A stretch of 64,000 nt of DNA, from assembly GCA_032718475.1 (NCBI GenBank), contig JAUCBJ010008848.1:1-64000 (forward strand), in the 5' to 3' direction. Both the position numbers and the translations under genes were made by a program. Shown one piece after another: positions 1 to 64,000 of the stretch; the stretch's first letter is position 1; each line of letters opens with the position of its first letter. The stretch is from Nemertoderma westbladi (lineage: Eukaryota > Animalia > Xenacoelomorpha). Below the pieces are notes generated by a model. That model had not been told where the DNA came from. It saw only the letters and a program-made list of their open reading frames with translations, and made no database searches.

Positions 1-268
1 TAAATAAAACTTGACAGAAATAAGTAAAATCTCAATAAAAAACCAGGGCGGCCGTTCCCTGATTAAATACTAAGACCTACCGGTATACAACTATCAAAAT
101 CGAATAATACTGCTGTACCTGTACTGCTGTAGGTACCGGTCCGGGTGGTTAGGTAGTCAGGCCTACTGGTACCGGTTCTGGCAGTTGGGCCTACTGACCT
201 ACAGATGTACCGGTTGACCGGTACTTTCAACTTTATTGCTTACTGCAATAAGAAGCTATATCCTTTAA

Positions 269-1514
269 TGTTCGCGCTTTCAGACCTTTGGCAGTTTAAC
301 CCACCAAATTAAGATGTCTTCTAGATATTAAATCTGTTTTTAGTCTATGACAAGTATTTGATTCACTACACTAGTCGAAACCAATCCGTGCGCGACCATT
401 CACCCGCTGGATATTCCCGGGAGATTGGGTTCGACGGTTTAATTTTATTGCTATGTAAGCCTAATGTATTATTCGACTGACAGTATTATATAATCTCTGA
501 CAATATTATTTACCTTCGGGAATATTAACAGTTCCTTTAGGACGTGGCGCTTTACCTATATAAACAGAGTTATGACTTAAACTACTCACAACGATATGGC
601 TTAATTATAATTCACATATATGGCGCATTCTTTAGGAATTGCTTCTTTAACAGACTCACTCATACACAATGCTGCACAATACTGCACACTAATCTGCCAA
701 TCTTCACTGATTTTAGTCACATATAAAAGGAACACAGGCTGACTCATGTAGGGTCTATCAAATAACATTAGATTCACTTCAAACCACTTTAACATAAGTC
801 ACAATCGTTTATCTGTAACCCTTCTCTCTTACCTTCGGTATATCAAGAACATTGGGTTTCGGGGTTGTTTATCGTTATTCCAAATATAATAATTCATCAA
901 CCATATTATGAAGAACTGACGGTAAATAGCAGTATAAAATAACTACTGAACACTGATTGTTATGAGTTTGCAATGTTTCAGCAGTCAGCATGTATGATCA
1001 TCAGTCAGCAGTAGTCGTTAGGTATGTTAAATTGCAGTTAAAGGATATATGCCCTTTATAATTAAACCTACTAGTGTAAGACTAAAAACTGTAAAGCACA
1101 AAATACTTCCAAGCCGTTCTTTCTTTGGCTCAGGACTGAATGTAAACACTGCACATAGGCATTGCGTCATTTCTCGGAAATTTTCTGTACAAGGAGCCAC
1201 AAAAACGCTCTCATTGGCTGACTGAACTGAGAGACGCCGTAGAACAAAGGAAATCAACACGTATGAATGTCAGCTGTTAACCGTAGTCATAGTAACTACT
1301 GTTCAAGAGTAGCTATCACCCTTTTGCGTCACGAATTGCCATAGAATCATAAAATATGCCTTTCACAGTACACATACGGAGGAAATAGGTCTTAGATCCT
1401 CTAAAAACACCGATACAGCAATAATAGGTCTCTTACACTTATTAAATCAACTACAGAGTATTTTAATGTAAAAGATAATAAAAATAACGGGGCAATTCAG
1501 CAAAGGCTTTTACA
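269..1514 (-). mobile_element. Solo-like LTR of a BEL/Pao family (related to LTR 57092-58259)
   Basis: Starts TGTTCGCGCTTT like 57092 and ends GCTTTTACA like 58251-58259. Collinear diverged similarity over about 269-950 vs 57092-57780 (e.g. CAGTTCCTTTAGGACGTGGCGCT in both). No TSD, PBS or PPT seen. Confidence 0.65.
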
Positions 1515-1931
1515 AAGTCAATAGATAATATTGTGCGTTGATGTTTCCTGATTGGATTATTTATTGTGGATTGTGCATGGGATGTTAGTTGGGACAACAC
1601 CAGGGTATTTAATAAATAATAAATCGATCACGCTATCCCCTTGAGGGGATATATATGTAGGAGTGCTGTCTGATGTCGTACAGATAAGTCCAAGGTTGAG
1701 TAGGTTATGTGACAGATCAGAACCACGTGAACCAGAGTCGAGTCTACAGTTAAAGTCACCCCCCAGGATTATAGTTAAGTCTGTTGTAGTGTAAGTGAGT
1801 GCGTCAGTAATTACCAGTAATATGTCGGCTACAGCTAAATCAGGGTGGAAGTATGCAACAATGAAGTATGCAGATATTGTGGGGCGAGCCACGAAGTGAG
1901 TGAGCCTTAGCGTAGTGGTACCATTAATCAA

Positions 1932-3459
1932 CCTGTCGTTCTGTCGTTCTGTCGTTCTGTCGTTCTGTCGTTCTGTCGTTCTGTCGTGTTCAATTTTAAA
2001 CGTTAATAACTCGGCCAATCTTTGATGAAATCTATCCAAACTTGGTACACATGTTGTTTGGCAAAAGTTTAGAAATTTTCCAAGTAGAATTTCCGTGTGG
2101 CCTTCGAGAAGCTAAGATAATAGCAGTTAATTAGTTAATTAAGTTGATTGCGGTGAAAACGCCATTTTCAACCTGCCTTTTAAAGGAAATTAATTGTTTT
2201 ACAGTATAAGATTTAAATAATTATACTTAAAAATTATACAGATATAATCCCCATACGCCATTCTATTATAGTTTTTAATTAGTTTAAGTGATTTGCTTTA
2301 ATAAATGTGTCTTTAATTGATGTAAACGTAATTAAACCGCACAATTATTGAGTACAAATTTAATCCTTCCCATTATTGGTCAAGTCTCTGCTGGTGTGGA
2401 GCTAGCTGCTGGGAGTTGTGGCTGTAGACTAACCTGAGAGGAATTGTAATAGAGGCAACCAGTATTGCTATTCCAGCCCAATCACTGAATTGTGTTTATT
2501 ATAGGCTGGACGGGCCGCATAACCGTTCGACTATTACTACTATTGCTATCTCAGTTAAATGACAGATATAATAACATAAATACAATCCATGGCATGGCTG
2601 TTGTAGGCTTCTGAAATAGTTTATTCCACAATGTATATGTCTGGTTATTTTTTAATTGAATTTTTGCAAAGTAGTAAAATTAATGTTCTTAAAAATAATA
2701 TTATTATTTTATATGTAACCTAGGAAATTAGCTACATTTTTTCGCTGCAGCTTTAAGAGTGTACATTGATTTAATATTATTTCAATACCCATATTACTAC
2801 ATCGGCATAAGATGCGTTGGCGTTGTATCACACATCTCCACATATCACACATCTCCACATAGATGTATCAACAGTTACTCGCACAGTTTCGAAACTTCGC
2901 ATAGTTATAACTGTATAAAGATCGTCAGTCTGCGTTTAGGAAAAATATTTTATGACAAAACAGGACAAGCGACGAGCGCAACGAGGCATATAATGAAGAC
3001 GAGTACTGCGTTGACTAAATTATTATAAAAACCACCTGGCTTCACATATTGATCGCATCCCTAGTTATTATTATTATAAAGATCGTCCTAGCTTGCGTTT
3101 AAGAAATATATTTAAATACAAAACAGGACGAACGCAAAGAGGCTTATAATGAAAACGAGTACTGCGTTTATTATATTCCTATAAACCACCTGGCTTTGCA
3201 TATTTAACGTGCGATTGGAAATAAGTTCGTGCTACCCTTCCGTGGGTGGTAGATGTCGCGGTTATGTATTGGTGGTTGGGAAGGGTGGGGGGGGGGGGGG
3301 AGATTAAAAGGGGTGAACACGTACTGTCCACCTTTCTTTGATTGATTGGTGGTGTGGGTAAATTTCTCAAAACCTGATTTTGTGATACAGTCGCTGCATT
3401 TTAATTTGTATATAATAACTAGGCCTCGTGCTGCGCGAAGTCCCCACGAACGTGTTTTT
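1932..3459. mobile_element. Non-autonomous Helentron/HINE (DINE-like) repeat inserted in the LINE endonuclease
   Basis: (TCGTTCTG)n microsatellite at 1932-1987, then a core TAACTC...AAACTTGGTACAC, and a terminal motif CTCGTGCTGCGCGAAG.CCCCACGAACGTGT followed by TTTT. The same terminal motif occurs at 5286-5316 and, inverted, at 14511-14540. Class assignment is inference. Confidence 0.5.
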
Positions 3460-3735
3460 ATAACTATAATCTACAGTTTGTACTATGAGAGAAGGGTTAA
3501 GTTGGGGTTTGCATAGAATCATTAGCCCCCCGGTCGGCCGACCACGGGCTGCTTGTGCGGCGGGCTGAATGAATGGGTAGTATCCGGGACAGTCAAACTG
3601 AGAGTCAGGGTACAGCGTCTCCGTTAGCAGCAGAACGTCGAAGTTGCCATATAGTTCGTCGTTTGTGAGATTCTCGTTGAGATACTTTAAACCCTCTACA
3701 TTCCATAGAGAAGTGTGTATGCTATTGGTAGTCTG

Positions 3736-4620
3736 TCAATGTGGGGTTGCGCTATCAGTACCGGTATTAACGGGGCCGAAAGTAACATTCGCAGATCCAG
3801 GATCGCTCTGGATGTTCAACGGCGCTCGTCGACGTAAACCGAGTTGTTCCCGTTCCTTGCCAGAGAGGCGGTAGTTCCTAATGGATATTCCCTCGTCCCA
3901 GGTCTCGGGGTTCATCAGCAGCGCTCGCTGTTCCTGACTGCAGATCAGATGGAAGCTCGCATACTGTGAATCGTCTCTGATGGGAATCGGGTTGATGCTC
4001 TCGAATGGAATCTCCTCGCTGTTTAGGTAGTTGGTGATAACTTCTCCAGTGACAGAAGGGTGCAGTCTGCCTACAAAGATATGTGCCCTGTTTGATTCCT
4101 CTGTGCGTTGTGGAGGATGGACCACCCGCAGTGGTCCACCTACCTTTGTGCCGCGGATTGTCGTTGGACGTTGGCGCGGTTGTCGCTGTGTCTGGGGTGA
4201 TTCGTTAAGATTAGTCGGCCGGGGTGCAGGATTATAAATCGTGTGTGTCGGTAGAGGCTGCCCGCTGAAGCGGCCAGGTGCTGGGCGTTGTTGGAACTGT
4301 TCGGTGGCGCCGGCTACAGAGCCTGCCAGGGCGGGCGATTGGACTTGTGTGGCGGTCCTGTGCACAGCGGTGCGATCATCAGAGACGTTACTTAAGGGGC
4401 CGCTAACAACAGAGCTCCATAGGCGGGGACCCTGAGGCGGATTTAGTTGGGAATAACTATTTTGGAGATTGTCGATCAGCTTGTTCTTGCTGGCTAGCGC
4501 TTCCTTCTGAGCATCGACCGCGGTTTGCCTTGCCTCGGCTATATCGCCCAATGCACTGGTGTATAAAGCAGTTAACGAAGATAATAGGTCTGTAACATGT
4601 TTCTCGTCGTCGTTAGACAC
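3736..4620 (-). CDS. LINE ORF1 protein (coiled coil plus RRM-like domain), 5' end replaced by a repeat
   Basis: ORF 3736..4716. The part above 4620 lies in the duplicated block 4621-5316 and is not ORF1. Confidence 0.65.
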   Translation of the reverse strand: MSNDDEKHVTDLLSSLTALYTSALGDIAEARQTAVDAQKEALASKNKLIDNLQNSYSQLNPPQGPRLWSSVVSGPLSNVSDDRTAVHRTATQVQSPALAGSVAGATEQFQQRPAPGRFSGQPLPTHTIYNPAPRPTNLNESPQTQRQPRQRPTTIRGTKVGGPLRVVHPPQRTEESNRAHIFVGRLHPSVTGEVITNYLNSEEIPFESINPIPIRDDSQYASFHLICSQEQRALLMNPETWDEGISIRNYRLSGKEREQLGLRRRAPLNIQSDPGSANVTFGPVNTGTDSATPH

Positions 4621-5316
4621 ACATTGATTTAATATTATTTCAATACCCATATTACTACATCGGCATAAGATGCGTTGGCGTTGTATCACACATCTCCATA
4701 TATCACACATCTCCACATAGATGTATCAACAGTTACTCGCACAGTTTCGAAACTTCGCATAGTTATAACTGTATAAAGATCGTCAGTCTGCGTTTAGGAA
4801 AAATATTTTATGACAAAACAGGACAAGCGACGAGCGCAACGAGGCATATAATGAAGACGAGTACTGCGTTGACTAAATTTTTATATAAACCACCTGGCTT
4901 CACATATTGATCGCATCCCTAGTTATTATTATTATAAAGATCGTCATAGCCTGCGTTTAAGAAATATATTTAAATACAAAACAGGACGAACGTAAAGAGG
5001 CTTATAATGAAAACGAGTACTGCGTTTATTATATTCCTATAAACCACCTGGCTTTGCATATTTAACGTGCGATTGGAAATAAGTTCGTGCTACCCTTCCG
5101 TGGGTGGTAGATGTCGCGGTTATGTATTGGTGGTTGGGAAGGGTGGGGGGGGGGGGGGGGGAGATTAAAAGGGGTGAACACGTACTGTCCCCCTTTCTTT
5201 GATTGATTGGTGGTGTGGGTAAATTTCTCAAAACCTGATTTTGTGATACAGTCGCTCAATTTTAATTTGTATCTAATAACTGGGCCTCGTGCTGCGCGAA
5301 GGCCCCACGAACGTGT
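4621..5316. repeat. Near-identical direct copy of 2763-3455 (about 690 bp)
   Basis: Sequences read almost identically, including the poly-G tract. Confidence 0.9.
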
Positions 5317-5319
5317 AGC

Positions 5320-5762
5320 CTTGTACACGGCCCATTCGGTTTAAAGCCTTGTACACGGCCAGTTCGGTTTAAAGCCTTGTTACACGGCCAGTTCGGTTTA
5401 TATGTAGGCTTGTACACGGCCAGTACGGTTTATATGTAGGCTTGTACACGGCCAGTTTGGTTTATATGTAGCCTTGTACACGGCCCATTCGCTTTAAAGC
5501 CTTGTACACGGCCAGTTCGGTTTATATGTAGGCTTGTACACGGCCAGTACGGTTTATATGTAGGCTTGTACACGGCCAGTTTGGTTTATATGTAGCCTTG
5601 TACACGGCCCATTCGCTTTAAAGCCTTGTACACGGCCAGTTCGGTTTAAAGCCTTGTTACACGGCCAGTTCGGTTTATATGTAGCCTTGTACACGGCCAG
5701 TTTGGTTTATATGTAGCCTTGTACACGGCCCATTCGGTTTAAAGCCTTGTACACGGCCAGTT
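5320..5762. repeat. Minisatellite, about 28-33 bp unit (CTTGTACACGGCCAGTTCGGTTTA(TATGT)AG)
   Basis: About 14 visible tandem copies. Confidence 0.9.
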
Positions 5763-5874
5763 CTGTTAGTTGACACAATAATTATCCCGGACATTCTTTC
5801 TTGCATCTTGCCCCTCTTCCTTGTAAGGCGGGAATTGTTGGACACACTATCCAACACCTGTTTGATCGCGTAAG

Positions 5875-6188
5875 CCCCGTTCACATCCAACAGTGCGTGA
5901 GCGGTAAAGTAGTCTAGCGGTATTGAAGCGGTAAGCCAGCGGTACACTACCCGGAGCCTGTTCACACCCAACGGTACCGTTACGGTAACTGATTGTCTAT
6001 CTGTGGACTGTGAATTCAACAGGAAATTAGGGGGTGTGTACATTAATTGTTTTAACATTGTTTAAATGGGCTGCGGTAAACCGCGCGGTTTAGCGCACAA
6101 CTACCTGTTGGGTCGTTCACAGTCAGCGGTGTACCGCTGGCCCTGCGGTACACCGCGCGGTGTACCGTTCCGTTGGATGTGAACGGGC
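5875..6188. mobile_element. MITE with 16-bp terminal inverted repeats (possibly PIF/Harbinger-type)
   Basis: CCCGTTCACATCCAAC (5876-5891) and its reverse complement GTTGGATGTGAACGGG (6172-6187). Palindrome-rich interior. No clear TSD. Confidence 0.5.
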
Positions 6189-6831
6189 CGCCGCCTTTAG
6201 ACAGCACAAGGACAGGACATCCAAAGATGGTATCAAACTAGACTGGCGCGAGTTGTTTAAATAAACTGTTCGCAATTGCTCAACTTATCACAGAGACCCC
6301 GTAACCATGCCCGTGGTACTAGTAGACTGGTTTGTTCACCTACCAATGCCCTTCATGTTTTTTAGCTATTGACTCTATTTTTATTTCGAAAAACAGTTGC
6401 TTTATAACTCACCTCCAATATAATTATGATTACTTATAATAATTTATTTATTTAATAATATAATTTATATACTAAATTAATTAATTGATTGCATATTACC
6501 TAATAAATAATAATAGTTTATAAATGGGTCTCTCTCTTCAAATATAATATTTGCACCTGCGATAGCCTTACCCTAACTACACCTGGACCAATAGCAACTA
6601 CCATAATTTATATATCGACAGTAATCCGAATCTAGTCTTTAGTCTTTGTCTTTCTGTTGAGGTTGTTTTTCACGAAGTAGTTGATACTTCTGTTTCAGTT
6701 CGCTACTGGTTCAGAATTCACTTTGCGACCTGTAAACATTAATATTGATTCATTAAAACTATATGGGATGCGGGGGCGAGGGGGGTTTCGTTTACCTGCT
6801 ACTTAACTTATACTATTACAACTTACTTTCA

Positions 6832-6964
6832 TTATATGTCCCAGCTAAATAGATGATGTTTTACAAGCATATCAGTAACCCCATCTTTTAGAGGCATTCC
6901 AGAAGTCGTCTTAACGGACAACTCCCAATCATCGCTTAGGTTGAATGCAAACGAACTCAGGATC
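6832..6964 (-). CDS. SGSM3: SGSM3 last coding exon (end of RUN domain)
   Basis: (R)[15 protein letters not shown]...[20 protein letters not shown] matches the SGSM3 C-terminus. T-rich acceptor TTTTTTAG| at 6965; phase 2 fits the previous exon. Confidence 0.93.
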
Positions 6965-7019
6965 CTAAAAAAAAACACAAAAATACATATTATATTAGTA
7001 AGTAAAGTTAAAAAGTTTT

Positions 7020-10000
7020 TATCCAAATGCCCTACACCCTCATCAAGAAGTGAAATGCCCTACACCCTCATCAAGAAGTGAAAATGTTTATATCAAAATG
7101 CCCTACACCCTCATCAAGAAGTTAAAAATGTTTATAACAAAATGCCCTACACCCTCACCAAGAAGTGAAAATGTTTATATCAAAATGCCCTACACTCTCA
7201 CCAAGAAGTGGAAATGTTTATATCAAAATGCCCTACACCCTCACCAAGAAGTGAAAATGTTTATATCAAAATGCCCTACACCCTCATCAAGAAGTTAAAA
7301 ATGTTTATAACAAAATGCCCTACACCCTCATCAAGAAGTGAAAATGTTTATATCAAAATGCCCTACACCCTCATCAAGAAGTTAAAAATGTTTATAACAA
7401 AATGCCCTACACCCTCACCAATAAGTTAAAATGTTTATATCAAAATGCCCTACACCCTCACCAAGAAGTTAAAATGTTTATATCAAAATGCCCTACACCC
7501 TCACCAAGAAGTTAAAATGTTTATATCAAAATGCCCTACACCCTCACCAAGAAGTTAAAATGTTTATATCAAAATGCCCTACACCCTCACCAAGTAGTTA
7601 AAAAGTTTATATCCAAATGCCCTACACCCTCACCAAGAATTAAACAGTTTATATACAAATGCCCTACACCCACACCAAAAAGTTAAAAAGTTTATATCCA
7701 AATGCCCTACACCCTCACCAAGAAGTTAAAAAAGTTTATATCTAAATGCCCTACACCCTCACCAAGAAGTTAAAAAAGTTTATATCCAAATGCCCTACAC
7801 CCTCACCAAGAAGTTTAAATGTTTATATCCAAATGCCCTACACCCTCACCAAGAAGTGAAAATGTTTATATCAAAATGCCCTACACCCTCATCAAGAAGT
7901 GAAAATGTTTATATCAAAATGCCCTACACCCTCATCAAGAAGTTAAAAATGTTTATAACAAAATGCCCTACACCCTCACCAATAAGTTAAAATGTTTATA
8001 TCAAAATGCCCTACACCCTCACCAAGAAGTTAAAATGTTTATAACAAAATGCCCTACACCCTCACCAATAAGTTAAAATGTTTATATCAAAATGCCCTAC
8101 ACCCTCACCAAGAAGTTAAAATGTTTATATCAAAATGCCCTACACCCTCACCAAGTAGTTAAAAAGTTTATATCCAAATGCCCTACACCCTCACCAAGAA
8201 TTAAACAGTTTATATACAAATGCCCTACACCCACACCAAAAAGTTAAAAAGTTTATATCCAAATGCCCTACACCCTCACCAAGAAGTTAAAAAAGTTTAT
8301 ATCTAAATGCCCTACACCCTCACCAAGAAGTTAAAAAAGTTTATATCCAAATGCCCTACACCCTCACCAAGAAGTTTAAATGTTTATATCCAAATGCCCT
8401 ACACCCTCACCAAGAAGTTAAAATGTTTATATCCAAATGCCCTACACCCTCACCAAGAAGTTAAACCGTTTATATCCAAATGCCCTACACCCTCACCAAG
8501 AAGTTAAAAAAGTTTATATCCAAATGCCCTACACCCTCACCAAGAAGTTTAAATGTTTATATCCAAATGCCCTACAGCCTCACCAAGAAGTTAAAAAAGT
8601 TTATATCTAAATGCCCTACACCCTTACCAAGAAGTTAAAAAAGTTTATATCCAAATGCCCTACACTCTCACCAAGAAGTTTAAATGTTTATATCCAAATG
8701 CCCTACACCCTCACCAAGAAGTTAAAATGTTTATATCCAAATGCCCTACACCCTCACCAAGAAGTTAAAAAAGTTTATATCCAAATGCCCTACACCCTCA
8801 CCAAGAAGTTTAAATGTTTATATCCAAATGCCCTACAGCCTCACCAAGAAGTTAAAAAAGTTTATATCTAAATGCCCTACACCCTCACCAAGAAGTTAAA
8901 AAAGTTTATATCCAAATGCCCTACACTCTCACCAAGAAGTTTAAATGTTTATATCTAAATGCCCTACACCCTCACCAAGAAGTTAAAAAAGTTTATATCC
9001 AAATGCCCTACACTCTCACCAAGAAGTTTAAATGTTTATATCCAAATGCCCTACACCCTCACCAAGAAGTTTAAATGTTTATATCCAAATGCCCTACACC
9101 CTCACCAAGAAGTTAAAAAAGTTTATATCTAAATGCCCTATACCCTCACCAAGAAGTTAAAATGTTTATATTCAAATGCCCTCCCTACACCCTCACCAAG
9201 AAGTTAAAAAAGTTAATATCTAAATGCCCTACACCCTCACCAAGAAGTTAAAAAAGTTTATATCCAAATGCCATACACCATCACCAAGAAATTAAAAAAG
9301 TTTATATCCAAATGCCCTACACCCTCACCAAGAAGTTAAAATGTTTATATTCAAATGCCCTACACCCTCACCAAGAAGTTAAAATGTTTATATTCAAATG
9401 CCCTACACCCTCACCAAGAAGTTAAAAACGTTATATCCAAATGCCCTACACCCTCACCAAGAAGTTTAAATGTTTATATCCAAATTCCCTCCCTACACCT
9501 TCACCAAGAAGTTAAAAAGTTTATATCCAAATGCCCTTCACCCTCACCAAGAAGTTAAAAATGTTTATATCCAAATGCCCTCCCTACACCCTCACCAAGA
9601 AGTTAAAAAGTTTATATCCAAATGCCCTTCACCCTCACCAAGAAGTTAAAAATGTTTATATCCAAATGCCCTACACCCTCACCAAGAAGTTAAAATGTTT
9701 ATATTCAAATGCCCTACACCCTCACCAAGAAGTTAAAATGTTTATATCCAAATGCCCTACACCCTCACCAAGTAGTTAAACAGTTTATATCCAAATGCCC
9801 TACACCCTCACCAAGAAGTTAAAAAAGTTTATATACAAATGCCCTACACCCTCACCAAGAAGTTAAAATGTTTATATCCAAATGCCCTACACCCTCACCA
9901 AGAAGTTAAAATGTTTATATCCAAATGCCCTACACCCTCACCAAGAAGTTAAACAGTTTATATCCAAATGCCCTACACCCTCACCAAGAAGTTAAAAAAG

Positions 10001-10357
10001 TTTATATACAAATGCCCTACACCCACACCAAGAAGTTAAACAGTTTATATCCAAATGCCCTACACCCTCACCAAGAAGTTAAAATGTTTATATCCAAATG
10101 CCCTACACCCTCACCAAGAAGTTAAACAGTTTATATTCAAATGCCCTACACCCTCACCAAGAAGTTAAAATGTTTATATCCAAATGCCCTACACCCTCAC
10201 CAAGAAGTTAAAATGTTTATATCCAAATGCCCTACACCCTCACCAAGAAGTTAAAATGTTTATATCCAAATGCCCTACACCCTCACCAAGAAGTTAAAAT
10301 GTTTATATCCAAATGCCCTACACCCTCACCAAGAAGTTAAAATGTTTATATCCAAAT
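7020..10357. repeat. Satellite array, about 44-45 bp unit AAATGCCCTACACCCTCACCAAGAAGTTAAAATGTTTATATCC, roughly 75 copies
   Basis: Directly visible tandem repeat with no spacers. Confidence 0.97.
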
Positions 10358-11214
10358 TAGGCTTAGCGTGCAGAATAGCTAACGTATTTAACGTAATTAA
10401 AGCCAAATCAAATTTTCAAAGTTTCTAATTACATTTAGATTTCCTTATTAAACCCCGCATTGATTAAATCCATTGGGCACACCCTCTCGTGTTACAAACC
10501 TTAGCTACAGCTAAATGCACCGGTAATTAGTAAGCCTTGGAAACGAATTACTTCTGGGTTACGGATCTGATAACATGTTGGATTCATTTCCTGCTTATTC
10601 TAATTATATTTACTATAGCAGAAAATAGAAATACAGTAGTAAGCTTAATGTACAGTAGATGATATGATTAGGCATAATCTTAATCAGTGGGTGGATAGAG
10701 GTATCATTCAGTAAATAAAGCAGAAACAAGCTCGAAGCTAACTTGCTTTTTGTCTACTGCTAGTAGACATTACTACTTATTTATTATTATTATTTTATTA
10801 ATATTGGCTTTTATTCCCGTATATGGATATATAAAGAGGAATATTATTAATGCACATCAAGCAATTAAAGTAAAAAGAAATGTATATGATTATAAAATAC
10901 GCTATGTAGATTAAGTTATATTACCGTGATCTATTAAAAATTTCAAAATATTAATTAAAATATGCACACTTTAAGAGCTAAAATCGAACCTATCATTAAG
11001 TACTATGATATTCAACAAGTTGGGACAGTTCATATAAGGCAGATATATAAAAACTATATATATGGCAGGAAATGAGTTCATATAATGATGCAGATATTAC
11101 AAAAATTAGAATTATACTAGTCAAATAAAAATTAAAACGGTATTTTCTAAAAAAAAAGATAATCAAAGTAAAACACGGTACTATGGCCGAAAAGATGTAA
11201 TAACAATATTGTTA

Positions 11215-14115
11215 CTACAAATATTGTAAAGTTTCCGGCTTGTTCAAAAAACGCAGTGCAGTTGGTATAAAAGAGTTTCTATAGTTGTGAGTACGACAGT
11301 AAGATATGGCAAAATTGTTCCTAGTTGAGGCATTTCTAGAGGTATGTGCTAACAACGATTTATGCAACGGATGATCTTTTGAATCTATAATTTTGTCGAC
11401 CATTTTCTTAAAAATACCTTTATAACAACCATTTAAAATATCAAAAAGCATCTGTTTATTAACTTTTGAATGTTTGGCATATAGCGAAATCGGCCTACGT
11501 AGTTTTTTCCGCAGCTTTTCAGTAATATTCGGTACCCAGGCAACAGCACAGTATGTATAAATCGGTAAAATATATGTGTTAAAAATGAATATAGCCGTTC
11601 TCTCAGTTAAAAATCGAACTATAAAGCTAAATTGTCGCACTGAGTAATTAGCTTTATGAACAACGTGATTGACATGCTGGTTCCACGATAAATCTTGGGA
11701 AATAAATACACCTAAATATTTTACCGCTGTGGGACGTGGAACACATTTACCATCAATTACAATACGTGATGCAGAAATATCAAGCAGTAGCTCATTTTGT
11801 AAGTTTCGAGGTATGAAGCAAAGCTCCTCTGACTTCTTAGGATTAATCTTTAAATTTTTCTCAATAGATCTTTCGATTATATTTGCAATCGTATTTTCAT
11901 ATACTAAGTTATCTGACCAATTTGTAATCGCTTTTTGGGTCCGCGTGTCATCGGAATATTTCGCTATAGAATTGTCTGTGGATTTAATATCATCTGTATT
12001 TTTCGTAAATAAAGGTCCGCTCATGGGCCCGCCTTGAGGGAAACCGACTGTCACTGCTTGCTCAGCCGACATTACCGTTCCTGATTTAACGATTTGTCGA
12101 AAGTTATTCATATAAGAATGAATCCAGGTTGCTAGCCATTTATATTCTGGGGATAACTCGTTCAACAGTTTATTTAGAAACTTGCGCTGAAGAACCGTAT
12201 TGAACGCTGAAGAGTAGTCTATGAAAATGCATTTTGCTATTGTTGATGGTGTGTCCAATGCAGATGAAATTTGATGGATTAAAGTAATTACTGCATCTGC
12301 CGTTGATCGATTCTTTTTATAAGCGAATTGGCAATTATCGTCTGATAATTCAGTAGCCATTCGAAACATCTCAAGTGCAAGCTTGTCTATACCGCGAGCA
12401 CTAATTGGAGAAACACATACCGGTCGAAATGTTTTCATATCTTCTATAGTTGAATCTTTACTCTTAGCCAACGATGACACATATGCCTTTTTCCATTCCA
12501 GGGGATACTTTTGTGACTGGAAGCTCTGTGTGTACATAGTGGCGTAGGGGATGCTAAGTTCCCTCGCAAAAGTTTTGTAGATGGATGCGTCCGCTATCCC
12601 AGGTCCGCAAGCTGTCTTCGCATCCAAAACTCTAAATTTGTCCTCCACCTGTTTCGGAGTAATTACTGTTTCGTTGGGATATATTGTTCCAGAAAACACA
12701 TCGTCATCCTTTGGAGTATCTTCATTAAATCTAACAAAAAATTTGCTCAATTTTTCAACTTCATCTTCGTTGAAACTAGTTTTTAATCGCTTGCCCTTTA
12801 AAGGCAACTGACAACAAGCATATAATTCCGTTTTCGTCATCGAACGAAAACTCTTCTGTCTGCTATTGAGAACCAATCGGTTTATCTTTCGTTGAATCCC
12901 ATTTCGAAGTGCTTTATCACCGTTTCGAATTGCTTTCAATTTGTCCTTTAACAATGGTTTTAATTCAACTATTGGCATTCTAGAAGTAGCGGATATTACC
13001 TTTTTCCTTTTTACTGGAAGATTTTCATCTATTACAAATTTAATGTATGATTCAGTTTGATCCACTGATGTACTAACATCATCATCTCTGAAAATACTCC
13101 AATCCGTTTCCTCAAAGATTTGACGAACTCTATCCATGTTTTCATTTGTAGCACTCAAATTCCGCGATAAACGAGTTTGGACTCTACGTTTATAAAGATT
13201 TTCGCAATTTTCCAGCGGTTCAAGGTAAATAGAATAATGATCAGGGCCAATAGGTGCCCCCACAATACAGTTGTAGACATCTCTGTTAGACACATACGCA
13301 ATATCCAATTGTGAATTAGCGGGAATGAAAGTAGGCTGTTCCACCAGGTTATGAAGGTTGATTGATTCTAGGTAGCCTAACTTACTCTTATTGATGTCGC
13401 CAACAGCAATTAAAAACCCACGGGGATGCAGACGCATAATCGTTGAGAAAATCTTTCTCAGTTCTTTACGAGTGACAGGCCACTTAGCCTGCGGTCTAAT
13501 ATAGATGTTAATAATTATCACACACGAATACACCGACGGCAGAAATCTGGGTCGACAGGCAATTGCCAGCAATTCCATGTCTGGCAGTGATACACTTCCG
13601 ATAACCGCTGGTTTATTAGGGCACCACGATTTACTTGTGTATGTAAGAAGTCCACCTCCCCCCTTTTCTTTAGTAAAATTTTCGATTTTTCTGTCCAATC
13701 TTTCGAAGTGATAATCCTCAATGACAATACTACCATCGGAAATATTCTTGTCTAGCTTTGTTTCTTGGATTGCGACTATAGAGTAGCCAGTTAAAAACAC
13801 CATTTCTTTAAGCAAATGTATCTTTGACGCAAAATGGAAAACATTGCTTGATATTATATATGGAAACGATTGTTTGCTGTTGTTCTGGGTATTTGGTTTA
13901 CATTTCGGCGACGCGGTTGCGCCCGCCGGAGTAGTGGCCGACGTAGTGGCACCCGCAGGAGTCATGGCCGACTCAGTAGCGCCCGCCGGAGTCGTGGGCG
14001 ACGCAGTGACGCCCGCCGGAGTCGTGGGCGATGCAGTGACGCCCGCCGGAGTCGTGGGTGACGCAGTGGCACCCGCAGGAGTAGTGGCCGACGCAGTGGC
14101 GCCAACCAGAGTCAT
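11215..14115 (-). CDS. Intact endonuclease-reverse transcriptase (Rex1/Babar clade)
   Basis: APE motifs IQETKL, KGGGG, CRPRFLP, IYIRPQA, GDIN, DH. RT motifs QFAY, FIDYSSAFNTV, GFPQG, YSDD, KYLGV. C-terminal HPLH..RT..RNSFIP. 966 aa without stops. Confidence 0.9.
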   Translation of the reverse strand: MTLVGATASATTPAGATASPTTPAGVTASPTTPAGVTASPTTPAGATESAMTPAGATTSATTPAGATASPKCKPNTQNNSKQSFPYIISSNVFHFASKIHLLKEMVFLTGYSIVAIQETKLDKNISDGSIVIEDYHFERLDRKIENFTKEKGGGGLLTYTSKSWCPNKPAVIGSVSLPDMELLAIACRPRFLPSVYSCVIIINIYIRPQAKWPVTRKELRKIFSTIMRLHPRGFLIAVGDINKSKLGYLESINLHNLVEQPTFIPANSQLDIAYVSNRDVYNCIVGAPIGPDHYSIYLEPLENCENLYKRRVQTRLSRNLSATNENMDRVRQIFEETDWSIFRDDDVSTSVDQTESYIKFVIDENLPVKRKKVISATSRMPIVELKPLLKDKLKAIRNGDKALRNGIQRKINRLVLNSRQKSFRSMTKTELYACCQLPLKGKRLKTSFNEDEVEKLSKFFVRFNEDTPKDDDVFSGTIYPNETVITPKQVEDKFRVLDAKTACGPGIADASIYKTFARELSIPYATMYTQSFQSQKYPLEWKKAYVSSLAKSKDSTIEDMKTFRPVCVSPISARGIDKLALEMFRMATELSDDNCQFAYKKNRSTADAVITLIHQISSALDTPSTIAKCIFIDYSSAFNTVLQRKFLNKLLNELSPEYKWLATWIHSYMNNFRQIVKSGTVMSAEQAVTVGFPQGGPMSGPLFTKNTDDIKSTDNSIAKYSDDTRTQKAITNWSDNLVYENTIANIIERSIEKNLKINPKKSEELCFIPRNLQNELLLDISASRIVIDGKCVPRPTAVKYLGVFISQDLSWNQHVNHVVHKANYSVRQFSFIVRFLTERTAIFIFNTYILPIYTYCAVAWVPNITEKLRKKLRRPISLYAKHSKVNKQMLFDILNGCYKGIFKKMVDKIIDSKDHPLHKSLLAHTSRNASTRNNFAISYCRTHNYRNSFIPTALRFLNKPETLQYL

Positions 14116-14270
14116 GGGCGACGCAGTGGCGCCCGCAGGAGTCGTGGCCGATGCAGTAGCGCCCGCCGGAGTCGTGGGCGACGCAGTGATGCCCGCCGGA
14201 GTCGTGGTGATGCAGGGGCGCCCGCCGGAGTCGTGGGCGACGCAGTTGCGCCCGCAGGAGTCGTAGCCGA
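13905..14270. repeat. 30-bp GC-rich minisatellite encoding TPAGATASPT-like repeats at the LINE N-terminus
   Basis: About 12 copies of GCCCGCCGGAGTCGTGGGCGACGCAGTGAC. Confidence 0.9.
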
Positions 14271-14784
14271 CACAGTACTACTACTGTTACCACTGTACTG
14301 TAAACTGTACTTTCGACGTTTGGTTCGTTTAACAAAAGGGATCAGCACCATGGGGTAAGCGATATTTTACACAAACACACACAAAGATATGAAAACAAAA
14401 TTGAAAAATAATTATTTATTACAAAAAAAATGTGAAATGGTCGAGAGAATATGTAAAAAAAATATTCTACGGTTGCTAATGTGTTGCTCTATTTGTTATA
14501 ATACAATATAACACGAAGTGGGGCCTTCGCGCAGCACGTGACTTAAATTTAATTTAAGTACTAATTCGAAAGTATTACTGTATTAGCAAATTTTAAGCAG
14601 ATTTCGCCTAATCACTTTTTACCTCTTTCATTTCTATTCAGACATTTCTGACTCTAGCGGTATAGTGAGAACTGAAGATGGATTAGGGTCTCCAGCCCCA
14701 CAAAGACACAGCCTATGGATGAATAGTACATACGTACATCGGCCAAGTTTCATCTTGAATAACGGATAACGAAATGAGAGACGG

Positions 14785-17150
14785 ATCTCACTTTCAGAAA
14801 TTTCGCCCTCTAGCGGCAGACTGGAGGACTCCAGACCGTTTACTCCCCACCAAAGATTCAGGCCGACTTCTACTACATATCTGCTACGTTTCAGCTTGAA
14901 CGGATCATAAATAACGAGATGGGAGAAAGATTTCACTTTCAAACAGTTCGCCCTCTAGCGGCAGACTGAAGAACTGCACACGGATTAGCCTTCAATTCAA
15001 TTCAATTCAATTCCTTCTTTCAAAGTCACAGCTAATGGTCAAGTACATATCTGCCAAATTTCAGCATAAATGGATTAAAAGCAAAGAAATGGGAGGACAT
15101 TTAACGTTTAGACATGTGGCCCTCTAGCAGGAGACTATTGCTCTGATGGTGTCTGAAAGTCTCTCAAACGTCTCAACTTTTGATCATATTGATGCCTACA
15201 AATTTTCAACTTGGCAGCTTTAAATTCGAAAAAGTTATAAGCATGTCAATATCATAACGACGACAACGATTTCACTTTCAGACATTTGGCCCTCTAGCGG
15301 CAGACTGGAGAACTGCAGATGGATTCGCCTCCTTTGAAAGTCACAGCTAATGGTCTAATATATATCTGCCAAGTTTCAGCTTAAACGGATTAAAAGCAAA
15401 GAAATGGGAGGGCATTTAATGTTTAGACAAGTGGCCCTCTAGCGGGAGACCATTGCACTGATGGTGTCTGAAAGTCTCTCAAAAATCTCAACTTTAGCTC
15501 ATATTGATACCTACAAATTTTCAACTTGGCAGCTTTAAATCCGACAAAGTTATTAGCATGTCAAAATCGTAACGACGACAACGATTTCACTTTCAGACCT
15601 TTGGCCCTCTAGCGGCAGACTGGAGAACTGCAGATGGATTCGCCTCCTTTGAAAGTCACAGCTAATGGTCTAATACATATCTGCCAAGTTTCAGCTTAAA
15701 CGGATTAAAAGCAAAGAAATGGGAGGGCATTTAATGTTTAGACATGTGGCCCTCTAGCGGGAGACCATTCCACTGATGGTGTCTGAAAGTCTCTCAAAAA
15801 TCTCAACTTTTGCTCATATTGATACCTACAAATTTTCAACTTGGCAGCTTTAAATCCGACAAAGTTATTAGCATGTCAAAATCGTAACGACGACAACGAT
15901 TTCACTTTCAGACCTTTGGCCCTCTAGCGGCAGACTGGAGAACTGCAGATGGATTCGCCTCCTTTGAAAGTCACAGCTAATGGTCTAATACATATCTGCC
16001 AAGTTTCAGCTTAAACGGATTAAAAGCAAAGAAATGGGAGGGCATTTAATGTTTAGACATGTGGCCCTCTAGCGGGAGACCATTGCACTGATGGTGTCTG
16101 AAAGTCTCTCAAAAATCTCAACTTTAGCTCATATTGATACCTACAAATTTTCAACTTGGCAGCTTTAAATCCGACAAAGTTATTAGCATGTCAAAATCGT
16201 AACGACGACAACGATTTCACTTTCAGACCTTTGGCCCTCTAGCGGCAGACTGGAGAACTGCAGATGGATTCGCCTCCTTTGAAAGTCACAGCTAATGGTC
16301 TAATACATATCTGCCAAGTTTCAGCTTAAACGGATTAAAAGCAAAGAAATGGGAGGGCATTTAATGTTTAGACATGTGGCCCTCTAGCGGGAGACCATTG
16401 CACTGATGGTGTCTGAAAGTCTCTCAAAAATCTCAACTTTAGCTCATATTGATACCTACAAATTTTCAACTTGGCAGCTTTAAATCCGACAAAGTTATTA
16501 GCATGTCAAAATCGTAACGACGACAACGATTTCACTTTCAGACCTTTGGCCCTCTAGCGGCAGACTGGAGAACTGCAGATGGATTCGCCTCCTTTGAAAG
16601 TCACAGCTAATGGTCTAATACATATCTGCCAAGTTTCAGCTTAAACGGATTAAAAGCAAAGAAATGGGAGGGCATTTAATGTTTAGACATGTGGCCCTCT
16701 AGCGGGAGACCATTGCACTGATGGTGTCTGAAAGTCTCTCAAAAATCTCAACTTTAGCTCATATTGATACCTACAAATTTTCAACTTGGCAGCTTTAAAT
16801 CCGACAAAGTTATTAGCATGTCAAAATCGTAACGACGACAACGATTTCACTTTCAGACCTTTGGCCCTCTAGCGGCAGACTGGAGAACTGCAGATGGATT
16901 CGCCTCCTTTGAAAGTCACAGCTAATGGTCTAATACATATCTGCCAAGTTTCAGCTTAAACGGATTAAAAGCAAAGAAATGGGAGGGCATTTAATGTTTA
17001 GACATGTGGCCCTCTAGCGGGAGACCATTGCACTGATGGTGTCTGAAAGTCTCTCAAAAATCTCAACTTTTGCTCATATTGATACCTACAAATTTTCAAC
17101 TTGGCAGCTTTAAATCCGACAAAGTTATTAGCATGTCAAAATCGTAACGA
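14785..17150. repeat. 315-bp satellite (about 7 homogeneous copies; dimer of about 155-bp subunits) inside a HINE-like element (about 14511-17315)
   Basis: Unit starts at 15269, 15584, 15899 and so on (period 315). Followed by a (GAC)n microsatellite and a short GC-rich terminus. Left end carries the terminal motif shared with 3426-3455. Confidence 0.92.
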
Positions 17151-17166
17151 CGACGACGACGACGAC

Positions 17167-17232
<66 letters not shown>

Positions 17233-17233
17233 A
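17146..17233. repeat. (GAC)n microsatellite
   Basis: Direct observation; expansion of the AACGACGAC motif of the 315-bp unit. Confidence 0.95.
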
Positions 17234-18305
17234 ACTATTTGCATAAATTGACCCACCCCCTAACAGTGTCAATTCGCTAAGGCTCCGCCAACTTCGTGGC
17301 TCGCCCCACAATATTCTTACAAAATAAATTCAACTGTAGTATTTAACTATTGCTTCCATAGTTACTGTGCTATTGTAATTATTGTACCCTTCAACTCCTG
17401 ATGCCGACTTACTCAATCTAAATTAATTAAATGTTCTCGAATATTTATTACGTAACTACACTGAAAAAAGTAACTACATCTCGTTTGAAAAAGTGCCACT
17501 ATCAATTATTAGTGGCATTAATTAATTTTGAAAGTTGCGATTTTACTAAACTGCAATTTTTTTCGAAATATGAAATTATTTATTTTTCCAAATTACAAAA
17601 ACCCATTTTGTTAAATTTAATTGAATGTACTTCAAGAATATACCAGGTTATGTAAATTACTAAATATATTAAAGTTCCACTTTTTTGAATTTCTGTAAAA
17701 AGGTGCGCTTTTAAACAAGGTTTATGTGTTGTAAAGTGGTACTTTAAAAGAATAAATTAAAACGTGTCCTTTTCTGCAAAAATATGGGATTTTAAACAAT
17801 TGATATATGTGTTGTAAAGTGCTACTTTAAAACAAAAAAAATTTAAAAAAGTACCCTAATCAGTAAACAGTTACGATTTTAAACTTTTAACGCAAACAAA
17901 CAAAAAAGAGCCGCTTAACAACATAAACCAATATTGGATATTGAGTTCCGTTTTGGAGTTCGCCTTGCAGACACTAAAGTTGTAATAACTTTTGAGTGTG
18001 TGCATGGATTTTGCTCAAATTACGTGGAAACTTTTTTCTACTTCGATGCTCTTTCAACACATGCAATAAAATTTGAGAAATTCCACCAAAAATATTTCAC
18101 ATTTTCTTATATTAATTTTATCGCCGAAAAAAAATGAAATCAATGCAATAATTTTGGTTATTTTTTCCCTACAGTATGGAGAAAAAAGGACCCATCGTTC
18201 GTCTGATTAGGGGCATATATTCGAGCAGAAAAGTTGCAATATAAGAATAAAAGACCTTTAATGCAAATTTTTAACTTTTTTAATTATATTTTTAAGAAAT
18301 CCAAC

Positions 18306-18728
18306 CTTAAATCGCATTTAATCTGCACCCAGGCCGGACTCCTAATGAAGGACCACGAGTGGTACCTTCTAGTGACGACGGGTTCGCAACCAGCGAGAAT
18401 CTCCAGCCAGAGATGTAGAACCTGTTCGTTGAGACCTATACAGACCCAGGAGCGGAGTTTAACGTCCATCTGAGCGTGCGAACGATCGTGAGTTCGGTTA
18501 ACGTTCTCTACCGATCGGTACATAAGTTCCTCCGGAGTCAGCACCTTGCCGTCCTCGTCCAGCCTGTAGGCTTTACACAGAACCAGTCGAGAGATCACCG
18601 AGTTTAGATCCCTGTCTACCTCCCGACGGGCTACCTCCTCGATAAACAACCACGGATGACACGTCCCGCCGAGTATCTTCGACGTCTTCATTCCGTGATC
18701 TAGAATTCGTTTAAAACTCGGACAAAAT
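18306..18728 (-). CDS. SGSM3: SGSM3 exon (RUN domain), 423 nt, phase 2-2
   Basis: [73 protein letters not shown]. Acceptor TTCTTCCAG|, donor AG|GTTGG. Confidence 0.95.
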
Positions 18729-19846
18729 CTGGAAGAAATACGAGACTTAGATGATATGCGACATTTACTCCAAATAATCAAACATGTCAAACAAACAAAC
18801 ACTTATATAATACCGGTATAGGAGATATAAATTATATTATGAGGCGCCGAGAAACATAAAAATACCTGCAACTGGTATAGATTTCGTCTTACTGTACATT
18901 TCGGCTAAGATTTCGGCTATGATTTTGATTAATATTTTGGCCAAGAGACGCCCGCGACAGGTTGATTTTGTTTATTGTTGATATTACTTTTCAATGCGAG
19001 TATTTAATTAATTGTGAACAGATCTGTACAGTATTGACAGAAGGCAAGGCACCCAATTATGCTCCACACGTAGAGTAGTTATAATATATTTGAAATACCA
19101 AAATCTTCCAAAAGAACTCAAAACATTTACTATTTAATTCCCATGGATGGTTTAGTAAAAAAAAAACGGTGATACCTATCAGAACCAGAAGTGGCTACTG
19201 ACGGGTCCCGGTGATACCTATCAGAACCGGCTACTGACGGGACCCATTGACCAGACCCGTTGACTGGACCCGTTGACCAGACCCGTTGACCGGACCCTCT
19301 AAATACTTTTACCTCTGTATATTTTAATTATATTTTACTTGTGTATTATTGACCGGAACAAAAGTTAGTGCATAACGACTAATAAACGAATGAATGAGTG
19401 AGTAGGACTTAAAACTGCTTTAGCTTCAGAAAATAAGGAATATTGTTTCTGATTTTATATTTGATTTGTTTATTTCATTTGGAAAATATTTACAGCAGTC
19501 TACAGCTTCATTAATTAAATTATTAACGAAGGCAATCCTGGCTTGCTTGACTGGGCGGCATTTATTTCAACTAGGCGGCAAAAGTACCACCCAGTGACAA
19601 TGTTAACCGAGGCTATGGGACCCTTATTACCACAATTAAGTAGCCTAGCTGCATAATCTTGTATCGTGTGCTAACTTTCGTTTATTTGTTTTGGTTCCCT
19701 CAACACGCCTCTGTAACCTGCTCCTTTACTAACCTGCTCCTTTAAATGGCAATGGTTCCGTTGAATAGGTCCTGTCAACGGGTCCGGTCAATGGGTCCGG
19801 TCACCAACCACCAACCTATCGGAATTATATAACGACAACGACTTAC

Positions 19847-20179
19847 CTTCCCCGGACTAAATCGGTAATATGTTCTGTGACCGAATCGTCGCCAGCGGTC
19901 GTGTATTCCTTACTCCTCTCATCGAGAATCTCCACGAACTTTGCCGGGAACCATCCACGAGCCCCTCGTAACTCGCCGATCCAGCAGTGCTCGTCCTTAC
20001 GGGAGAGTACCGTTACGATATCGTTCCTACGGAACCCTAACTCATCCTCGTCTTCGGTCACGAAGTCCAGCAACGCTTTCGCGCGACGTTTACGATCTTT
20101 GCTCACCGCCATGAATCTCTCGTGGTCTTTCCGATGACTGTCTATTGAATAATCTGGCATGATGTTCATATCGTTGTAA
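19847..20179 (-). CDS. SGSM3: SGSM3 exon (SH3 domain), 333 nt, phase 2-2
   Basis: [51 protein letters not shown]. Acceptor TTTTCTTAG|, donor AG|GTAAGT. Confidence 0.95.
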
Positions 20180-20284
20180 CTAAGAAAACACAATAATCTG
20201 CATCAATTAATTGGTTAATGCAATTATGTATTTTGAAAAAAATAAAGACCAACGACCCTCTGTAAATAAACAAAGATGTAAAGT

Positions 20285-22302
20285 CGCGTTAGGTCCCAAA
20301 GATCGTTAGGTCCCATTGCCATAGATCGTTAGGTCCCATTGCCATATAGCGTTAGGTCCCATTGTCATATAGCGTTAGGTCCCAAAGAGCGTTAGGTCCC
20401 ATTGCCATATAGCGTTAGGTCCCATTGCCATATAGCGTTAGGCCCCATTGCCATATAGCGTTAGGTCCCATTGCCATATAGCGTTAGGTACCATTGCCAT
20501 ATAGCGTTAGGTCCCATTGTCATATAGCGTTAGGTCCCAAAGAGCGTTAGGTCCCATTGCCATATAGCGTTAGGCCCCATTGCCATATAGCGTTAGGTCC
20601 CATTGCCATATAGCGTTAGGTCCCATTGTCATATAGCGTTAGGTCCTAAAGAGCGTTAGGTCCCATTGCCATATAGCGTTAGGTCCCATTGTCATATAGC
20701 GTTAGGTCCCATTGTCATATAGCGTTAGGTCCCAAAGAGCGTTAGGTCCCATTGCCATATAGCGTTAGGCCCCATTGCCATATAGCGTTAGGTCCCAAAG
20801 AGCGTTAGGTCCCATTGCCATATAGCGTTAGGCCCCATTGCCATATAGCGTTAGGTCCCATTGCCATATAGCGTTAGGACCCATTGCCATATAGCGTTAG
20901 GTCCCATTGTCATATAGCGTTAGGTCCCAAAGAGCGTTAGGTCCCATTGCCATATAGCGTTAGGCCCCATTGCCATATAGCTTTAGGTCCCATTGCCATA
21001 TAGCGTTAGGTCCCATTGCCATATAGCGTTAGGTCCCATTGTCAGATAGCGTTAGGTCCCAAAGAGCGTTAGGTCCCATTGCCATATAGCGTTAGGCCCC
21101 ATTGCCATATAGCGTTAGGTCCCAAAGAGCGTTAGGTCCCATTGCCATAGATCGTTAGGTCCCATTGCCATATAGCGATAGGTCCCATTGTCATATAGCG
21201 TTAGGCCCCATTGCCATATATCGTTAGGTCCCATTGCCATATAGCGTTAGGTCCCATTGCCATATAGCGTTAGGTCCCATTGCCATATAGCGTTAGGTCC
21301 CATTGCCATATAGCGTTAGGTCCTAAAGAGCGTTAGGTCCCATTGCCATATAGCGTTAGGTCCCATTGCCATAGGTCCCAAAGAGCGTTAGGTCCCATTG
21401 CCATATAGCGTTAGGCCCCATTGCCATATAGCGTTAGGTCCCAAAGAGCGTTAGGTCCCATTGCCATATAGCGTTAGGCCCCATTGCCATATAGCGTTAG
21501 GTCCCATTGCCATATAGCGTTAGGTCCCATTGCCATATAGCGTTAGGTCCCATTGTCATATAGCGTTAGGTCCCAAAGAGCGTTAGGTCCCATTGCCATA
21601 TAGCGTTAGGCCCCATTGCCATATAGCGTTAGGTCCCATTGCCATATAGCGTTATGTACCATTGTCATATAGCGTTAGGTCCCAAAGAGCGTTAGGTCCC
21701 ATTGCCATATAGCGTTAGGACCCATTGCCATATAGCGTTAGGTCCCATTGCCATATAGCGTTAGGCCCCATTGCTATATATCGTTAGGTCCCATTGCCAC
21801 ATAGCGTTAGGTCCCAAAGAGCGTTAGGTCCCATTGCCATATAGCGTTAGGTCCCAAAGAGCGTTAGGTCCCATTGCCATATAGCGTTAGGTCCCAAAGA
21901 ACGTTAGGTCCCATTGCCATATAGCGTTAGGTCCCAAAGAGCGTTAGGTCCCATTGCCATAGATCGTTAGGTCCCATTGCCATATAGCGATAGGTCCCAT
22001 TGTCATATAGCGTTAGGCCCCATTGCCATATATCGTTAGGTCCCATTGCCATATAGCGTTAGGTCCCATTGCCATATAGCGTTAGGTCCCATTGCCATAT
22101 AGCGTTAGGTCCCATTGCCATATAGCGTTAGGTCCTAAAGAGCGTTAGGTCCCATTGCCATATAGCGTTAGGTCCCATTGCCATAGGTCCCAAAGAGCAT
22201 TAGGTCCCATTGCCATATAGCGTAAGGTCCCATTGCCATATAGCGTTAGGTCCCAAAGAGCGTTAGGTCCCATTGCCATATAGCGTTAGGTCCCATTGCC
22301 AT
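20285..22302. repeat. Minisatellite of interspersed 23-bp (GCGTTAGGTCCCATTGCCATATA) and 17-bp (GCGTTAGGTCCCAAAGA) units
   Basis: Direct observation. Confidence 0.95.
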
Positions 22303-22728
22303 TTAAAGGAGCAGGTTAGTAAAGGAGCAGGTTATAAACCCAGGCCGTATCCTGGTTGACCTTGCTAACCCAAGGCAGTATCCTGGTTGACCTTGCTAAC
22401 CAGGATACGGCCTTGGGTTTTTTTCGACATCAAGACAACTTTAGATTGATTGCCAGTTTGTCCAGTGTAGTCTACCGCTAGTTCGGTAATTGAAGAAATA
22501 AAAGAAGTCGTTGAGGACCACCCAATGACCTTTACATTAAACCCAGATCATCAGCAATCAAGACCAATCAACAGTGTTGCTGGTTTGTCTACCAATCACA
22601 CCCTTCTCTACGGTTACCTCTATTTGGTCGGATTTCCGCCCCCATAATCTATTATATATGTTGGTCAAGATATATTCACATCTAGTATTAGTAGTAGTCT
22701 GAGGTGCTTGATGTACATGAGGTCTCAC

Positions 22729-22795
22729 CTTGGATCAATAGAATAAAAGTGTCTGGCGATTGAGCAAATATCGTGGCGAAGACTTTCCAAAATTT
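22729..22795 (-). CDS. SGSM3: SGSM3 small exon (67 nt), absent from the ORF track in this frame
   Basis: TTTGCAG| (E)ILESLRHDICSIARHFYSIDP(S) AG|GTGAG corresponds to the SGSM3 segment ELVADLREAILRVARHFQCTDP. Phases 1 and 2 join both neighbours in frame. Confidence 0.88.
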
Positions 22796-23014
22796 CTGCA
22801 AATAATTAACATTCCTTGTGTTATTCCATCGATAATTTTAATGTAGAAATTACAAATTTTATTCCAATTTGAAATAGAAAAAGTTAAAATTACATACATA
22901 CTGATATGTATTTGCCATTGTAAGTACTTTAGTCTTCTCATCCACGTGACTGTAAAATGATAATTTACAAACAAGTAGCATACAGTATGTCAATTTAATA
23001 AAGCAAAAATAAAG

Positions 23015-23580
23015 CACTATTACACAGTTCACTACATATGGTAGCACTATTACACCGTTGGCTACATATGGTTGCACTATTACACCGTTGGTTGCATATG
23101 GTAGTACTATTACACCGTTGGCTACATATGGTTGCACTATTACACCGTTGGTTGCATATGGTAGTACTATTACACCGTTGGCTACATATGGTTGCACTAT
23201 TACACCGTTGGTTGCATATGGTAGTAAAATTACACAGTTCGCTACATATGGTAGCACTATTACACCGTTGGCTATGGCTACATATGGTAGCGCTATTACA
23301 CCGTTCGCTACATATGGTAGCACTTTTACACCGCTGCGTTCGCTACATATGGTAGCACTATTACATCGTTGGCTACACATGGTAGCAGTATTAAACCGTT
23401 CGCTACATATGGTAGCACTATTACACCGTTGGCTACATATGGTATCACTATTACACCTTTGCCTACATATGGTAGTACTTTTACACCGTTCGCTACATAT
23501 GGTAGCACTATTACACAGTTCGCTACATATGGTAGCACTACTACACCGTTCGCTACATATGGTAGTACTATTACACCATT
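23015..23580. repeat. 30-bp minisatellite GCTACATATGGTAGCACTATTACACCGTTG, about 18 copies
   Basis: Direct observation; explains the overlapping repetitive ORFs. Confidence 0.93.
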
Positions 23581-24211
23581 CAAAGGCTTTTAGAGGGATG
23601 GTCATCAAGTTCCCAAAAGTTCATCATTCGTGCACAGTGAAATTTGATAATAATGCTCATGTTTAAAAATTATAAAAAAACCGAATTTTTGACAAATTTT
23701 GACAGATTTTGTCATTTTTGAACAAAAATTTACACACTTTGTTAAATATTTCAGCTATAACAATGAAAATTAAAAACATGCTAATATGAGGTATTAAACA
23801 TCACCCAGTCATCATTCAGGCCAAATTTTACAAGAATTTGTTCATTTTTGGAAAAGCATTTTGCATTTTTTGCAAAATGCATTTTGATATTTTAAACTTG
23901 CATTCTTCAGAAAACGCATTTAAAGTTTATGCTTAGGGTGATTTTGTCCTTTGAAATGTTAGAATGCACACAACCCCGCTGAAAATTTTGTAACAAGGGT
24001 TTTTTGGACAGACAGACAGACTGAAAAACAGAATGAGACATAATAGTTTTAATTGAAAGTGATAACTGACGTTTGGAATGAAATCAGCGACCAGGAAAAC
24101 CCCCATATCATACCTTTTAGCTTGAAAAAATGCTTCTGTTATATTTTGACAGACAAGCTGTCAGAAACACAACCCAGATAGACAGATTTCACAGACAGTT
24201 AGACAAGAGTA

Positions 24212-25916
24212 CTACTAGGATCGGCATGCTGCATTGCAGCTGCATTTTTAAGAACGCTGTGCCGGCTTGTCGACAAAATTGCGCCGCCACAACTCCCTAT
24301 CTCCCATGACATTTGCTAGATCATCCGCATCTTCAAGGCCAGTGTCCTTTAAGATGCGTCTTAAGAAAGTCATGGGCTGTCCACCATGCTTATTCACTCC
24401 ATGAGGCTGCCAAAGTACAAGATTATGCACTGGCTGGTCCTCACGGCGAAAGCAATGTCCTGCAAAGCGGAGGCGATTTTGTTCTAGTGTCAAGCTTGGG
24501 GGAACCAATGAGACACCTCCAATGTTATATAGTGTTTGGTTGGAGATGTGAGATGTGTGCATTGTACTTGACACAATGAACCCGGCGTAGCATTCTTGTG
24601 AATGTGCCATCAAGAGATTTGGTGTCCTCAGCACTTAGAGCCCAGCATGGACTCCCATAGAGGAGTACTGGAACTACTGCTGCTCTAAATAATCGGACCT
24701 TAAGTTTCCGATTAATTATCGGTGACTTCCAAATCCTGGAAAGCCTATTCAAGGCTGCCCATGCCTTTCCCTTACGTATTCGAAGGTCCTCACCTGACTT
24801 CCAGATCCATGATCCCAGGTAACAGAAGTCGTCCACATGCTCAAGCATACCATCCGTTGAGCTTATGCTCATCCGATCAGAGACTTGCGGAGGACTTTCA
24901 AAGTTAACTGTCAAAATGTTGGTCTTTCTGGAGTTAATAAAAAGACCAACACTAGAAGCAGCATGTTCTAATGAGCTGAGGAGCCGTTGGGCTCCCTCTA
25001 GTGATTCTGAGAGTACTCCTAAGTCATCAGCAAAGTCTAGATCAGTTAGGTACTTCGCAGGATTTCCTCGACTTCTGGAGCTAGTAGGTTGAGTTATCAT
25101 CACCCCATCATCATTAAGATGATCTAAGGATATGCGTAGAACATAGTCAACCACAATTATGAACAAGAATGGTGCAAGTGTGTCTCCCTGGAGGACGCCC
25201 CATAACACTTCAAATGGTTCTGTGTCACCGTCAACAGTAGACACAAATGTTGTCGAACCATCGTATACTGATCTGATTGCTGCAATAATTTCATCAGGAA
25301 TCCCATATAATGAAAGTATGCTGAACATACGTGAGCGAGAGACTGAATCAAAGGCCTTGAAGAAGTCAACAAAGATAACAGCCAGATGCCTGTCTTTCTT
25401 TTTTGATAACTCTTCAATTATCCTTCTATGTGCCAAAATGGGCTCCATGGTCCCACGACCTTTACGGAACCCATTCTGATTTCCACGGTGCAGTCTCTCA
25501 ATGGGATCCCTGATGCGATTTAATAGAATTCTATTGTATAGCTTTGCAGCAACCGAGATCAATGAGATTCCCCGAAAAGAACCATAGAGTGTTAGGTTAC
25601 CCTTTTTGGGAACTGGCACCAACTTATTTGTTTTCATTTCTTGTGGGACTCTTGTTGTTCGGTACATGTCTACTATGATGGTATAGATGAGCTTTAAACA
25701 CTCAGGTATTATAAAGACCTCAGGGGGAACACCATCTACTCCACTGGCACGATTGGTCTTAATGCTCTTTGCAGCAGCCTTCACTTCTGCAAAGGAGATA
25801 TCGCCAATGGGAATATCTGGGAGTACAGACTCAGACACTTTTACTTCTATAAAGTTATCAGGCAATACCCTGTCATTATTGAGGAGCTTTTCAAAGTGGG
25901 CCTTCCAACCATCTAC
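24212..25916 (-). mobile_element. 5'-truncated RTE-clade LINE with TSD
   Basis: RT ORF 24525..25865 (RGISL, QNGFR, FVDFFKAFDSV, GVLQGDTLAPFLF, FADD, YLGS) with a frameshifted C-terminus (RLRFAGHCFR). (TAG)n tail. TSD ACAAGAGTA at 24203-24211 and 25917-25925. Confidence 0.9.
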
Positions 25917-26534
25917 ACAAGAGTAAGGTTAACATTATCACTCATAACTTTTGAACTACATTAGCTGTTAACAAACGGTTTGAAGTTTTGAAATAACCAT
26001 AAATATCTGCATCAGAATCGTCTACTGTACTCCCAATATTACATAAAACTTCGATTGTAATTCCGATCGATTTCGGTCTGGGGACCTTCATCAGGGACTC
26101 CATTAACGGAAATCAAATATATAATCACTACATAATTATTGGTAATCAGGTAATCAGGTACATAAGTAAACCGGTAGAGCACGAAAAAAGACAGCCTATA
26201 GCCTTATACTGCTATAAACAATAGCAACAAAGTACTTATCAAATCTATATTTATATTTAAGACTAATAATTAGACAGGTAATAGTACCGCCTTGACGCCA
26301 GGTGGACGCGGGTGGGGGGGGGGGGGGGTGGGGGGGGGGGGGGGGGGGTCGACACTTTCGGCAGTGTCGACCTTCGTACGTCTTATTAGCACTAAGGTTT
26401 ATTCACTTAAATATTTTAAGATCACCCTTAATCATCAGAATCAGATCAGAAAAATTAAAAATTTATAATTATTTATTTAGAGTTATTTATTTATTTACGT
26501 TTCAAGCCTAACAGTGTTGATATTTATTTTTTAC

Positions 26535-27036
26535 CTGTTTGTCTAACATTCTTTGATTTCATTTCCGTTTCATCCATTATCACGTACAAAGACCCCTGAG
26601 AATTACATCGATCAAATAAGTTATTTAAAGGGACTAAATTATCTGTTTTATGGTTGCTTAGTAACGCTATAACATGAGAATTATAAAGGGAATTGCCCTT
26701 CCCGAAATGTTTATTTGAGTCCAAACGTTCAAGTTGGGTTGGTAGGGACCATATCGGTGCTTGAAACACCCAAGCGGGGCCGCTATGCTTGATTACTTGG
26801 TCTTTAACACTGGAGGCACAGAGTGCGTACAGGATGGAGAAGTCTTTTTTAGAGGGCTGTGATTGGATGCTACTACGGGGTTTAGCGTCGGGCGGATTTG
26901 ATAGGCCAGCGACACCATTACTGAGTGCGTCTGAGGCAACTTCGTTATCGGAGTGTAGGTTAATAACAGCGGCAGATTTCTCGTCTAAATAATATATATC
27001 CTCTAATTGGACTGACATTGATGCAACATCATCAAA
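26535..27036 (-). CDS. SGSM3: SGSM3 exon (linker before SH3); 3' end secure, 5' end tentative
   Basis: Ends DETEMKSKNVRQT G|GTAAA, matching SGSM3 EALKAKNIKQTE, with phase 1 fitting the 67-nt exon. Open frame extends to the acceptor TGTGTTGCAG| at 27037. Confidence 0.65.
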
Positions 27037-28934
27037 CTGCAACACATAAATCCGTTGAAATATTACACAAATATTATAAAGAAACCATGCTAGTAATAAA
27101 ATGCTACTTTACAGTATTTTTATGATGAAACAGGCCAATTATACTCTAATATGATCGAATGACTATAGGCGAAGCTGTATGTAGTTTTGTGGAGAACTCA
27201 AATAACATATAGTGGGGCTAAGATAGTGAGATACTTAACATTATTAATAGCGGATATGACTATTAAATAACGCTGATATGTGATATGGAAGATGGAAGAC
27301 GAGGTTAGCAAGCTTAGTCGCTCTCTAGCGCAAGCCTGGTGGGTCTGATGAGTCACCACACGCAAATTATATTTCAGACTTTTGACATACTAAATGTGTA
27401 GGCCTATCATTTTGGGTTAAATTTAATCAAAGTTTGACTTCGTCGAGTAATTAGCCGCCAAAAATTTGCGACCGACAAAGCGACAAACAGACAGGAGATG
27501 TTAAATACATCTAATAATAATAACTACGCCCCATTAGTCAGCATGTACGTTGTACTGGCGTTTAATTGTCTTCATTAATACTCAGTGTCTTTCATTGTTA
27601 AATTAATAATAATTATAATTAATTAGGTAATTATGTACAATACAGAATGTATATACTTGAACTTATAAATAATAAATTGTGATAATGCAATACCAATAAT
27701 GCAATAAACGACAATAAAAGTTATAGAATTCCTTTAAAATAATATTAAATAAATTAAGTAAGGCGTTACCATGTAATAAATATCTAGGCTGATATGCAAT
27801 ATTTCTCTACAAATAACAATTTGCGAGACAGCTGTGTAAGACAGATGATGCCCGACTATATGCAGAACAAGTAATTGATTTTAGTATCTCAATATGCTGA
27901 GCGTGTGACCAGTGGTTACAGATAGCTGCTCTAACTACCATTGCATAGGGGGTGCATGCATATTGGTGAGTATGTAACACATGGAACCAAACAGATAGGT
28001 AATGGAGTACTATACTATGCAACATATGTAAATATGGGGTCAATTTATATCCCCTGTATTGGTAAATGATTGGAAATTAACGCATTACGAGCAAGATAAG
28101 GAATATTCAATACAAGCCTCTCAAGTTTTGAAATTTTTTTATGTCTTTTCGAGTTTTTTGTCTACGGAAAAGCGACACAAATAAAGTAGCCCCTACCGGT
28201 TAATAGTAAATTATATTTATGGGGGTTTTCGGGGTCGGTGATTTTACTGTATTTCCGATGTCAGTTTTATTATTTGGTGGAATATAGTCTGTCCGTCTGT
28301 CGGTTGTCTGACTGTTGTATTACATTTTGACAGACAGATTGCCAGATATACTACGATAACTCGAGAGCTAAAGCAGATTTCTCTAAGCTGTTTTCAGAAT
28401 TGAAATCCCCATTAAATTCTGCTCAGTAGATGCAAAAAAAAAAAAATTCTCAAATTTTAGCGAGGAGGGCTACCCCCCCCCCCCCCCCCCTTAAGGCTTA
28501 TGACTTACCAGTGGAGCAGAGTGCTTGCTAGTGGAGCTTCTAATTAGCAATTCCTTAAAATGCTCACCTAATTGGCTACCCCTCCCAAAATGGGGTGTCA
28601 GTTGGAACTATTTAGCCAAAAGGGGTGTTGGTTGGGGAAAAGCACCTTAAAGTACAAAGTAGTCTAACACTGTTTGTAGATTTACTAAGCATAGGGATGT
28701 AGAATGATCAGTAATAATAACTAGGTTGGAGTTCTCGGACCAAGAGATTGAAACATTTAAGGGGGTTTTAGTATGTTTGGACTTTTGGTATATGTTTGAT
28801 GAAATTGAGTGAAAAATAAAAAGTAGTATGGAATTTAGTGATGAGAAACGTCAAAATCGATAAACTGAGAAAAAATGTTATTTTATTTTAAAATAAAACA
28901 TTATTTTATCTTCTTCCATAGAAAAGGCCCCTTT

Positions 28935-29215
28935 TAGGTCCCACCTTGCTGTAGTGGTTGCATTGAATTCGCATCTTTCGGAGGTCGTGGGTTCGATCCT
29001 TGCATTGGCCACCGCAGTTTTCATTTCGGAACGAATGCTTTGAAGGGACCAGCCAGGGCGCATCTCTTCCTTGCATCCTTAAGTGGTCGCTAAATGAGTA
29101 CCGGAGTTTCCTCTGGGGAGTATAGTGCCAGGGGGACCGCACTGGAAATAAGTTGTCAGACTGTGTGCGTAATCCCTGTCCTATCAGCCGAAGAAAATCT
29201 ACTTTTTTTAACTTT
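28935..29215 (+). mobile_element. tRNA-derived SINE
   Basis: Pol III A box (TGTAGTGGT) and B box (GGTTCGATCC). Central CCTTGCATCCTTAAGTGGTCGCTAAATGAGTACC resembles the Nin/Deu-type domain. (ACTTT)-like tail. Second copy at 33380-33662. Confidence 0.8.
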
Positions 29216-29931
29216 TAAGGCGTTAAAGGGGGGTATAGCCCCCCCCCCCCCCCCCCCCCCCCGTTAAACAATCAACTACATTATTCTCACACTCTTCTTA
29301 TACATTATTTCCAATGCCAATTTAGTTATTGAATTCATGTAATATAATTCGTAATTACAATTTAAACCTATTCATCTGTAATTGAATTTACATTCATAGC
29401 AGCATAGTTACATATTAGCCTATATAGTACAGTAACTATTTATATTTACTATTTATATAATTATTTACATACTTGTGTGTAAAGTAGCACTTTATTACAT
29501 AATTGTGTGTAAAGTAGCACTTTATTACATACTTGTGTGTAAAGTAGCACTTTACAGTGTGATGATCCGAGTGGTTTTGTTACACGAACGAACGTTAGTG
29601 AGTGAGTGAAAATAAAGCCACGAGGATCAAAACACTGTAAAGTAGTTTGCAACAAGTATGTATGTAGTTTTATTCTAAAATTTAACATTACGAAATGATT
29701 GTATATACATTATAAGTGATAGAAACTGCACAAATTATATTAGTTGCTGTATAAATAAATGTAAAAATGACATAAATTATGTTATAAATAAGTTAGCTTA
29801 TTTTTATGGTGGCGTTTGGTTGGAGCCACGTTATACTAATATAGCTAGGCCCTACTGGTTATTAATAGCTATACCCCGCCTACCGGTAGGTAATGCAGTA
29901 GGCCTATCTGTCTGTCAGGCAAATTTCCACC

Positions 29932-30022
29932 TATTGTTTACGTGGTAACCCATGACGGCGTTAAGTAATGTCCCCTTAGAGGACATTACTTAACGCCGTC
30001 ATGGGTTACCACATAAACAATA
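29932..30022. repeat. Near-perfect inverted repeat (42-bp arms, 7-nt loop)
   Basis: TATTGTTTACGTGGTAACCCATGACGGCGTTAAGTAATGTCC ... GGACATTACTTAACGCCGTCATGGGTTACCACATAAACAATA, one mismatch. Confidence 0.9.
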
Positions 30023-31499
30023 ACACCAAATACAATACTAAATGTACAGGCCAATACAATGCTGTAATGTCATCTAAGGTTGTAAAGTGCTAAATAACAA
30101 CTCGCTGTTAATTCTAACGGCGTTGAGTAATGTTACAATTTTGGAATAAAAGCTTTTGCGGCAAAATATATCTTTTCGTGCAATTCGCTATCTACTCAAA
30201 ACGCAGCAATCTCTCAAGGTTGTTGCGAACATATAAACTTACGCCTTACTGTGTTTGATTTTGGTATACGGCTTTGAATTTCTGCATTGCAACACAGCTG
30301 CCTTGAACGGCCCATGAACAACACCGTGGTTCCTTTGTCCCCTGGTTTCCTTTGTGCCCTGGTTTCCTTTGTCCCCTGGTTTCCTTTGTGCCCTGGTTCC
30401 CCTTTGTCAGGCAGCCCCTGTTATATCAAAACGACAAATCATGGAAATTTTCACTTTCCTACTCCGTAGAGTTCCATTACACAGAAACTGGATATTATTT
30501 GTGTTTATTTGATTGTTTATGCTATTTTATGATACCAGCGTGAATGAGCTGAAATTCTCCTTATACATGAGCAAAATTGGTACTTGTCAGCAAATCAGTG
30601 TATTCCCGTATTATCGTAAGCTGAGTGAGTGTGAGTACATAATACTATACTACATCCCTAAAGGATGTAAATAACAGTGGCTCTATTAAATAATCCGTTG
30701 TAATTATCATAAGTTATAACTCTGTATACTGTAGTATTTAAATCGCAGCATCTGAAAGGAACTGCTAATACTACCATGAAAGTGAACATAATGTGTGAGA
30801 TTATATAGTAGAAATCAATCGAATAATATAAAGTAACCTACTTTTATGCCGATAGAATTCAGTCTCCCACACACGGTGGGTCATACGCCGCGTAAGACTG
30901 TCTTTTATCAATAGTTCTACTTTGGTGCTGCCTAGCGAAATAATATAAGACAAGTAAATTAGCAGGTTAAATTGTTAAAGGTCTAAAAGCGCGAACACCC
31001 CACCCACCAAATTTTATACTAGCTACAGTAGTTTTTTTTTTTTTAAATCTTTAAAATGTGACCTGTTGTTAGCCAATTATTAGAAATGTTTTAGAATAAA
31101 TTTTTTATACTAGAACTTTTTTAAAATGGTTAAAAATCATATTGCAGTAAAAAAAATAAAAGTAAGATACAGCAAGACAAAAAATATAGACAGAGCAATT
31201 TATTTATGTATGTAAATAATTAATTGTTTATCGTGTAAGACTGTATTCCAACGTCCTATAGAAGACATTTTAGATAAAATGAGCAAAGAAAATATGGCGA
31301 AGTGTTCAGTAAAACTGAACGGATACAGACGGTGACTCAGTTTGCTTCAGTCGACGATGGATCAAAGATTTATCACATCCATCCAGGAGATAACAACAAT
31401 AAACTTCAATTAGATTTAAATAACTGTAACATAAATTAAATGTGTACCTGTTAATAAATTTCACTTAGATTCGAAATAGTACATGAGTAAAATGTTTAA

Positions 31500-33053
31500 C
31501 CCTATTAGTACCGGGCTATAAAATGCTGTACAAATACCGGGGGGGGGGTCATATTGACCCCTCCCTCTAAAATCTACAAATATTGACGAAAACGTCTGAT
31601 TTTTTGTTTGTACGTAGGTATCACTAGTCTGGATCCGACGGAAAAAAAAATTTTTCGAAAAAATGTACTGGGATGGTTATATTGCAGCACCAAAATTACA
31701 AGTAGAGCACAATTTTCACAAAATTTGAAAGTTACATTTTTCGGGTAATTGTTGTTCAATACAGGTTTTCTGGGGCTCAAAATGCATTGGAAAATATTTA
31801 AAAATGATATGATTACTATAAATGGCTGTTTAGTCCTCTCTGCGTAGAAAAAAAATGAAAAAAACAAGTAACCAGCACTTTTCAGTTACAACACAAAATT
31901 TTTAATTCACTTATACGATGCTATAAATTCTCATTTTCAGGTTTTCGAGGGCGCTGATTCTAATGGAATACATTTCTAATATGCCAGATCAATGCTACTT
32001 CTATTTTTCGGCGTAATTTGGCAAATTTTGGTGCTAGCACCAAATTTCGTACCCATCACCTAAAAGTACAAGTTTGCGATGTCCAGTGCTGTTTTTATTG
32101 ATTTTATCGGATTCAGGACCCTCATAAACCCGTATAACGCAAGAAACAAGGTGATACTATCTACTGATCAATTTGCATATTTTCCAAAATTTGGTGCTGG
32201 CACAACAATTTTCACCCACCGGCGAAAAATACAAGTTTGAGAAATCTTATGAAATTTTTACTGATTCCATTGAATTCAGAACCATCACAAACCCGTATAA
32301 CGCAAAAAACAAGGTGACACAATCAATTGATATATTTGATGGTTTTCAAAATTTGGTGCTAGCACAACATTTTGCACCCACATCCGAAAAATACAAGTTT
32401 GAGATGTCTAGTTCGATAATTATATTTTCCATTGAATTCAGAACAGCCATAAACCTCTAAAACGCAAGAAATAAATTGTCACAAGCAGTTTTATCTATTG
32501 AATGGATTTTCAAAATTTCGTGCTAGCACCAAAATTTGCACACAGCACCGAAAAATACAAGTTTGATACGCTTGGTGCAACTCGTATATATTTCATCGAA
32601 TACAGAACCCCAAAAAACCCCAATAGCGTAAAAAACAAGTTTCAAACAATCAATTTTCAAAATTGACTTATTTCAAAATTTGGTGCTGGCACCAAAATTT
32701 GGCACCCACCGAAAAAAACAAGTTTGAAATTTCTAAATAAATTTATATGAATTCCATCCAATTTCTAACACCAAAAAACCGGTGTAAATCAAAAATAGAG
32801 ATGTTACAATTCATATTTATTGAAATGTAATTTTCAAAAAACGTCTCAAAAAAAGTGCCAAAAGTAGGGTTAAAAAATGGTGCTATAACTCGAAAAGTAC
32901 CCAATATTTTTGAAAACGGTTTTCACTACTAGGAAGACAATAGATTTTTAGGAAAAGTCATAAAATTTCAGATTCCCAACTGCGTTTGTTTCAGAATTAT
33001 AATAAAAAAACCACGGGAGGGGTCATATTGACCCCCCCCCGGGTTTAATAGGG
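31500..33053. mobile_element. Non-autonomous piggyBac-type element with an internal diverged ~163-bp tandem array
   Basis: TTAA on both sides (31496-31499, 33054-33057). Termini CCCTATTA...TAATAGGG. Subterminal GGGGTCATATTGACCCC palindromes at both ends. About 5 internal units bearing CAAAATTTGGTGCT.GCAC. Confidence 0.85.
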
Positions 33054-33379
33054 TTAAATGAGCATCCATAATTAATCATTTCTTCACATACCGAACGCTG
33101 ATAAGGTGACATAATGATCTTATTTATTACGCCTGGTATGGCAAATGCACGCTAAAACTTATTAATAATAAAAACCTATATCAATAAGTTGACATAATGT
33201 AAAAAAATATTTATCTCATCCATCGCAGGAGATAACAACAATAAACTTTAATTAGATATAAATGTATAGTACTGTATAATGCCAACGCAGTCAGGGCCTA
33301 ATAATACTGTAGATACTAAAAGTACACAAACTGCTGCTGGCGAGATCGGTGCCTGATGTCTTCTACTAAACTTGGGCGA

Positions 33380-33662
33380 ATAAAGTAAAAGTAAAGTAAA
33401 TTTTCTTCGGCCACTAGGCCAGGGATTACGCACAAAGTCTGCCGACTTATTTCCAGTGCGGTCCCCCCAGAACTTTACTCCCCAGAGGAAACTCTAGTAC
33501 TCATTTAGCTACCACTTAAGGATGCAAGGCAGAGATGCGCCCTGGCTGGTCCCATTAAAGCATTCGTGCAGAAACGAAAACTGCCATGGCCCATGTGAGG
33601 ATCGAACCCACGACCTACAGGAGATGTGAATTCAATGCAACCACTACACCAAGGTGGAACCT
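33380..33662 (-). mobile_element. tRNA-derived SINE, inverted copy of 28935-29215
   Basis: Reverse complement aligns throughout; (TTTAC)n tail. Confidence 0.8.
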
Positions 33663-33728
33663 ATTGGTGTCAATCACTACACCGAGGTGGAATCAATTTC
33701 CCGGGCTAACTTGACAATCAGGGTGACC

Positions 33729-34800
33729 GGTCCCTAACCGGTGAGGCAGAAATACAGTCTATAGAATACAGACCAAACTCGCGAGAAACAATCCCGCGCA
33801 GCGAATCCTAACTAACGCTGATGGACCTAAAACTGCTGCAGATTTGCTGCTGTGTGATTCATATGGGTATAATAACGAGCTAGTGAGTTGACCGAACACT
33901 AGCGTACTGCCGACAGATAAGACAGTCAAATAATATCAGTAGAATAACATAAATCTTAAGACGCGTGTGTGTGTGTGCGTATGTTATGGCAAAGCGAAAT
34001 GTTGTACGATTTATTTTACTAGGTGTTGGTGACTTTTAACAAAATATATATCGGGTGCTAGCTGCTAGAATAAGCTAGTCACTCTCTAAAAGCGAAATAC
34101 TTACAAATTACGTCAAAGGGCTCTCTCCTTCTATATTCACAAATCGATCGGTCAAATACGGTGTTAGTAACTACGCCCGTAATCGGCACCTGATACCAGA
34201 TTCTGATTGTGAAAATAGAGATAGAATGTTAGTTTTACAACCGTAGCACATCTGATCTGGTATAAATAAATTCAGTTCTAGAAATTTTGTTGCTGCGATG
34301 TTATGCAGCAATACCAAGCAGTACGTGGCAAGGGCGCGGTAGTAGATTGTTAGTAACCGCCTTCAGCCTAGATGGTACGTCTGTAGTAAGAAAGCTACCC
34401 TTTGCCTGAGTAATACATCAAACCCAGTAACCCAGACAGATCAGTTGACAGCAACTATCTACAGAGCTAACCGGTACTGATAGCTGGTACAGTAAAATCA
34501 CCAAATTACAGAATGTGCTATTTGCACTTAGTGTACCTGAGCGCACTACTAGCACCAGCTCGCACCTGTGTAAATCGTGCAGGTCAACTGTGGGGTATCT
34601 GTAGGGATCCGAGATATTTGCTCCTAAATTTTATGGCATCCCAGGACGTCCTCACATTTCACCCTGATCTAAGGCCTTACAGTGGGTGAAAGTGTCGAAC
34701 GAAGTCTTACCTTGGCGTGGGTAGTTTTAAATAAAGGCTTGGGGCTCATGACCGAATGTGTGTGGGCATTAGCGCGGGTTCCTTATGCGTCCTGTAGACA
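33729..34800 (-). repeat. 3' LTR of copy A
   Basis: Minus strand: PPT AGGGGAGGAA directly before TGTCTACAGG at 34800. Collinear with LTR 41418-42685. Confidence 0.75.
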
Positions 34801-35870
34801 TTCCTCCCCTTGTTGTGATAACAAGTGATAACCGAAGGGCAAACAGAACCTTATATCGGAAATCCTAAGCATAGAATCGCACTAGAACATTCTACCACAT
34901 TTCATGGGCTCACATTGGACCAATAAATTATCAAACACCTATGATTAGCCCAACTAATCAGTTCATGTGCTGTACGCACTCCATTGGCTTGTCTAAACTT
35001 AACGAAACATGAATAAATTGCACAAAAATTTAAATTCGAACTCTCGACCTATCTCAAATGTAACCTGCGCGCTTAACCTACTGGGCCACTGGACCAGTAG
35101 TAACTCGTGCCGAAAATATACTAAACATAGGCAATATATGAATTTATAGCAAAACTGTGAAAGCAAGGCAAAATACGTCTGATTTTAAAAGTTTTTTTAC
35201 GTAGTATTAATATACAAATAGCTACCTTAACAGTGAAATAATTCCACGCCGCTCCATGAAAACCGTAAGTAAGACTGTTTTCACCAATCAAAATATAAAA
35301 ATACCAACTAAAAAATATATCTAATCTAGGGTACGGCCTAAAATATAAAATAATCACTGCTCGGTCTTATTGCATATAAGATATGGCAAATATCACGTAA
35401 ATATAAAACTTTCATACATACATACATACAAATACGGATTTACTATCTAATATTATCAAGGCTTGGTGCATAAAATATAAAAACTCCCATTGATTATCCA
35501 AATATAAACAAACTAAGGCAAATAATTTCAAAACGTACATAATAATCATTTAAATACATAATAAATTCGCCAAATTAAATCAGTCCAAAATAAAACGAAA
35601 CATAATAATGTAAAATAATATTCTAAATGTCCTCCTGGTGACTATAGAGTTCGTCCTACTGGTCTAGTCGTCAATCCTGAGCACTTAACGCTAATGGTAG
35701 GGTCGCGAGCCTTCCTTCCTCCACAACCTCGCTCCTTATCGCTTTGTCGACCGAGCTCGACCTTGCCCTTTAATACGATTAATCGGTGACTTTGGTCTAA
35801 CTGGGCTTGGGCTCCTGCGTCGAGTCGGTTCTAGAACACTGGGAAATGGAACGACTGGTGTTTCGCACAT

Positions 35871-36656
35871 TCATCGGACACTTAGTCCAAGAAATCCCCG
35901 CCTGACTCCAGGTTTTCGTCTAATCGGGTCGGATGGAGTCTCTACAACGCTCTGAGGGAGTTTGAGAAGCGAAACCAAGTTGTCCGCCGACACCGTCGAC
36001 AGCTCTCGGACATCGTCTGAACCCTCATGGGTTCGGGCAAAGGACATCCTGTCCCGCCTTCTGGGATCGGAGTCTTGAGGATGGCGCATCGAATCCGGCA
36101 ACGGAGTAGCCGGTAAACTATCGGGATTTAGCAAGTGGTATATGCGTAAGTTGACACACCAATGGGGGAAAACTAGGCATCCTCGACAATCCTCGCAATT
36201 GGTGCCACCGCTTGAGCAGGGTAAGGTTGAGGCTCTCCTCGTCATCTCTACGTGAGGTATGTGTGACAAACGTTGAGCGAAGGAAATGCTATCGAAGAGT
36301 TCGGGTGTCATCTCTTTCGTCTCCGATTGGTCGTGAGAGATCCAATAGAATGGTAGGCACACAAGCCTTCCACCGAACTCCTCGATCTCGCCCTCCCCAC
36401 ATGCCTTGTATGCTCTATATAAGCTAAGAGCTTCTTTATTTTGCTGTGTAGATTTATTCGATGCATCTACTACCATACTGTAGACATCTGGTTCAACAGT
36501 CTTTGGTTCGTAGACCACGATTTCTCCAGCGTTTGGTCCGCTCATCTTAAACGAATGGTATGGATTCGTCAAAGGATATCCACCTTCCTGATAACGCGAA
36601 CTCTGGTGATTCGAACATCGTTGCGCTAAAATCATGACGGCTACTAGAGGGTGCAC
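35871..36656 (-). pseudogene. Internally deleted copy of the BEL accessory ORF
   Basis: RYQEGGYPLTNPYHSFKMS..LPFYWISH..MTPELFDSISFAQ matches 56130-56939 plus 53560-53860. The C-terminus matches the end of 51008-52096. Confidence 0.8.
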
Positions 36657-39339
36657 AACAGATGTTAAATGTGAGGATACTTAGAGGTTTTCGTTGGCCT
36701 TTGGCTCAACTTCGCTCTAAACCCCTACTCGTAGCCTAAGATTCAGGGTACCGTGTGATTTCGCCCTGGCTCCTAATCCAAAATGTGCTGATAAAAAATA
36801 ATTCGGGCAAACTGGGCAAACTAAACCCCTACCCGTAGCCTAAGATTCAGGGTTCCGTGTGATTTCGCCCTGGCTCCTAATCCAAAATGTGCTGATAAAA
36901 AATAATTCGGGCAAACTGGCCATAAGTCTAAAATACTCACCTTTTAATCCCAAACTACTTCCCAGAAAATAATGCAGTCGAGAATTAGTCAAAGTAAAAA
37001 ATAATAATAGACACGACTATTGGCACAAGGCCATTTATATTCTTCAAAAAAAAATATCAGATCTTCCATCCGCTCTTGTCCCTCTCCATTTTGGTCCCAT
37101 CCGACCATATCCTAGAATCCATTCATTGGAGAATCAATTTTCCTAAAAATTTCAAAATCCAAATGGATTGTCTAAAATTTTTTAAAAATTGTCTCACTTG
37201 TGGGTTCCAAGTGGAATTTCATTCCTTTGTACGCACAAAACCGCTCCTATGTGATACATAAGGGTACTACCCTCAATGTTCACATATAAAGACAATGGAA
37301 TTCCACCGCTGTCTTTAACCTACAGTGTACAGGTATACGGTAGGACTATGTGGCGACCATCAAGGGTCCCACATTACTACTTACGTGGTTTATATAGAGA
37401 TTTATAATCTCCCGTCTCGTTTCGAGTCTCCTCAAGGAGTACGAGACGTTGTATGGGTCTGTCTACAGTACGTCCGTCAATTAACCGTACAGTCACAGTC
37501 CGTATTACACCACCTGATGTCAGGTGTGTGGTCAAAATGACTCCAGTCAACCAAAACCGTCTTTTCAAGTTGGTCTCTGCCAATAATACGTGGTCACCAC
37601 GCCTTAAAGACCGGGTGGTAAGATACCAAGTGGTCCTGGTTGAAATAGAGGGCAAATAATGTTTCTACCATACTTCCCAAAACTTGTTGGCTAACAGTTG
37701 AGTGATTTTCAAGCTTTGTTGCCGTAACTGTCACTGTCCATAGGTACGGAGGTAGGTAACACTGTAGTCGGCGCCTGCATAAGCAGGTGCACTGATGTCA
37801 AGGCAAATCGAGACTGTTTGTCGTCGGTAACCAAAGCGATTGGTCTAGTATTTAATATCGCCTCGATTTCTATTAATAATGTAGTCAATTGGTTGTCTGT
37901 CAAAATGCGTTGCGTAGGTATTACTTTCACCATTGCCGTTTTGATAGATCCAATCAACCTCTCCCAAACTCCGCCTCTCCACGGACTGTCTGAAGGGTTG
38001 AAGTTAAGATGATCTTATGGGGATGTAGTTCCTTGGAGATCTGATTGTGGTCTACCTTCTTTAAGGCTCTAGCAATTTCGTTCCTAGCACCCACAAAGTT
38101 GGTCCCTTGGTCGCAATGTATGGATTTGACCAATCCACGTCTAGCGATAAATTGCCGTAATGCGAGGATAAAAGCATTGGTAGTTAGATCTGTTACACGT
38201 TCAATATGAACTGCTCTACTAGCCATGCAGGTAAAGATCAATCCCCAACGTTTCGCCTGTACGCATCCACGTTTTGCGTTTATAGGTCCAAAACAGTCAA
38301 TCCCCATTTCGGTAAATGGGGGTCTAAACGCTTATAGTCTAGCTAATGGTAGTTCACTCATCTCTTGGCGTCCTATTCTCGCGTGTACCTTCTTACAAAT
38401 GATACCGTTGCGTGGTACTGAACTCAATCCCTTACTGGGTCTAATAAATACAAACCTCAAACATAAGTGTGATAGACAGTGATGTCTCCCTACGTGTTTA
38501 AGTTGTATATGTGTGTCCAGTATCATAGTGCACTGTAACTCGTGGTGTTGCGGTATAATGATAGGATACCTAAAGTCAATAGCAACGTCAATGTTTTGGA
38601 GCTGGGACTTATGACAAAGTAAGCCCTTGTATATTATCGGACTCCAACTCAGTATCGGTGAAGACTTAATCTGTTTACCTTGATTGATTGCTGTGAACTC
38701 TCGTGCGAAATATCGCAATTGATAATGTCTAATAATATCAATCTCACAGCTATCAATTTCAGCCAAGGTTAGTCTATGTGGAAAGTTGCGTTTGCCTTTG
38801 GGATATTGTCTCAAACGTTTGAGCCATGCCAACTTGCGGCAAGCGTTTGTCCATGATCGTGTCAGGTTGAATATCTGGTCGACATAAGCATTAGTGACGT
38901 CACCGGGTAAGGTATAGGTATAGTGTGGAGACTTGGTAGGCCCGCGGGCCTTCCGATGAGTGTCTCCCTTTGTGCAATGGGATTGTCTGGGTCCACAAGT
39001 ACTCTCTTGGTCTCCAGTATCTTACCTTTATCATCAGCACTCGATGGGTTGACCTGTAATAGTGGTTTCAACTCTACGGAATTGGCGTGTTTCTGTGGAC
39101 TTGTACGTCTCCTAACTTGGGTCACACATTTAGCCATGGGCTGTAAGTCAGTTATTTTCCTTGAGCATAGTGTGATCCCTGTATTTATAATTTGATGGGC
39201 ACCACCCATATTTGCAATACCTGTAGTGACACCATTGTCTTGGTGACTCAAATAAGTCAAAGTAGGTAAGTTTTACCAACTTACCTATTTTGGTGGTCAA
39301 TACTAGGCCTCTCCAGGGGGGTAATTGCGCTGTTATAGT

Positions 39340-39700
39340 ATACATCATCACATTCTGGTAGAATGTCTGGTAAGTGGTCTGGTTGACAGTCCGGTGAGAT
39401 GTCTGGTGAGCAGTCTGGTGAGACGTCTGGTGAAACACATCGCGGAACATCCAGCGAAGTGTTCAGTCGTACATCCGGTAGAATGTCTCATAACGTCTGG
39501 CAGAATGTCTGGTCTAAAATCTGGTTGACAGTCTGGCGAGATGTCTGGTGGAAAGTCCGGTTGACAGTCTGGCGAGATGTCTGGTCGAAAGTCTGGGAAT
39601 AAATCCAACGAAATGTCTGGTGGAAAATCTGGTGAGATGTCTGGTAGACAATTGGTCGAAAGATCCAGAAAGCATCGGTCAGAAAGGCATCTGGCGATGG
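39340..39700. repeat. Degenerate 12/36-bp tandem repeat (ATGTCTGGT core)
   Basis: Direct observation. Confidence 0.7.
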
Positions 39701-39759
39701 GTCTGTAGAATAATCTGTGTGAGCTGATTCAATTCCGCCTCATTACCCTCATAAGTTAG

Positions 39760-41417
39760 GACAGTGGCACCTTTTTCAGCAATATTGGAGATACGAGATT
39801 GGTAACAACCAATCTCGTATCACAACCAATAACGGGGACAACACAAACCCCAAAACCACACAAAGGGAGGTTAGAGGTCAAACCACCTTAGAAGGGAAAA
39901 TAACCAACAGGGGCCAACAGAGGGGGAAGCACTCCCAGAGAGGTGAGAGGCGTGAAGTAGGTTATCAGCCAATAGGAGTGGGGGAAAGGATCCACTGGAC
40001 AAAGGCCACAGTAATGTAGGAATGATTAGATATATTATCAATGTGTTGAGATACCAATTCAGTTATTCAGTCATTAGTTTGAGTGCAGACCGGTGACATC
40101 TTACACCGTCACCGTCACTACATATCATCAATATCCTACCTACCGCTACACTGCTATTGTCAATAACATCATATTAACTGTGCTATTACTTACTATTCAT
40201 TTATCGACATATTATCAATCGAACATCAAGACGATAACAACAAACTTTATTTCAATACCACACGGTGACGCGTAGTCTGAACAAACCGGTCGGGATCCCT
40301 TGATCCCATCGCAGTGAAAGATACCAGCTACCACGAAACTGTGACTGCCAGGCAAGATGAGCACAGGACAACAACGATTGTCGGAGGGAGAGAGGACACC
40401 ACCACGGACCCCGGACGATACCAACCAAACGATCTGCGAGGCCGCGACGCGACGGTACCGACCTGCGACGCTGGATTCGCCGACAAGAGACGATCCGGCA
40501 GTCCAAGCGGAGGGCGGCCGTCTACCACGAGAAAGGGACGAGTCGACGCATGATGGCGGTCGAAGTACCGAAGTCGCCGGCCAGCCACAGGCCGAGGGCA
40601 ACGGACGGCCCACCGGAACGGCGACGGTGGGGCCGCCGGTACGATGCCGAACCAGGAGAGGAGGAGGAGATGTCGGCGACGAGGACGTCGGAACCAGCGA
40701 TCGGCTTCGACGGGCCTACAACGCCACGAAGAAACTGCTCAAGGAGGCCAGAGAGGGGGCAAAGGTAAACCAAGGGAAGTTGAGCCAGCGGCTAGGTGAG
40801 TCAAATAAACATTTCAGATATCTAGTCCGTTTCGGGCAGGGAGAACTGGCGAGTGAGAGAGCGAGGGGGGTCGCCACCGAACTATTCGAACTGTGGTGAT
40901 CCGTGTTATGGAGCCTGAAGTAGTGTATGTAGGGCCGTATTTAGTGGATGCTAGGGGAATAAAGTTAGTGGGTTGGGCAGATCCGCACGAGGGCGAACCC
41001 GAGGTTAACCCCAAGGATTCGGTCTCGTCAGTCAGCGAGAACCCCAGAAAGCGGGGGAAAATTAGTAGGACAGAGAGGCGACGGGAGTCCATTGCGACCG
41101 ATAAGTCCACTACATCTGAAAGATCCTCTACGGTAAGAACTATCCCACGGCCTACAAATCTACTAATACGAAGCTATAGAATATCCCTTACTGTGGAGTC
41201 CAGTAGTATACCGCTTACCAGATCCTAGTAACGATGTATCTTACTGTAAGATCTAGTAATGTAACGGACTCGTATAGTATCTGACAACAAATCCCAGTCC
41301 AGGGTATCTATTCAAACAGATACAATACACAAACGGCTACTGGCGAGGAGCAGAGCCTAGTGTCTATTCTATGTACGTGAGCGGGTCTAATGCCTACGAA
41401 CTAGACAAAAGGAAACC
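39760..41417 (+). mobile_element. Probable 5' part (LTR plus gag start) of another BEL/Pao-like element, cut by element B
   Basis: GC-rich ORFs 40357..40899 and 40893..41228 with a helical segment and the motif VNPKDSVSSV, as seen in BEL gag N-termini. An LTR-like non-coding region lies upstream. Boundaries uncertain. Confidence 0.4.
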
Positions 41418-42685
41418 TGTCCTCTAACCGGTGAGGCAGATGTACAGTTACAGTAACAGACCAAACTCACGGGAAAACAATCCCCGCACATCGAATCCTA
41501 ACTATCGCTGACAGTCCTAAATACCGTAACTTGCCGCGGTGTGATTTATATGGTTTATATACGAGCTAGTGGGTTAACAGACCTAGCGTAACAATACTGT
41601 TCCCGTATTAAGTCAGTCTAAAGGGGGTCGTGCCTAATGTAACAATACCGCTGCTCAGACAAACAACAGTTTAATAACGAAATAAATACTCCTTCTTGCC
41701 GTAACTAAATATCAGATCCTAAATTTACAAACTACGAATAGTGAATTACAGATAAATTCTGCCTAAAAGTAATCTAAAGTGCGCTATAACTAGTAGAATT
41801 CTAAGGGTAAATATGTTTTAGGGCGTGTGTGTGTGGGTGTGTTACAATAAAACAATTTTGGTGTATATCATTGTACTAGGTTTTAGTAATTTTCTGACCA
41901 AAACAACACCATGCGCTAGCTACGAAAATAAGCTAGTTGCGTTTTGTAGAACTTTATACTTACAAATGACGTCAAAGCTCTCTCCTTCCTATCCACAACT
42001 CAACCGGGCAATTACGGTGTTAGTAACTACACCCGTGATCGGCACAAATACCATATTCTGGTTGTAAGATAAGAAATAGGGTTAATTGCTACCGTACGTT
42101 AGCTGATCTGGTATACAAATTTGATTCTAGAACTTTGTTGCCACGGTGGTTAGCAGCAATACCTATCAGTACGTGGCAAGGCGCGGTAGGATATTAATAA
42201 ACCTCCCTAGGCCAAGCGGTGTGCCGGTAGCAGAAATGCTCCTTGCCTGATCAAATAACTAAGGTTCAGACAAGGGGGGGGGGGGGTACTAATGTATGTT
42301 CTACAAAGCAAACCGGTACCAAACTGTCAGTATTACGCATCACTAAATTATGGAACATGCTGTCTGTACCTAATATGTACTCGCGTACTGACGAATGGCA
42401 ATAGTTCGCACCTGTGAGATATACAGGTTAACCCAGGGATTTGTAATACAGGGGGGGGGGGGGGGGGGGGGTTCTGTCTGAATCTAACTATTTGATCCTA
42501 AATTTTGCGGCGTCCCAGGACGGCGTCACGCTTACCCTGATCTATAGGTCTTACGTCGGGCAAGGGCGTCAAACAAAGTCTTACCTTCCTCGGAAATCGG
42601 GCGCTGCATGGCAAAGGTGGAGTATTTCGAAGGGCGAAGGGGGTGCGCGGTCTAATCTAATGTGGGCGCTAGCGTGTTGTGGACA
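41418..42685 (-). repeat. 3' LTR of copy B
   Basis: Termini TGTCC...GGACA. Minus-strand PPT AGGGAAGA adjacent at 42686-42693. Confidence 0.8.
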
Positions 42686-43814
42686 TCTTCCCTGCGTTGC
42701 TGACGGCCTAATTGTCTAGACGGCCATCTTCCCAATGCTTGGCTGTCCCAATGGTGGACGATTGGAAATATACATGTTCAGAAGTTTACAGTATATTTAC
42801 AGTTTTACAAAGATTTATCAAACAGATTACTAGATTTATAACAAAAGAAACAAATACTAAGTTAACAAGAGTTAACATTAGTGAGTGATAACTAGAATGA
42901 TAAGCAAGTGTAAGTGGATGATAACCGAAGGCAAACCAGCCCTTATATGCTAAATCTGGGACATAGAATCCATTAGAACCTTCCAGAGCATTCCATGGCC
43001 TCACATTGGAGCAATAAGATGTTCCATGCCCTATGATTGGCCCAACTCATCGTTCCATGTGTTGTACGCACCTCATTGGTTTATCAAATTATATCAAATG
43101 AAAATAAATTGGTATATTGAAAATAGGTAAGACAATACTGCAAACATATCAATCTGTACCGGTACTAACTAAAGATATCTTGGGGCGAGCCATGATAGCA
43201 TGAAGGCGTTACATCACTCCCCCTAACGAGAAGCGGAGCTATTAATTATATAGTAATATACAAAATACACAATAATATATTACATAGTATGAATATTTAA
43301 GGGAAAATAATTATTTCTGCACTACAGACAGACAGTAATTATGTACTTACTAACTGTTTAATACAAAGTATCAATAACAAATATGATGTTAGTGAAATTA
43401 TATATTATTTCTATGGGTAGGATAACTATTATAATAATTAATATATTGTAACTAGATAGGTTATGTAGTATAATTGGTACACGTTCCAAAAATATCTCTG
43501 ATTTAAAATTAAGACACAAAGAAAATAATATTGCAATCCTTTATTATTACGTTAATCATATAGATCACAGATTAAATTAAACCGTACACTTTTTGTTTGT
43601 TTTATTTTATTCGTTAATAAGACTTGTGGTTCGTCTCCGATTTCATTATTTTCCAAGTTAGATAATACAGCTGGTTTTACCCTATCCAGCGATACAACGT
43701 GTTGCTCGTACTTGCGCACAATTGTTACAGTTTTATTTGTTAATGAAACTATACGAAACGGTCCTGTATATAAGGGTGCCAGTGAGGATCTTTTAATAGG
43801 ATCTTTTATCCATA

Positions 43815-46484
43815 TAATAATAATGTTTATTGACTCTAAGTTTCATTAAATGGCACAGATAATTAAGTTTGTAAAATACATAACTATACCTTTGAATACA
43901 CTTAGCGTCCAAAATATATCAATGATTACTAAGTCTTATAAATACAATTCAAGCACCTTTTCACAATACTTACACAACACATAATAATCGTCACAAGAGA
44001 ATAAACTGTTTAGCGAGCAGAAATTTAGTTTACTTTTAAAAAATTGACTCTCCCGTAACTCAAATGAGATCGGGCATTCTAGCAACACATGTACTTCTGT
44101 TTGCATCGATTTATTGTCGCAACCACAGACTCTTCGGTCACTAGGGGTCCTTGACCACCTGCCCGTCTCTATTCTTAAGCTATGGGAGATGACCCTAATT
44201 CTCGTAAACCATACTCGTATGTAATCTGGTACAAATGGCCTCAAATTACGGTATACAGGGTGAGGTAGTAATTCTTTATTCATCTCAGTTCGATAAGTAA
44301 CAAACTTGGTTGCAGAGCCAGGTTTGCTATTTATCCTATTACGTATCTCTTCAAGTTTGTCTACATTTTGTTGCCAACTATTTGCTTCCATTAGTAACCG
44401 GTATCCGGGTGTGTTTGCTTGCCTACATAACTCAAAAACCTGTGTAAATGGGAGTTCACTATCCTGACTTTTCAACATTTTACATATAAATCTTTTCCTA
44501 GCACGTGAAATTAAGTACTTGAGGGGTGGTGCTCCTACTTCTACCAAACAAATATCCGTGGGGGTTTGAGCCCTAACACCAAGAATACCTTTCACCATCC
44601 TGGTATAATATTTTTCAATTAGACTGGTGTCACTCGTTAACCATGCTTCTGATCCATATACCAGGCCAGATAATACTGCAGCATCAAATACGCGTTTTTT
44701 AATTGCAAAAGGTAGACTTGTGTTCGTGCTCGTAAAAATGTTAAATTTATTGACAGTTTCTTCGCACTTAAGCCGGTGGTGCTTAAGTGTACTCTGGACC
44801 TTCCCATCTGCACAAAAAGGTACTCCCAAATATACATACAGCGCACAATAATTTACAACCAAATTATTAATAGTCTGCGGCGCCTCATCACCTAGACTAG
44901 GGTTAATGACAAAAAATTTCGTTTTTTTTTCGTTAATTTCCATTCCAGATGTATCACAAAATGTAACCAGAGTTTTTAGTTTCAGCAGTGCATTAGTGCG
45001 GGAAGTGGAAAAAGTCACAGTATCGTCCATCAAAAGTAATAAATGGATTGCCCCCAAGAAACCGTCATCCACAACTGTACTTCGGATCATCTTAGCTAAT
45101 CTATTAATGTAAATGCAAAAGAGCACCACGCTAGATGGGGCACCTTGCCGGACACCAATAACAGACAAAAACATAGCAGTTTTAAGAATGTGCTTCGTAC
45201 ATTTATAAACAGCTTGCACCGCTAATAACATTGTTTTTCCGCAACCAAGTTTTTGTAGAGTTAACAACAACTGATCTCTTGGTACACGGTCATATGCCTT
45301 TTTGAAGTCAACAAAAATTATAAATAATTTTTGCTTCGTAAATATAGCACAATCAATAAGTAAGCGGAGGGACACGATATGTTCTAAACAACCTCTTTTT
45401 GGCTGACCGCCCGCTTGGCTGACCGCTTGGCTGACCGCCCGCTTGGCTGACCGCTTGGCTGACCGCCCGCTTGGCTGACCGCTTGGCTGACCGCCCGCTT
45501 GGCTGACCGCTTGGCTGACCGCCCGCTTGGCACTTATCAATATTACACCACGATAACAATCTGCGGGTCAATAACAAATCATAAACTTTGGCCAATGTGG
45601 ACATTATCGAGATACCCCGATAGTTTCCACAGAGGCCGCGGTTGCCAGATTTAAACAATACAATCAACCTACTAACACCCCACCGTAAAGGATAGCATGT
45701 CTGATGAAACACAATATTAAAAATAGATAGGAAAAATAAAAGCCATGCTGCAGGCAATGCAATGAAAATACCAAGGCTTATACCTATGTAACTCTTGCCA
45801 GGTTTAATATCCGCCATCGCTTCAGCCAACTCCCGCTCAGTAAATTTGTCATCCAGAGCGGGTATGTAAGGCGATGAACTGAAGTCAGATAAGTTCAGAT
45901 CCATCTGCCCCCCCGACTCCCCAGTCCCCAATAGATTGGTGAAATGGCTGGCGAACTCGTCATCCGATGGCATACTAGCGTGCGACGGTGTACCGAATCC
46001 ACCTTTCCAATTTACTGCATTCCAGATTGTTTGAGAATCATTTTCAGCCGTTAATCTCTCCCATCGATACGAGTTACTTGTCGATGACACCTTATTCTCC
46101 TTCTTCCGGGGATGTCGTTTGGCACAATTATTTATCACTGACTCGCAGTCCGCTATACATCTCTCTAGACCGGCCTCTGACAGATCCGCGGTAGACGGGG
46201 GGGTTAGCTGTGCCATCGACTCCGTAAATGCACGACAGTCTGTAACTTTGTGTGACACACCTTTAATTGCCTCACCCGACGAAATAGGCCACTCTGTTAC
46301 TCCCAGGTAAGCCGCGCGTTCTACCAGTGACGTAATACTGTAGCCGATCGATTTATCGACTGAGACATGTAAAGTCAGCGGAGCATGATCCGATCCAACA
46401 ACTGACTTGTCATTTGAGAGGTAAGTAATGCGACTTTCACACGACCAGGAACTGACAGCGAGATCAAGCTCGGAAATGCTCATA
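43815..46484 (-). mobile_element. 5'-truncated LINE (RTEX/L2-like) inserted in the Gypsy integrase
   Basis: RT motifs YRGISI, FVDFKKAYDRV, GVRQG, LMDD, YLGV; C-terminal LRIETGRW..C.C..H...C. AATAAA plus (TTA)n tail. TSD CATA (43811-43814, 46485-46488); removing the insert restores integrase ATHV-WIKD. Confidence 0.85.
45400..45530. repeat. 12/16-bp tandem expansion (GCTTGGCTGACC) inside the LINE RT, causing a frameshift
   Basis: Direct observation at the CQAGGQ codons. Confidence 0.9.
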
Positions 46485-46947
46485 CATACATGTGTTGCAT
46501 TCGATAATTGAGATGGAACTGACGATTTACATGAATAATTACGGACTGGTGGAACCAAACTATCAATTTTCGTGAATAGTTTAGAAATGTACGTCGGTAC
46601 ACTCATTGTCTCCTGTAATGTTGATTCAAAACACTGCCCGGGTAAACAAAGTTCAGATCCATATACCATTTGTGACGGAGAATATTCGTGTAAACCAATT
46701 ACAGACCTTAATCCCAATAACACCATGGGTAATTCATGATACCAATTTGTAGAATTACATTTAGCACGCAGTGAATTTTTAAGCTGCCTATGAAACCGTT
46801 CGATTGCACCATTGCATGCCGGATGATAGGCAGTTGTACGTCGTCTCTCACTTCCTAATTGTAGCATCAAACAGTTCCAAAACTTTGATTCAAATTGTGC
46901 TCCCCTATCAGAAACAATTATTTTAGGAACTCCAAAACGACCAACCC

Positions 46948-47238
46948 TACTACTAGGATCGGCATGCTGCATTGCAGCTGCATTTTTAAGGATGCTGTGC
47001 CGGCTTGTCAACAAAATTGCACCGCCACAACTCCCTATCACCCATGACATTTGCTAGATCATCCGCATCTTTAAGGCCAGTGTCCTTTAAGATGCGTCTC
47101 AAGAAAGTCATGGGCTGTCCACCATGCTTATTCACTCCATGAGGCTGCCAAAGTACAAGATTATGCACTGGCTGGTCCTCACGGCGAAAGCAATGTCCTG
47201 CAAAGCGGAGGCGATTTTGTTCTAGTGTCTAGTATTAG
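46948..47238 (-). mobile_element. 3' fragment of the RTE LINE family seen at 24212
   Basis: Near-identical to 24210-24491. 11-bp TSD ACGACCAACCC (46937-46947, 47239-47249); removing the insert restores integrase NWVGR-FGVP. Confidence 0.92.
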
Positions 47239-48847
47239 ACGACCAACCCAATTGAATAAGAATGCCTTTACAATTGATTCTGTTGAAATATCTGAAATTG
47301 GAATTACTTCCGGCCAACGTGTATACCGGTCAATGGCGGTGAATAAATATTTATACCCACAAGAGGGCGGCAAAGGTCCAACTAGATCTATATGAACTGT
47401 CTCAAATCTCTGAGTAGTCGGAATGTTCCCAATTGGCGTTTTTACATTTGTTGTAATTTTGGAAATTTGGCAGTTTTGACATTGTCTACACCATTGTTTT
47501 ATGTCTTTATTCATAGAAGGCCAAATATAACGTTGTGAAATCAATTTAAGACTTGCCTTGGAACCTGGATGAGAAAGATTATGCAGATTTTTGAATACTT
47601 CTTGTCGCATTTCCAATGGCAAATACGGTCGCAAGATATCCGTTGACGCATCACAAACAAGATACGAGTTATCGGTGAGATACAACCGCTTCAAAGGCAA
47701 GGTTGTCTGGGAAATGAATTTCTGAAGATTATTGTCATTAATTTGGGCCTTTGCCAATTCAGGCTGTTCAAAGTAATAGCCGATATTGGCCTAGAAAGTG
47801 CATCTGCGACAATGTTATCAGAACCTCGAATATGTTCTATTTTGCAATCAAATTCAAGAATATACGAAATCCAGCGCGACTGCTGTGGAGTTGGATGCCT
47901 CATGTTCACACAGTTTATCAGTGGTTTATGATCGGTAATTATTGTTATGGGTTGACCTAATAACCATTCATGATGTATTAGACTACAATAAATTGCCAAT
48001 AATTCCTTGTCAAAAGCCGATTTATTACTTTCAATTGGTGTAAGTTTTCTAGAATAAAAACAGATTGGTTCTAGAACTCCGTCTACAAGCTGATGTATTA
48101 CTGCACCTATTGCAATGTTAGAAGCATCGGTTGTCATACTAAACTTAGCTTCTTTATGTGGAAAAGACAAAGTAACTGCGTTCTGTAGAGCAGTTTTTAA
48201 TAAATCGAATGATGTATTAGCTGCACTATTCCACTCCAATGCATCTTTTTTTTGTTTATTGCGCGTTAAATCGGTTAAAGGAGAAGCTATTTTAGAAAAC
48301 TCAGGTACAAATCTATGATAAAACCCGCACATTCCTAAAAATCGTTTCAAGGAAGACATTGTCTCTGGACGTGGAAATTGTTTAATTGCTTCTAGTTTAT
48401 TTGGATTGGGCCTAACTCCATCCTTGGAAATTATATATCCCGAAATTTTACAGTAGATCTGGAAAATTCACATTTATCCCTTCTGGCTGTGAGACCATGC
48501 GATTTGAGACGTTCTAGAACACGCTTTAGATCTTGGTAGTGTTGCCCCGGATTCGGACTAACAATTAAAATGTCATCCACGTATCCTACACCGCAATCAA
48601 TGTCATATAGCACTGTATCCATAAGACGCTGAAAAGTTTGACTGGAATTTCTTAGTCCAAACGGCATTCTGTTGAATTTAAATAATCCAAAAGGTGTTAT
48701 TATAGCAGTTTTGTCAACGTCGCAGTCAGCTACTGGGACCTGGTGAAAAGCTTTTTTTAAATCAATTTTGCTAAAAATGGTGCATCCTCTGAATTTATTT
48801 GTTACATCTGCAATATTGGGCATCGGATATGTATCAGGAACCGTCAC

Positions 48848-49686
48848 TTTATTTAAAGCTCTGTAGTCCCCACACGGTCTCAAACCTCCGTCTGGTCCCC
48901 ACACGGTCTCAAACCTCCGTCTGGTCCCCACACGGTCTCAAACCTCCGTCTGGTCCCCACACGGTCTCAAACCTCCGTCTGGTCCCCACACGGTCTCAAA
49001 CCTCCGTCTGGTCCCCACACGGTCTCAAACCTCCGTCTGGTCCCCACACGGTCTCAAACCTCCGTCTGGTCCCCACACGGTCTCAAACCTCCGTCTGGTT
49101 TGGGTGCAACGTGTAGGGGTGTTGCCCTTTATTTAAAGCTCTGTAGTCCCCACACGGTCTCAAACCTCCGTCTGGTCCCCACACGGTCTCAAACCTCCGT
49201 CTGGTCCCCACACGGTCTCAAACCTCCGTCTGGTCCCCACACGGTCTCAAACCTCCGTCTGGTCCCCACACGGTCTCAAACCTCCGTCTGGTTTGGGTGC
49301 AACGTGTAGGGGTGTTGCCCTTTATTTAAAGCTCTGTAGTCCCCACACGGTCTCAAACCTCCGTCTGGTCCCCACACGGTCTCAAACCTCCGTCTGGTCC
49401 CCACACGGTCTCAAACCTCCGTCTGGTTTGGGTGCAACGTGTAGGGGTGTTGCCCTTTATTTAAAGCTCTGTAGTCCCCACACGGTCTCAAACCTCCGTC
49501 TGGTTTGGGTGCAACGTGTAGGGGTGTTGCCCTTTATTTAAAGCTCTGTAGTCCCCACACGGTCTCAAACCTCCGTCTGGTTTGGGTGCAACGTGTAGGG
49601 GTGTTGCCCTTTATTTAAAGCTCTGTAGTCCCCACACGGTCTCAAACCTCCGTCTGGTTTGGGTGCAACGTGTAGGGGTGTTGCCC
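48848..49686. repeat. Compound tandem expansion (29-bp unit within a 77-bp unit) inside the Gypsy RT coding sequence
   Basis: Identical copies of CCCCACACGGTCTCAAACCTCCGTCTGGT and of the longer unit encoding ATPLHVAPKPDGGLRPCGDYRALNK. Confidence 0.92.
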
Positions 49687-51007
49687 ATGGTGATTCACCA
49701 CGTGTCACAATACCTAAATTTAATAAATTGTCAAATTCTTGTCGTGCTGCTTGTAATTTAGTACCAAATAAACGTCGGGGTTTTGAACTTTGAGGTGGTC
49801 CTGTCGTTGTAATATAATGTTTAACTGTATGTTTTATAGGCTCAGACACTGGTTTGTCAGTAAACACTTCATTATATTGCACTAATAAATTGTCAACCTT
49901 GTGAATCAAGCACACTTGTGGTTTAGTTTCATTGATTATACATGGTATATAAGTCAACTTCTGGGTATTATAAAAAATGCCTCATTTCGTGCCGTTGCGT
50001 TGGCAACAGCAGCAACATTTACAAACAACATAGATACACAAAATATAAATAAACACTTTGAAAATAAAAGTAGGTTTAGTAAGGCAAGTTGCTAAAATAG
50101 ATAATAAGGTAAATAAGCACAGCACAATAAATCTGGTAGGCAATGAAAAATAGTTCCTGGCGTTATTTAATATATTGCTACCAACTCCATTTGAAGATTT
50201 ATCCGTATCTTCATTATGGAAAAAATGAGCTGCATTAACATTTGCTTAAAAATCTTATAGTGAAATAATCCATCACCGCTCCATGAAAACAGTAAGTAAG
50301 ACTGTTTTCACCAATCGAGATATAAACTATTTACAAAATATTTCTAAGTCTAATGGTGGGACCTAAAATATAAAAATAATCACTACCTAATTATTGCATA
50401 CTTAATATTGCAGGTACGGCGTAAATACAATCTATCATACATACAAAATACAAATTTACCAATTAACTTTAGTGCATAAAATACAAAAAAAGCTTTCGGT
50501 TATCAAGATAAGCAAATTAAACAAATCAGAACAAATCAAAACAAATAATTTCAAACTTTCAACAATCTTCATATATTGCAAATATACATAATAAACTTCA
50601 CCAAATTAAATCAGTCCAAATATAAAACAAACATAATGCGCTAATAACTTTCAAATAAGTCTTAAAGTGTCCTCCTGACGATCTTAAAAGTTCGTCCTGC
50701 TGGTCTGGATATCTTCTCCTGAGCACTAATCGCTAACGGTAGGCTCGCAAGCCTTCCTTCTCTATCTCGCTCCTCCAAAACCAACGTCCAATATAAATAC
50801 CCAAATATAATATCCAAATATAAATATCCAATATAAATATCCAATATAAATATCCAAATATAATATCCAAATATAATATCCAATCGGTAGGCTCGCAAGC
50901 CTTCCTTCCTTCATCTTGCTATCCTATTCCTTAGCCGAACGGGCTCGTCCACGCCCTCTAATACGATTGGGTGGTGGTCGGGATCGAACTGGACTCGGAC
51001 TTCGGTG

Positions 51008-54000
51008 TCAAGCTGTCGGTGGTTCCAAAACGCTAGGAAAGGGGACGACGGGAGTTGCGTACATCCGTCGTGCGCTCAGTCCTCTAAATCCTCGTCCGAT
51101 TCCAATCGTTGGCTTAACATCGGATCGAGTCTCCACAACGCTAGGAGGAAGTCGAAAGGGTGGGACTGTTCCGTCCGCTGACACCTCGCTCTCTGATGTA
51201 GTCTGAATTCTAATGGGTTCCGGCAAAGCATATCCTGTCCCTCCGCGTGGTTCTCTAGCGAGGGAAACCGTGCCCCGAGTCATCCGGATTTGCGACTTCG
51301 ATGTCGTCCTCTCGGCGACATTTACTATCTTCTTTATCTCTTGTCCGGCCTTCTGGGCTCTAAGTATATGAAGTTGCGGATCTTCCTGTGGGTGTCGAGT
51401 CTTTTCGGCTAACGGCGTGGCCTTGAAGCCAGTCTCACGCAGAACGTCCGCCTCATCTAAAATACACGAGGTTACGCGTTTGTGATAAAATGCGCTCCGG
51501 TATGCCCAAGCTATAGAATGCCAGGCTCCTCGATTCCGCTGTTCGACTCGAAATTTGTCAAATTCCCCGGCGGTAATCTTGTTCACCACAGTTTGAAAGT
51601 TCCATGTGTTCTTATTGTCGGGGTGTACCTGTAGGAAGTAGTCCCGAACAACCTTAAATCCGCTATCCAAAGGCAATATATCCAGCACCTCCAAGAGTTC
51701 ATCGTATTGAGGCATAGCTGACACGTATCCTTCTTTCGACATTATGAGAGGGTTTACGGCCCAAAATCCCAAGTGTGCTCTCATAGGGAAACGGCGTCGC
51801 TGTGTCGATACATGCTCGTCTGCTAGATTCTCCCAATGGTCGAATAGCTGTCGAATGATTTTAACTGACATATGCTCATAGGGGATGTCCCTAAGTTGAC
51901 ACTCTGATGCCCTATGACCTTTAATGTTACAATACATGCACTGCGCCACGAAATGCCAGCAAGTGTAGAAAGTGTGCAAACGTTGATCCCCACACCAGTT
52001 ACATACTAGGTCCGGTAGAGATATATGTTTCGCTCCGCATTTCTTTGCGGGCCAGTTGCCCCGCATCTGCCACAAATTGTGTTGGCAGGGTACCAAACTC
52101 GCTCATAGATGAGATCTCCGATGGGGCGAGCGCTACCGTCCACGTGATAATTCTCATCATACGGGTCAGTCAGTATGTTCGTCTCCGTAGGTTGTGCACA
52201 AACCATGGCATCGCTTTTCTCCAACTCGCGTATCTCAGTTCGCGTCTTCCTCGGAAGGTTCTCCTCTATCTCTATGAGTTGCCGCAATGGTTTGTCTATT
52301 ATCGCAAACTCGGTTGGACCCACATCATCATGATGGGCGGTAGGCTCACGAGCCTTCCAGGATCCTTCCGGGCCTTTGAATTCCGCGTGGCGTTCCCCAT
52401 CGTAGGGTAGTAACGTCAACATCGACGGTCTGTCGACTAGGCTTCCCGTGTGAGTGAGATAGACGTCCCTGAAAACGCTAAGTCCCGCTCGCGTGAAAAC
52501 TTCGCAGTGCGCATCGGTGTTATAAAAGGGTTGGAGAAATCGGCGGAATACATCAGTATGCATCCTTTCTCCGTCGTAAAAGGTATGTCCTTCACCGAGA
52601 CATAACGGATGTCGCTTTAAAGTCCTAGACACTACATCGGCGATGAAGCAAACGTTTACCGAAGATTCTATCGCCAAATAGTATTGCAAGATTATTCGTG
52701 GAGGTGAGATAATCGCCCAGTACACACAACCTCGCCACTTCAACTGTGACTCAAACTCGTTTACGCCGGGCGTATCTCACTCATCGTATACGTCCGTGTA
52801 TTTGCTCCTCTTGCTCTCCTTATAATCCCAACTAAACATTAGGTATGAGATATAACCCGTTCCAGTTTTTAGCGTGTTATACTCCCTGAAATATCCTTGC
52901 TCAATAGCCCAAAGCAACAATGGTCTAGTATCCACGTATGCCGTAGGCAATCGATCCTCCTCCATGGGCATTCCTGCGAAATCGATAATAAGGTCATCCC
53001 GTACACCGGATCCGATCTTGACGATACTTTTATCAAGTACAACGTCTCGTACGGACGGCCTTTGGTAACATCCTAGCTTCTATGCTACAAGCCAGGTCCA
53101 TGGATTTAACTATCCGTTTTATCATCGGCATAGGCATCTTTCTGTCGCTCCTCTGTCGGCTGAAGACATGTAACACGCCATCTGGTGCTCGAATCTGTAT
53201 GGTCTTTGAAGTGAGGCTTTGCTGATGGCTTCCTCCTTCATTATCGTAAAACATATAACCATTCTCCTTCAGAGATCGGCTAGTTGCGTCCCAATCGTTG
53301 AGTAAATCGTCGGTAGGGTTCCAAATTCTCCCTATTGACTTTTCATCGTCGAAACTAATAGGTTTTCCTGTCCAATTGGTCGCAATATCGGTGTGGGTCT
53401 CAAACGTGCCGACTCCGATCCATAATCGAATCGTTTTCGTCAGATATCCTCGCAAGATGCAAGGTGCGATATCCGTCCCCGCGCGATCCACTTCCTTAAA
53501 GTCCATAATATGTGGAGGCACATTGCGTACGATTTTCTGTACTATCGTCCTACGCAACTCTAACAGACTGACTCTAACACATCACCAAAGGTAACCGATG
53601 GGAGGAAATCCAGGTTCGAAATGATCTCCGGGTGTTCAACTATAGGAATCTCATAAGTTGTCTCCTCTCGGGTCGGTATACTAATAGGAAAGCTGGTTGG
53701 TCTCGCGACTGGTACTATCGCTTTAGTAGGACGGGGTTGAGGTTCTTGCGTCATCTCGACGTAAGGTATCTGTAGTCTCTGCGACAAATGCTGAGCAAAG
53801 GTGATACTATCGAAGAGCTTGGGTGTCATCTCCTTAGGTTCGGTTTGATTGTGGGATATCTATGGGGATATGCACTGAGCATATGAGAATATGAGGTGGA
53901 GAAATATCAACATAAATCACGATCATATAATGTAGAATAGAATGTATGAGGAATACAATGCGGTACACACAACGATAGTGCGGCAGTGTTCGACAGAGTC

Positions 54001-56939
54001 CCGAGTCCAGACCTGTGTCCTTGAAGGACCCCTACAGCAGTACAGTACAGAGACAGTATATGCCAGTATGCCAGATAAGCAGAGCACTAGGCTATGGGCT
54101 GCATAGCGCGCGTAGCAGTAGTCTGACTGTGACGTCATTGCGTGTCACGCGGGTATCTCTAGGTATAAGCAGCGCGGGCTGCGTCCGCGTAGTAGATGCG
54201 TACAGTATATCATCACACCCCCTTCTAGGTTATCAGTGGAAGTGAATAAACTACCCAAGTCTATAGTCTGTTGGGTGGGCGTCTGTGACGTCGAGGGTAG
54301 GTGCGCTGTGGTGAGGAGCGCGCAGGGATTAGTGTTTCGCTGGTGAGCGGTGTCGCCCAGCGAATGCCTTTGGGTGAGCCAGACTCGGTGGTGTCATCAT
54401 TCCTTTGTGTCCCAGTGGCAGCGTTTAGTGGTGTACCAGCGGTGGTTGTCCCCTGGAGACCCATTGGTAGTGTCCCGTGTTGTCCCAGCATTGGTGTCCC
54501 GTCGTGTTGTCCCGGTGGCGGTGTCCCTTAGGAGGTGGCGACGGTTACGGGTGAGGCAATGGCCGGACATTGTACGGATGCGATAGCTGCGATGGGAAGC
54601 TTCCTCGGCCACGACCCCGGTGCGATCCCAACGCTTTGTGGTCGGGTTCTGGATCCGCACAGGGTCCCCCACTGTGAGAGTGGGAAGTGGTTTGGCCCCA
54701 CGGTTATAATAGGACGCCTGTGATGTCATCAGCGGTGGCACAGCGGTGTCTAGCGCTGTCCGTGTCGCTTGATGGTCGGCGTTGAAGGCCCTGCTGTGCA
54801 TGGGCACCCGCGAGCGTATGGGGTGTCCAAACAGGATTTGGGCTGGTGATAAACCAGGGACTGTGTGGCGTCGAGGAGCGCGCAGTAGTCGCGGTAGTCC
54901 CGGGCCGTCTCGCAGAGCAAGTTGAGGGCGAGGTCCGCGAAGTTGTCAGTGGGCTCCGAACCCTCCGTAATGGCCGCAACCGTTGCTATGGTAACCGCGT
55001 GGAGATGGTAGGCCATCTCGCCATCGTCGATCAGGTCGTCGGGGGACGGATCATCGACGGGTGCACGGGATAACGCGTCAGGAATGCGGTGCTCCTTTCC
55101 TTTCCTCCATACCATTGTGAAGGAGTAAGGAGTGAGTTTCGACTTAAGCCGCTGGAGGCGTGTGTTATCCGTGGAGTCGATCGTGTATCGATCGAGGATT
55201 GTCACCAGTGGTTGGTGGTCGACAATGAGAGTGAAGTTGGGGAGGACCAGTAGGTAAAGTCTACATTTGTGGGCAGCCCAGGCAACGGCGAGCAGTTCGA
55301 GCTCCACCATCGCATAGCGCGACTCGGTTTCGGTGATAAACCGCGATCCGCACTCCACTAATCTCTAGTTGTCGTCATGGCGCTGGAGTAGCGCGTACCC
55401 GAGTCCGTTCTTCCGGGAAGCATCGGTCTCGAGTTTAGTCTCACGTTCCGACTCGAAGGGAGCGAGAACTGGGGGCGAGAGAAGCAAGAGTTTTGTTCTC
55501 TCGAAAGCCGCCTTGTGGTCGGAGGTCCAGAGGAAGGAGTTTCGCGAACTGAGGAGGGGGCGGAGGGGCGACATTGTAGAGGAAATGTCGGCCGAAAACG
55601 GGGTGAGTTGTTCGACGAGTCCGACGAAACTCCGCAGGTCGGTTATGTTTGTCGGCCGCGGGAAACTCGCGATGGCCCGGAGCTTTGCCGGGTCGGCCCA
55701 TATCCCGTCAGCCCCGACAAGGTAGCCCGCGAACTTGACTTCGCGCTGGGTGAACTGGACCTTGTCGGGATACAGGGAGATGCCTGCCTCGCGACAGCGC
55801 TGGAGGAAGCACCGAACACTGGCGAGGTGCTCGTCGAGAGAGTTGTTGTACAATAGGACGTCGTCGACGAGTTTAGTGAGGTTTGGCAGGTCCCGGAGGG
55901 CATCGTCGCCCCGCCGGTTGTACTCGTCCCCGCTTGAGATGAGTCCCATAACACTCCGACAGTGTTTGTAACGGCCCCAAGGCGTCACAAAGGTGGTGAG
56001 GGGTTGGGTTTCCTTCTCGAGGGGTACCTGCCAGTAGCCGGAAGCCGTGTCGAAGGCAGAGAAGAACTTCGCCAAAGTAAGGTAAGCAGCGCGGGCTGCG
56101 TCCGCGTAGTAGATGCGTACAGTATATCATCACAATATCCAGTAAAATGGTAGGCTCGCGAGCCTTCCGCCAAACTCCTCGATCTCGCCTTTCTCGTACG
56201 CCTCGTACGCCCTGTAGAGGCTCAAAGCTTCCCGTTTCTCTTGTGTCGACTTATTAGACTCGTCCACTACCATATTGTAGATGTCTGGTTCGACTAATTT
56301 GGGTTCGTAAATAACGATCTCACCCACGTTCGGTGCACTCATCTTGAACGAATGGTACGGATTTGTCAAAGGGTATCCGCCTTCTTGGTAACGCAGACTT
56401 TGGTGGTATGAGCATCGTGCTAATATCGGCTCGGGGTTCTCCGAGTTCAATCGCATAGGAATCGCGTTGTCTTGCTCGCGCATACATGCTCCACATTTGT
56501 AAAACAGTTTATATATGGAGAACGCGTCCTTTGTCTCTGGATCCGCTCCTGGAGCGCGTCTATAAAGATGCGTTCCATCAAATTCGTCTCTGGCTGCAGG
56601 CAAGGGTTCGTTTGCCGTCAAACATTGCAGCGTATGATATAATCGGCGTATCTCCGTGTCTGGATCCTTGCAAATGTCACTGGCGTCGCATAATGCATCG
56701 TAGGGATACAAGGCATTGAACTCCCCGCGTAATTCCTCCGCTCTTTTGTTATAAGTGTCCAATCGCTGTTTTGTAATATTCAGGTCCGCCTTGGATTTAG
56801 CGAGCTTGGCTGTACTCCTAGCCATACTCTCCACTCCAAACACGCTAAAGTTTTTAGCTCCATAACAATTAAACGGCGCCTGGTGCTCCTGTTCCTGCAT
56901 AAACCCCTGACGTAACTCCTTATAAATCTTCTCCGCCAT
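51008..56939 (-). pseudogene. Accessory ORF of BEL copy B (about 1200 codons when rejoined), zinc-knuckle protein, split by a Gypsy insertion and frameshifts
   Basis: Same-strand fragments 56130-56939, 53560-53860, 53033-53557, 52777-52971, 52006-52743, 51008-52096. Contains CGRC, CNWC-x5-H-x4-C and CMYC-x4-H-x4-C. Confidence 0.7.
53861..56134 (-). mobile_element. Internally deleted Ty3/Gypsy element (Mag-like) with TSD
   Basis: TSD ATATC (53856-53860, 56135-56139). 3' LTR 53861-54217 with PPT AGAAGGGGG. About 52 bp of the 5' LTR at 56083-56134. RT (GYWQV, VDD), RNase H (TDAS, ELELLA, DHQPL, PDALSR) and integrase C-terminus (YYNRGAKPLPTL..GDPVRI). Confidence 0.92.
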
Positions 56940-58337
56940 TATACACGCGTATATATGGTTACATATCGTTACGTTTCTACTAGATGAAGCACAAAATAGA
57001 GGTTAGATGTGAGGAGACTTAGAGTTTGTCGGCTTTTGGCTCAACTTTGCTCTAAAACGTACAAAACAAAAAACGTACTACGTAGAACAAGTGTTCGCGC
57101 TTTTGAAGACCTTTAGCAGTTTAACCTGCCAAAATTTATATGTCTTTTAGTTAATTAAAACACCCTTAGCATACGACAATATTTTATGCTAATAAACAAA
57201 ACATTAACCGAAGCCAGCCCATGCGCGATCATTCACCCGATGGATACACCCGGGAGGCTGAATTCGGCTGCTTAAATTTTATTATTGCAGTGTAAGGTTG
57301 CAGTGTAAACCTACTGTATTATTCGATTGATCACTAATAATTAATTTCTGACAGATATTATTGGCTTTTGGGAAATATTAACAGTTCCTTTAGGACGTGG
57401 CGCTCTATCTATTTAAACAGAGCTAGGACTTATACTAAACGCAACGATACTGCTTATGATTAAAGTATAAGGCGCATTCTTTAGGAAATGCTTTGTTACC
57501 AATCACAATCATGCACACTATTCTGCCGACCGTCAGTAAATTTGATCACACATAAAGAGAGCAGCAATTGACTCATGTAGGGTCTGCTAAATAACATTAG
57601 ATTCAATACACACCACATTGATATAAATCGCAATTGTTATATATAGCCTGTCTCTCTAACCTGTAGTGTATCAAGAAAATTGGGAAATTTGGGTGATTTA
57701 TCCGTATTCTCCAAAGGGCAATATTTCATCAACAAATAGATACAATTAATAACTGACGGTAAATAACAGTACAAACAATATGATTAATAGTGAGTTAATT
57801 AGATCAGTTAGATTAGATAACAGTTATACTTTCGATAATTTAAGCAGTTTTACTAGAGTTGTTCCAAAAGCCGGTGTTATGGCGAAATATGGGAACACAA
57901 CAACAGAAACATGTGACTACTTGACTATACGAGGACACCAACTACCCTTATTCCCCGAAGCTCCCGTCCAACACAGAGGATGAGCATACAGATAGGAAAT
58001 TCAGTTCAGTAGCTCTGGGATAGGTCAAAATCAACGCCCACTCAAATTCTATTGGCCGATACGGACAGCAGGGCTGAGGCAACCTCCCTAAGCTGGTTGG
58101 CCGATCGAACAGAACCCAGATACCTTCGTACAGCACATCAGCCAATAAGCTGGTAGCTTGCACTATTTTAGCTATAGATCCCTTTTAGAGTATTCTAGCG
58201 ACCGGGGGGGAACTGGCCAGCAAGGCAAACGAATCAGTTATCCCACAAAAGCTTTTACACCGCTCCCAGAAAATGGGATTTAAGTCTATAAAATATACAA
58301 AATCACAGTTTCTAAAATATAAAAATACTCTAAACAG

Positions 58338-59786
58338 TTAGTCTTTCTTGCGCGGACGGCGTTTACGCAGTTTTTTAAAGCTAGCAAGAGTCCTTTTCTC
58401 TTTGGGGCGAGCCACTTTACGAGGAGGGCTATAACTCCTGGGTGAAGGGTGCAATATGATTGCATCAGAAGGTATGGGATTGCGATCGGTGTATCCGCCG
58501 GTCGAAGTACCGGGTTGATTGACATCAACGTCCGGGGAGAGGGGTCTAACGGCTTTGAGAGCTCGTTTCAAGACAGCCGCTCTTACGGGTCCTTTACGAG
58601 TGGTCTGAACGAGGGCCGTGGGTGGACCATAGGCAGTTAGAAACTTCCTTGGTTTAATGGTTCTTTCCAACTCGCGTTCGCGGGCTCGGTACTCGTAAGG
58701 CCGTCGATATACTTCTTGTAACTCAGGGTGTGAGTTGACGAATAAGTCTCCATAGGCAGGGTCTTGACGGATAAAGTTTATTAAGTTGTAAGAATGGATG
58801 TCACTCGGATTAATGCTCCTGAGAAATTTACGTACATATTTGGTTGAAATACATTCTCCAACGCGCTTCAGTAGTTCATAACTTGATATGCGTGATTTCT
58901 GCTCGACGGAGGCAAACAAATAAGGATGGAACGCATAAACTCCTTCGTAAGCGCGTCCAGGGTAATAGCGATGGCGTGAATCACAATGTAAATCAGCGTT
59001 CGCTTCCCAAGCTCTGATATAACGTAGTACAATCATTTCATCTACGCTCTCTAAATCATGATTAAAGGGACAATCAAAGCTGGCGTGTCCTTTTAATTGA
59101 CAATGGTGACATTGAGTCATAAATTGAGGGCAAACCGCAAAAATGTGCAAGTTATTGAGTCTGTAATACGCGCAATAAATTTCCATCGTCGGTTGTTCGT
59201 GGAAATAGGAACAGCGGACGTTTGTGTCCATGGGCGTAACATGGTCTCTCGATGCGCATAACCGACAACATTGCCGAGAAACATAGTTGGCATGGCGATA
59301 ATCGTACGCAGTGAGACACTGTGGACCTTGATACCATTCTAGGAGGTAATCGTTGTCGTTGTTCCGGGCGCGATAGGCTGAATCTCCTCAGATTCTAGGC
59401 ATATTGGTTCGTCTTCCCAGTCTGTTACGAATATAATTTTCGTGATCTATTCTCGGTTTATCGTTACGACTCCGCTGGGTATGATATTTAAATAGAACCA
59501 TTTCCCTTTCGGTGTATACATCGTCCGTATCATGTAAATCGATAGGATGGCTGGTAGTTAGGAAGTCCATATACGTACCATTACGATGCGTATAGCGAGC
59601 GGTTAATTTTCGATAGTCCAATTCACGCGTAAGTTGCTCTTGGGACGTCGGCGGTTCGATATAACGACCATCGTCCTCCGTAATGGTTGGATCGGCTTCA
59701 CCGCGTATCAAGCTATCCACAAATGCTTGTAAAGGTAGAGTATATCGTTCCCTGATACCAAGATCATCTTCTATTAATTCCGTCAT
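58338..59786 (-). CDS. Accessory zinc-knuckle ORF of BEL copy C, about 482 codons with one internal TGA (59388-59390)
   Basis: ORFs 59388..59786 and 58338..59231 are in the same frame and the 52 intervening codons are open. Contains CRLC-x4-H, C..H-x4-C, CHHC-x4-H-x4-C and a basic C-terminus KKLRKRRPRKK. Confidence 0.75.
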
Positions 59787-61436
59787 ATCTGCTATCTGAG
59801 TTTATTAATATTAGTATGAGTCAATATTTAGGCAAGTGGGCGTCGCTGCCTACTAGTCTTTGCCCCCGGACAGTGGGTTTCTCAGCGCCGATGTACTGTT
59901 GTCGCGGTGTTTACGCCAACATGTAGCAACAGCACGACAACGATAACCGGCACAAGTCCCACCACTGTCCGTCCCAAAGGCTTGAATCCACTTGAGGTTA
60001 TCTCGGTAGAGTTAGGGCTACTTTACAATTGCGATTAGCTACTGTAAACACACTTTAGTAGTAACATTCACTTATAAACGCACAAATTCCATACAATCAT
60101 TACTTACTGCACACATGCAGGCCATTTGTCCGTTAGTCAGTGTCTTCCAGAATGTCACGTTATTACTATGTATCCTTGGATACATAGTAATTAAGGAAAT
60201 ATTATTAAGAAAGATTATAGGAAATAAGAGTATACTCTTATGCTACGCAATGGGGCAAGCTTTTTGTTGTTCCTTTAACTTGCTTCTAATTCTAGCGTGG
60301 GTGTTGCCATGGTGACATTATGGAAAACTAGCGGTAGAATTAGGGTAATTCTCATGCATACAGATCTGGGATGTTATTTAATAGTAATTCTTTAATTGTC
60401 AATATCCTCTTTATGCATGATTTTATAAATTTTATCGGCTATTGACTATATGCTGGAGATTCTCGCACTTTAATACACTCAATATGAATCTCCGCTCCCA
60501 TGATCTATTAATTACTGGAATTTTGGGAATGTTATAAATTGCACAAAATGACAATTTATGAAATTCATTTGAATATGAATTTAAATTTATTCCCGTGAAT
60601 TTTATTATTTGATGTTAAAATTGACACAATTTGATTCCAGAGCAGGTCTGGGGGCATAGGATCCTTAATTCTATGACAATTGTCTTTTAAGAGTATCGGT
60701 AAGTGCTGCGATATCTTAATTGACTAGAAATTTAAAGGATCTGAATTTTACAGATTTTACTAAATATTAAATTAATATTTAAGATGGGCACCGATTTATT
60801 CCAGAACTTGTCTGGGGACGTTAACCACTGATTCTAGAATTTGTCTTTCAAGTATATCGGTGGGTGCCGCGATATCTTAATCGACTAGAATTACAGATGG
60901 TCAAAGTTTAACAGATTTATTTGCGTTTTACGCTACTGTTATATGGACATCACGCTACTATATGTATTATTTAATATAAGGTAGAAGAGCAATATCGCAC
61001 GAAGCAATGTCAGTGTGAAGAGGCAAGTCGTTTCCAAGGTCTACCCAGAGCTTGGTTTAGCCGAGACACGAGGATCTGAACTTTGCATTCCTAATACTCT
61101 GCCTACCAATAATACTTGAATATAGTAGTGGCTTTATTGTACTTTAAGAAGTACGGACATTTCATCTTACTGTAGTCACGTATTTATAATATGATACGGA
61201 CAGTAAGGAAAGAGAAAAAATTATTTCTCGCCGTCGCACTAAATATATATTATAAGTAATTACGTACGTAATAAACACTAATATATTGCACTAATCTACT
61301 AAATAATCACTAAAAATAACATTCTACTAAATAAAATTGAATAAAAACGATTATAATAAAGTACATAATAAAGTTTGCATATAAAGATATAACAAAATAG
61401 ATAAAATAATATAGTCATACACCCACTCCAGACGTA

Positions 61437-63999
61437 TCACGTTTGGGAGTCCCTAGATGTTTGAGGAATTAGGGAGGTGGTCGTGGGAAGAGTGTCCTGT
61501 CTTCCATAGTTTCCAGAGAGTTCTCTGTCTCTTTCCAGTAAACATAAACGACCAACTGGGCGATTGAGTTGTTGCGTCTCAAAGATTATACCGGGCTTCT
61601 TGAAGTTACGCCGCATAACGATGAGTTCTACTGAACGCACTAAACCATCCTCCGAAATATGGGTCTCGATGATACGACCTGTCTGCCACCGTTTACGTGG
61701 GAGGTCTGGATCTACAATAAGTACCATATCTCCGGCGCTGACGTTTTCCTGCTGCGCAAACCACTTAGTTCGAAGTTGTAGCGTGGGCAGGTAATGTTTC
61801 TCGAAATGGTCAGCGAAACGACGGGATAGCAACTGCATAAGTTGCCAAGTTCGACGGCAGTATTCGTCTCCGTCGGCAATCTCCGATCGTGGGAGCATGG
61901 CTACCGGTTTCTTCAGTAGGAAGTGCGCAGGTGTTAGCGCTTCCAGGGAATCGGGACTCGATGAGACTGGCATAAGCGGTCTCTCGTTGAGATAGGCAGC
62001 TATTTCCTCCATTAACGTCCGCAAAAGTTCGTCGGTGAGATACGCACGGCATGGCACTATAAAGTGAAATGCGGTCCTTAACACTTCTAATTAATCTCTC
62101 CCAACTTCCTCCCCACCAAGGGGCGTCGGCGGCGTTGAAGGTCCAGCTAGACGCTGTTATCCTTAGCTGGTCATCCACCTGTCTTTGGTTCCAGTCTTTT
62201 ACGTAAGCCTGTATTTCGTTGTTGGCACCAATGAAGTTCGTTCCCTTGTCCGATCTCATGGTATTACTCGTACCGAAGCGAGCGATCTGTCGTCGTAAAC
62301 TTAAGACGAAACTGTTGGTAGATAGATCGTTCACCATATCGAGATGGATGGCTCTGCAAGTCATGCACACGAAGATGACACACCATCTCTTGACTATAGT
62401 CCTCGCACGATATACTTCAATAGGGCCAAATAAATCTACACCAGTATTAGTAAAAGGTGGTTCATAGAAGCTTACTCGTTCCCTAGGTAATTCTGCCTCT
62501 CGCTGTGTTAAAGGCCTACTGAATGTTTTCCTACAGGGTATGCAGTTCCTAAGAACTTGGTTCAGAGCCCTACGGGGTTTATCAAAATAATAGCGAGTTC
62601 GAATTTCGCTAAGAACTCGTTCTCTTCCAGCATGATAAAGCTTACTGTGAACATCTACAATCATCTTGATTTGTACTTCAAGATTTCTAATGAGTATGGG
62701 GAATTTAGTGTCAAAGGATAAGGGTGCATTGGTTAACCTTCCTCCAACACGTATTAACCCATCTATCATTGTGCTAGAGAATCGATCCCTTAAGCGCATC
62801 TGCGGATTTCTCAACAACAGGAAATACTTTTCGGAATCCTCATAGCATTGCAGGAGTCTCAGTATCTGTTTATTAGTCTCTTCATGCTCCTGGTGACTAA
62901 TTTTCTCCTTTAGAAAACTGTCAGATATCTTATATTTAGGTAAGTTTTTAATAACATGAACTTGTGCAGATGTCAATGGAGCGTTATCACTGGTGGTCTT
63001 CGCCCTGGAGTATTGATGATGAAAGCATCTCTTTAAATATGTGACGGCTTTACAGAGCCGATTCCAGGAACTGTAGTGATGCATCGCTCTCTGCAGCAGG
63101 GGTGAGATTCCTTGCGAGACGTCTGGTATTCCAGATTTCCAATCTCTATCTCGAATTTCCGCAACAGACTTATTTATAGCGAGGGATTGTGGATCCAAAT
63201 CATCGTTTCCGGAAACATGTAATACAGATAGATCGATAGTCGGTTTAAATAACTTCGATTTACTCGCCCGGGTTTTAGGTTTGACGGTCTCCGCTCCCTT
63301 GGCTTGTCTAATTTCCGCCGTAGTAAGGTGAGGAGGCCATTCGTCCTCTTCCATGCTCAGGAAGTCGGGTCCACCCAACCAATCTGGAGTATCTATCAGT
63401 TCCTGTGGAGTTGCTCCCCTGGAGGCGATATCGGCTGGATTAATCGTACCAGGGCAATGTCTCCATTGATCTATCTTTGTGCGACTAAGAATAATAGCTA
63501 CCCTGTTAGTAACAAAAACGCTGAACTGACAGACTTCATTGGTTAGATATTCCAACACGAGTAAAGCGTCGGTCCAATAAACCGTTTTCTCCAGTGGGTA
63601 ATCGATTTGTTCCGTTACGTTCCGGCCGATGGCTGTAGCGTATAAAGCCACTTTTAACTCCGCTCGAGGAACCTTTAACTTGTTGTTAATCAGTGCCTTA
63701 GAGGTAACCAAGGCGACTTTGATCCCATCCGGAGTTTCGACTCGCAGATATGCTATTATACCTATTCCCATGTCGCTGGCGTCTCCAAACACATGGAGTT
63801 GATAGGAATACGTCGGAAGAACGTGTCCAAAATATGCACGGGAAATGATAAAGTTCTCGATGGCAGGTAGAGAATCTTCCCATTTCATCCATTTCTTCAA
63901 CAGTTCTCCCTTAAGCGGATCATCCCATGAGTGGTTTTCAAGCCACATCTGTTCTACTAAACTCCGAGCAATCAATATAACTGGGCTAATAAATCCCAA
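61437..63999 (-). CDS. BEL/Pao Pol C-terminal part (RNase H/Pao domain and integrase), one frameshift near 62080
   Basis: LHVFGDAS, PRAEL, YWTD, NPADIASRG, RVGGRL, H..YHAG..CIPC, GVDLFGP, SDKGTNFIGA, GGSWERLI, LNERPL, LTPAHFL, DGLVRSV. Confidence 0.93.
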
Positions 64000-64000
64000 T

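Follow-up and report, generated by a model that had tools for sequence, protein, structure and literature searches.

A putative zinc-knuckle, non-envelope third gene in two distantly related BEL/Pao retrotransposon families of Nemertoderma westbladi

The window analyzed here, a stretch of 64,000 nt from Nemertoderma westbladi (contig JAUCBJ010008848.1), is repeat-rich eukaryotic DNA and is dense in nested insertions. An LTR retrotransposon on its minus strand, named element C, shows the following parts:

61437..63999, minus strand: pol of element C, from RNase H to integrase (Pfam PF05380, PF17921 and PF18701 in order; 17 BEL/Pao polyprotein matches); runs off the window
59787..61436, minus strand: AT-rich non-coding spacer of 1,650 nt, with only two frames of at least 55 codons
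60002..60015, minus strand: branch-point motif CTAAC and AG acceptor, where two joints of run X5 end
58338..59786, minus strand: third gene of 482 codons, interrupted in this copy by an in-frame stop (codon 133)
59070..59267, minus strand: Cys/His region of the third gene, with one non-canonical cluster followed by two knuckles six residues apart
58785..59069, minus strand: conserved domain after the knuckles, with a WExxADxH block, common to C and B
58341..58640, minus strand: basic, Ser/Pro-rich tail of the third gene, ending in an NLS-like Lys/Arg run
58260..58266, minus strand: polypurine tract (PPT) GGAGCGG, identical in elements A, B and C
57092..58259, minus strand: 3' LTR of 1,168 nt (TG...CA); the LTR copy at 269-938 matches it at 72%
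57655..57663, minus strand: splice-donor motif in the LTR (exon end 57661), the only AG/GTRAG- or GTTAG-type site in the LTR

The pol of C, which ends at 61437, contains a Pao-type RNase H region and an integrase, with the integrase last, as in BEL/Pao elements (Belpaoviridae). Pfam scores were E 2e-27 for Peptidase_A17 and E 4e-21 for DUF5641, this copy has a frameshift near 62080, and a second element of the window, A, matches the same region. Furthermore, BEL/Pao elements carry LTRs and, before the 3' LTR, a PPT some 10 nt in length; here A shows an LTR pair, C shows a TG...CA LTR, and the PPT is common to them. No Gag triple Cys-His box was found in A or elsewhere in the window in six frames (best E 0.12), and the gag of C and B lies beyond the window, as do the RT and the primer site (tRNA-Arg/Gly in BEL/Pao) of C. 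The initial annotation had described C as pol, spacer, a long frame, PPT and LTR; this order was recovered, with the PPT 72 nt beyond the third-gene stop, but the frame is not open, owing to the stop at codon 133.

The first 1,435 nt of the spacer are likely the 3' end of an intron. Most of the indels listed among C copies fall in the spacer or the LTR, and the spacer contains a direct duplication of 143 nt (73%) at 60615-60918. A joint left by a deletion of about 1.7 kb inside pol (61565-63291) is present in all four public runs and suggests a widespread deleted derivative. The second C-family LTR (269-938, minus strand), which keeps the donor motif, is probably a 5' LTR whose internal part lies beyond the window edge.

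The stop at codon 133 was analyzed in the public runs. No substitution with a share of at least 20% was found at this codon in either of two runs, and the stop may be family-wide. However, five of the seven listed pieces spanning the stop stretch carry gaps relative to the window copy, and clipped ends with neighbouring common variants cluster there; we therefore read it as a local register break in this copy and its near kin. The reading frame predicted for the N-terminal third of the gene is only provisional in other C copies.

Two further elements, A and B, lie on the minus strand. The third-gene region of B starts directly below the LTR of C; C sits directly upstream, so the pol of B is not in the window. 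Element A spans 33708-43111; between its two LTRs lie remnants of a BEL pol and a third gene with an internal deletion. The parts of the two elements are:

56976..57006, minus strand: element B, AG preceding the third gene, with branch-point motif and pyrimidine tract
56135..56945, minus strand: element B, N-terminal part of the third gene, with 81% amino acid identity to A over 94 codons
53861..56134, minus strand: Ty3/Gypsy-type element inside the B third gene (RT/RNase H Pfam matches); A has the uninterrupted junction
51008..53859, minus strand: element B, middle and C-terminal part of the third gene, with several breaks
52012-51596, minus strand: element B, knuckles and WE domain, within the preceding part
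50276..50282, minus strand: element B, PPT, with only about 20 nt of LTR beyond it
41399..43111, minus strand: element A, 5' LTR, 67-78% identical to the 3' LTR, with the donor motif at the homologous position 42585
37380..39021, minus strand: element A, pol remnants of the BEL/Pao integrase region (tblastn E 1e-49 against C pol and E 4e-62 against P0002)
35874..36680, minus strand: element A, acceptor region and third gene, the latter without knuckles through an internal deletion
33708..35255, minus strand: element A, 3' LTR and its PPT; a single AG/GTAAG donor motif at 34711

The B third gene has about 1,220 codons, is split by the Ty3/Gypsy insert and by several other breaks, and is 2.5 times longer than that of C. 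The domain common with C corresponds only to the C-terminal part of the B gene, and large N-terminal regions, about 850 further residues in the A/B protein, have no counterpart in C. The N-terminal part of B shows a separate CX2C...CX2H motif and likely a coiled-coil stretch, both near 56400-56500 on the minus strand and absent from C. The Ty3/Gypsy insert itself is internally deleted, with one full LTR and one LTR remnant of 52 nt. The third gene of A matches that of B at the start, the middle junction, the end and the 3' region. The LTRs of A, about 1.5 kb, exceed the 0.2-1.2 kb quoted for Belpaoviridae (PMC8742986). A shared layout had been proposed for C and the A/B family, and it holds in that in A, too, the third gene comes after pol; however, the A knuckles are deleted, B has a far longer gene with 726 nt between its stop and the PPT, and the B pol is outside the window. 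The dissimilarity of the LTRs was borne out, since C and A share nothing beyond words of 12-15 nt.

The remainder of the window shows other repeats and one gene-like frame. A frame of 172 codons with a RUN domain (Pfam E 4e-25) at 18287-18802 (minus strand) is a host-gene fragment or retrocopy amid the repeats. By eye, an open frame of 1,020 codons at 11215-14277 (minus strand), which starts in a 30-nt tandem repeat, resembles a LINE endonuclease-RT, and further LINE-like RT frames are seen at 43936-47053 and 24525-25928 (minus strand), the former being split near 45371-45543 by a tandem repeat of 12/16 nt. Tandem arrays occupy 6995-9900 (43 nt), 14778-17202 (315 nt), 20233-22000 (23/17 nt) and 48837-49686 (29 nt). 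In addition, a pair of inverted repeats of 271 nt (88%), 4.2 kb apart at 28935-33663, is possibly a DNA transposon.

The predicted products of C and B show 26% identity over 138 amino acids (tblastn E 9e-14). The stretch after the last knuckle scored 91, whereas 2000 shuffles reached 52 at most; the match is more than a knuckle artefact, and the homology that had been judged by eye between the C and A/B products is substantiated for C and B. Linkage of pol to the third gene is seen directly in C and A, while the knuckle domain is seen in C and B; A matches the B third gene and carries a BEL pol, and so ties B to BEL pol. This linkage rests on copies C and A together with even cover, no single contig bridging pol and third gene. 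Although the LTRs of C and A are unlike, the PPT is the same in all three elements.

The integrases of A and C are about 41% identical. In a FastTree phylogeny of the integrase region, generated from 96 of 100 rows (four too short were dropped) with an alignment anchored on C and a midpoint root, A and C pair with a support of 1.0, A being a long branch. On these sequences, the tree suggests a deep carrier lineage containing A and C, both of them long branches, and the third gene was probably gained once, in the ancestor of both families.

The initial annotation had given each product three Cys/His clusters, but these are not all canonical: under a strict motif scan, C has a single canonical CCHC and B has two. 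The first cluster departs from the canonical pattern in C, and in B a frameshift runs through it. The clusters of C include one CX2CX4HX4C. The first of its two adjacent knuckles (the second cluster) is degenerate in this copy, at codon 208, where 98-100% of the run depth differs from the window copy. Pfam zf-CCHC matches to the third genes were sub-threshold only. The basic tail was found in full in C, whose last 100 residues contain 24 K/R and 6 D/E, but less so in B, with 14 and 8, respectively; the Lys/Arg run that ends the C tail is a candidate NLS. No hydrophobic stretch was found by 19-residue Kyte-Doolittle hydropathy, used in place of a dedicated membrane-segment predictor, in six pieces of C and B (maximum 0.46-0.81; two middle B pieces excluded), in agreement with the reported absence of a transmembrane segment. 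Modeling, which had been put forward as a check, was carried through but yielded only two models of low confidence (pLDDT 38 and 41), in which the domain after the knuckles appears helical; a fold search with the first of them gave no match.

Selection on the C third gene was analyzed in two public runs over 58740-59440, at variant sites with a share of at least 20% (40 sites; per-run tallies of 30 and 37). Synonymous variants were 28 of 40, against an expected fraction of 0.307 (p 4e-7, omega about 0.19), while the other two frames of the strand gave 10/40 and 4/40. Sites with a share below 90% were synonymous in 27 of 35 cases; by contrast, four of the five near-private sites were non-synonymous, as expected from decay of the window copy. 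The pol control showed 20 synonymous variants among 27, taken from the best 40 of 1080 variant rows. Between A and B, the 94 N-terminal codons show pS 0.71 and pN 0.10, and of the 69 differences 47 fall at third positions. Purifying selection on the third gene is thus shown in two families, as the initial annotation had supposed from protein conservation, and we consider it very probable that a real, selected third gene exists.

Several observations concern the RNA from which this gene is expressed. The C LTR has six AG/GT sites in all, and the donor motif, which in a complete element would act in the 5' LTR, is present in all four LTR copies with a readable region: the C LTR, the copy at 269-938, where it lies at the same place as in C, and both A LTRs, each of which contains exactly one AG/GTAAG motif, at homologous positions. 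A branch-like motif and AG precede all three third genes (A, B and C), with a pyrimidine tract in A and B; in C the acceptor AG (60003-60002) lies 9 nt after CTAAC and 215 nt before the start codon. Furthermore, two sequence-divergent contigs of X5 join the C LTR, at or beside 57661, to about position 60000, from GT donor to AG acceptor. X5 is one public run of contigs whose type is labelled 'DNA?', a guess, and the join was seen in X5 among the 15 of 41 and 12 of 57 rows listed. It could derive from RNA or from a reverse-transcribed DNA copy, and the latter would imply spliced RNA all the same.

Depth in X5 relative to X1, computed without the first bin, was 12.9-fold higher in the 10 bins that fall within the predicted exons than in the 19 bins beyond them, the two ranges not overlapping, contig depth being of a kind that cannot rank genes; the same ratio was flat in X3 and X4 (1.17 and 0.85). 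This excess is a weak hint of spliced RNA. Taken from the X5 joins, the donor motifs in the LTRs and the acceptors before the third genes, it is likely that the third gene is expressed like env, from a spliced subgenomic RNA.

Searches for relatives of the gene were negative throughout their scope. No homolog was found for the C piece in a protein collection at near lengths, for a two-sequence alignment of the domain among longer proteins, or for the B piece among 1.84 billion representative proteins, and viral, metagenome and prokaryote contigs gave no relative of the third gene. The third-gene pieces gave nothing above threshold in Pfam and nothing significant among PDB sequences, where the only rows were MuLV NCp10 knuckles (E 0.26-0.51). 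The Atlas search, which covered the pieces apart from the middle of the B gene, returned only leads below 0.9, the best for the N-terminal piece of B being 0.76. Among 80 other BEL loci from metagenomes (the best 80 of 543, from 12 of 64 collection parts, several from one assembly), none showed a third-gene homolog (best profile E 0.53); the pol end was mapped in 77, and only 17 of these hold at least 2 kb downstream. The long frames found downstream of their pols were the gag of the next copy in three cases (Pfam) and, by eye, gag starts in two more. The sole viral match in this search, L081, was a phage contig and was dropped. Within the reach of these searches, the domain that follows the knuckles belongs to no protein family described so far.

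An envelope protein was discarded because no hydrophobic segment (six pieces of C and B) and no match to fusion glycoproteins (Pfam, PDB, large databases) were found. A duplicated BEL Gag nucleocapsid was discarded because a profile built from 48 triple Cys-His boxes gave 3.1 bits for B and -3.8 bits for C, while the best true boxes reach 85-95. In 48 of 48 boxes the first linker has 18-20 residues, and no capsid similarity was found in the third-gene products (best blastp E 0.13).

BEL/Pao elements are described as gag-pol with occasional env, their replication being called poorly understood, and the ICTV profile of Belpaoviridae lists gag, pol and env only (PMC8742986). The members with env-like third genes (Semotivirus; Tas, Cer7; Atlas viruses) are like the present elements in Pol domain order, PPT and LTRs (PMC8742986) and in the position of that gene between pol and the 3' LTR (PMC8742986; PMC554778). 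The third gene described here differs from theirs in having no hydrophobic segment, and in having zinc knuckles and, in C, a basic tail. With the BEL/Pao Gag triple Cys-His box it shares Cys/His clusters, including CX2CX4HX4C, whereas spacing and profile are unlike and no similarity to capsid was found. LTR elements of bdelloid rotifers have ORF3s (GDSL, DEDDy) that are likewise non-envelope cargo in the env position; these are enzymes with recognizable homologs in the Juno/Vesta lineages, whereas the present gene is in BEL/Pao and has no such homologs (PMC5408684). The literature covered gave no account of a BEL/Pao third gene with zinc knuckles; it included PMC3118150, PMC2774666, bioRxiv 10.1101/2025.03.14.642691, PMC12440569 and the Atlas virus preprint 10.64898/2026.03.22.711591, with Repbase, Dfam, GyDB and most subscription papers outside this scope; the BEL/Pao sequence supplements of PMC3118150 may bear on novelty. 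By its sequence, the gene would be a zinc-knuckle, non-env third gene of two distantly related BEL/Pao families, with no database relatives.

Two known regulators invite comparison. Cer1 of C. elegans is an element of Ty3/Gypsy type, and HIV-1 Rev is a small, Arg-rich protein without knuckles. The Cer1 protein CERV is translated from a spliced Cer1 RNA and contains a Cys-rich loop along with a candidate NLS; the export of unspliced RNA depends on it (PMC10309623). The present gene is like CERV in the likely spliced element RNA, the Cys-rich putative RNA-binding part, the NLS candidate and the lack of similarity to known retroviral proteins; it differs in that CERV has peptides in common with Gag and combines a C4-type loop with H, M and G domains (PMC10309623), whereas the gene studied here follows pol and encodes CCHC knuckles. 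The likeness to CERV is one of description, export being shown only for CERV. To Rev it is likened only in the proposed role, that of a spliced-RNA product licensing the export of unspliced RNA (PMC10309623).

The initial annotation had proposed a nucleic-acid-binding regulator. This is borne out in part: a real, selected, non-env third gene stands, and its anatomy and the splice evidence fit such a protein. The reading that we favor, tentatively and at somewhat less than even confidence, is that this BEL/Pao third gene, expressed from spliced RNA, gives rise to a zinc-knuckle protein that acts in the nucleus and binds RNA of its own element in the manner of Rev or CERV. The element RNA would start in the 5' LTR and would be spliced by default, with gag and pol removed, as in env RNAs. 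A strong LTR donor with an acceptor after pol implies default loss of gag and pol, and so a need to keep and export unspliced RNA. The third-gene protein would enter the nucleus via its basic tail and bind the element RNA through its knuckles, and this binding would free the unspliced genome from splicing or nuclear retention. The balance would then tilt to full-length RNA, available for packaging and for the synthesis of Gag-Pol, in a feedback comparable to that of HIV Rev or Cer1 CERV. Such a feedback regulator is the simplest fit.

The selection and splicing evidence would apply equally to an anti-silencing or anti-decay factor, whose knuckles bind the small-RNA or exosome-targeting machinery or shield the element RNA. 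This is consistent with the X5 hint, itself weak, that spliced RNA far exceeds pol-containing RNA (12.5-fold, ORF against pol bins), as if the protein were needed in quantity. The knuckle spacing of the product may resemble that of Air2/ZCCHC7, and the Atlas leads include AIR2-like knuckle clusters, at 0.79-0.80, below the level meaningful alone. Rotifer LTR elements with non-env ORF3s have been proposed to carry auxiliary functions (PMC5408684). However, no significant match to silencing or decay proteins was found in Pfam, PDB or large protein sets, and an element that splices out gag-pol directly needs a regulator of splicing or export, so we regard this role as rather unlikely. Tandem knuckles and a basic tail are also the anatomy of a nucleocapsid, and the MuLV NCp10 rows, although not significant, were the sole ones in PDB; an auxiliary chaperone acting in the cytoplasm or particle, in packaging, primer annealing or strand transfer, is nevertheless unlikely, given the lack of fit to the BEL Gag box profile and of capsid similarity. 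The carriers' own gag, whose knuckles may or may not have been lost, is outside the window (C, B) or not recognizable (A).

A captured host or foreign gene, with its main activity (an enzyme, or cell-to-cell spread) in the WE domain or the N-terminal part of B and with accessory knuckles, would account for the additional N-terminal residues of B and A, 94 codons of which are under strong selection. A catalytic role is conceivable for the conserved residues W, E, D and H, and rotifer LTR elements provide examples of enzymes (GDSL, DEDDy) encoded by a non-env ORF3 (PMC5408684). But C, which is without the N-terminal regions, is still selected, the B pieces showed no Pfam, PDB or Atlas match, and the six pieces of C and B analyzed showed no membrane segment, which makes a captured activity decidedly improbable. 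Finally, nested insertions are frequent in the window and this copy has a broken frame, as would suit a non-coding artefact or the chance-inserted gag or ORF1 of an unrelated element, an alternative that the initial annotation had itself raised. The gene, however, occupies the same position in two families with dissimilar LTRs, is selected in frame and is joined in X5 contigs to the host element's own LTR donor; neither termini of its own nor an RT nearby was found, and its cover is about as deep as that of pol in three runs (0.80-0.88), which argues weakly in the same direction. An independent insert was thus rejected, and we give this explanation very little credence.

With the Rev- or CERV-like regulator as the preferred reading, it is possible, though doubtful, that a deep BEL/Pao lineage independently evolved its own circuit in the style of complex retroviruses, in which the LTR donor makes RNA lacking gag-pol the default product and the knuckle protein, of a new family, serves as the element's Rev by turning on export of the full-length genome. 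If true, no regulator of this kind was known before in Belpaoviridae, and the strategy would have arisen independently a third time, after retroviral Rev and Cer1 CERV. The presence of a third gene that is selected, likely spliced and unrelated to env in two families, deeply diverged and apparently high in copy number, would mean that BEL/Pao elements can evolve gene control like that of complex retroviruses, and it would offer a handle on how LTR elements with splice sites bring unspliced RNA to the cytoplasm and evade silencing.
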